Part shown: positions 1-64,000 of the stretch, piece after piece
Position numbering within the stretch: the stretch's first letter is position 1
How the letters are laid out: each line of letters begins with the position of its first letter
NCBI GenBank assembly: GCA_002245135.1
Contig: NGBS01000876.1
Span: forward strand, 124,001 to 188,000
Reading direction: 5' to 3'
Length of the DNA: 64,000 bases
Origin: Proteromonas lacertae
Lineage: Eukaryota
Notes under the pieces: generated by a model
The model's database searches: none
Seen by the model: only the letters and a program-made list of their open reading frames with translations
Told to the model about the DNA's origin: nothing
Position numbers and translations under genes: made by a program

Positions 1-25
1 ATTAATTGTTTTATTATTTGAATAG

Positions 26-694
26 AAAATCGATGTTTCTGTAATAAAAGAATCTTTGCAAGAACTTATTAAAACTCGTGAAATATTACGAAATTCATTC
101 GTTTATGAGTTTTACAATGATGAAATTAAAGAAAAGAAATTAATATTTGAAGAATATTTGGAAAGTTTACAATCAATTACTGAACAGTTAAGTGATGCAA
201 TTGCGCGTGATCATTGGAGCGTTCCTATCAGTACAATGGTGGAATTAGCTGCCAAAGCAAAAAGAAAACGAATAGATTTTTTACAAACAATCAAAAATGG
301 AATTTTACCTGATTATATTATTGAAGAAATGAGAAATAATGAAAATGGTAGAAACCGTAATGGTGATGAAATGTTGATGCGTCATCATCATCGTCATCAT
401 CATCATAATAGAAATCAGTTACACCCTGAACGAAGAGGTGCTATTATACTACCAGATAATACTGATAATAATAACAATACAACCAATACTACTGTAGCAA
501 CTGCTAATAATAATAATAATAATAATGTTGCTGAGAGTGATAATGATGATGATGATGGTGATGGTGATAATAGTGATAATAGTATTCTTTCACATGCTAA
601 TATAGATTCAAATTTTATTGTAGGTATGCTCAGGCTTAGAGAAGATATATCACCACGCATAACAGCTATTCAAGAACCACCACCTCCTTCGTAA
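26..694 (+). CDS. 3' exon of an Ariadne-family RBR E3 ubiquitin ligase (Ariadne domain plus His/Asn/Asp low-complexity tail); gene starts upstream of the window
   Basis: Intron acceptor ...AATAG ends at 25. Peptide LQELIKTREILRNSFVYEFY...IFEEYLESLQSITEQLS resembles the Ariadne C-terminal helical motif (L..cR..L..sYv..yY...FE..Q..Le..tE.LS). Stop at 692-694. Confidence 0.6.
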   Translation, partial: KIDVSVIKESLQELIKTREILRNSFVYEFYNDEIKEKKLIFEEYLESLQSITEQLSDAIARDHWSVPISTMVELAAKAKRKRIDFLQTIKNGILPDYIIEEMRNNENGRNRNGDEMLMRHHHRHHHHNRNQLHPERRGAIILPDNTDNNNNTTNTTVATANNNNNNNVAESDNDDDDGDGDNSDNSILSHANIDSNFIVGMLRLREDISPRITAIQEPPPPS

Positions 695-881
695 TAAAGG
701 TTATAGTGTATTAATTTACTTGATTTAAGTTAAATATACTATTTATTTATGTTTACGTATGTGTAAATGATGTAATGAAAACAATATTAATTATCAAATA
801 TTGGTTGATGCAATTTTATTCACTTTTCTAAAAAAACTTGGCTTGATATTTGTTCTTCAAATTATTTTTTTGCTTTTATTA

Positions 882-2420
882 ATGGACGAAAAGATCATTT
901 TAGTATATACATTAAGAATTGTGTATCTCTGTATATTTTTTAATTTATATAGTGATGTTGCTATTGCAATTTTTGTTCTTTTAGCTGCATTATACTACAT
1001 AATGAGATATTTGTATCAAAATAAGGTGAAAAAGAATAAAAATGATGTATTATAATTCAAAATATAATATAGAATTCATTGGTGCTAGGGTTTTTTCATC
1101 CTTACTGTAATTCAGGAGGAGGTGGTGAAAGAGTGTTGTGGTGTGCAATTAAAGCTATTGATGAAATGAGTGCTGATTTAAAAAGAACATTTTCTATCAT
1201 TATTTACACTGGAGATGCTGATGATAAAGAAAAAATCATCCAAAAAGTAAAAAATGTATTTGGAATAGAATTTAGTAAGAATTTAAAAATCGATTTTATC
1301 AAATTAACTAAACGTCGTCTAATAGAAGACAAAAACTACCCTCATTTCACCATTTTAGGTCAATCAGTAGGTTCAATGTTTTTAGCATTAGAAGGAATAG
1401 GACAAATAACACCAGACATATTTATAGACACTACAGGATTAGCATATACCTACCCAATAGCGAAATATATTGGAGATTGTAAAGTAATCAGTTATACTCA
1501 TTATCCAACAATAACAGATAATATGGTAGGATTAGTAAAAGAACAAAAGGTGAATTATAATAACAATCCAATAATAGCCAATAGTCCAGCATTAACAAGA
1601 ATGAAATTAATATATTATAAATTATTTTCATATATTTATAAGATATGTGGAAGATGTAGTGATTTGACATTTGTGAATGGAAGTTGGACTGAAGGACATA
1701 TAAAGAAATTATGGAATTTACCTCCTAATAGTATATTATATTATATTATATTATTTATAAATAGAATTAATAAAATTATATCCACCTTGTGATTGTAGTG
1801 AATATGGAAAATTATCACTTAATAATAAGCGAAAGAATTGGATTTTATCAATAGGTCAATTTAGACCTGAAAAGAATTATCCACTCCAATTGGAAGCTTT
1901 TCGTTTACTATTAGATAAATGTAAAGAAAATAAAAATGAAGAAAAATACAATGATTTGATGTTAATATTAGTAGGAGGAACAAGAAATGAAGATGATGTA
2001 AAGAGAGTGGAAAGTTTGAAGTTAGTTTGTCAAGAATTACATATATCAAATAAAGTAGAATTTAAAGAGAATTTACCATTTAATGATTTGTTAAAATTAT
2101 GTGGAGAATGTAAAATCGGTTTACATTCAATGGTAAATGAACATTTTGGTATTTGTGTAGTTGAAATGATGAGTTCTGGATTAATTACAATTGCTCATAA
2201 TAGTGCAGGTCCAAAGATGGATATAATCAAAGAAAATGGTGTAAATGGTTATTTAGCTGAAAGTGAGAAAGAATATTGTGATAGGATATATGAAGTGTTA
2301 GAGATGAGTGAAGATAAATGTATTGAAATGAGGAAATTAGCTAGGAATCAAGCTAATGAATTTAGTCAAGAAAAGTTTATTATGAATTTTAAAGAATATT
2401 TTAAAGGATTTTTGATATAA
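882..2420 (+). CDS. ALG11: GDP-Man:Man(3)GlcNAc(2)-PP-Dol alpha-1,2-mannosyltransferase (GT4), 3 exons
   Basis: Motifs GFFHPYCNSGGGGERVLW, YTHYPTI, NGSWT, YPPCD, SIGQFRPEKN, EHFGICVVE, AHNSAGPKMDI. N-terminal TM segment. Introns 1047-1072 and 1731-1764 restore a single frame. Confidence 0.93.
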
Positions 2421-2487
2421 TATTGAGTTTATGTTATTTGTTTTTGCTTTTCCTAACATAAAGAATGTTAAAATTAAATTTGAATTT

Positions 2488-3705
2488 TTAGAAGGGTGTT
2501 ATTTGAGAGTTACTTACACAACAGCTATATTCTTTTTTACACCATATATAGTTTAAAACAATAGAATATATGAATGAGATAATTACAAGTAAGCATAAAT
2601 AAGCACATACTGTATATAGGTGATATAAAAATATCAACTTCATATTATCATCAAAGTTATCATATATTTTCTCAAATGAAGGAATTGAAAAACATATTAC
2701 ACCAAAAATACATGTCCATATAAAACAACATCCTAATCCATATAGTCTAGTAATATCTCTTTCAAATATTTTTGGATAGAGCAAATCTACAGTAATAATA
2801 TCACGACGAAATGAAGCTGTTATACCATTTCTAATAGGTATAACACCTTTTTCTCTTTCAAGTCTTTTATAATTCTCTTCTTCCATTTCTATTTCATATT
2901 TATCACCAGTACCCCTCATAATTATTATTAAATGAACGTATTGATAAGATTTATATTCAATGCAAGGACCACGATATTTTACCCAACTCACAATAAATCC
3001 AATACTAACAACAGAAGCGATTGCTACAAAAGGTAATTGAAATATTATCATTCCTATTATATATAACAAAAATAAATTAAAAATTGACAATAGAAAAGTA
3101 ATAAACACTAAAGTTATAAATTCGCAAGGACAAAAACATTGATAAAGTGATAAATAACTTCTTAAAGTGTATTGAAGTATAGTACAATCTTTATATGGAA
3201 TTATTTCTTTGCCTTTATACAATCTATAAAAATAAATTGGATAGACTATTCCTTGAGAAATAATGCTATAGATTGTTGTAAGTGTAAACCACATAACATT
3301 ATTTTCGTGAAGTATAAATTCAAATTTGTGAATAAATTTGTTATTATCATATTCATATTCCAATGTAATATAACATTTTTTATCTTTTATAACAAGAGGA
3401 TGTACTCCATCAAATTTAAAACAAATTCTTCCTGATTCTTTATATCCACTAATTGCTAATGAATGGTAATAATTAATTGTAGGTTCTCTTCCGAAGTATT
3501 TGAATTTGGTACGAATACAATATTCCTTTCCATCGTTTGAGTAAATATCTTCAGGAAAATCACTGTATATGACATAGGGATCATAAACTTCTAATTCTAC
3601 TTGATTTTCTTTTTCAGCTGAATTTAACTGAGAAGCTCCTCTCAGAATACTCTCACAAGATGAATGAAATAATATCATTATCATTATAACCTTATAAGAC
3701 ATCAT
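2488..3705 (-). CDS. Uncharacterised intronless multi-pass membrane protein with signal peptide
   Basis: 405-aa ORF with a hydrophobic N-terminus, a lumenal segment and about 5 hydrophobic helices. No recognised family motif. Confidence 0.6.
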   Translation of the reverse strand: MMSYKVIMIMILFHSSCESILRGASQLNSAEKENQVELEVYDPYVIYSDFPEDIYSNDGKEYCIRTKFKYFGREPTINYYHSLAISGYKESGRICFKFDGVHPLVIKDKKCYITLEYEYDNNKFIHKFEFILHENNVMWFTLTTIYSIISQGIVYPIYFYRLYKGKEIIPYKDCTILQYTLRSYLSLYQCFCPCEFITLVFITFLLSIFNLFLLYIIGMIIFQLPFVAIASVVSIGFIVSWVKYRGPCIEYKSYQYVHLIIIMRGTGDKYEIEMEEENYKRLEREKGVIPIRNGITASFRRDIITVDLLYPKIFERDITRLYGLGCCFIWTCIFGVICFSIPSFEKIYDNFDDNMKLIFLYHLYTVCAYLCLLVIISFIYSIVLNYIWCKKEYSCCVSNSQITPF

Positions 3706-4099
3706 ATTATCACTAAACTTTTTATCTCAAAATTTGAATATGTCAACGAAAAATATGAAAAACGACTTTTTACCCAAAAACTTGTTTTGTTTTAATGTTT
3801 AATATTCTATTTCAATTAAATTTTGCTATTAATTGTCAATAGTCCAGAATTGACAAAACGACGTTTTATCCCAAAATTAACAGAATTCATTTAATGTTAA
3901 AATTAAATTCATTTATATTTTCAATATTAAAACTAAATATTACCATTTTGCACAATTCTCTTTTTTTGCAATTTAATCTTTTTTCTCTTCTTGTTGGATG
4001 TTATTTTCTTCAATCCACCATCTTCTTATTTCACTTAAATCTTCACATTGATTTTCCCACCAACAACATTGAGATAGCTTATATAAATATTTTCGTTTA

Positions 4100-4972
4100 A
4101 TTCCTGAATGATCCTTCTACTTCTCTTAAATCCAAATGCTCAAAATCAGGTTCTCCAATCACTGATAATAAATTGGGATTATTTTTCTTTGGAATGGTGA
4201 AAATATTTCATCAAATAAATCGTTTAATCCAACAAAATATACAAAGAATTTGATTGTCTTTAATATTTTCTAAACTGAATCTTCATCAAAATGGCTTATA
4301 AGAACTGAAAAGTTTCTTCAAATCATCTGAATATTCATTATTTCTATTCTCCAATTTTGTAAAATCATCTTCACTAAATGGTGGAATATCTTGATAAATA
4401 GCAGGAAATATCATATTTGCATAATCATTTTTCCAATACTGATTAAATTCTTCTTGATTAAATTTACAAATATCTTCAATTGTTTTTCCTGCAATACCTT
4501 CATTATATAAATAAAAACCAACTGTTATATTATAAACCACAAATGAATAATCTGACCAACAGGAACATAATGTTACTTTTGGTATTGAGAAATTATCTAA
4601 TTCTTTTTTTATTAATTCTATCCACTCTTCAATACTGTTTAAATATGGTCTTATTCGAGGATCTTTAGCAACTATTATCTCTATTAAACTCTCCATTGAT
4701 AAATTTCTATCTAAATTATTTCTTTTAAAACAAATATCATTCTTATTCTTTATTTTAGCTTTGATCTTTTCTTTGTCTTTTCCAGCATATAATTGTTTTA
4801 AGGTATAGATTTCATAAAATATACAACCCAAAGCAAGTATATCACTTGATTCTGAATAAGGAGGTTTTTCTTCATTTTCATACAGTTCTAGAGCTATATA
4901 ATACAAGATATTACAATGTAATTTATCATACTCTTTCTGATAAGATTTTAGAAAAAAAAAGAATAGAATCAA
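4100..4972 (-). pseudogene. Decayed protein-kinase-family gene fragment (C-lobe only)
   Basis: Kinase subdomain IX-XI motifs SDILALGCIFYEI and DPRIRP. No N-lobe or ATG-led start, and stops/frameshifts downstream of 4286. Confidence 0.5.
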
Positions 4973-5029
4973 GCCAAAAGTTTGATTTAAATAACGAATT
5001 AATTTTTATTAATTCAAACCATTGCCTAA

Positions 5030-7174
5030 ATGCTTAATAAAATCCGTATATTTTTTCAAATATTGTTTAGTAAAAGATAAAAATGGATCCAAACCACAAA
5101 AAACATTTTATAAAGAAGGAATACGTCATAAAATAATAGACGATGGAATAGCCTTTGTGAATATGATAGCTTCAGATATCAATGCAATAAAAGCATTTGG
5201 AGATGATATTATTCAATTTTTTTATGATATATCTATTTCTTCTAATGCTCGAGATAGACAAAAGCCTTTAAAGTTTGCAGAAGCTATGTCACATAAATAT
5301 CTTGAATTATTAAATCGAACAGTATATATATTCAAATAGATTTATACTAACTAGGGTTGGTATGGAGATAAAGAACCATATGGTGATGACATATTGCAAA
5401 TTATATGTGGAATATATAGTATGGATAGAACAGGTATTTTTACCAGGTTGAGGTATGATTTAACAAATATATTCAAAGAAAAGTATGATTTCTATATATT
5501 TATATTGTATTTAAAATAGAAATCATTTTACGCTGCATGATTTAATAGGATGGGATCCACGAATAGAGTCTCCACCACTTAATCAGTATGATAGATGTAA
5601 ATACTGTCGATATATACCAAAAAGAGGTATAAAAACATGTAAGTGTAAGAATAATCCAAAGGCATTAGATGAAATGGTATTACTAACACCATTTCGTCAC
5701 TTATCTGTAGCATTAACTTATTCATTTTACATAACAACCTCAGGTATTGAAATCGAAGGATTAGATTATAATTCAGTATTTAATCATGTAAAAGAATTCC
5801 ATCCTTATTTATCAAGAGAAGAATTGAATCACTATTATAACGAATATTATGAAAGTGATGATTGTTTTAAAGCTGAATGTTATTTAGTAACTCATGTTTT
5901 ATTTACATGTAATAATTGGTGTGAATTAAGATTAAGAAAGAATATGTTTCCTCATGAATATTCATTTTTGATTAAATATACTGATACTGTGATTGAAATG
6001 AATGATGCTCATTTAGCTGGAGAATTTCTCGAAGTATAAATATTTATTTTTTTATAATATTAATGAATAGTGTTTGTATAGTTTTGGATTATCAGATGAA
6101 GAAGTAGTAATAAGAAAATTAATAGATTATATAATCTCCCATCAGAATAAAGATGGTTCATTCTCCAGTAAGCAAGATGAAGATGCATATTCACAATATC
6201 ATGCTACAATGACTTGTTGTCAAGGTTTGACTCATCACAAATATCGTGGATTTGGTCCAGGAATAGTGTCTGTATTACCGTTGATAAAGGAACAAATTGA
6301 AAGAGATACATTGAGAATAAAAGATAGATATGAGATGTATTTTAATAATAATAGAGAGGTTGTATGTGATAGTAGATATAATGATTTATTGATGTTATTT
6401 GGTGATAATGATAAGATAAAGATTCCTGATATAAAAGAGATTGAGGAAAAAATAAAATTAGAAAAAGAGGAGATTAGAAAAGAGAAATTATTGAATAAAA
6501 AGAAAAAAGAGAGTGAAAAGAAGAAAAAGAGAAAAGAAAATGAAGAAAGTGATGAAATAGAAGAAGAAAATGAAGAAAATGAAAATAATGTGAATGAAAA
6601 TAACAAAAAAGAGAAGAGGAAATTGAATGAGAATGATGAAAATGATCTAAGTTCAGAAGATGAAAAGATTACCATACATGTATAAATATAATATAATATA
6701 ATGGAATAGAAAAGGATAAAGAAGATTGAAGTTGATGATGAAATAGAAAAGAATAATAACAACAACAATAATAAAGAAAATGAAATGGAAGAAGAAGAAG
6801 AAGAAGTAAAAGAAAATAATGAATTAAATAAGAAACCTGTCTTTTATATTAAAACTAATATTCCAAGTTCATTTACAATGAATAAAGAGAATGAAATATC
6901 TCCAAATTCACCATTCCATCAAAGTAGAAATAGTTTAAATACATCAATAAATGATAATAATAATAATAAATCTCCACCAGATATATTTAAAGAAATAATA
7001 AAGAAAGAAGAAGAGATTAAAGTCCAAAATAATGATAATAATAATGAGAATAATAACAGTGACATAGAAAAGAAAAAGAATGAAGAAAAAGATGGTGATG
7101 ATGAATTATTTAAGATGTTTGAAGTATAATTATATATAACTTGTTTTTTGTTTTTTTTGTTTTGTTTTGTTTTG

Positions 7175-7233
<59 letters not shown>

Positions 7234-8635
7234 TTTTTTTTTTTTTTTTTTTTTGTTTTGTTTTGTTTTGTTTTGTTTTGTTTTGTTTTGTTTTGTTATT
7301 ATTATTATTATGTATATAGGTTGAATATCAATCAGATTACATACAATATCTTTCTGAAACAAAAATAAAGAATATTCCTGAGACAAAGTTTCCAGTGTAT
7401 GGAAGTACAACTAGCAATTATTTTGGAGATTATAGTGAAGATGAAGATGGAGAAAATGAAAGTAAAGATAATGAGAGTAAGAAGAATGAGGATGATAATG
7501 ATGAAGATGTTAGAAGTGTACAGATAATTGACAATAATATAACAGTAGGAAGATAAAAGGAAGAATAGTATTTCACAAGCTGCAACTGATGTAATGGAAG
7601 AAGATGGAGGAGATAAAGGTGATGAAAGTAGAAAAGATTGTGATAATAATAGAAGTGTAAATATATATAATGAGAAATCAATTATAGACAAAAGGAAAGG
7701 TGAAAGTAATAATGAAAAGAAGAAAGATGATGTAGATGAAGATATAAATGACATTCAAGAGAATAATCAGATTAATAAACAAAGTAATAGAATGGAAATA
7801 GAAATAGAGACTGATGCAGAAACAGAAATAGAATCAGAATCATCACAATCTCAACAGGAGAGACAAATAGAAGATAATAATGATGAAACAAGAAGATCTA
7901 CTCCAACAATGTCTGAGCTAGAAAAGGATAATAAGGAAAATGAAATGGAGATGGAGATAGAGAAAGTAAGTGATAAAGATGAAGAAAAAGAGAAGAAAGA
8001 AAATGAAAAAGAAAATGAAGAAGAAAGAATTAGAAAAGAAATATTGGAAAGAATTGAAAGAGCTAAAAGGAAAATATCAGAAACACAAAAACAAAACCCA
8101 CTTTCACCTAATAATTATACTAAACCACAATTGAAGCAATTAAAACCAAAAGCTAATTAAATTGAATAATGTTAATAATGAAAGTTCAACTAAACCTTGT
8201 GTTACCTTTACAGAAAGAGATCTAAAAATTATAAACGATTTACAGAAGATCAGTACAATTGGAAATACAATAGAAAGAGATGTAAATCCAATTACTAGTG
8301 AAAAAGATGATGATGTTGTTAATCAACCATTAACTGCAATTCAGAACAAAGAAATAGAAAATACTATTAATCCTATTATTTCACCTTTAAAAATATTGAA
8401 AGGTATGAATAAAGAAGAAATAACGGTTGGTAATAAGAAGAATGAATTAGAAAAAGGAAATACAGAAGTAATTAACGAAAATAATACATGTAACAGCAAC
8501 AGTAATGATATTAATCCTGTAAAAAGACCTTTTAATGAAGAAATAATAGATATTTCTGATGATAGTGAAGAGGAGAGTGATGATGATGATATTTCCCTTG
8601 TATCATCACCTGCTAAGAGATATAAAACTAGTTAA
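5030..8635 (+). CDS. Multi-exon protein: N-terminal alpha-alpha-toroid (terpene cyclase/prenyltransferase-like) conserved domain followed by a long acidic/Asn-rich disordered region with a C-terminal NLS-like motif
   Basis: ATG 5030 followed by short GT-AG introns. Motifs YLVTHVLF, GEFLE, IISHQNKDGSF (QW/prenyltransferase-repeat-like) and YHAT. Apparent frameshift near 8160. Ends IIDISDDSEEE...PAKRYKTS. The join of the last ORFs is uncertain. Confidence 0.5.
7141..7297. repeat. (GTTTT)n - poly(T) - (GTTTT)n simple repeat inside a 196-nt intron (7124-7319)
   Basis: Read directly from the sequence. Flanked by GT at 7124 and AG ending at 7319. Confidence 0.9.
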
Positions 8636-8732
8636 CATTATTTTAACGTTATTTGGTCATAATTTACATATTTTTTTTGTAAAATTTGATTCACATTTTT
8701 TTCGTTAACCATTCTTTTAATTTCTTTTTTTA

Positions 8733-10788
8733 ATGGGTGCTACTGCTTCTACAGCAAATCCTTTTCCTCCAAACTACGATATATTGGAGCAAAGACATCA
8801 TTCAGGTAATTTTTCTACCTATTTAGTGAGAGATCATAACACTAAAAAGGAAATGATGATGAAAATGGTATTTGTAAAGGATTATACACAGGAATGCGTT
8901 GAAAAATACAAAAATGGTGTTCTAAACATATGTAGATTAAAAATAGCCAGCATAGTTGAGAATACTTTTGTTCCAAGCAATGCTGATAATTTAGTCCTAG
9001 TTATGCCACTATTTCCTAAGTCATTACTATCAATTGACCCTTCAACTGAACTTAATGAGTCAAATCGTCTAGACATAATCTGCAAACTCTGTGATGCTTT
9101 AAAAACATTGCATGATAATTCATTAATCCACAGTAATATCAAACCATCGAATATTTTGATATCTAAGACTAATGAGTATTATTTAAGCGATTATTGTGAA
9201 AATTTGTTTTGTCAAGGATTATCTGATAATAAGGATATAAATTACAAGAGTATAGAGGCGATAGAAAACAAAGAACTGGATTGTAGTAGTGATTGTTGGA
9301 GTTTTGGTTGTTTAATATATTACTTACACACAGGAACAGCTCCATTCAAAGGTAGCGACATATTTGAAATAGGTAACAATATAAAAATGTATTTATATGA
9401 AGAAAGAAACCGCGAAAATGAAAAAATCAATAATCATCCACATGTTAAGAAAATATTACAGAAAATATTCTGCAAAAGAGAAGAAAGATTATCAATGGCA
9501 ACAATATTAGATAAAATAAATAGAATTCCAAGAGATAGAGTATCAATACACAGTAATGAAGGAGATAATGAAGAAGAAAAAGAAAAAGATGATGATGTAA
9601 ATGACATGACAATTGTAATACCAAGTACTATGGGAATAGATAGAAAAATAAGAAGAAAATTAGACGAATTAATAGAAAATTGTACAACTGATTTAAAAAT
9701 GGAAGATTGTGCTCATGGTGATGAGAGATTGAGATATTTATGTCAATATTTCCCTCAGTTCAAATTATTAGAGAATGTAATATTCAATAGTGATGGTATA
9801 AGTGATGTTAGTATAAATGATTTGTGTTTAAAGTTAAAATGTGTTCCAAACTTAAAGAAATTAGAAATTTCTCATAATAATGTTACAAATGTAGGAATGA
9901 GTATGATATCTAAAAACCTTAGTAATATTTCTCAATTAAATGAATTGAATGTAAGTTATAATAGAATAAGAAGTGAAGGGATAATTGAATTATCACATAA
10001 TTTATCATTCATTTCAAATTTGAGAGTAGTTGAACTTAAGCAATAACAATATTAATGATGATGGATTAATAGAGTTAAGTAATAATTTTAAATATACAAG
10101 CCATTTGACTATTTTGAATTGTAATGAGAATGGAATTTGTGATAGAGGATTTAGTTATTTTAGTAGTCATTTAAAAGATATTTCTGAAATAACAGTTTTA
10201 GAATTTAACAATAATAAGATCAATGAAATAAGTGCTGAGGAATTTAGTAAGAATATGAGTTATATAACAAAATTAAGACATTTAAGTTTAGATAATAATA
10301 ACATTTCTGATTTAGGTTTGAAATGTATAAGTGATAATTTGATGTTTGTGAGTGAGTTACAACTATTAGATTTATCTGTTAACAATATTAATGATACTGG
10401 AATTAATAATTTTAGTAATGAAATGAGATATTTAGGTAATTTAACAATGTTAAATTTATGTCATAACAATATTACTGATGATGGATTTAAGAATTTTTGT
10501 AATAATCTTAGTTCACTTACAAAATTAGTTCAATTGAATATTGGATATAATAAAGTTGGTAATTTTGGTTTAGATAGTTTAGGTGATAATATGAAATACT
10601 TGAGAGAGTTAGGATGTTTGGCTTTGGATGGAAATGAGTTTGATGATGATGGTGTATTGAATTTATGTAAGAATTTCCATTATTGCGACAAATTACAGTA
10701 TTTATATTTAAGAAACAGTCATATTAATGAATATACTGTTGGTAAAATTCAATCTTATAAACATTTAAGTGTTAATTATAGATTATAA
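8733..10788 (+). CDS. Myristoylation-type pseudokinase plus ribonuclease-inhibitor-type LRR protein (one apparent +1 frameshift near 10029)
   Basis: MGATAS N-terminus. Kinase motifs HSNIKPSNIL (no HRD Asp), DYC, DCWSFGCL. About 12 28-aa LRRs of the form LxxLxLxxNxIxDxG. The two ORFs overlap at 10030-10046 and join with a single-base change. Confidence 0.8.
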
Positions 10789-10894
10789 ATTATTATTATT
10801 ATTATTTAAATTCATGTTTTATTGGGATTATTGGAAAATAATAGTTTAATACTATCTACATCAAAATTTTTGAGTTTTAAAAAATAGAGTGGTT

Positions 10895-12491
10895 ATGGGG
10901 ATTATGAAATTTTATTTTCTTGTTTTTTCTGTTTTGTGCATACCATTTGTGATATGCGTTTGTCCAAATAATTGTAGAAATAATGAAATACCTCCTAAAG
11001 GACAATGTGGTGGTCCAGGTAAACAATGTACTTGTGGTCCTCAATTTTCAGGACTTGACTGTTCAGAATGTATTATTGTACTTATAATATTAAAAATATA
11101 TAGTGTCATGTAAAGAGAATTATGGTGAAAAGGATTGTAACGATCATGGTGTTTGTGATCATAGTAAAGGGGTATGTACATGTTATCCAGGATATACTGG
11201 AAGATATTGTAAGCAATTGACATGTCCAGTTGATGAAAGAAACAAAGTTTGTAGTAATCATGGTATTTGTGTTGGAAGTAAAGATTATAATAAGCATTTT
11301 ACTACAGAAGCTCCAACATCTTCTGCTGCTGATTCTAGTTCAACATATACTATTGCTTTTCCTGCTATTAAAAATCCTACTCTTTCATTCCCATCTAATA
11401 GTTATGGATGTTTGTGTAATAGTGGTTATAGTGGATATGATTGTAGTGTTAAAGAATGTCCAAAAGGTGCAGTTGATAATAAAGTAAATAAGAAAAAAGT
11501 AATATATACTGTAAGTGGTTCTTTTTCAGATAATTTTGAGATATATTTGCTTAATAAAGTAGAGGATGGAATTTATAGATATGAATCTGTTAGTATCAAA
11601 CCTACTTATACAAAAGATGATGTAGAGAGAGTGATAATGCAATCAGGAGTTACAAATTATGTAAAAGTTGAATTTGTTAGTAGTGATAAGAATACAGTAA
11701 AAGAATCAAGTAGTATTACTTTATATTTTCCAGGTGATGAGTATAATGTTATTAATAATGTTATTATATAGCACAATTGTATCTACAAAAACAGATTCTG
11801 CAGTAAAAGTGAAGGTTTCAATTAATATACTTGATGCAAACTATAAAAGTTCAACATATAAGGAATGTAGTGGATTAGGAAATTGTGTAGATGGTGAATG
11901 TCAATGTTGTATAATTGTAATTATCATTATTATTACTTAATAGTTGAAAAACCCCAGTTACTTATTTTGATCCTATTATATGTCAAATTGATAGTTCATC
12001 TAATTCAATATTCACAGATGGCAAATTCAGAAAAGGCAAAAACATGTGCAAAACATGGAGATATATTTTCTGATTCAATTACTAATTCAGACTCTGATAA
12101 ACATCAATATTGTAAGTGTTTTGATGGTTATGAAGGTGCATTATGTGATAGAAGTATTGATATTATTATATATATATATATTGAATAGAATTATGTAGTA
12201 AATTACCATCATGGTTTGGCTATCCAAAGTTAAGTGAATGTAATAATAGAGGATTATGTGATGAAAATGGTAATTGTAAATGTTTGAATAATGGATTTAT
12301 TAATGCAAATGGCGGTTGTTCTACAAGTATTATCATTATTTTTGTTATTATTGTAGTAAAATGTCCAAATGATTGTAATAATCATGGAAAATGTGTTTAT
12401 GATAGTTATAATCACTTCACTGGATTATATGAAGGTAAATGTGAATGTAATGAATTATGGGAAGGAGTTGAATGTAATAATAGTATATGAA

Positions 12492-12522
<31 letters not shown>

Positions 12523-13254
12523 GGAAAATGTCCTTATGGTCCAGATCCAGCAGTTGATTATTTAAAAGAAAGTGATGCCGATGGCAGTGGTCAGAGTTAT
12601 ACAAAAGTAACAATTACATTTGATTCTCCAGCAGATAAGAAATATAGATTAGTGTATAGAAACAGAGTTGCATCTGAAATAATTGAAATAAAGAAAACTG
12701 ATACGACTACTAATCCAAGTATTGTTATTCAACTATATTTAAATAATTAGGTTATGAAGAATTTATTGGGTTAATTACAAGAAAGAATGTATTAAAAGGA
12801 AAAATAGTGAAAGGCGAAGATAAAATATCACCAACAGCAGATAGTAATAAATATACTTACATTTTAAAACTATATTATGTATAATGAATATAATTATTAA
12901 TAATAGTATTGTCTTTCAAGATATAACAGAGATACTGGTAAAGATGAAGGACCAGAAATTGATGAAAATAATCTCATATTAGAATATTATGATGATACAA
13001 CTAAAGATGAAAAAAAATGGAAAATAGTAAAAGAAATTAAAGTAGAAACTGTTCCAAAGAACTTAAATGGTGTTTATGATTGTTTCAAGTGTAGTAATGC
13101 TGGTAAATGCAATGAAAATACAGGAGAATGTGAATGTTTTGATGGTTATACAAGCAGTAACAGATTATATGGAGATAATGGATATACCAAAGGTTATAGA
13201 GCTGATTGTTCTGCTCCAATACTATCAGCTAATCCAGAAGAGGATGAATTATAA
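10895..13254 (+). CDS. Secreted EGF/tenascin-like Cys-repeat protein, resembling stramenopile mastigoneme (Sig/Ocm/Mas-like) proteins; ends in EEDEL
   Basis: Signal peptide, then repeats CPNNC..GQC, CNDHGVCD..GVCTCYPGYTG, ECNNRGLCD, KCPYGPDP, CSNAGKCNENTGECECFDGY. Many ~30-nt introns and a few apparent indels. Stop at 13252-13254. Confidence 0.7.
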
Positions 13255-13624
13255 TATAATATAATATAATATATATTTACTTTTTATTATGATTATTTAA
13301 AACATTTTAATTTTATGGTTATTGAAAATTTATTTGGTCATTGAAAACTTCTCATTTTTAAAATTCTATTTTTTCATGTTAATCATTTGTAACACTAATT
13401 ATTATCCATCAAAGATAGTTATTAGATAATGTAGATGTGGATATTACCAATAAAATAGAATAAACTCTCAATTTAGTAAGAATTGTGTTCATTCGTTGGA
13501 ATATTAGTAGTTATCAAACTTGAATTTGTCATGTAGAAGATTTTTATTCATATCAGAATATTCTTGGAATTGAAGAACAACTTCGTCAATATTTTATTCT
13601 CAGTTTTCTTCATTGTTCAAATCA

Positions 13625-16600
13625 ATGATAAACAACAAGATTATCTTAATACTATCTTGTTTATTCATCTACTCATCAGCTAACCAAATCAATGGATTTG
13701 TTGTAGTAGATACAAGATCAAATAAAGAAGTAATGGAGATGGTTGATAAGATGGCTATTGATTTAAAGCACAACCCAGCTATTGGAATAATCGTCAAAAC
13801 AGATGATGATACAAAAACAGTCAAATTTACCTTAGATGGAATGAATCCCTATAGAATAGAGACAGCAGCTCCATTCTCTTTAGCTGGTGATAATAATGGT
13901 CAAATATTCCCAGTAAATCTAGTACCAGGAACACACAAACTGACAGCAATACCAACATCCAAAACAACATCATTAGATGGTAAAGAAGTGATAATAAATT
14001 TCGAAATTGTTGATAGTTTAGGTAAAGGATTGCTAAGAATTGGATACTTTACTTATGAATTAGTCAATTCTGAAGATCAGAAGGTGTATAAGCAATTATC
14101 AAATGCTGATTTTACATCTGCACCAGAAAGAGTATATAATATATATTTATTTATGATGATATAGTATAATATTCAAATTAATCCTTCTTTACCAGCAACT
14201 ATCAATAGCTGTATGTCTATAAAATTCACTACAACCAAAGCAATTAGAGTTGTTTATGAATATCCATTCACAGTATTCAGTGAAAAAGGATATTACAATG
14301 ATTCTGGAAAATATGAGATAGAAGTGAAGTATTTCTTGAATTGCAATAGTGATGAAGCAGATATAGAAGAAACATTTACATACATACTAGTAGAAGAAGG
14401 ATCCACATGTGGAAATGGAATTTGTGATAAATCAGAAACATGTTTAACATGTCCAAATGATTGTGGAAAGTGTAAGCAGATATGTGGAGATGGTGTATGT
14501 TATGGAACTGAAGATTGCAACAACTGTAAGCAAGATTGTGGAGAATGCAAACCTGTTTGTGGTGATGGTGTTTGTTCAATAACTGAAGATTGTAATACAT
14601 GCGCAAAAGACTGTGGAGAATGTAAATATTACTGTGGTGATGGTACTTGCAGTGATTTTGAGAATTGTACAATTTGTTCAAAAGATTGTGGTGAATGTCC
14701 TGCAGAGTGTGGAGATGGTATTTGCTCATCCACAGAATCATGTTTACACTGTCCAGCAGATTGTGGAAAATGTCCAGAAAATGTATGTGGAGATAAAGTA
14801 TGTAATGGTGAAGAAAGTTGTTCAACATGTCCTAAAGACTGTGGTTATTGTATTACTGAAGATGTAGTAGAAGTTAAAGGAGATGGTAAATGTAATGGAT
14901 TAGAGAACTGTAAGACAGCTCCAGAAGATTGTGGACCATGTAACGATGAGTGTAAATCAGAATCTGATTGTTATGGAAATAGTCAGTTAAATTGTCAAAA
15001 TTGTATATATTGTTCCTGTTTGAACGAATGTGGTAATAACATCTGTGAAATGGGTGAAAATAGTAAAAACTGTCCTGAAGATTGCAGTGTAATCAAAACA
15101 CCAGTATGTAACAATACAATGTGTGAAATTACCGAATCTTGTAGTAATTGTCCAGAAGATTGTGGAGAATGTCCATTAGAATGTGGTGATGGTGTTTGTA
15201 ACAATGGTGAAGATTGTAAAACATGTTCTAAAGACTGTGGTGAATGTAAATCAGTTTGTGGAGATGATATTTGTTCAAGAGATGAAGATTGTAAATCATG
15301 TCCAGATGACTGTGGAGAATGTCAAACATATTGTGGAGATAAACAATGTAATGGTAAAGAAACCTGTAAAACATGTCCAATTGATTGCGATGCCTGTCCA
15401 GCAGAGTGTGGTGATGGTGCTTGTAATGGAAATGAAGATTGTAAAACATGTGAGAAGGATTGTGGTGAATGTCCAGCTGAATGTGGTGATGGTAAATGTA
15501 ATGGAGATGAAACCTGTAGAACTTGTGTAAAAGACTGCGGAGAATGTCCTGTAGTCTGCGGTGATCGATATTGTGATACAAATAATGGAGAGAATTGTAC
15601 AACTTGTACTAAAGATTGTGGTATTTGTCCAACAACTTGTGGTAATGGTGTATGTGAAGAAAGTGAGAGTTGTTATAATTGTCCTAAAGATTGTAATACT
15701 GAAAGTTCAAAATGTCCAACTAAATGTGGTGATGGCCAATGTACAAGTGATGAATCGTGTAGTAATTGTCCTCAAGATTGTGGATTATGTGCAACGTATA
15801 TATATATTAATATTAATTAATATTATTTCTTTATAGATATACCTGTGATCCAATATATTGTTCACCTCCTCAATGTACATGTGCTCAATATCATGGTCCT
15901 TCATGGATTCCTATTGATGAAACACCTCAATTCGTTACAGTCACTTGGGATGATGCACAAACTGTAGTTACCTTCCCTGAAATTATTAAAGTTTCAAAAG
16001 ATAGAAGTATTACTGATGCACTAGGATGTAATATTAAATATACATTCTATGATGTTCCATATAATACAAATTATAAATATTTAACTGAAGCTTATGCTGA
16101 TGGACATGAAATAGCTCAACATACTGTTTCTCATGAAAATTTAATGTATGCAACAAAAGAACAATGGGAAAAAGAGCTAACAGAAGGAAGAAGAATAACC
16201 TCTGAATTATCAGTAATTCCTCCAAATGAAATAGTTGGTTTAAGAGCTCCATATTTAGTCTATACAAATGCTCAATTTGAAGGAATGTTAGCTGCCAATT
16301 ACAAATATGATAGTTCTATGACAACTGGATTCAAAGGTGGTGATAATTATCACTGGCCATTTACCTTAGATTTTGGTTCAAATATGGAACATTGGACAGG
16401 TGAAAAGCCAAGTAAATCTTATCCCGGATTATGGGAAATTCCAATGCATACAATTGTTAGAAAAGATGGAACTCCAATGGATTCAATGGATTATACTGGA
16501 ACTTATGATGAATTATTAGAAATATTAAAATATAATTTCGATTTACATTATAATGGAAATAGAGCTCCCTTTGGTATGTTCTTTCATGGTGCTTGGATGA

Positions 16601-16938
16601 AAACAGGTGAAAAGAGAGTAGAGTTATTACAAGAATTATATAGATATTTTGGTAGTAAAAGTAATACTGTATTTGCCACATCAAAAGAGATAATCGATTG
16701 GATGAAAAATCCAACTCCTTTATCTCAAATGAGTTCCAAATCTGAATTTCAATGTGCTAAATCTTGGCCAACTACTAGTAGTAAAGAAATCTGTGATGGA
16801 ATTGATAATGATTTAGATGGAATTGTTGATAATGGTGATGTTCTTACGAAATGTTATTATCCATCTATAAATTTCGAGACATGTAATCCTAAATGTCCAC
16901 AAAATCCACCAGGTGAAGATTTAGTAAAGAAACATTAA
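13625..16938 (+). CDS. Secreted CE4 polysaccharide (chitin) deacetylase-like protein with about 17 Cys-rich CGDG repeats and a terminal CDGxDND motif
   Basis: Signal peptide. Introns near 14132-14164 and 15797-15836. Catalytic motifs PQFVTVTWDDA, GHEIAQHTVSH, VGLRAPYL, YDSS, WPFTLD, GLWEIPM, GNRAPFGMFFH. C-terminal EICDGIDNDLDGIVD. Confidence 0.85.
14405..15795 (+). repeat. Coding tandem array of about 17 ~25-aa repeats CG(D/N)GxCxxxExCxxCPxDCGxC
   Basis: Counted by eye in ORF 14213..15820. Confidence 0.9.
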
Positions 16939-17155
16939 ATCAACTCGATTTAAGATATATTCTTTTTCTATCTCTAATTGTGTTTATATATAATTTACTA
17001 TACAATGATTGTATGTACATAACTCTTTACTAAAAAGAATGTAGTGAATTATATTAAATCGACGATTATTAGTTACATCAATAGATCCTTAATTACCTCA
17101 AGGTAAAAATACAGAAACAATAGATTTATTACAATAATATTAATTTTCTTATCAA

Positions 17156-20100
17156 TTATTCATCTTTAGATAATTCATTCTTTTTTTCTTCTGATATTCC
17201 ATCTAATATTATTTTTCTGATTGATGAAAATGTTTTAAGAAATGATTTTAATTCTGATTTATCTATATTTTCTTTCACTGTCATTGATAATTCATCATAT
17301 CTATAAAATACTTCTTTGTTTTCTTTCATTAATCTCAACCCTTCTTCATTTAATTCATTTCCTGATATATCCACATAACTTAACTTTCCATACTTTTTTA
17401 TACTTTTTATTAACATTTTTAATCCTTTCTCACTCATTCCAACATCTATTTATAACATAATATTATATTATATTCATAAAATACTTGAAAGATTTAATGA
17501 ATTATTATTAGCAAATTTATCAAAATATTTACATATTATCTCTATTCCTTCATCTCCAATTGGATTGCCATATATTGAAATATATTCTGCTGTTTTAGGC
17601 AAAAACTCTATTAATTCTTTCAATCCTTTTGAAGTAATTTGATTATTGGATAAAAAAACTTTCCAATAATTAATCTTCTTTATTAATGGAATAAAAGAAT
17701 CATTCAGATTCAAATCTATTTCATAACATATTTATATTATATACTTGATAAATCACATGAATATCTTTTCTTAACACAATAATTCAAATAATATTTCACT
17801 TCTTCATTTGTCCATGATGAATTTTTCATTTCTATAAATGGATATTCTTCTTTTTCTAATGATTTTGAACAAATTGATTTTAATCCATTCATTTTGATAT
17901 TATTTCCTTTCAGATCTATTATTTTACATCCTTTTATTGAATCTAATGCATTTGATAATAATATCACACTTTCATCATCAATTAATGTATTACTCAAAAA
18001 TATTTGATCTATATAACCTTCCAATAAAATATTTAAATGGTTTAGTAATACCTTAAATCCATTATTACCAATTGGATTATCTAAAAATACATTATAAAAA
18101 TTATACTATAAATTCTCATTTTACATACACTCCATCTTCTATTTTTTATCAAATATTCCATTCCTTCTGAATCAATATTATTATCATATAAATATAGTAT
18201 ATCAATGTATTTTTGAATATTCTTTAAACCATCAACCAAATATTTCAATCCAATTGAAGATAATCCCATTCCTATAACACAATAAATGATTATAGTAATA
18301 CTTGAACAATCAATATAATCTTTCCGATCACAACATATTAACAAATTCATATGTGGAGATAATATTTTCATTCCTTCATCTCCTATTTCATTTCCTTTTA
18401 CACTAAGATATGTAAGTCTTGTAAAATAAGACATATTGTTCATTAATACTTCCACACTTTTGTCTGTAAGTTTATTATCTAATCAATAGAAAAGCATCAA
18501 ATTATACTATCTAAATTTAGATATTGCATCTCTCTAAGTTCATTTAATCTAAATGAAATGAATGATGAGAAAAAAACATCATCAATATCTAAATCGCTAA
18601 GATGCAATCCATTACTATATCTGATGAATTTCATCAATTCAGGAATGTCTTTATCTATCAGCAATTCTTTATTTCTTTTAACATCAAAATCAAAATCAAT
18701 TTTTGAAATAGGAAATTTAGAGAATATGGCTTTCAATCCTTTTGAATAAATTCTATTATTATTTCTAATATCTATTCTTCTGAGATTTGGATATTTATAT
18801 AATTCTTTTGATAATAATATCATTGATTCATCATTCAATCTCATTTCAGAAAGGATTAATTCATTTTCTTTGCTGATTAACAAATACAAATATGGAATTA
18901 ACAGTTTAAATCCCTTATTATCAATTACATACTCTATTTCATAATAATCAATAATAAAATAACTAATACGATTAAGACAAACTTGTTTTAATTTCATGAA
19001 TAGAATTGATTTAACAAATGATTCAATAAAATCAGATGTTAGATTATATCCAGATAAATCTATTTCTTGAAGGTTTGATAACTGTTTTAAATATGATATA
19101 AATGATGAATGATGTTGAATTGGAATATCAACACTATCTAATTAAATATAAATTATAAAAATAATACAAAATCTGAGTTTTGTTGGATTGATTAGTTTTA
19201 TTATTCTGAAGAAATAATCTATTCCTTCTTCATAACAACAAATACTATTTGATTTAACATTCATTCTTATTTCATCTCTTTCAATATAAATAGATAAATT
19301 TAATATCATTTTATCTAAATAGCAACTTTTGCCATCTTTGCACTTATGATATACTTGTGGTATTATCATTTCTTTGATTCTTTCATCTAATGATTTTGTT
19401 AATAATATTGATAGAATTTCATCATTACATTTAACATTATAAATTGATAAAAGATATTTATGTATAACTATATTTCAAAAATTATAATTAATATACTATC
19501 ATCATTTCTATTGTAATATTTCTTTGGAAATAATATAGGAAAATGAAGCAATTTATTATCATCATTATATAACACTTCTTTTCTTTTATTATCTATCATT
19601 AATAAATAACTTTCATTTCTTCTAATTGTCTTTTTCAATAATAGAACTTTCAATTCTTTTAAACTCAATCTATCTTCACTCTTCACTTTCAACATTCTTT
19701 CTATCATTTCTTTCATTTTCTTGTTACTTTTTCTTTTAAACTGTATTTACATATCAAATATTATTCATTCTTTTATTCATATTATTATCTTCATTAAATG
19801 GTAATTTCTTGTTTATTATCTCATATAAAATACATCCAATTGACCAAATCACACTTTTCTCATTACATTCTAATCCATTCAACTCTTCTGGAGTTTTGAA
19901 ACAAATATCATATATTCTCAAATCTTCTTCTTTTCTTAGTAAGTTCAAGAATAAATCACATAACTTCATTTCACCATCATCTTTATATATCACATTAGAA
20001 CCCTTCAAATTACTTATCACTATTCCATATTCATTGAATATCATCAATATATCACAAATTGATAGAATAATTTTACATTTATCATCACTAGAAATGGTTT

Positions 20101-20439
20101 TATTTTGAATTAACCCCTCTAAATCTCGCATATAATACTCTCTTTCCAACATCATCATATTACACCCGATGATCTGTATTTCTGAAGGATAGGTACAAAA
20201 TGAACAATAATCTAACAGAAAACAATTATTTTCACTGAATTTCAATATCTTCTTCTCTTTAATTCCATTGGTATTCAACATTTTAACTACTTTGCAGTTA
20301 TTTTCATGTTTAATTACCAATTCTACTTCATTTTCATTCTTTTCTTTTCTTTCTTTGATCTATTACATATATAAATTAAGCATACTTCTAATTTCGGTAA
20401 TTTATATTTCAATATCTCTTCTATGTGATGATTTAACAT
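17156..20439 (-). CDS. Pseudokinase-LRR family protein, multi-exon (copy A)
   Basis: ATG at 20439 with a first intron restoring frame. Kinase-like motifs ISNLKGSNV, DLF, KTPEE, VIWSIGCILYE. LRR exons such as GNEIGDEG, NNQITSKG and GNPIGDEG separated by ~28-nt introns. Confidence 0.75.
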
Positions 20440-20992
20440 TTCTGAAATTTGAGTCGTTTCAATTTTCTTTTTTCTTTCTTTTTTCATTCATTTTACCATT
20501 TTTATTTATCATTCATCAACATTCATGATCACAACAACACTAATATCGTTACTGTGATGTATAACCACTTTTATTGATTTTTGCTGTTCTGATGTTTCTA
20601 TTCTCAGTTAATGTAAACTACATAGAATAGTTGGATTTTATATGATAATATTCAGAGTTTTAAACCATCTAGCTGTAAATTTCAGCAAAATATTTTCAAA
20701 CTTGTTTGATGTTTCAAAATAAATAGTCGTTTTTTGATTCAGTTTTTTTCTTTTTAAAAATTCAAGATTATAGAAGTTAAAAAACATGTATAAGTAATAT
20801 AAATATATTAAGATGTTGTGTAATTATTTTATTCAGGAAATATTTCAAAATAATATGAATATTTTATGTGATATTGTTATTTTATTAGTAATATCATTTT
20901 ACAAACAATGATTATGAGAATATTCTCAATTCTATTATTTTCTTTTTTTAATCATCAACTATTAAGAAACAATTCAAAAAACAACGATATTT

Positions 20993-23221
20993 TTATAATA
21001 TTAACTTGAATAACAATATTATTACTAATATAAATAACATATTTCGATAATCACCAAAAATTCGCAAATTTATTATTATATCTTCATTCTCTTCATTTCG
21101 AATATCACATATTATTCTAGTTATATATTCAGATATTATTATCAGAATTTCAACTATCATTTTATTCTCATATATTGTTATTGGCTTATATAAAGGATTA
21201 TTATGATATTTTATATTCATATTTCCTCGAATATATTCTCCATTTATCAACTTTTCTCTTTCATTCTCATTCATTTCATTATCTTCTTCATCATACAATA
21301 GATTCTCTTTATTTATTATACAATTTTCACTTTCTTCTTTTACTCTTCTTATTTCTTCTTCACTTATTTCAAATATATCATTTAAACAATTTGTTGATGG
21401 CTTTTCTTTTCTATCACTATTACGAATTAAACAGATTATTTTTATTGCCAATGATTTGTATTTACTTATTTCACACAAAAATTCACTATTCAAATTCAGT
21501 TTTTCATAAATTGAATGTAAATCACCAATTTTTTCATTCTCATTTCTTCTTATCATTTTTCCTATTTCTCTCAACATTTTCACTAAATCTTTGGTATAAA
21601 TCAAAGAAATATGCTTAAAAAATATAAAATAAAATATTAATATATACTTTTAAAACTACATCAATCATATTATAAGATCGATTATAATCTAATTCTCTTT
21701 TAATTCCTTTCAAACATTGACCTAATAACAAAATATAAAACTATTCGATAAATAAATAACACAATATACTGGATAATGATTCTCAATATAATATTCCCAT
21801 TCATTATTATATGATTTTCTTTCTTTTCTCATTATTTTCTTTGATAATACGGAAGCAGCTGATTGTAATGTTTTGGTTGGCGATGTTTTTATTGTTGAAG
21901 GAGAGGAAGATGGTTTTGATATTGTTTCAAAAGCATTTTTACTATATAATCTATCATTACAATTCCATGGTTCTAATAAAGATAACCAAATATCAACCAT
22001 CTATTCATAAATATTACAAGATGATGTATATAAAATACCATTAAATAGGAAATATTATCATTAAATTCACAGAATTCTAAACCCAATGAAAGAAACTCAA
22101 ATAATGGTTTTTCGATTAATTCTAATAACATATTCTCATCTATTCATTTATATATATATATATATTATAATTAACATAATAATACTCTTTTGACTTGTTA
22201 TTGTGTCAGATAATAAAAACACTATTAAACCAAATAAACCTTTTAATAAGTTCAAATTGGGACTATTGTAATTCTAATTCATTATATATAACAATTGTAT
22301 ATACATACACATAATGTGAATTTTTCATCAAAATATAAACTATTCTTATTATAACGATATATATTGTTTTTATTTAACCAAAATTCCATTATTCCATTTA
22401 TTAATTCGATTGAATATCGATATTTTTCATCAATATTTCTCACATCTGGCATATTCATATTTAACTTCAATTCTCGTCGGTTTTCAAATAAACTATTATA
22501 ATATTCTAAACACAAATTCGAATATATATCATTACAGATCATTGATACACTCAAATTATATTGACTTTTGATTTTTGAATCTTTATTTGAACAACATATT
22601 ACACTTCTATTACAATTATCACTTCCAAAATGTAAAAATGAGAATAAATAATATTCTATCATATTTAATGATAAATATTCACATCTTCCAGAATAAATCA
22701 ATGGAGGATTTGTTAAATAATAATATAATGAAGGTAATGGATTATTACTGTTATTCTCAAATATTTCTCTTGTTTTTAATGGTAAATTCTCTACATTGTA
22801 ATTGTAGCTAACAGAAGGAATTGAATTACTGTGTAATAAAGTGGATAATAAAGAGCTATCTTCATTATTCTTCAATAAACTAAACAATCTTACAAAATGA
22901 ACTGCATTACTCACATGATCACTCTTTCTTCTTTTTGAATCACATACACATTCACATTTATCTTCACTGATTCGATAATAAAAAGGAACATCACTATAAT
23001 CACACAAACGACCATTTCTATTCAACATTACATCTACAAATTCGGCATAGTATGTGTAGAATTGATAACTTGCATTTATTGAGCCAAAATAACCTAAAGG
23101 AGAGCTAAAAACTAGAAACTACACACTTATACGAAAATTCTTCTTTCATATAATCATTTATCTCTCGACAAATATCACCAACAGATTTACTTGATACAGG
23201 GATTGAAAAATCGTAAGGCAT
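20993..23221 (-). CDS. SMPD4: Sphingomyelin phosphodiesterase 4 (neutral SMase3)-like protein with C-terminal TM anchor
   Basis: Motifs LNMIEYYLFSF, DIWLSLLEPW, WEYYIENH, PITIYENKMIV..IISEYI and INLRIFGDYR followed by a hydrophobic tail match my recollection of the SMPD4 family. Multi-exon. Confidence 0.65.
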
Positions 23222-23336
23222 TTTATTTTGAATTTTTCAATGTCAATAATTGGTCATTATTACACAGTTTTGGTAATTTTCATTTTTAACATCAACAATA
23301 ACAATTTAGATGATACAAATATTATTATTTAACTCT

Positions 23337-24384
23337 TCATTCTAATATTTTCAATTCACCCAAATAACTCTGATGATATCTTTTGAGAAATTCACTAACA
23401 TTTTCATAATCAAAGGTTTTCCAATGAGGAAACTATGATATAAATATATTACACACATCAAATATATACATATGGTTGTAATCCATTCATATTATCAGGA
23501 TCTAAAAGTGGGAATTTGTTTCTATAAAAAGAATATAAAATGATGATGAAATACTTTATTATTGATATTATTTCTTTGTAAATATATTCATTCCCTTTGC
23601 TGTCTGGATGAAGACCATCTCTGAGATAACTTTCCCAATTCTCATTCTGTTGCATTCCATTAAATAAATCAACCATAAAAACATTTTTGTTATTTGAGAT
23701 TGATTTTCTTAATTTCATTACTCTTTCAGCATAAACACTCATTACATCATTACTTCTTAATTGTTCTTCATTCATCTATTCATTTTTATATATTATATTA
23801 TACACTTGCACAATGGTTCTTATAAGCAATATCATCAACTGGAGTTGGAGTTAAAACTATTATTCTCATATCACATTTTAGTTTTAATAAATATTCGATT
23901 ATTTCTTTCATATTATCTTCAAATTCATCAATATTTATATGCTGAATTCTATTACATTCAATTGAACCATCATTTGTACCACACATTAATATCGTCAATA
24001 TAGGTAAATCTTCACTATTCTCTGGATATAACAATTTCAAACTTTCTAATAAGAATCTAGAATTATAGCCAGAAAAACCACGATTCAATATATCAGCTCT
24101 ATGACGATATATATAAGCAAGAGAAGCACCCCATCCTTTATACTCACTATCAAAACTATTGAATATATCATCAATTAAATATGTAAATACGAATATTCAG
24201 TTATGCTATCACCTAATAGTAATATATATGGTTTCTTTTTAGGTAAAACAGTTGAAATTGTTTTTTCTTTTGGTCTTTGATGTATTCTTAGGGGAATTTT
24301 CTTTTCTATTCTAGATAGCCAATATCCCAAACCCATCAATACACCTCCACCTATCACTAATGTGAAGATTTCTTTATTTGACAT
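23337..24384 (-). CDS. IAH1: SGNH/GDSL hydrolase, isoamyl acetate-hydrolysing esterase 1 homologue with N-terminal TM segment
   Basis: Blocks LLLGDSIT, NRGFSGYNSR, GTND and RDGLHP, plus terminal FPHW. Several short introns. Confidence 0.85.
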
Positions 24385-24455
24385 ATTTTTGCGTAATTTA
24401 CATAGTTATTTACATCTTACTCTTTTTTTTTTTATACATTACATATTAAAATTTG

Positions 24456-26945
24456 ATGGGGAAATTTGGTGATTTCGTTAAGATAATTGGTTTGGATATA
24501 GCTAATAGTGTTGAAGACAAACAATTTGCAGAAAAGTTTTTCAAAGAACATTTATTCAAGATTGATGAGTATATGGATAGTAGTATATATTAATAGATCC
24601 ATAAAAGATTATAATGCAGGGGGGTTTAAAGAAAAGCAACGTAGATATGCTTATCTACACCCTTCAAACATAATTATAGATGAGGATGATAGTGAAGATA
24701 GTGATGATGATCCTATGGATGGATCAAGAGGAGGACAGGAAATTGAACCAAAAGATAAAGTGAGAAAGATTAATCAAAGTAATTTTGAAGCTAAATGTAA
24801 ATACATACAAAATAAAGTAGTTAGTTTACAACAAGTGATAGAACAAGATGTTATGATAATCAAAAAATTAGCTCCTCGTATAATTATTTCATTTTTTTTA
24901 TTAATATTTTTACATAGAGTATGAATGTGAGTTTTTAATTTATTCAAGAAATGAAAAAGGCAGTATTAATGATAAAGCATTTAAAGATAACTGTCTTACA
25001 ATATGTTTCATTCTTGATCCTCGAAGTATTTTCGAGGATCCAAAAATCGCATATTGGCATGATATAGATTTTAGTAGAAAGATATGTATATTGATATCTT
25101 TCATTTATTCAATGAATATTAATCCAACTGGAAGCAAACCCATTGCTGATACAATGGTTCGTAGTCAGCTTGTCAGTAGTTTAAACGAAGCAAAAGCATG
25201 TGAAGTGGTTGGATTTCAAACAAATACCTCTAATTCATTTGAAATATTGAATAATTATGCAAACGACCCAAAATACTATCCTAAAGACAGTGCTATATAT
25301 CCAATAGCCCAATTTATAAAAGAAGCAATAAGTCAAAAAGGTAATAGATGGATAGATGATGAAGTATCAAATGTTCTTAAAAAAGTTCAGAATATCAGTA
25401 TTGAAGATAAGTTTTATAACATTTATGAAATTGGAAGAACATTAAATAATGATATTTGTGCATTATTATTAGTAAAATTATGTGGTTTATATCCTGATAA
25501 ATTTGATGTAGAAACTGCAGTTAATTATTTCGTAACAATGGAGGAAAGTAAACATACTGCAGTATACCATGATGAGGTATTTGATGATTTTGCAACAATA
25601 AAGTTATATGGTGAATATAAGATGTTTAATTTCACTAGTTTAAGGTCTATTTATGTTGAAGAATGTAAGAGAGATTTAGCAAGCGCTTATAAAAGATGTG
25701 ATGAGTTATTCAATAATTGTGATCCATCTGTGAGAGATTTTTATCTCAAAAGTAGTTATTTAAACAATACAATTAGTGAAAAAGAAGAAATAAATGTGGA
25801 ATTTGAAAAGATACTAATAGAGAACAGTCGTTATTATTTTGTTATACCTCTCTTTTTATTTATAGGAAGAGAAATAAGTCATCGATGCAGATATTGCTGT
25901 ATATTATTAATATTATTATTTATAAATAGTTAAGAACTTGAATGAAGTTAGTGAAACATATAAGTGTTGTAATGATCCAACATGTAAACATCAACAGGAA
26001 AGATTGAATGGATATGGTTTAGAAGATTATATAATTCTACATAACTACGAATTCGAATTATTACTTAGTTATTATGTAGCAGCATCTTACAATGAAGGAA
26101 GAGGTTTTATGAATGCTCCAACTGTTGAATTACCTAAACAAATGACCGAAGAAGAAATTAAGAAATTAATTGATGAAGGAGATTTGAACAAAATAAAAAG
26201 CACATTTGAGAGTGTTGTTCCTGAACAGTATATGAATAATCCAGAAAAATATCAACAGCAAGTGAATGAAGCAATGAATAAAGTAATTAGGCAATTACCA
26301 TCAATGGATGAGTTAATAGAATTAAGTCAAAAGCATACATTAAGAAAAGTATTAAATTCAAGAAATCCATTGTTATATCCATTATTAAGATGGATTGCTT
26401 TTAATAGTGAAAATATGATAGTTCATGTACCTGATCATATGAAATGGAATGGATGTGATGCAACTCATGTCTTCTTAATAAGGAAAGGAATATATAAATA
26501 TGAAGATATATATTCTAGATTGAAGAACAGTGGTAGAACTTTTAGAAAATTCTTTCATGGTTCTCCATATGGTTGTTGGCATTCAATTGTAAAGAATGGA
26601 ATAAAGAATATGAGTAACACTTCATATATGAGTACAGGTGCTGCTTATGGAGATGGTATTTATATGTCTGATAGTATGGGTGTAAGTAGTGGTTATAGTC
26701 GTCATGTTAATTTAGGCAGTATATGGAGAAATAGATTAGGTGATAATCTCAGTTGTAGTGCAATTGTTGAGGTTAATGAAGGTACCTATACCACAAATGG
26801 AGATATATTTGTTGCACAGAAAGAAGAAGAAGTATTTTTGAGATATTTATTAGTGTGGAGTAATGGCAGATCAAATAATATGAGTGTAAACGGAACACCT
26901 GATGATGTTGATAGTCTTTACAACAGCATTCCATTGAATGAATAA
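24456..26945 (+). CDS. PARP6/8-like mono-ADP-ribosyltransferase (H-Y-I type)
   Basis: FFHGS..CWHSIVKNG, TGAAYGDGIYMS, SSGYS, IFVAQKEEEVFLRYLLV. Upstream Cys cluster CRYC...CCNDPTC and PLLYPLLRWI. ATG 24456 joins via intron 24569-24596. Confidence 0.8.
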
Positions 26946-27158
26946 CCTTATAAACATAAATATTGTTTTTTATTATTAAACATATTTTATTATGAAAATA
27001 CTATAAATAATACATAATTGAAAGATTCTAGAAGTATAACTATCCCTAAGAACCTTTGTAGCTAGAGAAAAAAGGATTAATAAATTTTCATTTTGCTTGA
27101 CAAATCAAGCCTCAAGTTGATTGGTTTAAATTATCATTAACATTCTAGGTTTTTAATT

Positions 27159-27727
27159 ATGTCTAAAAGAGGTATATATAGTTGTCTAATTAGTCTTTTT
27201 AATTATATGTTTATGATATTTGCTCTTTTGCTATGTTTCTTTATGTTATAATACATTTTTTATAACCAATCACTTAATTATTATTGTATAGGTCGTGGTG
27301 GTGCTTCAGGAAGCAAATTCCGAATTACTCTTGGTTTACCAGTAGGTGCTGTTATTAACTGTGCTGATAATACCGGAGCTAAGAATTTATACATTATTGC
27401 AGTAAAACGTTTTGGTGCTCTCTTAAATAAACTTCCAGCTGCTGGTATATTATTTTATTTTATGTTTTAGCCGTTGGTGATATGGTAATGGCTACAGTAA
27501 AGAAAGGTAAGCCAGAACTTCGTAAGAAGGTTTTAACAGCTATTGTTGTAAGACAAAGAAGAACATTCCACAGAAAGACAGGAAATTTCATCTATTTTGA
27601 AGATAATGCTGGAGTTATAGTAAATCCAAAAGGAGAAATGAAAGGATCTGCAGTAACTGGTCCAATTTCAAAAGAATGTGGAGATTTATGGCCAAGAATT
27701 GCTTCAAATGCAGGATCTATAGTGTAA
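27159..27727 (+). CDS. RPL23: 60S ribosomal protein L23 (uL14), 3 exons
   Basis: [37 protein letters not shown]...[11 protein letters not shown]...[20 protein letters not shown]. Introns 27172-27291 and 27445-27470. Confidence 0.97.
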
Positions 27728-27948
27728 AAATGTATCATGTTAAACCTAAGAATGATAATATTTGTGTTTTGTTTATTGTTACATCCATAATCAATTATTA
27801 ATAGTTAATTAATATAAATTTGAAAGATATTGATAATTTCTTCACAAAAATCCATGAAATGATTTAATGTATTGAATAGAAAAAGATTTAGAAAAAATAT
27901 ATTTACATAGTTACGTATATAACAAGAAAAAGTATAATGAATGTAATT

Positions 27949-27990
27949 GAAACGACTAATATTTTGGAACACAAACAAGTTTGAAATATG
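27949..27990 (+). promoter_or_regulatory. Conserved 5' block of the kinase-LRR family (GAAACGAC...ATTTT...CAAACAAGTTTGAAA-ATG)
   Basis: Similar blocks occur at 62113-62158 (+) and about 20690-20735 (-), in both cases without an intact gene behind them. Confidence 0.45.
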
Positions 27991-30900
27991 TTTTTCTTAA
28001 ATTCTTTTGCAGATGATATAATATCTTCAATATTATCTTCTGATATGAAAGTATTTTTGTTGATTTATTATTTTAGATAGTAGAAATAATTGAAAAGAGA
28101 GATACTGAAATTGATTTGCTAATAGTAAATAAAAATGATATGAAAATGATGAAAATAGTTAATATAGATGAAGTAGACATAATTACTATATTTAGGTTTT
28201 GTGAAAATAACTTATTATTGTTAGATTGTTGTAATTCTCTCATGTACATATCACAAATACAGTTTATCATGTGTAATATGATGGTTATAGAACAAAATTA
28301 CTATGTTAGAGATTTAGAGGACTTAATAAAGAGTGAATGTTCATTAAATGATGATATTTGCAGTATGATATTTTCATTGTGTAATAATTTGATGGTATTA
28401 AATGAATATGATGTAATGGTAGGTAATTTGAAGAGTAGTAACGTAATAATTGAGAATGATGGTGAAATAAAGATATGCGATCTATTCTTGAATGAGTTGA
28501 AAAAAAATGAAGATATGAGTATTTATGATATATGTTTCAAAAGTTCTGAAGAGTTGAATGGGTTAGAATGTGATGAGAGAAGTGTAATTTGGTCAATTGG
28601 TTGTATATTATATGAAATGATGTTTAAGAAATTACCATTTAATGAAGATGATAATATGAATAAAACCAAAGACAATATTCTCAGATGTAAATACAGTATT
28701 GATGTAGAATGTGACAATTCTATGAAAGAGATTATAGAAAGAATGTTGAAAGTGAAGAATGAAGATAGAATGAGTTTGAAAGAGTTGAGAAAAGAGATTA
28801 TAAAAATGAGTGAGATATTGAGAGATGAAAATGATTATCTAATTATATGTAAATCAAGAAAAAAATCATTCTTTAAAAACGATAAAATGATACTCACATT
28901 TCCTATTATATATCCACAAAAGTATTATCTCCAAAGCAATGAAAGAGGAAGTATATATATGTAATATGAAATTCTATTTTTAACATTTGAATAGTAATTC
29001 GAGATGCTTTTATACAATCTTATAACAATCAACCAAATGAAAGAAAACTGTCATTACTGTTGATGATGAAATTATACAATGAAGATTATGCAATATACAA
29101 TAAGATGAAATTTCAAATTAACCACAAATGTAATGAAGTACAAGAATGCTATTTAGATGAAAAGGTGTTTAACATTTCTTCTAATGTTAATGACAAAGAA
29201 ATAATCATAGTTAGTAAAGAGTCTATTTGTTTCTGTGAAGAAGGAATAAAATATTTCTTTAGAATCTTGAAATTAATCAATAAACCAAAGCTCTTATTTA
29301 GTATTTTTTCTTATCATTTACATTGAATTAGGTATGGTTGATATACCATTCAAACTTCAGTCATTTTTTTCATCATTTTTTTCACATTTATCTAATCTTC
29401 AAGTATTAGATGTTCAGAGAGGTGGTTTAACTTTTCGTTTTGTTGAAACATTTGTTAAGTCAATTCCATTTATGAAATTAGAATATGTTAATCTTTCAGG
29501 TATATATTTTACATTTAAATACTTTCTTTAGCTAATCCAATAGGTCCAGAAGGATTTAGATTATTACTTCCATATTTGCATTTGTTAATTAACAAAGATA
29601 ATAAAATGGATCTTTATGGAATGAGATTAAATGATGGATCAATAATCTTATTATCAGAAGAATTATGTAAATATCCAAATCTTGACAGAATTGGGCTTAA
29701 ACAAAATAGTAATATACAATGGAAAGGATTAAAAACCTTATTCTCCAAATTCCCAATTTCAAAAGTAGAATTTGACTTCAGAGGAAATAAAAAGTTATTG
29801 AATGATAAACACATACCTAAACTAGTTAAATACATTTATGAATTAAATGAATTAAATCTGAGCGATTCAGAAATTGATGATGAAACGTTCAAATCATTCA
29901 TGTCATTAAGATTAAACGAAATGAAAAAGGTCAAAAAGCTTGACTTGAGTTGTATATTTGATATTTCTCTATTATTATTTAGATAATAGATTAACAGATC
30001 GAAGTGTGGAAATACTAATTGACAATTTATCTTCTTTATCGAGTCTTACATATGTTAAACTTAATGAGAATGAAATACGGAGATTGTGGAATGATTATAT
30101 TATCTCAGCATTTACATTTAATAAAAGATTGCTATAAATGCGTTTACTGTTCAAGTATTATAATATTAATAATAACGTAATATTAAATAGATATGGGATT
30201 AACTTCAATAGGATTAAAGTATTTAGTGGATGGATTAAGGAGTATGAAAAGTAAGTATATCACACTTGATATAAGTGAAAATGATATTGATGAAGATGGA
30301 ATAGAATATTTGATGGATTATCAAAAAGAGAATGACTGTATTAGAAAGTTAGAAATTGATAGTATTATTATATTTTGTTTATTATTAACAGATAATCCAA
30401 TTGGTAATAAAGGATTAAGAATGATTTTAAACAATTCAAAGGTGTTAGTTTTCTTTACTTTAAATGTGAGTAATACTTCAATTAATGATGATAGTGTAAT
30501 GATATTAACAAAAATGATAGAAATGATTAAAGGATATACTTTTACAATAAATCTAAAAGGAAATAATTCAAAGATGAAAGGATTAGAAACCATTTGTTCA
30601 AAGTCGTTAGAAAAAGAAGAATACTCGTTTATAGAAATGAACAATCCCTCATGGACAAATGAGGAATTGGAATATTATCTTAATTATTGTATAAAAAAGA
30701 CTATAGGAGATTATAACTACGATTTTTCAAGTATATATAATAAATCATTTCTAATAAAATAGATTTAAACATTAAAGATTCTCAAATTTCACTGATTAAA
30801 CAGATTGATTATGAGTATCTTGATCTATCAAGTAATAGAATCACATCAGTAGGATTAAAGGAATTAACAGATTCTTTACAAGAAAGAGTAAAATATATAT

Positions 30901-31313
30901 CGGTATATAATAATCAAATTGGAGATGATGGAATAGAAATAATATGTGAATACATAGAAAAGTTTGTCAATAATAGTCTGTCAATAAATCTATCGAGTAT
31001 AAATATGATTTCTATAGTTTAAATAGATATTGGGATGAGTGGAAAGGGATTAGCAATGTTATTAGAAAGATTGGAATATTATACTCCAATAAAATCACTT
31101 ATTCTTTTAGAAAATATGCTTGATGAAAGAGAATTGAGGTTGATGAGAGAAAATCATAAGATTCTTGAGTATTTAGAAGAATTATCAATAACATTGAAAG
31201 ATAATATAGATAAATCAGAATTTGAGTTATTTTTGAAAAGATTCTCTTTTATTAGAAAGATAAAACTAAAAGGTGTGAAAGAAGAAGGGAAAAAAGAAAA
31301 GTATATAGAATAG
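27988..31313 (+). CDS. Pseudokinase-LRR family protein, multi-exon (copy B, paralog of copy A)
   Basis: Motifs VGNLKSSNV, DLF, VIWSIGCILYE, LKVKNEDR. LRR exons are colinear with 17156-20439. One apparent frameshift near 30080. Confidence 0.75.
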
Positions 31314-31335
31314 ATATTATATATTCTTGTATTAA

Positions 31336-33621
31336 TTATTGATATACAACCTTACAGTTGTTGATTAATCTATCTTTCAATACATTCCTCCATTTTTCAT
31401 TCATATTCTCTTTATAAATAATTAATTTCTTTAATTCATCTAAATGATTCACAATTTCAATAAATTCATCAATATTTGAAGATATTAAATGAATATCTAA
31501 AACAATATATACTAAACAACTATACATCTCAATTCTAGAATAAATGGATCTGTAATACAATAAAATAAATCTCTTTTCAGTGTATTTATTGGTAGAAGTG
31601 ATTTCTTAATTATTAAACCGTTTAACTTCGGTTTTTCTAAAGCAATATTAAAAAGAATGCAATAACTATTTATGTCAGAATTTAAATAGTATTCTGAACA
31701 TATTTCTATAAGAAACGAATAGTTATGTTTTATTTCATTTTTCATCTCTTTATCTTTTATACAGTATTTATTACTCTTCATCATATCCTTCACTTTGTTC
31801 ATCATTAAATAGTTTGGATGTTTGGAAATGATAAAATTCAATACTTTATCTGGAGAATTACATACTATTCTATTTCCAGATAATCGAATTTCCTTAAAGA
31901 AATGGTTAGATTGAATTAATTTTTCAACTCCATTTTTGGATATGAAATTATCTATATTTAATTAATTCAATAAACTATACTCTTTATGTACAATTCTGAT
32001 AAATTGTTGTTATAATATAAAGTTTCAACAATATAATCAATTGAATTATCAGTAAGGTTATTCTCTATAATATAAAAAAGAGTACATATTACACAGTTTT
32101 GACTGTATTTAAACCTAAATTTCTTAGGTAAAGTAGTTTATTCAATCCATCACACAAATATTCAACGCCATCATCGCCTATGATGTTTCCATGAAGAATA
32201 ATGTATCTCAAATAGGGAGTAGAAGAGAAACATCTTGATAAAGCCATCATATGATCAGATGTTAGATTATTCTCTATAATACATATATTAACATAGTTAG
32301 AATATACTTTGCATATATAAACCTCTTAAATTATGCAATGGTATGATTGATCTAATAAACTCTAACAGCGAATTACGATTTGCTCTTAAATCTATATTAC
32401 ATAATACAATATATATATATATATATATATATACATGGAAATGTTAATGAGTCTATTTTGTTCAATCTGTTTAAGATATGTGATATATTGTTAAGACTGT
32501 TTTCTGTTATTGGATTTTCTGAAACTCCAAATGATTGTAAATTAGTCAAACTACTAACAAATGGTAATAATTCATTCATATATTCATCAGAAAGATCATT
32601 ATCTATATTAATCAATGTATAATATTATATATATATTATACTAGATAAAGAAATAGTAACAATATCACTATATGAATGCAAAACAGTCTTTAACAAATCA
32701 ATAATCTTTCTATCATTCAAATTCACATCATCAAGTATCAATTGAGTTAAATTTACTGAATTAGAAAGACATGTATTAATAATACTATACACTGTATTAC
32801 AAGAGAAATTATTAACTATATAACAATAATAATGATATATATATACCACAATAATAGCAATATTTTAATTGTTTTTCATTCAATAATACCAACAAATCAT
32901 CAAGTACATCATCTGTTAAATCACAATTTTCAATTGACAAATCATCTAACTTTCTAAAATTGTGTTTATACTTCACCATATATTCAATTCCTTTATTTTT
33001 AATTGGATTTGCTATATAGATATATAAATATATGAAATAATACAATGAATTGCAAGAGAAGTAAATGACTTTAAACACGAAATATTTTCACAAAAGTTAA
33101 GTAATCCACTTTCTGTTATATTATTCTCTATTTTTTATATTATATAAAAAGAAGAAATATACCTGAAACAAACAATGAAGATAAATCTGGTAACTGTGAG
33201 AGATTATCACTAAAATCAATAAAACCATAATCACTAATATAATTTGAATCTAATTTCAACAACAATAGTCTAGATAAACAAGATAAATATCTATTTAGTC
33301 TAATCAAATTATTATCATCTAAACCAATTTGATTCAAATACAACTCATTCAAATTTGGAATGTTACTAAAATTCTTACATAATAATTCAATATATTTCCC
33401 AATTTTATTCTTATTTAATGATAATAGCTTTAAGTCTGGTAATTGATAATTATAAAAGAGTAATGAGATATTGTCTTGGGTAAGATTACAGTCTATTTAT
33501 ATAAAGTAATTAGACAATTATACCATCAATTTTTAAGTGTTTCATATGCTTATAATCTAATCCAATAAGTAGTTTATTCATATTTTTTGAATCACATAAT
33601 ACATCTATTTGTATATACAAG

Positions 33622-33658
<37 letters not shown>

Positions 33659-35929
33659 ATTAGTATTAAGGTTTCGATATTATGTAGATTAGTTAATACA
33701 TGGTAAAATATTAAAAATGAATTATTATCACTACATTCATAATCACATATATCAATTTCTTGACCATATACTGAATATACTAGTTTTAACAACCATTTAT
33801 CATTAACTGTCGTTAAAGAATGTAATAAATGAGTTTGAAATCTAACATAAGGACAAAACAAAAACATATTCATTAATAAAATGAAAATATTTATATCTTT
33901 CTTTGTATTAAACATTTCTATTATTTCTGTATACACATCATAGTTAAACATATTCTTCATTACGACTTTTGATGTTATTGGGTATGGAGAGTAGAAAAAT
34001 AATTTAAAAATATCAAATGATTGTATATCATTATTCCATATTTTTATATTCGGTAATTTGGTTATTATTCTTCTTAGTTTTAATACTCCTTTTATTGATA
34101 GATCATTCTTATACATATTTAAATGTTCAAGAGAATTAGTCTTTTTCAATAACCATGTTAAATAACAAACTGAAGAATCATCAATATGTGAATCTACATT
34201 ATATAAATAAATAAATAAATCACAATATATATATATATATATAATACTAGAGATATATAATTTCTGTAGTTTATCTAAATATCGGTAAAGTATTAATTAA
34301 GTGAATTAATCTTTTTACAGTCAAACCACTGTTTGAGATTTTTAATGACTTTAAACTGTAGAGTACTATTGAATGACACTTCATTATTATTCTTAAAAAA
34401 AGTTGATAAATAATACACACTATTTGAGAGATTCAATTTAACTAAACTAGAAAATCCACCTATTATTTCTATATCTCTATCATTAGATATTTTAGTATTA
34501 TAAAAATTCATTATTTCTGTCTTTTCTGTATTGATTAAATTTGGTAATATCAAATCTATTGGATAATTATTACTATTTTGTATTGTAAGGTTTTCAATTA
34601 TTCGTTTAACAATTGATATTTGTTTAATATTCTTCAAATACTTTACAGATTTCAATTCTATACTACTACTATCATGTTCATCTTTTTCATTGGTAGTTTC
34701 TAGTGTAATTGAATAAGGTGATTTATTAGTAGATATATAATCATAATAGTATAAACTATCTTCATCAAATATCTTTGATATAAATGTATTGATTATATTA
34801 GAATAATGATCATAATAATCCCAACTTAATTGTATTATAAAGCTCATTACTAAATCGTTATAACAACGAGATTTCCATTTATTAAGAAAATCTAATAATG
34901 AATCTATTAATAATAATAAGAAGAAGATGATATACTTTTATTATTAATTATGTTTTTGTAATATATTCCATTGTATACATCATAGTAATTATTACCTAAC
35001 AGTAATGCAAATCTTGGTGAATATTCTATATAATAATAATAATAATAATAATATACTTGGTTTATATTCATTACTATAGAGTCTATATCCAATTTTTTGT
35101 AATTGAATTATAAATTCATTGATTGAACCTATTCTTCTCTCATTATTCTCTATTAAATTCTTTAAAAAGATATAAAATGGGGAATATTTATATTGATTTA
35201 TTATATCATTAATTTTATCATTAAATACTGGTGGATTTCCAGTCAAAAGTCTATAAACAATACAGCAAATGCTCCAGATATCATCTTTATCACAATATTC
35301 ACCATTTTTAATAATATTTAAACTGCAGTAAAACAGAGAATCAAAATCTAAATTTATAGTATCTTCTATTAGATATTGACTGTAATCTGTGATTTTGTAG
35401 GTATTATCATTAGTTAATAGGACATTATTTGGAGTTATTCTACCGTGATAGAGACCTATATCATGTACTGATTGTAATTGTGAAGATATATCCTTCAAAA
35501 TGTGAAATAATATGTAAGAATCTTCTTCTTTTGATATTTTATCAATACATCCAAATGAGTAGTATGGTGAAATGATTTGTAATTTGTGATTTATTACCGT
35601 AAAATAATCATTTTCAAGAAATCCACTATACTCTTTTATTTTATTCACATTTTCAAACTATATATGTATTATATTTGATAATACTAATATTATATAATAC
35701 AAATTCTTCTATATTTTGTTTTATTTCTATAATTTTGAGAAATCTAATATCATCAGCTTCAATTGAGGATATTTGAAATGATCGTTTGTTCTTATTAGTA
35801 TTTAAAACGTTTAAAACCTATGACTAGATGAATTAGTGATATACTTCGTAATTCGGAGGTATTAGCATCTTCATCTATAAATAAAATATAAATAAATACA
35901 TTCAATTCATCAACATAATTATTATACAT
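31336..35929 (-). CDS. Divergent pseudokinase-LRR protein with many introns (copy C)
   Basis: Kinase-like HGRITPNNV, DYS, DIWSICC in 34992-35648. LRR exons such as SNYISDYG, ENPITENS, GNIIGDDG and NPIKNKG. Exon joins are only partly resolved. Confidence 0.65.
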
Positions 35930-36005
35930 TTGAATAAGAATATACAGAAGAAAAAACAAAAATCAAATAAATGAAACGAATAGAATTTTAAAAATACTAT
36001 ATATG

Positions 36006-37568
36006 CTATAATGTTATGTTTCTTGTGATAAAACTTCCATCGTCCATTATTTCATTTGTTTTTATATGATATATTCCACTTACATCACATGTCACATGAA
36101 AATCAACTCTACATTCGCCTTGCTTCCTTTTTGTTATGGGTATTCTTTCAAATCCTATCAGATTTATTTCATCTTTATCAATATCACCTTCATATAAATC
36201 AGCATCCATAACTTCTTGGTTATCCATATAATTAACTACAGTAAATGATTCATCCACTTCATCCAATGGAGTATTCTTTTTTATAATACAATAATATTTA
36301 TCTTTATCATTTTCAACATCATAAAACTTTGAATATATATTCTTTGTAATAATATCTTTGAATTTCATATTCATAAATCTTTTTTCATTTGCAAGTATAG
36401 TTGCTCCATATGCAACTGCTTCTTGAGCTCCTATATCACTCATTATTTCAGTATCAGGAAATTCTTTTTCTAATTTTGGTCTTATAGATGATATTGCACT
36501 AGATCCACCAACTAATATTATATAATCTAACTTTGGTATTTTATGTTCAACTTCCTTATAGACTTTCTTTGTTAAATAAATTGTTCTTTCAATTAATTCT
36601 TCAATAATATCATTAAATTCAGCTAATGATATTTCTACATCAATATCATTATCTTCAAATATATCTAACTCAACATTTGCGCTAGTAGATTTACCATCAG
36701 TTAATATTTTTTTTGCTTCTTCACAACGAGTTCTACATTTTATGATATTTTTTTCATTCATTTCTTTCTTCATTTCTTTTTTATATCTCTTCTTATAGAA
36801 TTCAACCATAGCTTCATCAATATCTTCTCCTCCTAAATGCGAATCTCCTTCAGTTGCAATTACATCAATCTCTGGATGTTCATAATTCAACAACAACTTT
36901 ATAATCGACACATCAAAAGTACCTCCTCCAAAATCATACACTAATATGTATTTATATTCGTCACTCTTTGCATTCTGTTGAATAACTTGATGTGCATATG
37001 CCAAAGCAGCAGCTGAAGGTTCATTGATGATTTGGATTACTCTTAAATTTGCATTTTCTGCTGCTATTCTTGTCTTTTCTCTTTTAGTACATGTAAAATA
37101 AGCTGGAACAGTTATAACAGCTTCTAATGTAGTATTTATGTCTACACCAATACATATACAACATCTATCATGTATTTCTTTCAATATTGCTGAGGATATT
37201 TCTTCAGCTGTCCATAACTTTTTACCTTCCTTATTCCAATAATCTGTCTCAACCATGGGAATACCATTAATATTTTTTACTCTATCTTTAAACTGCCATC
37301 TTTGTAAGTCAATTTGGAACTGTTTACTATCATATTTCATACCTATGAATCTCTTTGAGTCATATACTACTTGTTTACTTTTGTTAACATCATATTTACA
37401 TCCTGCACCGACTATTATTTTTTTCTGTTTTATATCAGGGAATATAACTGATTCAAGCACATGATTACCTCCATTTTCTGTTATGATCTCTATTCTATCT
37501 GATTTATATATTCCACATGCTGAAAATGTTGTACCTAAATCGATTCCAATTTTAAATGTTGCAGTCAT
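36006..37568 (-). CDS. Divergent, intronless Hsp70-family protein lacking the C-terminal lid and EEVD
   Basis: IGIDLGTTFS, AVITVPAYF, IINEPSAAALAY, ILVYDFGGGTFDVS, GDSHLGGEDID, IILVGGSS. Only 520 aa. Confidence 0.9.
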   Translation of the reverse strand: MTATFKIGIDLGTTFSACGIYKSDRIEIITENGGNHVLESVIFPDIKQKKIIVGAGCKYDVNKSKQVVYDSKRFIGMKYDSKQFQIDLQRWQFKDRVKNINGIPMVETDYWNKEGKKLWTAEEISSAILKEIHDRCCICIGVDINTTLEAVITVPAYFTCTKREKTRIAAENANLRVIQIINEPSAAALAYAHQVIQQNAKSDEYKYILVYDFGGGTFDVSIIKLLLNYEHPEIDVIATEGDSHLGGEDIDEAMVEFYKKRYKKEMKKEMNEKNIIKCRTRCEEAKKILTDGKSTSANVELDIFEDNDIDVEISLAEFNDIIEELIERTIYLTKKVYKEVEHKIPKLDYIILVGGSSAISSIRPKLEKEFPDTEIMSDIGAQEAVAYGATILANEKRFMNMKFKDIITKNIYSKFYDVENDKDKYYCIIKKNTPLDEVDESFTVVNYMDNQEVMDADLYEGDIDKDEINLIGFERIPITKRKQGECRVDFHVTCDVSGIYHIKTNEIMDDGSFITRNITL

Positions 37569-37715
37569 TATGAGAATAAAAGAAAAAAATAGAGTGTAAA
37601 TTTGACATTATTTGACTTAATATTTTTACACTATTTTTAAAAACACAATTCTAACATCTTAATATAATGAATTATAAAATTAAATTAAACTAGACTTCAA
37701 TTATAAACACACACA

Positions 37716-38502
37716 TCAATTTGGTCTAGGTATAAGAAAAGGATTTTCGCCAGTTTTACGTGTAGGAATCATAAAATATCTACCATATTGTTTAATAATA
37801 TATTTAACTGCATTCTCTAAACAATAAGTTTCTACTCCACAAAAATTACATCTGCAAATATCAATCTTATCATAAACATATTCATTTGACATTATTAACC
37901 AAAAATCTAAGAATGGATTACCATGAAATATCCATGTATTTAAACTATAGCCATGGAAATAAATCTTCTTATAATCTATACTTCTATCTAAATATCTTAT
38001 AAATCGTTTGAAATAATGTCTTCTTCTTCTTCCACACAGCTTATATGAATGATCTAATAAAACACTATTGAATTTATATTTCTTTCTGTTTATTGGAATA
38101 TAATCTGAACAGTTAAATAAATGATTATTCATCCATATTGGAATTATTATATCAATATCATGATCATTGTAAAAACCATTATTTCGATATGCTTGTAACT
38201 CACTTCCAAAAGCAAGAAAATATGTAATGTTCAAGTAATTTGCTGCTTTTATTATACCTTTACATTGAGCATCCTTTCTTAAATTATATGTAGCAGTAAA
38301 ACTTCTTTCACTCCAAGAACACTTTTTCACTTTTAATGGCTGAAATGGAGTTTTACTATAATCTGGGAACAGTTCATCAGGAAAATGGTTTGTAATCAGT
38401 TAAAACATCTTCAATATGACTCTGTGGATAGCATATAAAAGGAAATAGCAATGCAAATATCAGCAAAAAATGCAGTAATAGTAGAACTAAAATATAATTC
38501 AT
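37716..38502 (-). CDS. LicD/fukutin-family nucleotidyltransferase-fold protein, type II membrane or secreted (one apparent frameshift near 38390)
   Basis: YFLAFGSELQAYRNNGFYNDHDIDIII resembles the LicD G(T/S)LLGA.R...DxDxD motif, with a C-terminal QYG..FMIP. Hydrophobic N-terminus from ATG 38502. Confidence 0.65.
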
Positions 38503-38607
38503 TTGAAATTAATAGAATTATGAAACGGACAAAATTTCAATATTTTATATTTGATTAATAGAGATGCTTACTAGGGAATTTATAACATCGCAATACAATA
38601 AATTTTA

Positions 38608-39012
38608 AAATTAGATTAAATTACACTTCAACTTTTCATAGATATTCTGTGGATCTAACAGTTTATTTATCATTACTGTTTTATCATGACTTTTACTCCC
38701 TTTTATTAAACTAATCTCACTATTTTTAACACCGAGAATATCACTAAAATACTTCAAAAAAGCTTCATTTAGCTTCACCTTTCACCGGTACAGCTGCCAC
38801 CTATTAATTTTTATAATAATGATGATTATTACTTGTATTGTTAACTCATTATCATCTATGAAACTAACTCCTTCCATTTTTGAATTTGGTTTACCTGTAA
38901 ATTCTATTTTTATTCCTTTATCACATTCTATCATCCACAATGGCAATTTATATGTTTTTTTCTCTTCTATACATAGCTTATCTTTTTTATTAGAAGTTTT
39001 TGGAAAAGGCAT
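38608..39012 (-). CDS. UPF0235/DUF167 (YggU-like) protein; apparent homopolymer indels in exon 2
   Basis: IKIEFTGKPNSK, LTIQ|VAAVPVKGEA(N)EAFLKYFSDILGVKNSEISLIKG(S)KSHDK. Intron at about 38802-38833. Confidence 0.75.
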
Positions 39013-39095
39013 CGTTTCATTTTCATATGGTGCATCTATTCAAAAATATTTCAAACCCCACTTTTTCAAATTTATTTTTTCTTTTTTCTCTCAAT

Positions 39096-42000
39096 ATGGA
39101 TAGTATGTCAATGATTTTATTATGTTTATAGACGAATCAGAGTCGTTTGAATTGTCTGATAACGATTTTGGTATAATGTATTACTCATTACACACTTTTA
39201 GAATCAGAAGGCAATGAAGAAGAAAGCAACTCAAAATCTCAATTTAATGATGAGAGTATTATGATATTTAAATTATATATATAGCCTTTCAAAGTGATAC
39301 AAACAAAGTGAATAAATCAGAAGAAAATGAACTTGTTGAACAACCGAAAGAGAATAATGGCGTAATTCCAAGTGATACTGAAAATAATATAGAGAATAAT
39401 CCTTTATCTAGAGAATCAAAACCAGAAAATGCACTTAAGTCTGAAGATGAAGATATTCAACCATCATCAAACAATATACAACCTAAATCTCCTAATATTT
39501 CTCCAAAAGAGAATCCTTCTGTAAATGAATCAAAATTTTCAGATTCACCAACCAAACTACCAACAATAAATGAATCAAAATTTTCAGAAGATTATACACA
39601 GCCAAATACAAGTAATGAAAGTAAAATGAATGATGTAACTGAAAGTAAATTCTCAGAAAATATTACATCAGGTTTTAAACCTGTAGATAGTGATAATAAA
39701 ATGTTATCATCTTTATCTGATAATGATAACAAAGATAAGAGTAGAAAAGAAAGTAAAGAAGAAGAAGAAGATAATAATAATAATGAAGTAAAACCTGTTG
39801 AAGAAATTCTTCCCCAATCTACCACTCCAAAATCAGAAGGTAAAGAAGATAATAATGAAGATATAAAACCAAAATCAATAGATAAACCAAATACTCCACC
39901 ACCTCCAGAAAGCAAAGATGATGGGAATAATGAAGAACAATGTAAACCTATTGAATTAGAAAATCCATCAAACATACCTAAATCAGAAGGTAAGGAAGAG
40001 GAAAATGAAGAACCAAAACCAATAGAAGTAGAACCACTTCCTTCTTCATCATCAGATGAACCAAAATCGGAGAGTAAAGAAGATAATGAAGAAATGAAGC
40101 CAATAGAAATGGATAAACCAAATTCTCCAAAATCAGAAAGTAAGGAAGAATATAACAGTAATAATGAAGATGAATTCATTATTCCTCCAAATACAATAAA
40201 ATCAGAAAGTAAAGATGATTATATAAGTCCATCAAATAGTGTAAAGACAGAATCACCGCATATCGATGAGTCAATTTTTAATACAGAGAATTCAAATGTA
40301 AATAGTATTAAACAACCTTCATCACCACAATCTGATAGTGAAATAAATACAACAACTACAAATGAACCTAAACGAACTACAGTTATAGTACATTTATCAG
40401 AATCAAAATCAAATAATGAAAGTGATGAAGAGAAAGATGAAGATGAGGATGATAGACCAGTTAATCACATTGTTGAGATAAATCCATTAGAAGAAGAGGA
40501 AGAAAAATCAAATAATGAAAACAAACCAGAATCAAACCTACATGTAATCAAAAATAGAAATGATGTTGAAGATTACAATGATATTCATATGCCAATAGAT
40601 CCATACACTATACAACAAAAAATAAAAACAAAAATAGCAAGAGTCCATAACTGTTTAATATCTTTACAAAGAGTAAAGGTATGTAAGTTATATGGAGAAA
40701 AAAATATTCATTTCTGCCCAGCTAACTTTAAAATTGAAAAAGAGCATGAACAGTGTGGAATGTTGGATGTTTATGAAGGATTGTCAGGAGATGATAAAAC
40801 ATATAGACATGTAGCAATTGCTTGTAAAGTATAGATATATAATATATATTAATTGTTTAATAGAGAGTTCAAAAAGAGATAGATGATTTAGAATCTCAAT
40901 TGCACAAAATTGAAAAAGAAGGAGAAGAAGAAGAAGAAGGAGAAACAACCAATAAAAACAAAATATCAATATTAGAAACTGAATTTGTTAATTGGTCAAT
41001 AGCTTGTGAAAAAGAATTTCCAATAGTTTTAACAGAAAAGCAAAAGGATAGAATTGATAAAGATTTAAATAGTAATAATTATACGTTAAAGTATAATTTA
41101 AATCCCAACAAAGTAAACGAAACAACTGCAACACAAAATCCAATTGTAGTTAAAAAACAGAAAGAAAGAGAAAAATATTTGAATAGATTATATAAATATC
41201 ATATTCATAAAGTATATTGGAATGGTTTAAATATTGATGAGTATAACTTTGGTTTAAGTGATTTAATAAAATGGAGTACTATTGAAAGAGATAAAAAAGA
41301 ACAAATTAAAAGGAAGTATATAAAAGATAAAGAAGCAGAAAAGGAAAAAGATAAGAATAAGTTGTTTAATGGTTGGTTAAATAATGCAAAACGAAATACA
41401 AGGAAAATACCATTAACATTAGCTAAAAGTACAGGAATAATTGATGATTTATATCTTCATAAACTACTGCCGCAAAAAGAAATCTTACCAACTAAAACAA
41501 TAAGTGCATTTATAAATGATAAACCATTAATAATTGGAGGAGAAGATAATGTAAATATGATTAAAAATATGAAAAGATTGGATAAATCCTTAAAGAATTA
41601 TATGAACGAAAGACAAAAAGAATCAAATGTTCATTATGAACAATGGTTAAATAAGAAAAGTAAAATACAATCATTTTTAAATACACTTGATAAAATAGAT
41701 ATAAAATATTGGAATGATAGAATAATACAAAACTCTAATGTTTATCTATTGGGAATGGCTTTACACTCATTATCTCCACAGTTACGAGATAGATGGATTA
41801 ATATAATAAAATCAAGTAAAAATAGAATTACTTTATTAGGAAGATGCATGGTAAAAAGAGGAAGTTATGAAATAGTAACTGAAGATGATTTAAGTAAAGA
41901 AATCGATAGAGGAGATATGATAGAAATAGATAATAATAAATATTGTGTTGATTTTAGAAAGCCAAGAGAGAAATATCGAATAATTATCTCTGATCCATAT

Positions 42001-42533
42001 ACTGGAAGATCTTTAACATCTATTCCTATTTATAAAGTGAATATTTTTAATGATGAAAACATATATATTAAAATGTGGAATAGTTACTATATGAATATAA
42101 ATGTTGATAATGAGAGATTATTAGATATAATGAGAATTAGAAACTTTATAAATGGAGAAAAAGAGAAGTTTAATAGAATAAAAGTATTAGGATTAAATAA
42201 TGAAAATTATAGAATATGCAAATATAATATTAGTGAAGCAAAGAAAGCTCTTGATAGACTTAGTGAAGTTGAAGATATTATTTTTTGTGATTTGAATAAT
42301 AAAGAAATAGATGTAAATAAATTAGATAATAATGGTGAAATAAATGAGGATGAATATAGAACATTCTCTTTAGCTTTAAAAGATAGTGTTTATATTGATA
42401 ATGATGAGATGTGGTATAATATTACTAAAATATCAATATATAAACATTCTGTGTATTTAGTACCATCTAAATTAAGATCATATGGAAGTGGGAAATTGAA
42501 ATTTAAAGTATATGAAGAAAATGATGATGAAAA

Positions 42534-42582
<49 letters not shown>

Positions 42583-44834
42583 ATAGTAATATATGTGTTT
42601 GGAGGGATAAATGGTTATATTTCAATGAATTATGTGGTATGGTAATAAGAAAAGGAACAAGTGAAGTGAATGACAATGATTGGTTTATAATGCCAAGAGA
42701 AGATGATAGTTGGACGTATATATATATATATATTATTTATATTTATAGTATAAAATATATAAATTTTGTTTATAATACTCAATTACAGAATGAACTTTTA
42801 GCAAAAGAACAACAATATGAATTAGAAAAACAACAAATGGAAAAAGATCTTAAAGAATTAATAGAAAAAGTGAAAAGATTAATGTTAAAGTTTCCATTTG
42901 GAAGAACCAATACGTTTGAAAGAAGTTTAGATGTTGGTAGATTGTTATTTGCTATTAGTGATTCAACTGATTTTTTAGATACATGGATTAATGTATATAT
43001 ATATATATATATATAATTATATAATTTTGTTGTTATAATAGTGGTTGGCAAGAAGTCCAAAATGGGAAATTGATATTAAAGCAAATGGTTTTACTATTGA
43101 AGATTTAAGAGAGTTATGTTTTGAAGAATGGTGGAAATTTAATGATATAAAACCAAACTTACCAACAGGTCCACAAGCTTATCAAACCTTATTGAAATGG
43201 AGTAAAGAAGATCAATTAGTGGATAATTTAATAGAGTTAAGGAAAAAAGAAAGAGAAAAGAGATTATACAGTGATATACCTGAATTATATTGTAATGTAT
43301 TTTAATTTACTATTATTATGTATATAAATATATAGAAAATTGGAACAAATACAGCTGAAATCTGTTGGTCATATCCAATCAATGTAAAAGTAGAAGAAGA
43401 TAAGCCAATCTGTTGGTTATTGGAGCTTATAGAGAATAAAAGATATATACCACTCTTCAATGGTTATGACACTATATATTATATGAATGATTTAAAACCA
43501 AATACACAATATTATCTTCGAATATGTGGTGTTGATATGGAGAATAAATATAGAACAAAATATGGAAGAATGACTATTTGTACATTGCCATTACCACCTT
43601 CTAAACCTGTAATATCAAAATTCTATATAACAAAAGAACATAAATTAGCTGAAGTTAGTTGGAGAAGTAATGATACAGGTTATTCATTATATCAACTACA
43701 AATGAGATGTAATGATGAAGAAGGATGGAAAATAATATATGAACATCATACGCCTAAAACAAATATATATAATTTAGTACCAGATACAAAGTATATATTA
43801 TTATTATTATTATTATTTGAATAGTATACTGTTAAGAGTTAGAGCCAAGAATATTCAAAATGAATATGGTGACTTTAGTGAAACAGCAATGGTTCATATT
43901 CCATTAGAAACTCCTGATCCTCCAATAGCTATTGATATTCGTCATAATAGTGTATTAATTGAGTGGAAAGTACCATTTCTATCTTCACTTACATTTGCTC
44001 AAGATGATTGGTTAGAATTAGTGAAAAGAAAAGAGAAATGTTGTAAAATATTGTACAATTTGTGGAGAAAGAAACAATTAGAAAGAGAAATGAATGCAAT
44101 GAATCAATGGTTAGATTATATCAATAACAAATCAAATAAAGACAAAATGAAAATATTATCACAAAGTCAGAACAACGGAAAAGAGTGGATTCCTCATTAT
44201 ATAAAGATATCCAACAGAGAAGTAGAATGTTTTTATGTAAATAAAATAACGAAAGAAAGAAGATGGGCTAGAAATAGATACACTGATAATTGGAAATATG
44301 ATGAATGTCCACAGCATTGGTATGATCCAGTAACAAAGAAATGCTATTTATGGGATCGAAATGAACCATCTCACCGTGAATGGGCTGTAGGATGTTCAAT
44401 GATGAATAGTTCATTGGAAAATGATAAGCCAATAGAATTGATTCATCCAAATCACATTAAACCACCATTTCCTGAAGAAAATGATAATGATGATTTTGAT
44501 AAATCTTATAATAATAAATGTAAAGATAATAAATATGATGTATTTCTTCCTGATGGATTTATATTGGTTAATGGTGTGATTCAACAGAATAAAACCCTTG
44601 TGAAGAGTATAATTGAATATAAAGAAGGAAGAACAGGTAAATATAAAAAATGTTACAAAGGAAGTGGAAGTGGTGTATTTATAAAAGATTTAAGAGCAAA
44701 TACATTATACAAGTATATTTATCAGGTTATAATTTATTAGATTTCGATTAAGATACTACGATCCTGTTAGTGGTGTGTATAGCATGTTTAGTAAACCACT
44801 GTGTATAGAAACTCCTGATTATCCTATTCCATAA
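39096..44834 (+). CDS. Large multi-exon protein: acidic/Pro-rich disordered N-terminus, two PriCT-2-like segments, fibronectin type III repeats and WW-like motifs
   Basis: FN3 motifs MNDLKPNTQYYLRI, YNLVPDTKY..RVRAKN..YGDFS and DLRANTLY. WW-like FYVNKITKERRW and HWYDPVTKKCYLWD. Short GT-AG introns link the ORFs. Stop at 44832-44834. Confidence 0.6.
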
Positions 44835-45066
44835 CTTGAATAATTAATGATTTATTGTTTATAATTTGTAGAATATATACAGTTTTATTCAAATATAGAT
44901 TCAGCTTATTAATTATAATGATTATTTCCTTTCAGTAAAACCTATCTGTCGTAGGTTTTTAAAATTGCGCAAACCGACATTGACATTTAGTAACTATTAA
45001 CTGACCTCTTTTGTATTATGTGTTTCTAATCATAAACTCATGAACATAAACAAAATATAAACCTAT

Positions 45067-46393
45067 ATATTTCGATTTTATTAGAATGATTAAAAAAGTG
45101 TTAATAAGTGTTTTTAAGCTATGTTAGTTAAAAATTACTTCAAAAGGATTGAAATTGATATTTTAAATACTATGATAATTTGTTACTGTGATATTAATTT
45201 CATTTAATAATAAATTAGTATTAGAAAAGAAGAGAATATGAGATTATATGATTTATACTTCACAACACTATAAGAATTTAATGAATTAGAATGTGATTAG
45301 AGAAGTGTATTATCAATATAGATAATAAGAAATTGTTATTCAATGAAGATAATAATATCAATAAAACAAAAGAAAATATTAATATATATTATTATAGTTT
45401 ATATGAAGAATATAAATACATGATAAAAGAATGAATAAATGATAAAATATTGATAGTATAATTGTGTAGTATTTGAATAGATATTCAAGATAAAATGATA
45501 AAATCGTATAATATAACCAATATACTTATATAATATAATAATTAAAATTTAGTTTATTTTCTTTCTTTTTTTCGTATGAACATTCCATCCTCTTTGACAT
45601 ATAAATTGTTCTTTTTGTAGAGATATTATTTATATAGTTTAAAGTAGCATCATCTTGAATTATTTTATATCCTTCCTCAGAATTACTTATGAATAAATAT
45701 ATTGCTGTTATTATTATTTCTGATGCTTCTTTTTCAATATTGATATAATCTTTTGCTATGAATTTTTTAAATTCATTTTCTGCTATTTTATCATATATAT
45801 AATTTATTAGTGATTGGTATATTTCTGTTATTGTATCATCTTTAATACTTTGTAACATAGATGACAAATTCTTCTTCATCAATGTTTATGTTTTCATAAT
45901 TAATGATGTTATTATATACCTCTTTTTTATTTAAATTTTTTTCTGTACTATCTACTACTTCTGTTGGATAATGAATTTTACTGAAATAACAATCTGTAAT
46001 TGGTATACTACTAAAAAAGTAACTTTTAAAACATTCGTTGCATATTAATTTATAAGTATCCACTGTAATAATATATATTAATATTTTCTTTTGTTTTATT
46101 GATATTATTATCTTCATTGAATAACAATTTCTTATTATCTATATTGATAATACACTTCTCTAATCACATTCTAATTCATTAAATTCTTATAGTGTTGTGA
46201 AGTATAAATCATATAATCTCATATTCTCTTCTTTTCTAATACTAATTTATTATTAAATGAAATTAATATCACAGTAACAAATTATCATAGTATTTAAAAT
46301 ATCAATTTCAATCCTTTTGAAGTAATTTTTAACTAACATAGCTTAAAAACACTTATTAACACTTTTTTAATCATTCTAATAAAATCGAAATAT
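45067..46393. repeat. 328-bp inverted repeat (arms 45067-45394 and 46066-46393) with a 671-bp spacer
   Basis: The arms read as exact reverse complements by eye (ATATTTCGATTTTATTAGAATG... and ...CATTCTAATAAAATCGAAATAT). No clear target-site duplication. Confidence 0.92.
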
Positions 46394-47370
46394 TCAGTTA
46401 TAGCTTCTTAACTTTAAATCAATTATGCAACATCCTTATATAGCAATAAACTATAAAATATTATCATAATAATCTAATGGCTATTAGAATAAGTAATTAA
46501 GTTTATTACTAGAGTTGTTGTTACTGTTATTTTTCTTTCCTTTGCTAAATAACTAAAAGCCAGTGGGTGTGTCAGATTCACCATTTAAATTCCAATAAAT
46601 CTTCTTCTCAAACATCTTTCCTAATTCTGCTACAATTCTCGATGTTTATCATCAACATTGTTAGTTTATTACTTCATCTACATATTCAATTTAATTGAAA
46701 CAACCAAAAACATTATTCTCTTTCATATTTTAATTAAATTATCCATAATGACTAGCACCACTGTGTCTTTGTATATTAATCATAAAACCACATAATAATA
46801 TTTCTTATTCATCTATTGAATAAGGAGCTTAAAAAATAAATAATTTAAAATCATTCAAACTTGAGGTTTGCTTTGTGAAAATGTTTTGTTTATTTTTTCA
46901 TTAAATAAACAAACATATATTTATGAAAATAATTGGAGGTCCTAAATTACAGATATTATGAACTTTTGTTTGGATCTCAATTTTAAAACTAATGTCAAAA
47001 TGAATTAATCATAAGTAAACGAAATTCACAGATAGTTTCAGAAACTCTTAATTACTTATCTATATCTAGAAGAAATTTTATATAAAGGCTGTAACACCAC
47101 TAGAAATAGGGTGTTAAAAATTTGAACAGCCGTTCTAAAAAAATGTCCTCATTTCATATACTCTACAACTTTATCTTTTCTTAGAGAAAATGAAGGTATT
47201 TTATCTTTTCTCATGCACTACAATATAAATTTAAAAATAATACGAATTTAGATTATATTTAGCTAATGAAATACAAAATGTAGAATATTTATATTAGCTA
47301 ATCATCTTTATATTGATTTTTTGATTTAATTGTAGTAATAAAAATATATCCGTTTCAAAGTCATTCAAAA

Positions 47371-48083
47371 ATGCCAAAATCAAAAAGAGCAAAACTAGGT
47401 ATTTATACTCATCAATATAATTTGCAATAGTTAGTCTAACACAAACCAAGTCAAAAGGAAAGGAGCATAAGGAAGAATTGGTTGGAAATGTCCGAGATTC
47501 ATGTCAAGCATATTCTACAATCATGATAATATCCTATTTGAATATGAGGACGAACTTATTAAAAAATATGAGAATAGAATTGAAGGATAGCAGGTATATA
47601 TTTAATTTCTTATTTACTAGATTTTTCCTTGGTAATAATAAAGTAATGCAAGTAGCATTAGGTAGAAAACCAGAAGAAGAAGTATTACCAAACATATCAC
47701 AATTCTCAAAATTATTAGAAGGACATACATGTTTGCTATTCACAAACAGTTCAATAGAAGAAATATTGAAATATTTTAAAGATCACATAACAATGGACTA
47801 TGCAAGAGCTGGATTTGTCACAGAAGAGACAATATCTGTACAACAAGGAGAGTTGAAGTTTCCGCACAACATGGTAGAGACACTACGTAAATTAGGAATG
47901 CCTGTTGATTTAAAAGCCGGAAAAGTAACACTAACATCTGATTATACAATTTGTACTAAAGGTCAAACTTTAACACCAGAGCAGTGTAGATTATTGAAAT
48001 ATTTTGAACATAAAATATCACCATTTGAGTTAAAGCCATTGGCTTACTACAAAGATAATAAAATGACCACAATTAAAAGCTAA
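47371..48083 (+). CDS. MRT4: mRNA turnover protein 4 / ribosome assembly factor (uL10 paralog), 3 exons
   Basis: MPKSKRAKL|VSLTQTKSKG, RFFLGNNKVMQVALG, DYARAGFV, LRKLGMP, LTPEQCRLLK. Introns 47399-47430 and 47594-47620. Confidence 0.93.
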
Positions 48084-48230
48084 GTGTATGTAATGTTCTA
48101 ATTTTTTCTTCTATCCATTTAATACTAATTAATAATATCTATTGTTGTTGTTATTACAATTATTTGTTTAAGAAAATATTTATGAATAATAATCCCTTCA
48201 AAAAAAAGAATAATCAAAATATAAAATTAC

Positions 48231-49200
48231 CTAAACACATGTTGTTGCTTTTCCAACTACATTCCCACAGTTATAGCAATAATGTACTCTAGAATTAATA
48301 ATATATACATTCAAATATACGGTGTTTTAAATCGAGGAATACATAGTAGAATAAATGCAATAATTGAGAAGAAAAACATCACAATAATAGTGATAAGAAT
48401 CAACAACCATCCAGGTCTGTATTTAATATCTGTAGGACCAATACAATGACAATAAGGACATTCAACAACAACTGGACTATTCATATATATAATATATATA
48501 TACGTATTTCCAAATAAGCAAGATGGAATAACAGAACCATTTAATTGAACGAAATCACCTTGTTGAAAATGAATGACTTGAGTTTGACTTTGAATAGAAG
48601 ATGAAGATGATATTCCACTATTTGATATATCAAAAGTTTTAGGGATGTTTGAATTATTACTGTTCAAACTATTCACACTATTTACACTGTTATTTAAATA
48701 AACACCTGGTTGTAGACTACCACCACTATTATTGGAACTACTACTTGAATGAAGACTATTATAATTCTTATTGGAAAATGCACTGCTGTTTAAACTATTT
48801 GCATAACTTGGAGGAAGATTAACATCATATGCACTGGTATAAACATTTGGTAGATTATAGTTTGGATAGGCAGGTGGTTGATTATCACTTAAATTAACAC
48901 CCAGTTCAACATCTTTGTCAGTAATATTGCTTGAATAAAGACTAGCATCGTGATTGCTTGAGTAGAGATTAGGCAAATAAGCATTTGACTGTACATTGGC
49001 AGTACCATTATTTGAACTAATGATATTATGATAATTATTTGAATAAACAAGAGACTGGTTATTATTTGCATAAATATCAGGTTGGATTTCATTATCTAAC
49101 AGGTTTTGATTAATGCTATAATCAACTGGATGAATGTATTTTTCATATGAATCTATGAGTAGAAATAACACAATATACCTTCAGGCATATGAACTTTCAT
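48231..49200 (-). CDS. LITAF-domain (zinc ribbon) membrane protein with Ser/Asn-rich N-terminus and PPxY motifs
   Basis: CPYC, a hydrophobic segment, then HYCYNCG after splicing. PPAY and PPSY motifs. ATG at 49200, first intron 49153-49178. Confidence 0.8.
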
Positions 49201-49403
49201 TTTGATTTTTTGAAACGAATATATTTTATTAAACAATAATGTTTAAACATTACACACTTACTACTTTATATTATGCCAACATTAATTGCTCAAAACTATT
49301 TACATGTATTATTCGTTAAAATTATACTATAGCAGTAACATTACAGAGTGATTATTTATAAAACACAACTATATATAATAAAAAAGTGATTTTAAGATTA
49401 GTG

Positions 49404-49815
49404 TTACTTAGCTTGTGGATGAGATGCAACAAAATCAATAGCATCCTTGACACGAATGATTTTTTCAGCAACATCATCAGGAATTTCAATACAAAATTCT
49501 TCTTCAATAGCCATAAGTAATTCAACTGCGTTTAAGGAATCTAAACCAAGATCATTAACAAAGTGGGCATCTTTTGTTACCTATATTTATCAGTATAACA
49601 GAAAAAAATACAAGCTTTGGGTTGACTGCATCAAAATGGGTTACAACATCAACAACTCTTTTTTCTACATCTTCTCTGGGTAAGAATGACTACGAACACT
49701 AATTAAATACACGATATACTTGAGTGGCTGCAAATGCTCTAGCAAATACAGTTGGACGCATAACTGGTCTAGCGAGAGAAGGTAAACGCATGGCAATTCT
49801 TCCAAGAAAACTCAT
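49404..49815 (-). CDS. Mitochondrial-type acyl carrier protein (NDUFAB1/ACP1-like), 3 exons; missed by the ORF track
   Basis: Arg-rich presequence [29 protein letters not shown], then [36 protein letters not shown] with the phosphopantetheine Ser (DSL). Two ~30-nt introns. Confidence 0.93.
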
Positions 49816-50192
49816 TTCGATTTAAAAAATAAAAAAGAATTTTAGATGCTGAAAACTGAAACGATCAAATTTTCATCTTATTTTTGGAATTAATAGAGAT
49901 TGCTGTACTCAAATTAGCATTGTTAATATTATCTACTAAGAAAGAAAAGCCAAGCAAAAGTGAATAAAAACTATATATTGTTAAGTTTGAAGAAGAAATT
50001 ATATTGTAATTATATTTCAAAAATGTGTTGATATAAGAAAACTTGATTGTATTCACTACAGTCTGAAGTTTAATAACTTCATTCTCTGTTTATTTCAACG
50101 ATTTAATTTTTAATAAAGCTTGGTTTGATGAATCGGTTATTAAACTTGACAAACATTCGTTTGATTTAAATTGCTATTTATTGCATTAACTA

Positions 50193-53100
50193 ATGAATAA
50201 GATAGCATTTATATCGTTTTATTTGTTTATAAATTGTATTTTTTGTTATAAAATTGGGTATTTATATGAACAGAATAAACCAGAAGTAAATATTTTGGAA
50301 TTGGATACAGATTATAATAATTACTTAAATACTGCTAATCCAGATAAAGTTCAAATAGAAATCGTAGGACATGAATATGATGGAAGTGAAAATTCTATTA
50401 AAGAGAGTTTAAAATTCTTTCATGATGAATCTATCACTGTAATATATGTGTATTGCACTGAGAATATTTATAAAACAAATGAGACGGTGTTGCAGAGTTA
50501 TGGAATTTTATTTTGGTGTTTAAATCCATTAGGAACAGGAGAATGTAGAAGATCAATAGTAGCAGGATCTTCATATGCTGCAACAATTGAATCATGTATA
50601 ATAATTATTCTATATATATATATATTTTTTTTTTTTTTAATTAGTATCTGCATTATTGATTTACTATGGAAAGCCAAATTTAATATTCTTAGGATATTCT
50701 GAGCAGTTAATAGATGATTATTATGAGAGTCACATATTCGAAATGGTTAAACAATATGGTTTAAACATTGCATTAAATGAAAGAATTAATGATGCAAATA
50801 AAACAGATTTTGATAATTACATTGATACATATGTATTTAAACAGGAATATGTAGATGAAGGTATGTTTATATTAACCAGTATCAATGATATTACATTAAT
50901 TAATAAATTAATTGCTAAAAGAAACAATAATCATGATGTAGAAATCATTTTGATGACTGGAAGTGTTACTCAAAAAGACATTAAAGATAGTATTGTTTTA
51001 GATGATTATTTTGTGTATTATATGACTAATTATTGGCCAGGAGTTGCTCCTAATAACCCAGATGATTATTATAATGATCATTACACTACTGCTGCTGGTA
51101 ATACAAACACTGCTATTTCAGATGTTAAACCAGAAATTGCTGTTATTTCGTATAATTATATTATTATTTATGTATAGAATGGGTATTTTAGATATGCTTC
51201 ACCAAGTAACCAATCAAATCGATTCAAAAGATGTGTTTTCTTACATGTCTATATCTTATAACAATGAATTTGATTATCCAGGAGGGAAAATAGTATTAAG
51301 TGAAACTCAATATTTGTCAACATCAATGTATATTGTTGAAATGCATAATGATGCTGGTAATAAAAAATATTCACAATATTCTCCAATTGGAATGAATATT
51401 AAAAGTCAACCGATGGAAGTTTATGGTGTTATTCCACTGCAAGAATGTTCATTTATATCTAATCCAATTGATGGCTTAGTTGATAATGATATAATTACTG
51501 TTCTATTGATTAATAATATTCATAATTCAATGAAATATAGAGGAATTCATACAAGATTGGCATTTAAACAATTGATTTCTTATATTAATAATAATGAAGG
51601 TGGATTATTAGATAAACAGATTTATGCATTGTTTTTGGATGATGATGATAATAATATGTTAGAAAAAGTATAAATTTCTTCATAATTCTATGTTTTTTTC
51701 TTTTCTTTTATAGTTGAAGAATATGATTGAACAATATTCTCTATCGGCAATATTTATATCTTCAGAAAATGATATTAGAAACACAATTATTAACTGTGAT
51801 GGAATAAAAAATAATAATAACATCATGTTCTTTGATATTGAACCAAATGAAGGTGAAAACTGTAATCATGATATTATATTTGTATCTATATTTATATATT
51901 ATATATTATATATTATATAGGGTAATATGATGAATAATAATTTCGCACATGAAGCACTTCGTTATTTTCAAAAGACTAATGTTGATAGTGTTTTCTTAGT
52001 TGGTTCAATAGAAACATTTGGAAAGAACACAAAGAAGATATTAAATGATTTATTCATAAAGAATGGAATGAAGATAATAGGTAACTATGATATGACTAAA
52101 ACGAATGATTCATCTTATTTAATTCAGACTTTAGAGTATTATGCTGGTAATTATACGAATGGAATGTATGTGCTTATAACTGCAGAACAGAAGTACAATG
52201 ATAATATATTTAAAGCACTAAAAGCTGCTAATTTTACAAAAACAAATGGTTGGTATATAATGTCAGTTACGTTGGATGATATTCAAATACATGAAATTGG
52301 AGGAGAATATGTATTAATTTTGATATATATATGTATATATATTAATAGTTAAGTGGTTATATGTATTTGGCTCACTATTTTGATTCAATGAAAAATTCAC
52401 TTTTAGAAGGAATAAAACTTTCAATAAAAGAACAGACAGGTGTAGATGAAAAGCCAATATCCAATCATATTGCAGTATTATGGAATATGATGAATGTCTG
52501 GAAAGAAGTATATTTTATTTATTTATTTTATTTATTTAAATTAGTCTGTTGATTTATGTAGAAACTCAACTCCAGCAGCTTATAAAGAATTTATCTATCA
52601 TCATCCGCTTTCTATTAGTCCTGGAGGTGTTTATACTGTTAATTATAATGGTTATACTGATTTCATGGCAAGAGAAGCAATAATTACATATAATCCTACA
52701 TCAAAAGAAATAGGTAATATTATAGTATATGAAACTTCATTTACACAGTCATCCAATATATTTTCAAATAATTCAATCACTTGCAGTTGGAAAGATCCAA
52801 GTAATCCAATAAAACCCATACATAATTACAAGATTGGTATATTATTTGATATTCAAACTACACAAGGATTTATTCATTACGAAAATGTGCAAATGATGGC
52901 TGAAATACTGAATGAAGAAGGAGGTATAAATGGTGTAAATGTTGAATTAATCACTCCCAATACATCAATGAGTAATTATTTAGAGAATATAACAGCAATA
53001 ATTGAAGAAATGAATAGTGATCCTGATTTAATTGCATTTATTGGTACATCTTCACCAGAAGAAAGAGAATTAGTAAATCCAATATTAAAGGATATTGATA

Positions 53101-56100
53101 AATTATTATATGTGTTTCTAAGAGGAGAAGGTGAAGTTAGTTACTCTAATATTGTATTTATGAATACTATTCCATCTCAATTAATTGAATATCCATTTAC
53201 TGTTATTGCAGGTAGATCTATTGGAGCTAATAAGATATTATTATATGATGAAAATATACCATTTTCTAATGCAAGTTATGTTTATCTCAAAGCATTAGCT
53301 GCTCAATTGAATGTTCAATTTTCTGAGACAATAAAAGTAACTGATACTACAGATTATGATGTTTTAGTTGATGGTTGGAAGAGTGGTACATGCAAAGATA
53401 ATAAATGTTATATATTATTGTTAATTAAACAAAATACTGAGAAACTATTCAACTCTTTTTATACTAAAATGGATGCTGATAAACATAAAATTGTAACATT
53501 TGATATGATCAAAAGTGATATTAATGATGTAGCTAATCCATTAGTTCTAGATAAACATTATTATATCAGTAGTTATTTATCAACCAGTAAACTTGCTGCA
53601 AATACAATCATTACAGATTTAGTGAAGAAATATAAAGGAGAACCTTCTAAACTGTTAAACGAAGAAACTGTAAGTGTGTATAATATTTTAAATACATTAG
53701 TGTCTGTATATGAGGAGATTGATGTGAAATCATCAGCAGATAACGTGAAATTGGTATTATATGCTACAAATATTGATTCACCACAAGGAACAATGAAAAT
53801 AAATGAGAATAATATTGCTTATTCATACAGTAGTATTATTTTATTGGATGATAAGAGAGGTGGTAGTACTTATTCAATTTATCCATTATCAATTGAACCA
53901 GTTGTTTATTCTTCATTAGTATATTATCATATATTATTTTTTAATTATTTATTTTTTCAATAGTTGAATGATAATGTTTATTATGAAGTAAATTATGCCT
54001 TAGGTCTTGTAAAAACTGAAGAACAAATCATTGGAGTTGCTTATATATTGGATCTATCATCAGAACAAGGTTATAATAACTATCTAATTGGTAAATATTA
54101 CATTGATAAGAATAACGCATTAGGAAGAATAAAGAATAGAAAAATAGTAAGTGAAATTCACAATTGTCCAAGTGATTCAGATAAAGCTGCTGGTTTAATA
54201 ATTAATTTACATCAAAGAGGATTTGATATTATCATAGGTGGATGTAATCCAACAGTTAGAAAATATATCAGAACATCAATTGAATCTTTAAACATGATAT
54301 TGATTTATACTGGAAATAACAATGGTAGAGAATGTTCTAAGAATATATTTTATGCTTCAAGTTCACCATCTCAACAAATATATAATTCTATTTTACACTT
54401 TTATTGGAAAGAAAATAGAGACTTTGTTTTTTTATATCAAAATAGAGATATTTGGTTGGATATGATTAATTTAGTTAAGACAATGTCAGTTGCTCATAAT
54501 TACAATATCAAATATGAAAAGGTATTATCATCTGGATTGACTAGTCAAATAATCACATTAATTATAGATGAAATAATGTCAATATATTCAGAGGGAATTC
54601 CTATCTTCATTATTGTAGAAGCTGATTATATTGATATGATAATGAAAGCTTCCAATAGTGGTGAAAAGAGAGATTTATTTCCAGTTTATGCTTTCCATCA
54701 AGATGGTGTTAAATATAGTAAAGGAACAGAGAATAATTATGTTTATACAGCCTATATTTCAGACGATACAAATAAAGAATTTGTGGATGAATTTCATACA
54801 TTAATGGGAAAGGACCAAGATCCAACTTATTTTGATGTATTATCAGCATCAGTAGTAATTTGGTTGTGTGAAACATTAGGAAATTCAAAATCACTTAGTA
54901 TAGATGATATTAGAAGTGAATTCTATAAAACAGAAACAGATACACCTTTAGGTAAAGTCATATCAAGAAAGTGCAATCATATTTCACAGAAACAAGTGTT
55001 TGGTGTAGTTGATGAAGATGGTATTATCAGATTGAATGAAATAATTGCACAATCAGCTCCAGGTGATCCTTGGAGAACAGATTCTGATTTTTATCCATAC
55101 ACATTATGTGATTGGTTATCTGAAACAAATCCAGGTGAAAAAGTAGTATTAGATACTTATTATATTGGTATTTTATTCCCTGATAAATCATATTATAAAA
55201 GAAACGCTTTATTAGTGAATCAAGCAATTAGAGCAACAACTGAAGCTATTGATTCTTATAGTAAAGACTTCTTATTATCTTCAATTATATTACCTTTAAC
55301 ATCGAATTATAGTAAAATACCTGAATTAGTGAAGAGTTATATGGATAAATATAATATATCTTTATTTGTAGGTGGTTGGGATACTGAATCAAGAAATGCG
55401 ATTGATTATGAAATGAAAGAAATCAACAGATTGTTAGTATATCCCTATAATTATGAAAGTAGAGAGTGCTTAAGTCATACTTTATATTTAGGAACACCGT
55501 TTTCATCTTATTATGTATTTGGCAATTGGATTTTAGACTATGATTCTTCATCTGTTATTATATTATATTCAAGTTCTACAACATCTAGAAAAATACATGA
55601 ATCTTTGTTAAGTCAATTTGAAGTATATTCAATAACTACAACTTATGAAGCTGAAATTCCCTTAGAAATTGATAATTTAGAACCAATCATCTCGTTAATT
55701 GGTAAAATATGTCCAGATGGTGCTTTGATAGTGAATTTAATGGAAGGAACTTCCAATGAATTATTATTCACGGCTTTAACAAGTTTGAAAATGAAACCAC
55801 CAACATATGTTACAATTAATTTTAATATAGATGCATTGATGTTGAATAAAGAGTATGTAGGTCATTATTATTGGTTTAATTCTGATACCGTAACTGATGA
55901 AGCTTTTATTAAGCAATATAATGATTTAAATACATATCACAAAGGTGTAATGGTGTCTGTAGTTGTTCAGTCAGGAATGTCTGTAGATATATTCTATAAG
56001 TGCATGAGAGATATTGCAGATCCATCCACTATGAAGATGTTACAATATTTCATTGATAATTCTATTGACACTTATACAGGAACAGTGAAATTTGAATTAA

Positions 56101-59100
56101 ATAATCACTTGCCAAATACAGTGAATGTTAAACAGGTTATATTGAATGATGATGGTTCTATTAGTACAACTATAACTGGTCATGATACAATGACTTATAC
56201 ACCAGATCCATTTATGTCATTAGCAAATGATGAATCTTATTATATTTGTAATTTTGATACAAATTATGAAAAGAAAGAAGTTGAATATTTGTATTTAGGA
56301 GTTTTGTTAAGTATGACTGGTATTTATTCAAATTTGTATAAGTCAATGTTAGCTGGTGTATTAGTAGCTGTTCGTAAGTATTATGATGATAGATTATTGA
56401 CACTGAATAAGAAATTACAAATCAAAATATCAGATTATAGAAATGATTTGTCCAATATTGAGCCAATAGCAACAGAATTATATTCTGATGATAGTGTAAT
56501 AGGTATTGTTGGCTGTGTTTATGCAGAATGTAAAGATATTGTCCAACCAATATCTACTAAATATGGAAAACCATTCTTATATCCAAGATCAACAGCTGGT
56601 CAAGAGTGTAACAATGACACAATTTATGGTGGAACTGTTCCAGGTCAAGTAAATCCAAGATTATTATTGTATTTAATTAGTTTAGATTATAATCAAACTA
56701 TATTCTTTATTGGTGATACAACAGCAGAAACTGAAATAAGATATCAAATCTTAGAAGATACAACAAGTGGTTTATTAGCTAAAGGTGATAGAATTAATGT
56801 AACATCTGATAATGATATAAATATAGGAAATCTATCTGAAATATTGAGTAATAATTATGGTGGTATTATTGTCACATCTTTATCTGTGTCTTATATGAAA
56901 GTATTGTTAGAGAGATTAACAAATCTGTTAATGGATACTACAAAGTGGGTAATCGTCAATTTGAACTTAGAATATGAAGAGTTTAAAGATATACCCAATA
57001 GTAGCAAGTTAAATTTGAAGATATTATCCAATTATTTCAATGATATTGATGTAAAATATAATGATGATATAAAACTACTATGTGATCATTATTCTTTATC
57101 ACAATATATCACTTCTACTATTGTTAATACATATATTATTACTTCATTATATGTAAATGCAATTGAAGATACAAATTCAACAGAATGGGATAAAGTTCGT
57201 TTTAATATGTATAACAAAAACATAGATAGTGGTACAACAGAAGTTACATTTGAATCAAGTCATTATCTTACTTCACCATTCTTTGTTGCTTCTTATAATA
57301 ATGATATAAAAGACTTTGAAACTATTTATTTCAAATATGATACACCATCACCAAATCCTTGGAGTTGGAATATTAAAGAGACTGATGATTTAAGATGTGA
57401 TTTTAGTGATCCATCCCATGGTGAAAAATATCATGTAAATGTTAGAAAGATCTTATTATTAGCTGAAATAACAGGAGCAAATTCCTTATATAGTGATGGA
57501 GTTATTGAAAGTTTTCAATTAGCAATTGATGACATTAACAGTGAAAATGGAATACAAGGTAATACTATAAAAGCTGATATTTATGATACACAGTCTAATG
57601 CAGATATTTGTGATAGTTATGTGAGTGATTATATAGCAAAGAATTCTCCTTTAGTTATTGTTACATCAGTTACTCAAAAATGTATGTCAAATATATTAAG
57701 AACTTTAAAATCAACAAGTACAATGCTGTTGAGTGTAAATGATCCAGATTTTGACTTCTGTAGTAGTGTTATTAGTTTTGGTAGTGCAAATCCAAGTTTA
57801 TATATGAATATATTCAATATAGTAAGAAATAGATTAGATTATAAACAACATTTATTGATTTATAGCACTCAATTCAGAGTAGGTGAATTTTTATCGTTTT
57901 ATTATGATCATTATGTTTCATTAGTCTATTCATTTAAATATACAGTATTAGATGAAAATGAATTACATAAATTCTTATTAAGAGCTGATATGGAATTAAC
58001 TACAATCATATATATTGCAGCATCAGCTGATGAATATGAAGTAATTCATAAACATTTAGATGGAATGAATATGATTGAACCAATATTTAGAAGAATAATT
58101 TTAATCAACTTTGATGTTATTAGAAGTAGAGGATTTAGAGAAATTGAAGGAGTATATTTCTATAACTCTCAAAATCCTGATAATGATGAAATAAATTATC
58201 AATATATAACAAATATATATCAAAGAATAGATAAATCATCACCAATCACTGATTTAATGGAAAGAACTTATTCAATGATAATGTTATGGTTTAACGCGTA
58301 TAGAAATGCAGATTCATTAGGTTTAACTCCAATGAAAAATCAAATGTATATCACAAAATACCATTCCCCAGAAGGAAGTATTTATTTTGGTAAAAACCTA
58401 TTCATGGCTCGAACACCTAATTTGAAATATATTGATAAAGATGGTAAAGAAATTATAGTTCATAGAAGTTATGAACCAATAATTCCAGATCCATATATCA
58501 TGCAGGATGATGCAGAGAGTAAGATAATATGTGATATATCCTCAGGAGGTATTGGTGAGAAAGGTTATTATGAATCTTATTTAGTTGGTATTATTTTAAG
58601 CATAACTGGTGATTGGGCTGAATATGAAATGCCAATTTTAGATTCAGTTATTTTAGGGATTAATTATATGAATGAGAATGATATGTTGTTAGGAAAATAT
58701 TTAAGTTTTGCTTTATATAATGCCAATTCAACCAATGATAATTATGTTAAATTTATCAATCAAATTATTGATGAAGGAAAAATCACTTTTGTGTTTGGAG
58801 GATATTTTAAAGAAACTTATGAAGTAGTCGAACCATTAGTATTTAATTCACCAATTTTCTTCTTTTACACTGGTTTAAATTATAATACAAGTTGTTCTAG
58901 CTAATGTAATAGTAGGTAATATTCATCCAACTCAAATGGCTGAAGCTGTATTAAGAAGGATTATTACCAAATACAAACACTGTAGTAATGTTGTCAAGTA
59001 CTGATTATTATTCAAAAAACTTTTCAACTGCTATTGCTAATAGATTAAGAAGTGTGTCAATAGTTGCTGATGATATTACATTCTTAGATAACACACAACA

Positions 59101-62015
59101 GATTGTACAAAGAATAAAAACAACATTAAGAGAAAGTGGTTATATTATTAATATAATATCAAGTGAAGAAGAGAATATAAAGTTTTATAATTTAATGTGT
59201 GAGAATGAGATTGTTAGTCCAAATTATATAATTATTAACATATTAATGGATGAAACTATAATGAGGAAATTGCCAATCAAGTGTGTGAAAGGTCATTACA
59301 TGATGTCTAGTTATTTTGAGAATTTAGGTTCCTCCTTATACAATACAAAATCTGTTATATCTATAGCTGATTCTTATAATCAAAAATTGCATGATAGAAT
59401 TGGAGATAAGATATATATTAATAATATAATAGAGAATGGTTATTCCATAGTAAGACTTTGGTCTGTAATTATACAAAAAATGAATACTTTTGATGTAAAG
59501 AGTTCAAAATCAACAATTTATGGAATTCCAGTAGAAGTTCCATCAGGTTCAATAGAATTGACAACTAATAATATATTAAGTAGAAAAATATACAGTGGAA
59601 CAATAGATAGCAATTATAATATAGTGATTGATTGGGCAATAAGTAATGAATATGAAGCTTCAATATATGATCAATATGACAGTAATAGCGAGTTTATTAA
59701 TTATTATTGTGACATTACTATTAGTAATCATTCTGTTTTGTATAGAAATCCAATTAGGATTGCATTTATTCATCAAAAAGATGATGGATTCTTTACTGAA
59801 ATTTATAACAGTATTATTCAAGATATGACACTTAAAGAAATTAATAATAATGGTGGAATTATTAATAGATATATATATGGAAAACATTTCTTTGTTTCTA
59901 ATTCACAGATTTATATTACATTGAAGAAAATATTAGAATCAACTGAAGAATATAAATTAATTATGGGAGGTTTGTCTCCTCAAGCCAAAGAAGAAATTAG
60001 TCGTTATATAGTCAGTAACAACATATTGTATATGTATACTGGAAGAGATGATGGTAGTGAATGTACAGTAAATACAATACATACTGGTAGTAGTATTACT
60101 CAAAAAGTGCCAAGTTTAATTACTTATTTAAAAACAATTGGATTGTCTAATGTTTTGGTGATTGGTGGATTAACAAATAGTACTTCAGTAGAAGCTGATT
60201 ATTATAACACACAAGCGAAGAAAGCTGAATTTGATGTAAAACAACCCATATTTATAAGTCCATATTTAGAGAGTAATATACAGAGATTTTTAGATGAAGT
60301 TGCTGATATTTTAGATGTTCAAGGTAATTTAGTTATTATTAACTTGTTTAATCCTACAGAAAATAATGTATTTTTAAAGCCTTAAATGAAAATGGATTTA
60401 TATTCAATAGTGTTACAATGGTATTAATTAAATATGATCCATATGACATAGATTCATCATTAACAAGTTCATTATTTGGTTATTATATAGCAACAAGTTA
60501 TTCAAATACAATATCTAATACACAATCCAATACATACCAATACAGTGTACAAGCTGAGTTTAATAGTGAGATAGAAATATCAGAGACGTTAGAAAACAGT
60601 TATTCGTCAATTTATTTCTATAAAAGTGCAGTGGAATATGCTAGAGATCAAACTGATGAAGAATGGCCTGGAACAAATTATATTCGAATATCAATGAAGA
60701 ATGTTATAACTGATGGTCCAAGTGGTACTTATAGTTTAGAAACTAACAATTTTGTTACTAAGAATATATACATATTTCGAATAGGAAATGGATTTATGTT
60801 ACAAGTTTATCCAAAGAATGGTAAAATCGAAAGTGTAGAAGCTCCAATGGTATATAAATCTGAATCTGAATGTACATTTGGAAAAGAATTGAAGTATTAT
60901 GATTTTGATTCATCTGTAGTAACAGTGGTTTATACATTGATGATAATAAATGTTATTTTAATAAGTGGAATATGTTTCTTTGTAATCTATTTCAGACATT
61001 CTCGAATAATCGTTAGTTCTAGTCCGATATTTTTAGTTTATACTTGTTTTGCATTAATATTACTATCAGTCGAAGGTATAGTATTTACATTTCGCCCAAC
61101 AAATGATATAATTTGTGGATTAAGAAACTGGGGCTTAGCTGTTTCGGTGTTATTTTTATTCAGCATATTATTTAGTAAAGCTTGGCGAATTCATAAATTA
61201 TTTAATAACAAACAATTACAAAAAGTAAAAATCTCGAATTGGATGTTACTAAAGATGATAGGAATGATGGTAGGTGCAGAGATAGTATATTTAGTAATTT
61301 GGTGGGTTGTTAAACGAAGTGAAACTGAACTAAGATACAGTGTTGGCTTATCATCATTTTTAGAAGATGTTTATATTTATCAATGTACAACAAATGATGT
61401 GTTTATGTATTTATATATTTTTTCTATATTATATTATTTAATAACAATAGAGGAATTCAATTAGCTGCATTTTTCATGTTGTTCTTATGGGGTGCGAAAT
61501 TAGCTTGGGGTGTAAGAAATGCAAGTTCTGATTTTAATGAATCAGTTTCATTAGCTTCAACAATTGCTGTAATGTGTATTTATAATTATATTATTTTATC
61601 ATAAATAGTATTAATTGGAATAGTATTTGTTCCGTTAGATTTTTTAATGGAAAGTGAGCCATCATCATTGGTAATATTTCGATGTTTTGGAATAGAAATA
61701 GGTTGTTTAGCAATTCAAATATTACAATTTGGTTCAAAAATCACTTACATTTATCATAATGAAATGACATCTACTACTGGTTCAGCATCAATGGGTAGTG
61801 GAAGTGGAAGTGCTAGTAGAAGTGGAAATAGTAAAGGAAAGAGATCTCAATCAGTGAATTTAGCTAATAAAGGTAGATTTGTAGTTAGTCCTGATTTATT
61901 ATTTGAGAGTGATATGGCAGTTTGTTCAATCTCTTTACCTGAGTTATTTTATGATGAAGGTGGAGCTGGTCACAGTGCTGCTAATTCGATGGTAAAATCA
62001 GTAACAAAGATTTAA
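50193..62015 (+). CDS. Giant class C-type GPCR: signal peptide, nine tandem UrtA/AmiC-like periplasmic-binding (Venus flytrap) domains, 7TM_3 domain and short cytoplasmic tail (about 3,800 aa)
   Basis: Repeated PBP1 motifs (INxxGGI, (F/I)xGG...R, LLxY...EC...Y.G..P.Q, P.G...F..NH, PxPW...CD(W/F)). 7TM motifs RIIVSSSPIFL, C..R.W, FSKAWRIHKLF, QC, LAWGVRNASSDFNES. About 9 short introns. Apparent single-base indels near 58901, 58960 and 60378. Confidence 0.85.
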
Positions 62016-62237
62016 TGTTTATTTTCTTTTTTTATTGTATAAATTGATTTGTATTATTGTTTATTGTTTGTTTGTTATATTCTTTATATTCAATATTTAA
62101 AAAAAAGAAAAAGAAACGAGTAAATATTTTGAAATATAATCAAACAAGTTTGAAAATGTATTGTTTAAAATCTTTTGTAAATGATGTATTTACATGAATA
62201 AATTTTGTAACAGTAAATATAAACTACTTAAAAATGA

Positions 62238-64000
62238 TTACCGCTTGCTTATAAATTTTGTTCTATTTGTAGTTTTATTTTTATATTTAAAATTAAAGAA
62301 TTCTTTAGATAATTCATTTCTTTTCTTCTTCTGATATTCCATCTAATTTTATTGTCTGAACTGATGAAAATGTTTTTAGAAATGATTTTAACTCTGAATT
62401 TATCTATATTTTCTTTTACTGTCATTGACAATTTAACATATCTATAAAATACTTCATTGTTTTCTTTCATCAATCTCAACCCTTCTTCATTTAATTCATT
62501 TCCTGATATATCCACATAACTTAACCTTCCATACTTTTTTATACTTTTTATTAACATTTTTAATCCTTTCTCACTCATTCCAACATCTATTCATAACATA
62601 ATATCATATTATATTCATAAAATACTTGAAAGATTTAGTGAATTATTATTAGCAAATTTATCAAAATATTTACATATTATCTCTATTCCTTCATCTCCAA
62701 TTGGATTGCCATATATTGAAATATATTCTGCTGTTTTAGGCAAAAGACTCTATTAATTCTTTCAATCCTTTTGAAGTAATTTGATTATTGGATAAAAAAA
62801 CTTTCCAATAATTAATCTTCTTTATTAATGGAATAAGAGAATCATTCAAATTCAAATCTATTTCATAACATATTTATATTATATACTTGATAAATCACAT
62901 GAATATCCTTTCTTAACACAATAATTCAAATAATATTTCACTTCTTCATTTGTCCATGTTGAATTTTTCATTTCTATAAATGGATATTCTTCTTTTTTTA
63001 ATGATTTTGAACAAATTGATTTTAATGCTTTCATTTTGATATTACTTTCCTTTTAGATCTATTATTTTACATCTTTCTATTGAATCTAATGCATTTGTTA
63101 ATAATATCACACTCTTCATCATCAATTGAGATATTATTCAACTCAATGTTGTATATATAACAATCCATCCTTTAACATATTTAAATGGTTTAGTAATATC
63201 TTAAATCCATTATTACCAATTGGATTATCTAAAAATACACTATGAAAAAATACTATAAATTCTCATCTTATTAAAGCTTCTCTTATTTTTTATCAAATAT
63301 TCCATTCCTTCTGAATCAATATTATTATCATATTAAATAAAGTGTATCAAAATTCTTCTGGATATTCTTTAAACCATTAACCAAATATTTCAATCCAACT
63401 GAAGATAATCCCATTCCTATAACATAATAAATGATAATAGCTAATAGCTAGAACAATCAATATAATCTCTGCAATCACACCTACATATTAACAAATGTAT
63501 ATGTGGAGATAATATTCTCATTCCTTCATCTCCTATTTCATTTCCTTTTACACTAAGACGTGTAAGTCTTGTAAAAATAAAACATATTGTTCATTAATAC
63601 TTCCACACTTTTGTCTGTAAGTTTATTATCTAATCAATAGAAAAGCATCAAATTATACTATCCTAAATTTAGATAGTTGTATCTCTCTAAGTTCATTTAA
63701 TCTAAATGAAATGAATGATGAGAAAAAAATCATCATCAATATCTAAATCGCTAAGATGCAATCCATTACTATATCTGATGAATTTCATCAATTCAGGAAT
63801 GTCTTTATCTATCAGTAATTCTTTATTTCTTTTAATATCAAAATCAAAATCAACTTTTGAAATAGGAAATTTAGAGAATATGGCTTTCAATCCTTTTGAA
63901 TAAATTTTATTATTATTTCTAATATCTATTCTTTTAAGATTTGGATATTTATATAATTCTTTTGATAATAATATCATTGATTCATCATTCAATCTCATTT
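62238..64000 (-). CDS. 3' part of a pseudokinase-LRR family gene (copy D), near-identical to copy A (17156-18850); many small indels (pseudogene or consensus errors); runs off the window
   Basis: Long identical stretches shared with 17200-18845, including intron positions and MRLNDESMILLSKELYKYPNL and MSEKGLKMLIKSIKKYG. Confidence 0.75.

What the first reader, a model, noticed from the sequence alone, without database searches (positions are those of the whole stretch)
50193..62015. Giant class C GPCR carrying nine tandem bacterial urea/amide-binding (UrtA/AmiC-like) Venus-flytrap domains
Seen in sequence: after removing short GT-AG introns, the + strand ORFs from 50193 to 62015 form one protein of about 3,800 aa. 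It has a signal peptide, nine ~380-400-aa repeats starting near 50247, 51490, 52825, 54030, 55160, 56290, 57445, 58580 and 59755, and then a 7TM at about 60915-61735. Established knowledge: the 7TM motifs (SSP.F, K.WRI..LF, LA..VR....FNES) are class C (7tm_3, GABA-B/mGluR-like). Repeat motifs such as LFVGGWDTESRNAI..LLVYPYNYESREC..LYLGT and GREC.KNIFYASSSPSQQ match my recollection of the bacterial UrtA/AmiC/FmdD PBP1 family. Animal class C receptors have a single flytrap. Inference: this is a multivalent small-molecule sensor (urea, amides, amino acids) or a long surface antenna built by repeated duplication of a bacterially derived binding protein. I do not know of a described receptor with this architecture.
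Basis: partly seen in the sequence, partly recalled or inferred. Interest (0 to 1): 0.93.

Follow-up and report, generated by a model that had tools for sequence, protein, structure and literature searches.

The report
Nine-flytrap receptor from bacterial urea binders
A protist gene encodes a very large seven-helix (class C) receptor with nine stacked domains related to bacterial urea-binding proteins; its own domains have lost the urea-binding residues and likely form a long sensing stalk, while distant relatives keep those residues and would be candidate urea-sensing receptors of eukaryotes.

Summary
Confirmed. The + strand at 50193-62015 gives a signal peptide, nine ~385-aa repeats and a class C 7TM (3,819 aa) after removing nine short introns. 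Three single-base frameshifts remain. Relatives read through all three and unrelated window genes show similar breaks, so they are probably assembly errors; no reads were available.

The repeats are 12-21% identical, and their profile matches solved UrtA end to end (E 4e-53); AlphaFold agrees. The 7TM is nearest GABA-B2.

It is a family: 20 of the top 150 profile hits join 2-9 such domains to a 7tm_3. They include an unnamed nine-domain protein, a Capsaspora protein and a chytrid protein. Repeats group by position across orthologues, so the array is old.

The urea reading fails for this gene: no repeat keeps more than 1 of 5 essential UrtA residues, and only R5 hints at a conserved pocket. The distant nine-domain relative keeps 5 of 5 in five domains.

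Best reading: a receptor on a mostly non-binding flytrap stalk with one or few active pockets. Host lineage, expression, ligand and G-protein coupling are untested. Ten literature searches found no description. New variant of a known kind.

The parts
50193..62015 (+). whole gene model, 3,819 aa with X at three breaks
   Evidence: collinear with P0002 (model aa 21-3234, 29%) and P0003 (aa 1272-3808, 32%)
50193..50246 (+). predicted signal peptide (18 aa)
   Evidence: hydrophobic N-terminus; same arrangement in P0002; no dedicated predictor run
50247..51490 (+). flytrap R1 (most diverged; holds introns 1-2)
51491..52823 (+). flytrap R2 (holds introns 3-6)
52824..54023 (+). flytrap R3 (holds intron 7); P0026 is 72% identical
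54024..55157 (+). flytrap R4
   Evidence: TIGR03407 E 2e-21
55158..56288 (+). flytrap R5, best candidate for a live pocket (keeps Trp120, Tyr141, Glu146 equivalents)
   Evidence: fold
56289..57443 (+). flytrap R6
57444..58577 (+). flytrap R7 (pocket columns more variable than average)
58578..59752 (+). flytrap R8 (holds frame breaks 1 and 2)
59753..60885 (+). flytrap R9, membrane-proximal (holds frame break 3)
   Evidence: fold of the P0003 counterpart
60904..61745 (+). class C 7TM (holds introns 8-9)
   Evidence: Pfam 7tm_3 E 4.5e-25; GABA-B2 E 4e-13
61746..62015 (+). Ser/Thr-rich cytoplasmic tail (22 of 89 residues) and stop
50596..50644 (+). intron 1 (49 nt)
51150..51177 (+). intron 2 (28 nt)
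51668..51713 (+). intron 3 (46 nt)
51882..51920 (+). intron 4 (39 nt)
52311..52348 (+). intron 5 (38 nt)
52508..52544 (+). intron 6 (37 nt)
53919..53963 (+). intron 7 (45 nt); its acceptor TAG is the apparent stop at 53963
   Evidence: P0002, P0004, P0038 read through
61407..61450 (+). intron 8 (44 nt)
61576..61608 (+). intron 9 (33 nt)
58899..58902 (+). frame break 1 (one base too many)
58951..58957 (+). frame break 2 (one base too many)
60372..60376 (+). frame break 3 (one base short, in a run of T)

Best explanation
This is one gene for a class C, GABA-B-like seven-helix receptor with nine head-to-tail UrtA-type flytraps that have lost the urea-binding residues; it is likely intact and likely works as a surface sensor in which most flytraps form a long stalk and only one or a few (R5 first) would bind a small polar ligand other than urea. 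Shown: domain order, homology, loss of the urea residues, and conservation of each repeat position across relatives. Predicted: the flytrap fold of the repeats, a defined pose between R5 and R6, and R9 linked to helix 1 by one short strand with no cysteine-rich domain. Inferred: the three frame breaks are assembly errors; closure of an active flytrap is relayed through the array to R9, which serves as the transducing adaptor; the 7TM then switches, probably as a dimer, and signals through a G protein. Ligand, dimer and coupling are untested.
For: One protein: P0002 covers the signal peptide and R1 to the start of R9 in one ORF, P0003 covers R4 to the tail, and the two overlap over 2,060 columns. 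Seven orthologues cross breaks 1-2 and two cross break 3. All 19 GT-AG candidates that could bridge the breaks lack the GTAT donor seen in 9 of 9 real introns. Unrelated genes show similar breaks near 8150, 10033 and 19755. Fold: R5-R6 pLDDT 85.7, pTM 0.88, best match UrtA; R9+7TM of P0003 pLDDT 84.5, urea-binding protein Z 41.4, GPR156 7TM Z 26.3. Old ordered array: 38 of 38 orthologue units map in order, 8 of 8 positions tested form bootstrap-100 groups, and a gene-internal expansion is rejected at p-AU 4e-37. Stalk rather than nine sensors: pocket identity exceeds background only at R5 (0.46 against 0.28), against 0.81 against 0.42 in single-domain controls; 0 of 158 units of AT-rich multi-repeat proteins keep 4 or 5 essential residues. 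Adaptor role: in P0001, P0041 and P0063 distal domains keep the pocket and the membrane-proximal one is degenerate.
Against: No reads or transcripts were listed, so splicing, expression and the error reading are unproven; breaks 1 and 2 are not in long homopolymer runs, and some other broken genes in the window are multi-copy kinases that could be real pseudogenes. No single orthologue spans signal peptide to tail. The R5 signal is nominal: p 0.020, 1 of 8 positions tested, about 0.16 after correction. At ~20% identity the pocket mapping moves with the alignment (differ at several positions). pTM is only indirect evidence for a fixed pose, and one junction of eight was folded. The R9-to-7TM orientation differs from GABA-B by about 26 A rmsd and is unsure (pTM 0.73). 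If the host is a Blastocystis, G-alpha may be missing: 0 in 8 of 8 strains (PMC12129017 Table S5).
Confidence: 0.45

Rival explanations
1. A multi-ligand integrator: every flytrap binds its own small molecule, the pockets diverge fast between lineages, and the receptor sums several nutrient cues.
For: All nine keep the full two-lobed domain length and position-specific identity. Variable pockets on a conserved scaffold are typical of chemoreceptor repertoires (own knowledge). R9 keeps an Arg/Asp pair at two pocket positions in 3 of 3 orthologues. P0001 shows that many live pockets can sit in one chain.
Against: At 7 of 8 positions pocket columns are not better conserved than random columns, and at R3 and R7 they are worse (0.07 against 0.24; 0.11 against 0.31). 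Relay from a domain eight units away from the membrane has no tested route.
Confidence: 0.2
2. An adhesion or touch receptor: the flytraps bind no small ligand, the glycosylated stalk contacts bacteria, mucus or other cells, and force or clustering switches the 7TM, as in adhesion GPCRs.
For: Loss of the pocket throughout the AT-rich group; 23 N-glycosylation sequons over nine repeats; conserved order and spacing; a large paralogue set of varied length.
Against: R5 keeps a Trp/Tyr/Asp/Glu pocket set in most of seven orthologues. The 7TM is class C and Pfam found no adhesion or autoproteolysis domain. Relatives with the same 7TM type keep urea pockets.
Confidence: 0.2
3. The three frameshifts are real: in this isolate the gene is a recent pseudogene or makes a secreted piece of about seven flytraps, although the family is intact elsewhere.
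For: Three breaks within 1.5 kb, two outside long homopolymer runs. Large receptor families shed pseudogenes (own knowledge).
Against: No in-frame stop from a substitution in 3,819 codons. The part after the breaks is the best conserved (7TM 54% identical to P0003). Similar single-base breaks occur in three unrelated genes.
Confidence: 0.13

Closest known systems
GABA-B receptor (GABA-B1/B2), class C GPCR
   Same: Nearest solved 7TM (E 4e-13); flytrap joined to the 7TM without a cysteine-rich domain; top Foldseek hits for the R9+7TM model.
   Different: One ANF-type flytrap against nine UrtA-type ones; no coiled-coil family hit in the tail; dimer not tested.
Non-animal class C receptors with bacterial-type binding domains (Bmp, OpuAC, SBP_bac_1, LysR_substrate, PBP_like_2; PMC3251606 section 20, PMC3971589 passages)
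   Same: A periplasmic-binding-protein domain fused to 7tm_3 in protists and early fungi.
   Different: The passages read name no Peripla_BP_5/UrtA type and no tandem arrays; the longest N-terminus given is 1,667 aa against about 3,475 here.
UrtA urea-binding protein (PDB 8HIC, 7S6E, 7S6F, 8TG1) and AmiC (1PEA, 1QNL)
   Same: Full-length profile match including the C-terminal Cys-Asp-Trp tail; TM-score 0.85-0.88 to UrtA.
   Different: 16-23% identity to the nearest single-domain protein, far below the TIGR03407 cut-off; urea residues lost; part of a eukaryotic receptor, not an ABC importer.
Capsaspora CAOG_05347 and Phlyctochytrium HDU96_010091 (database entries named hypothetical or family 3 GPCR)
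   Same: Peripla_BP_5 repeats plus 7tm_3; Capsaspora 7TM 32% identical.
   Different: About three and two flytraps; the chytrid's first domain keeps 4 of 5 urea residues; no study of either was found.
Tandem-flytrap sensors of other kinds: trypanosome receptor adenylate cyclases and Bordetella BvgS (recalled; PMC6027212 seen as a search listing only)
   Same: More than one flytrap in series above a membrane signalling module.
   Different: Two flytraps, single-pass, cyclase or kinase output.

Membership tests
Class C (glutamate family) GPCR | 7tm_3 domain above the curated cut-off | tested here: met
   89.2 bits against 33.5 on the exon holding helices 1-4; orthologue P0003 127.7 bits over the whole profile
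Class C (glutamate family) GPCR | seven membrane helices with the helix 3-ECL2 cysteine pair | tested here: met
   hydropathy; both cysteines invariant in 10 of 10 rows; seven helices in the P0003 model
Class C (glutamate family) GPCR | signal peptide and large extracellular flytrap-type N-terminus | tested here: met
   signal peptide by hydropathy only
Class C (glutamate family) GPCR | obligate dimer | not tested
Class C (glutamate family) GPCR | signalling through a heterotrimeric G protein | not testable with these tools
   no host genome is held; published counts give 7 G-alpha in Proteromonas lacertae and 0 in eight Blastocystis strains
mGluR/CaSR/T1R subgroup | cysteine-rich NCD3G domain between flytrap and 7TM | tested here: not met
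   no NCD3G hit; about 25 residues between the flytrap and helix 1 in the model
GABA-B receptor proper | single ANF-type flytrap | tested here: not met
   nine domains, Peripla_BP_5 far above ANF_receptor (338 against 59 bits on the longest ORF)
UrtA urea-binding proteins | type I periplasmic-binding fold with the UrtA tail | tested here: met
UrtA urea-binding proteins | TIGR03407 score above 492.75 | tested here: not met
   24-77 bits; TIGR03407 or TIGR03669 is the top hit for 10 of 12 pieces
UrtA urea-binding proteins | urea residues Trp120, Ser122, Gln144, Tyr190, Asn246 | tested here: not met
   at most 1 of 5 in each of 9 repeats; met in 5 of 9 domains of relative P0001

The most novel reading that the evidence does not exclude
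An undescribed, eukaryote-wide class C family built on whole bacterial-type urea-binding domains: members with intact pockets (P0001, P0041, the chytrid protein) are the first urea- or amide-sensing GPCRs, and arrays of up to nine flytraps relay ligand binding through several domains and a degenerate membrane-proximal adaptor to one 7TM; the AT-rich lineage of this window re-tuned the pockets into a large chemosensory repertoire.
Probability: 0.3. Interest if true: 0.88.

Novelty: new variant of a known kind. Interest (0 to 1): 0.72.

Why it matters
Class C activation is understood for one flytrap per chain. A family with two to nine flytraps in series makes it testable how, or whether, binding in a distal domain reaches the 7TM, and the two-domain chytrid protein is a minimal model. 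Relatives with intact pockets give a rare orphan protist GPCR with a specific ligand prediction (urea), of use for nitrogen sensing in protists and for biosensor design. For gut stramenopiles it bears on a published contrast noted only in a supplementary table: 116 class C and 182 flytrap-domain proteins in Proteromonas against no class C protein in eight Blastocystis strains.

Tried and rejected
Separate genes at 53963: rejected, it is an intron acceptor and three orthologues read through. Cryptic introns at the three breaks: rejected, none of 19 candidates has the GTAT donor and the aligned orthologues hold residues there. Stop codons made by polyadenylation: the recalled Blastocystis motif occurs at 5 places in the window, one 50 nt after the gene's stop and none at the breaks; weak, as the motif is not universal. 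Recent gene-internal duplication or an assembly stutter: rejected.

Searches that gave nothing: no sequencing run was listed (no evidence either way); no whole genome is held, so paralogues and G-alpha could not be searched; two word-indexed protein searches found nothing; two metagenome scans found no locus (329 and 596 pattern matches, none confirmed). The Atlas gave only single-domain binding proteins and ~800-900-aa class C clusters, mostly diatom; it holds only clusters of 50 or more.

Alignment A2 was worse than A1 and was dropped. R1 was left out of both trees for poor coverage.
Full report
The gene. The window is 25.6% GC, gene-dense eukaryotic DNA. From the ATG at 50193 to the stop at 62015, nine introns of 28-49 nt, all GTAT...AG and 5-17% GC, join the ORFs. 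The model has 3,819 residues: an 18-residue hydrophobic leader, nine repeats of 377-391 residues, seven hydrophobic helices and an 89-residue Ser/Thr-rich tail. It is flanked by a divergent acyl-carrier-protein-like gene ending near 49780 (read from the sequence; the label is recalled) and a convergent gene beyond 62249.

The breaks. The stop at 53963 is the TAG that ends an in-frame intron. Three breaks are not introns: one base too many near 58900, one too many near 58955, and one too few in a T run near 60374. None of the 19 GT-AG pairs that could bridge them starts GTAT. Seven orthologues (P0002-P0007, P0009) align straight through the first two, and two (P0003, P0007) through the third. 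Single-base breaks also interrupt a kinase-LRR gene at about 10033, an ORF at about 8150 and a kinase at about 19755 on the minus strand. There is no substitution stop in the model. I read the breaks as assembly errors (about 85%), but no run was listed, so this is inference.

The repeats are real. Pairwise identity is 12-21%, yet each scores 37-115 bits on a profile of the other eight against under 12 for shuffles. A profile of ten window pieces matches UrtA structures over positions 2-384 of 387 (8HIC E 4e-53), AmiC at 2e-21 and a branched-chain amino-acid binder at only 0.006. The match includes UrtA's C-terminal Cys-Asp-Trp tail, so the whole mature protein is the repeat unit. Urea-binding-protein models are the top NCBIfam hit for 10 of 12 pieces, all far under the cut-off. 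AlphaFold folds R5-R6 at pLDDT 85.7 and pTM 0.88, with UrtA as best match (TM 0.85-0.88). The 7TM passes Pfam 7tm_3 and is nearest GABA-B2 among solved structures. The last flytrap plus 7TM of orthologue P0003 folds at pLDDT 84.5 with one short strand between the two and a hairpin in the second extracellular loop. Its parts match a urea-binding protein (Z 41.4, 2.8 A, 358 residues) and GPR156 (Z 26.3, 3.0 A, 255 residues), while their relative orientation is unsure.

It is a family. The profile found 2,526 proteins at E 0.001 among 1.84 billion. Of the best 150, 42 have three or more repeats and 20 have two or more plus a 7TM. Pfam, run on 41 of the 150, gives 7tm_3 for those 20, 18 of them above the cut-off. 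The ranking favours multi-domain proteins, so these are not frequencies. Thirty-nine of the 42 share the window's AT-rich composition; the 13 of them whose clusters I looked up are unnamed and from Logan assemblies only. Many start or end inside a domain, as expected for ORFs cut at introns. P0002 has a leader and R1 to early R9; P0003 has R4 to the tail; they overlap at 43% identity. No single orthologue spans everything. Outside this group: P0001 (3,745 aa, nine Peripla_BP_5 domains, 7tm_3, one ORF, unnamed, starting inside a domain), P0041 (three), Capsaspora CAOG_05347 (about three) and the chytrid Phlyctochytrium HDU96_010091 (two). Their 7TMs are 20-32% identical to the window's.

The array is old and ordered. 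All 38 full-length units of nine collinear proteins map to window repeats in order, each well above its second-best match. In a 45-row tree, 8 of 8 positions (R2-R9; R1 left out) form groups with bootstrap 100, and an 84-row tree adds a paralogous series in matching order at most positions. Holding the window's repeats together is rejected (p-AU 4e-37). Eukaryotic units stand apart from single-domain bacterial-type ones (93/94), but branches are long, composition differs and there is no root, so donor and direction are not shown.

The urea pocket is gone here. PMC10392092 (passages) names nine pocket residues, five of them essential. Mapped through P0047, whose motifs fall at the paper's numbers, the window repeats keep 0-3 of 9 and at most 1 of 5, under two alignments. 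Among 158 units of AT-rich multi-repeat proteins none keeps 4 or 5, against 52 of 101 single-domain units with all 5. Within positions, pocket columns beat random columns only at R5 (0.46 against 0.28, p 0.020, not significant over eight tests); controls give 0.81 against 0.42. In contrast P0001 keeps 5 of 5 in five domains, P0041 in one and the chytrid 4 of 5 in one. In all three the membrane-proximal domain is degenerate.

How it likely works. I commit to a sensor on a stalk (0.45): most flytraps are structural, one or a few bind a small polar ligand other than urea, and R9 acts as the adaptor that passes movement to the 7TM, in the place of the GABA-B stalk. Nine domains of 6-7 nm would reach some 50 nm (own estimate). 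Rivals are a nine-ligand integrator (0.2), an adhesion or touch receptor (0.2) and a true pseudogene (0.13). The architecture itself I put near 0.9.

Host. Unresolved. The neighbouring MRT4 has Blastocystis sp. NMH as best named hit (41%) but does not group with it. PMC12129017 (passages, Table 1 and rows of Supplemental Table S5) lists Proteromonas lacertae (27% GC) with 116 class C, 182 periplasmic-binding-I and 7 G-alpha proteins, and eight Blastocystis strains with no class C and no G-alpha. A gut stramenopile of this group is my inference. G-protein coupling is plausible in the first case and doubtful in the second.

What is in print. Bacterial-type binding domains on class C 7TMs are known: PMC3251606 (passages and section 20), PMC3971589 (passages), PMC12716839 (passages and section 9), PMC10445921 (passages). 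None of the text read names a UrtA/Peripla_BP_5 type or tandem arrays. PMC12965686, PMC8687355 and PMC5608401 (passages) added nothing. Ten searches turned up no description; 'Peripla_BP_5' with 'GPCR' gave 0 papers. Not seen, and could bear on novelty: Supplementary file 12 of PMC12716839 (one file held, no hit), most supplements of PMC5608401, the figures of all these papers, and the 2023 Proteromonas genome paper. Unchecked earlier notes of this scan report mollusc class C receptors with three and five flytraps, so stacking may recur.

Verdict. Observation confirmed, interpretation partly supported. A new variant of class C receptor, part of an apparently undescribed family whose best experimental members lie outside this window. 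Interest 0.72.

Noticed in passing
protein P0001: Unnamed 3,745-aa protein of GC-rich-type composition: nine UrtA-like domains (TIGR03407 total 2,996 bits) and a 7tm_3 in one ORF; five domains keep all five essential urea residues, the two nearest the membrane are degenerate. A better target for a urea-sensing GPCR than the window gene.
   Followed up: partly
proteins P0063 (Phlyctochytrium HDU96_010091), P0126 (Capsaspora CAOG_05347), P0041: Named or metagenomic class C receptors with two or three UrtA-type flytraps; the chytrid one is a minimal two-domain model.
   Followed up: partly
window 8150 (+), 10033 (+), 19755 (-): Single-base frame breaks in unrelated genes, suggesting an indel-prone assembly or scattered pseudogenes.
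   Followed up: partly
window 13574-16938 (+): Secreted-looking protein with a long run of cysteine-rich 'CGDGxC...CPxDCG' repeats ending in a polysaccharide deacetylase domain (Pfam E 1e-10); the repeats have no Pfam hit.
   Followed up: no
window 8721-10788 (+), about 17150-20360 (-), about 28077-31300 (+), about 32090-35660 (-): Several kinase plus leucine-rich-repeat genes, some clear paralogues (56% identical).
   Followed up: no
window 36006-37607 (-): Divergent single-ORF Hsp70-like gene of about 520 aa.
   Followed up: no
proteins P0029, P0030, P0031, P0036, P0141: Prokaryote-type proteins with UrtA domains at both ends around HEAT or NTPase parts, and one amino-acid permease fused to pentapeptide repeats and a UrtA-like domain.
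   Followed up: no
PMC12129017 Supplemental Table S5: Proteromonas lacertae 116 class C, 182 periplasmic-binding-I and 7 G-alpha proteins; eight Blastocystis strains 0 class C and 0 G-alpha but 1-2 G-beta and 1-5 arrestin-like proteins. The main text has no mention of GPCRs.
   Followed up: partly
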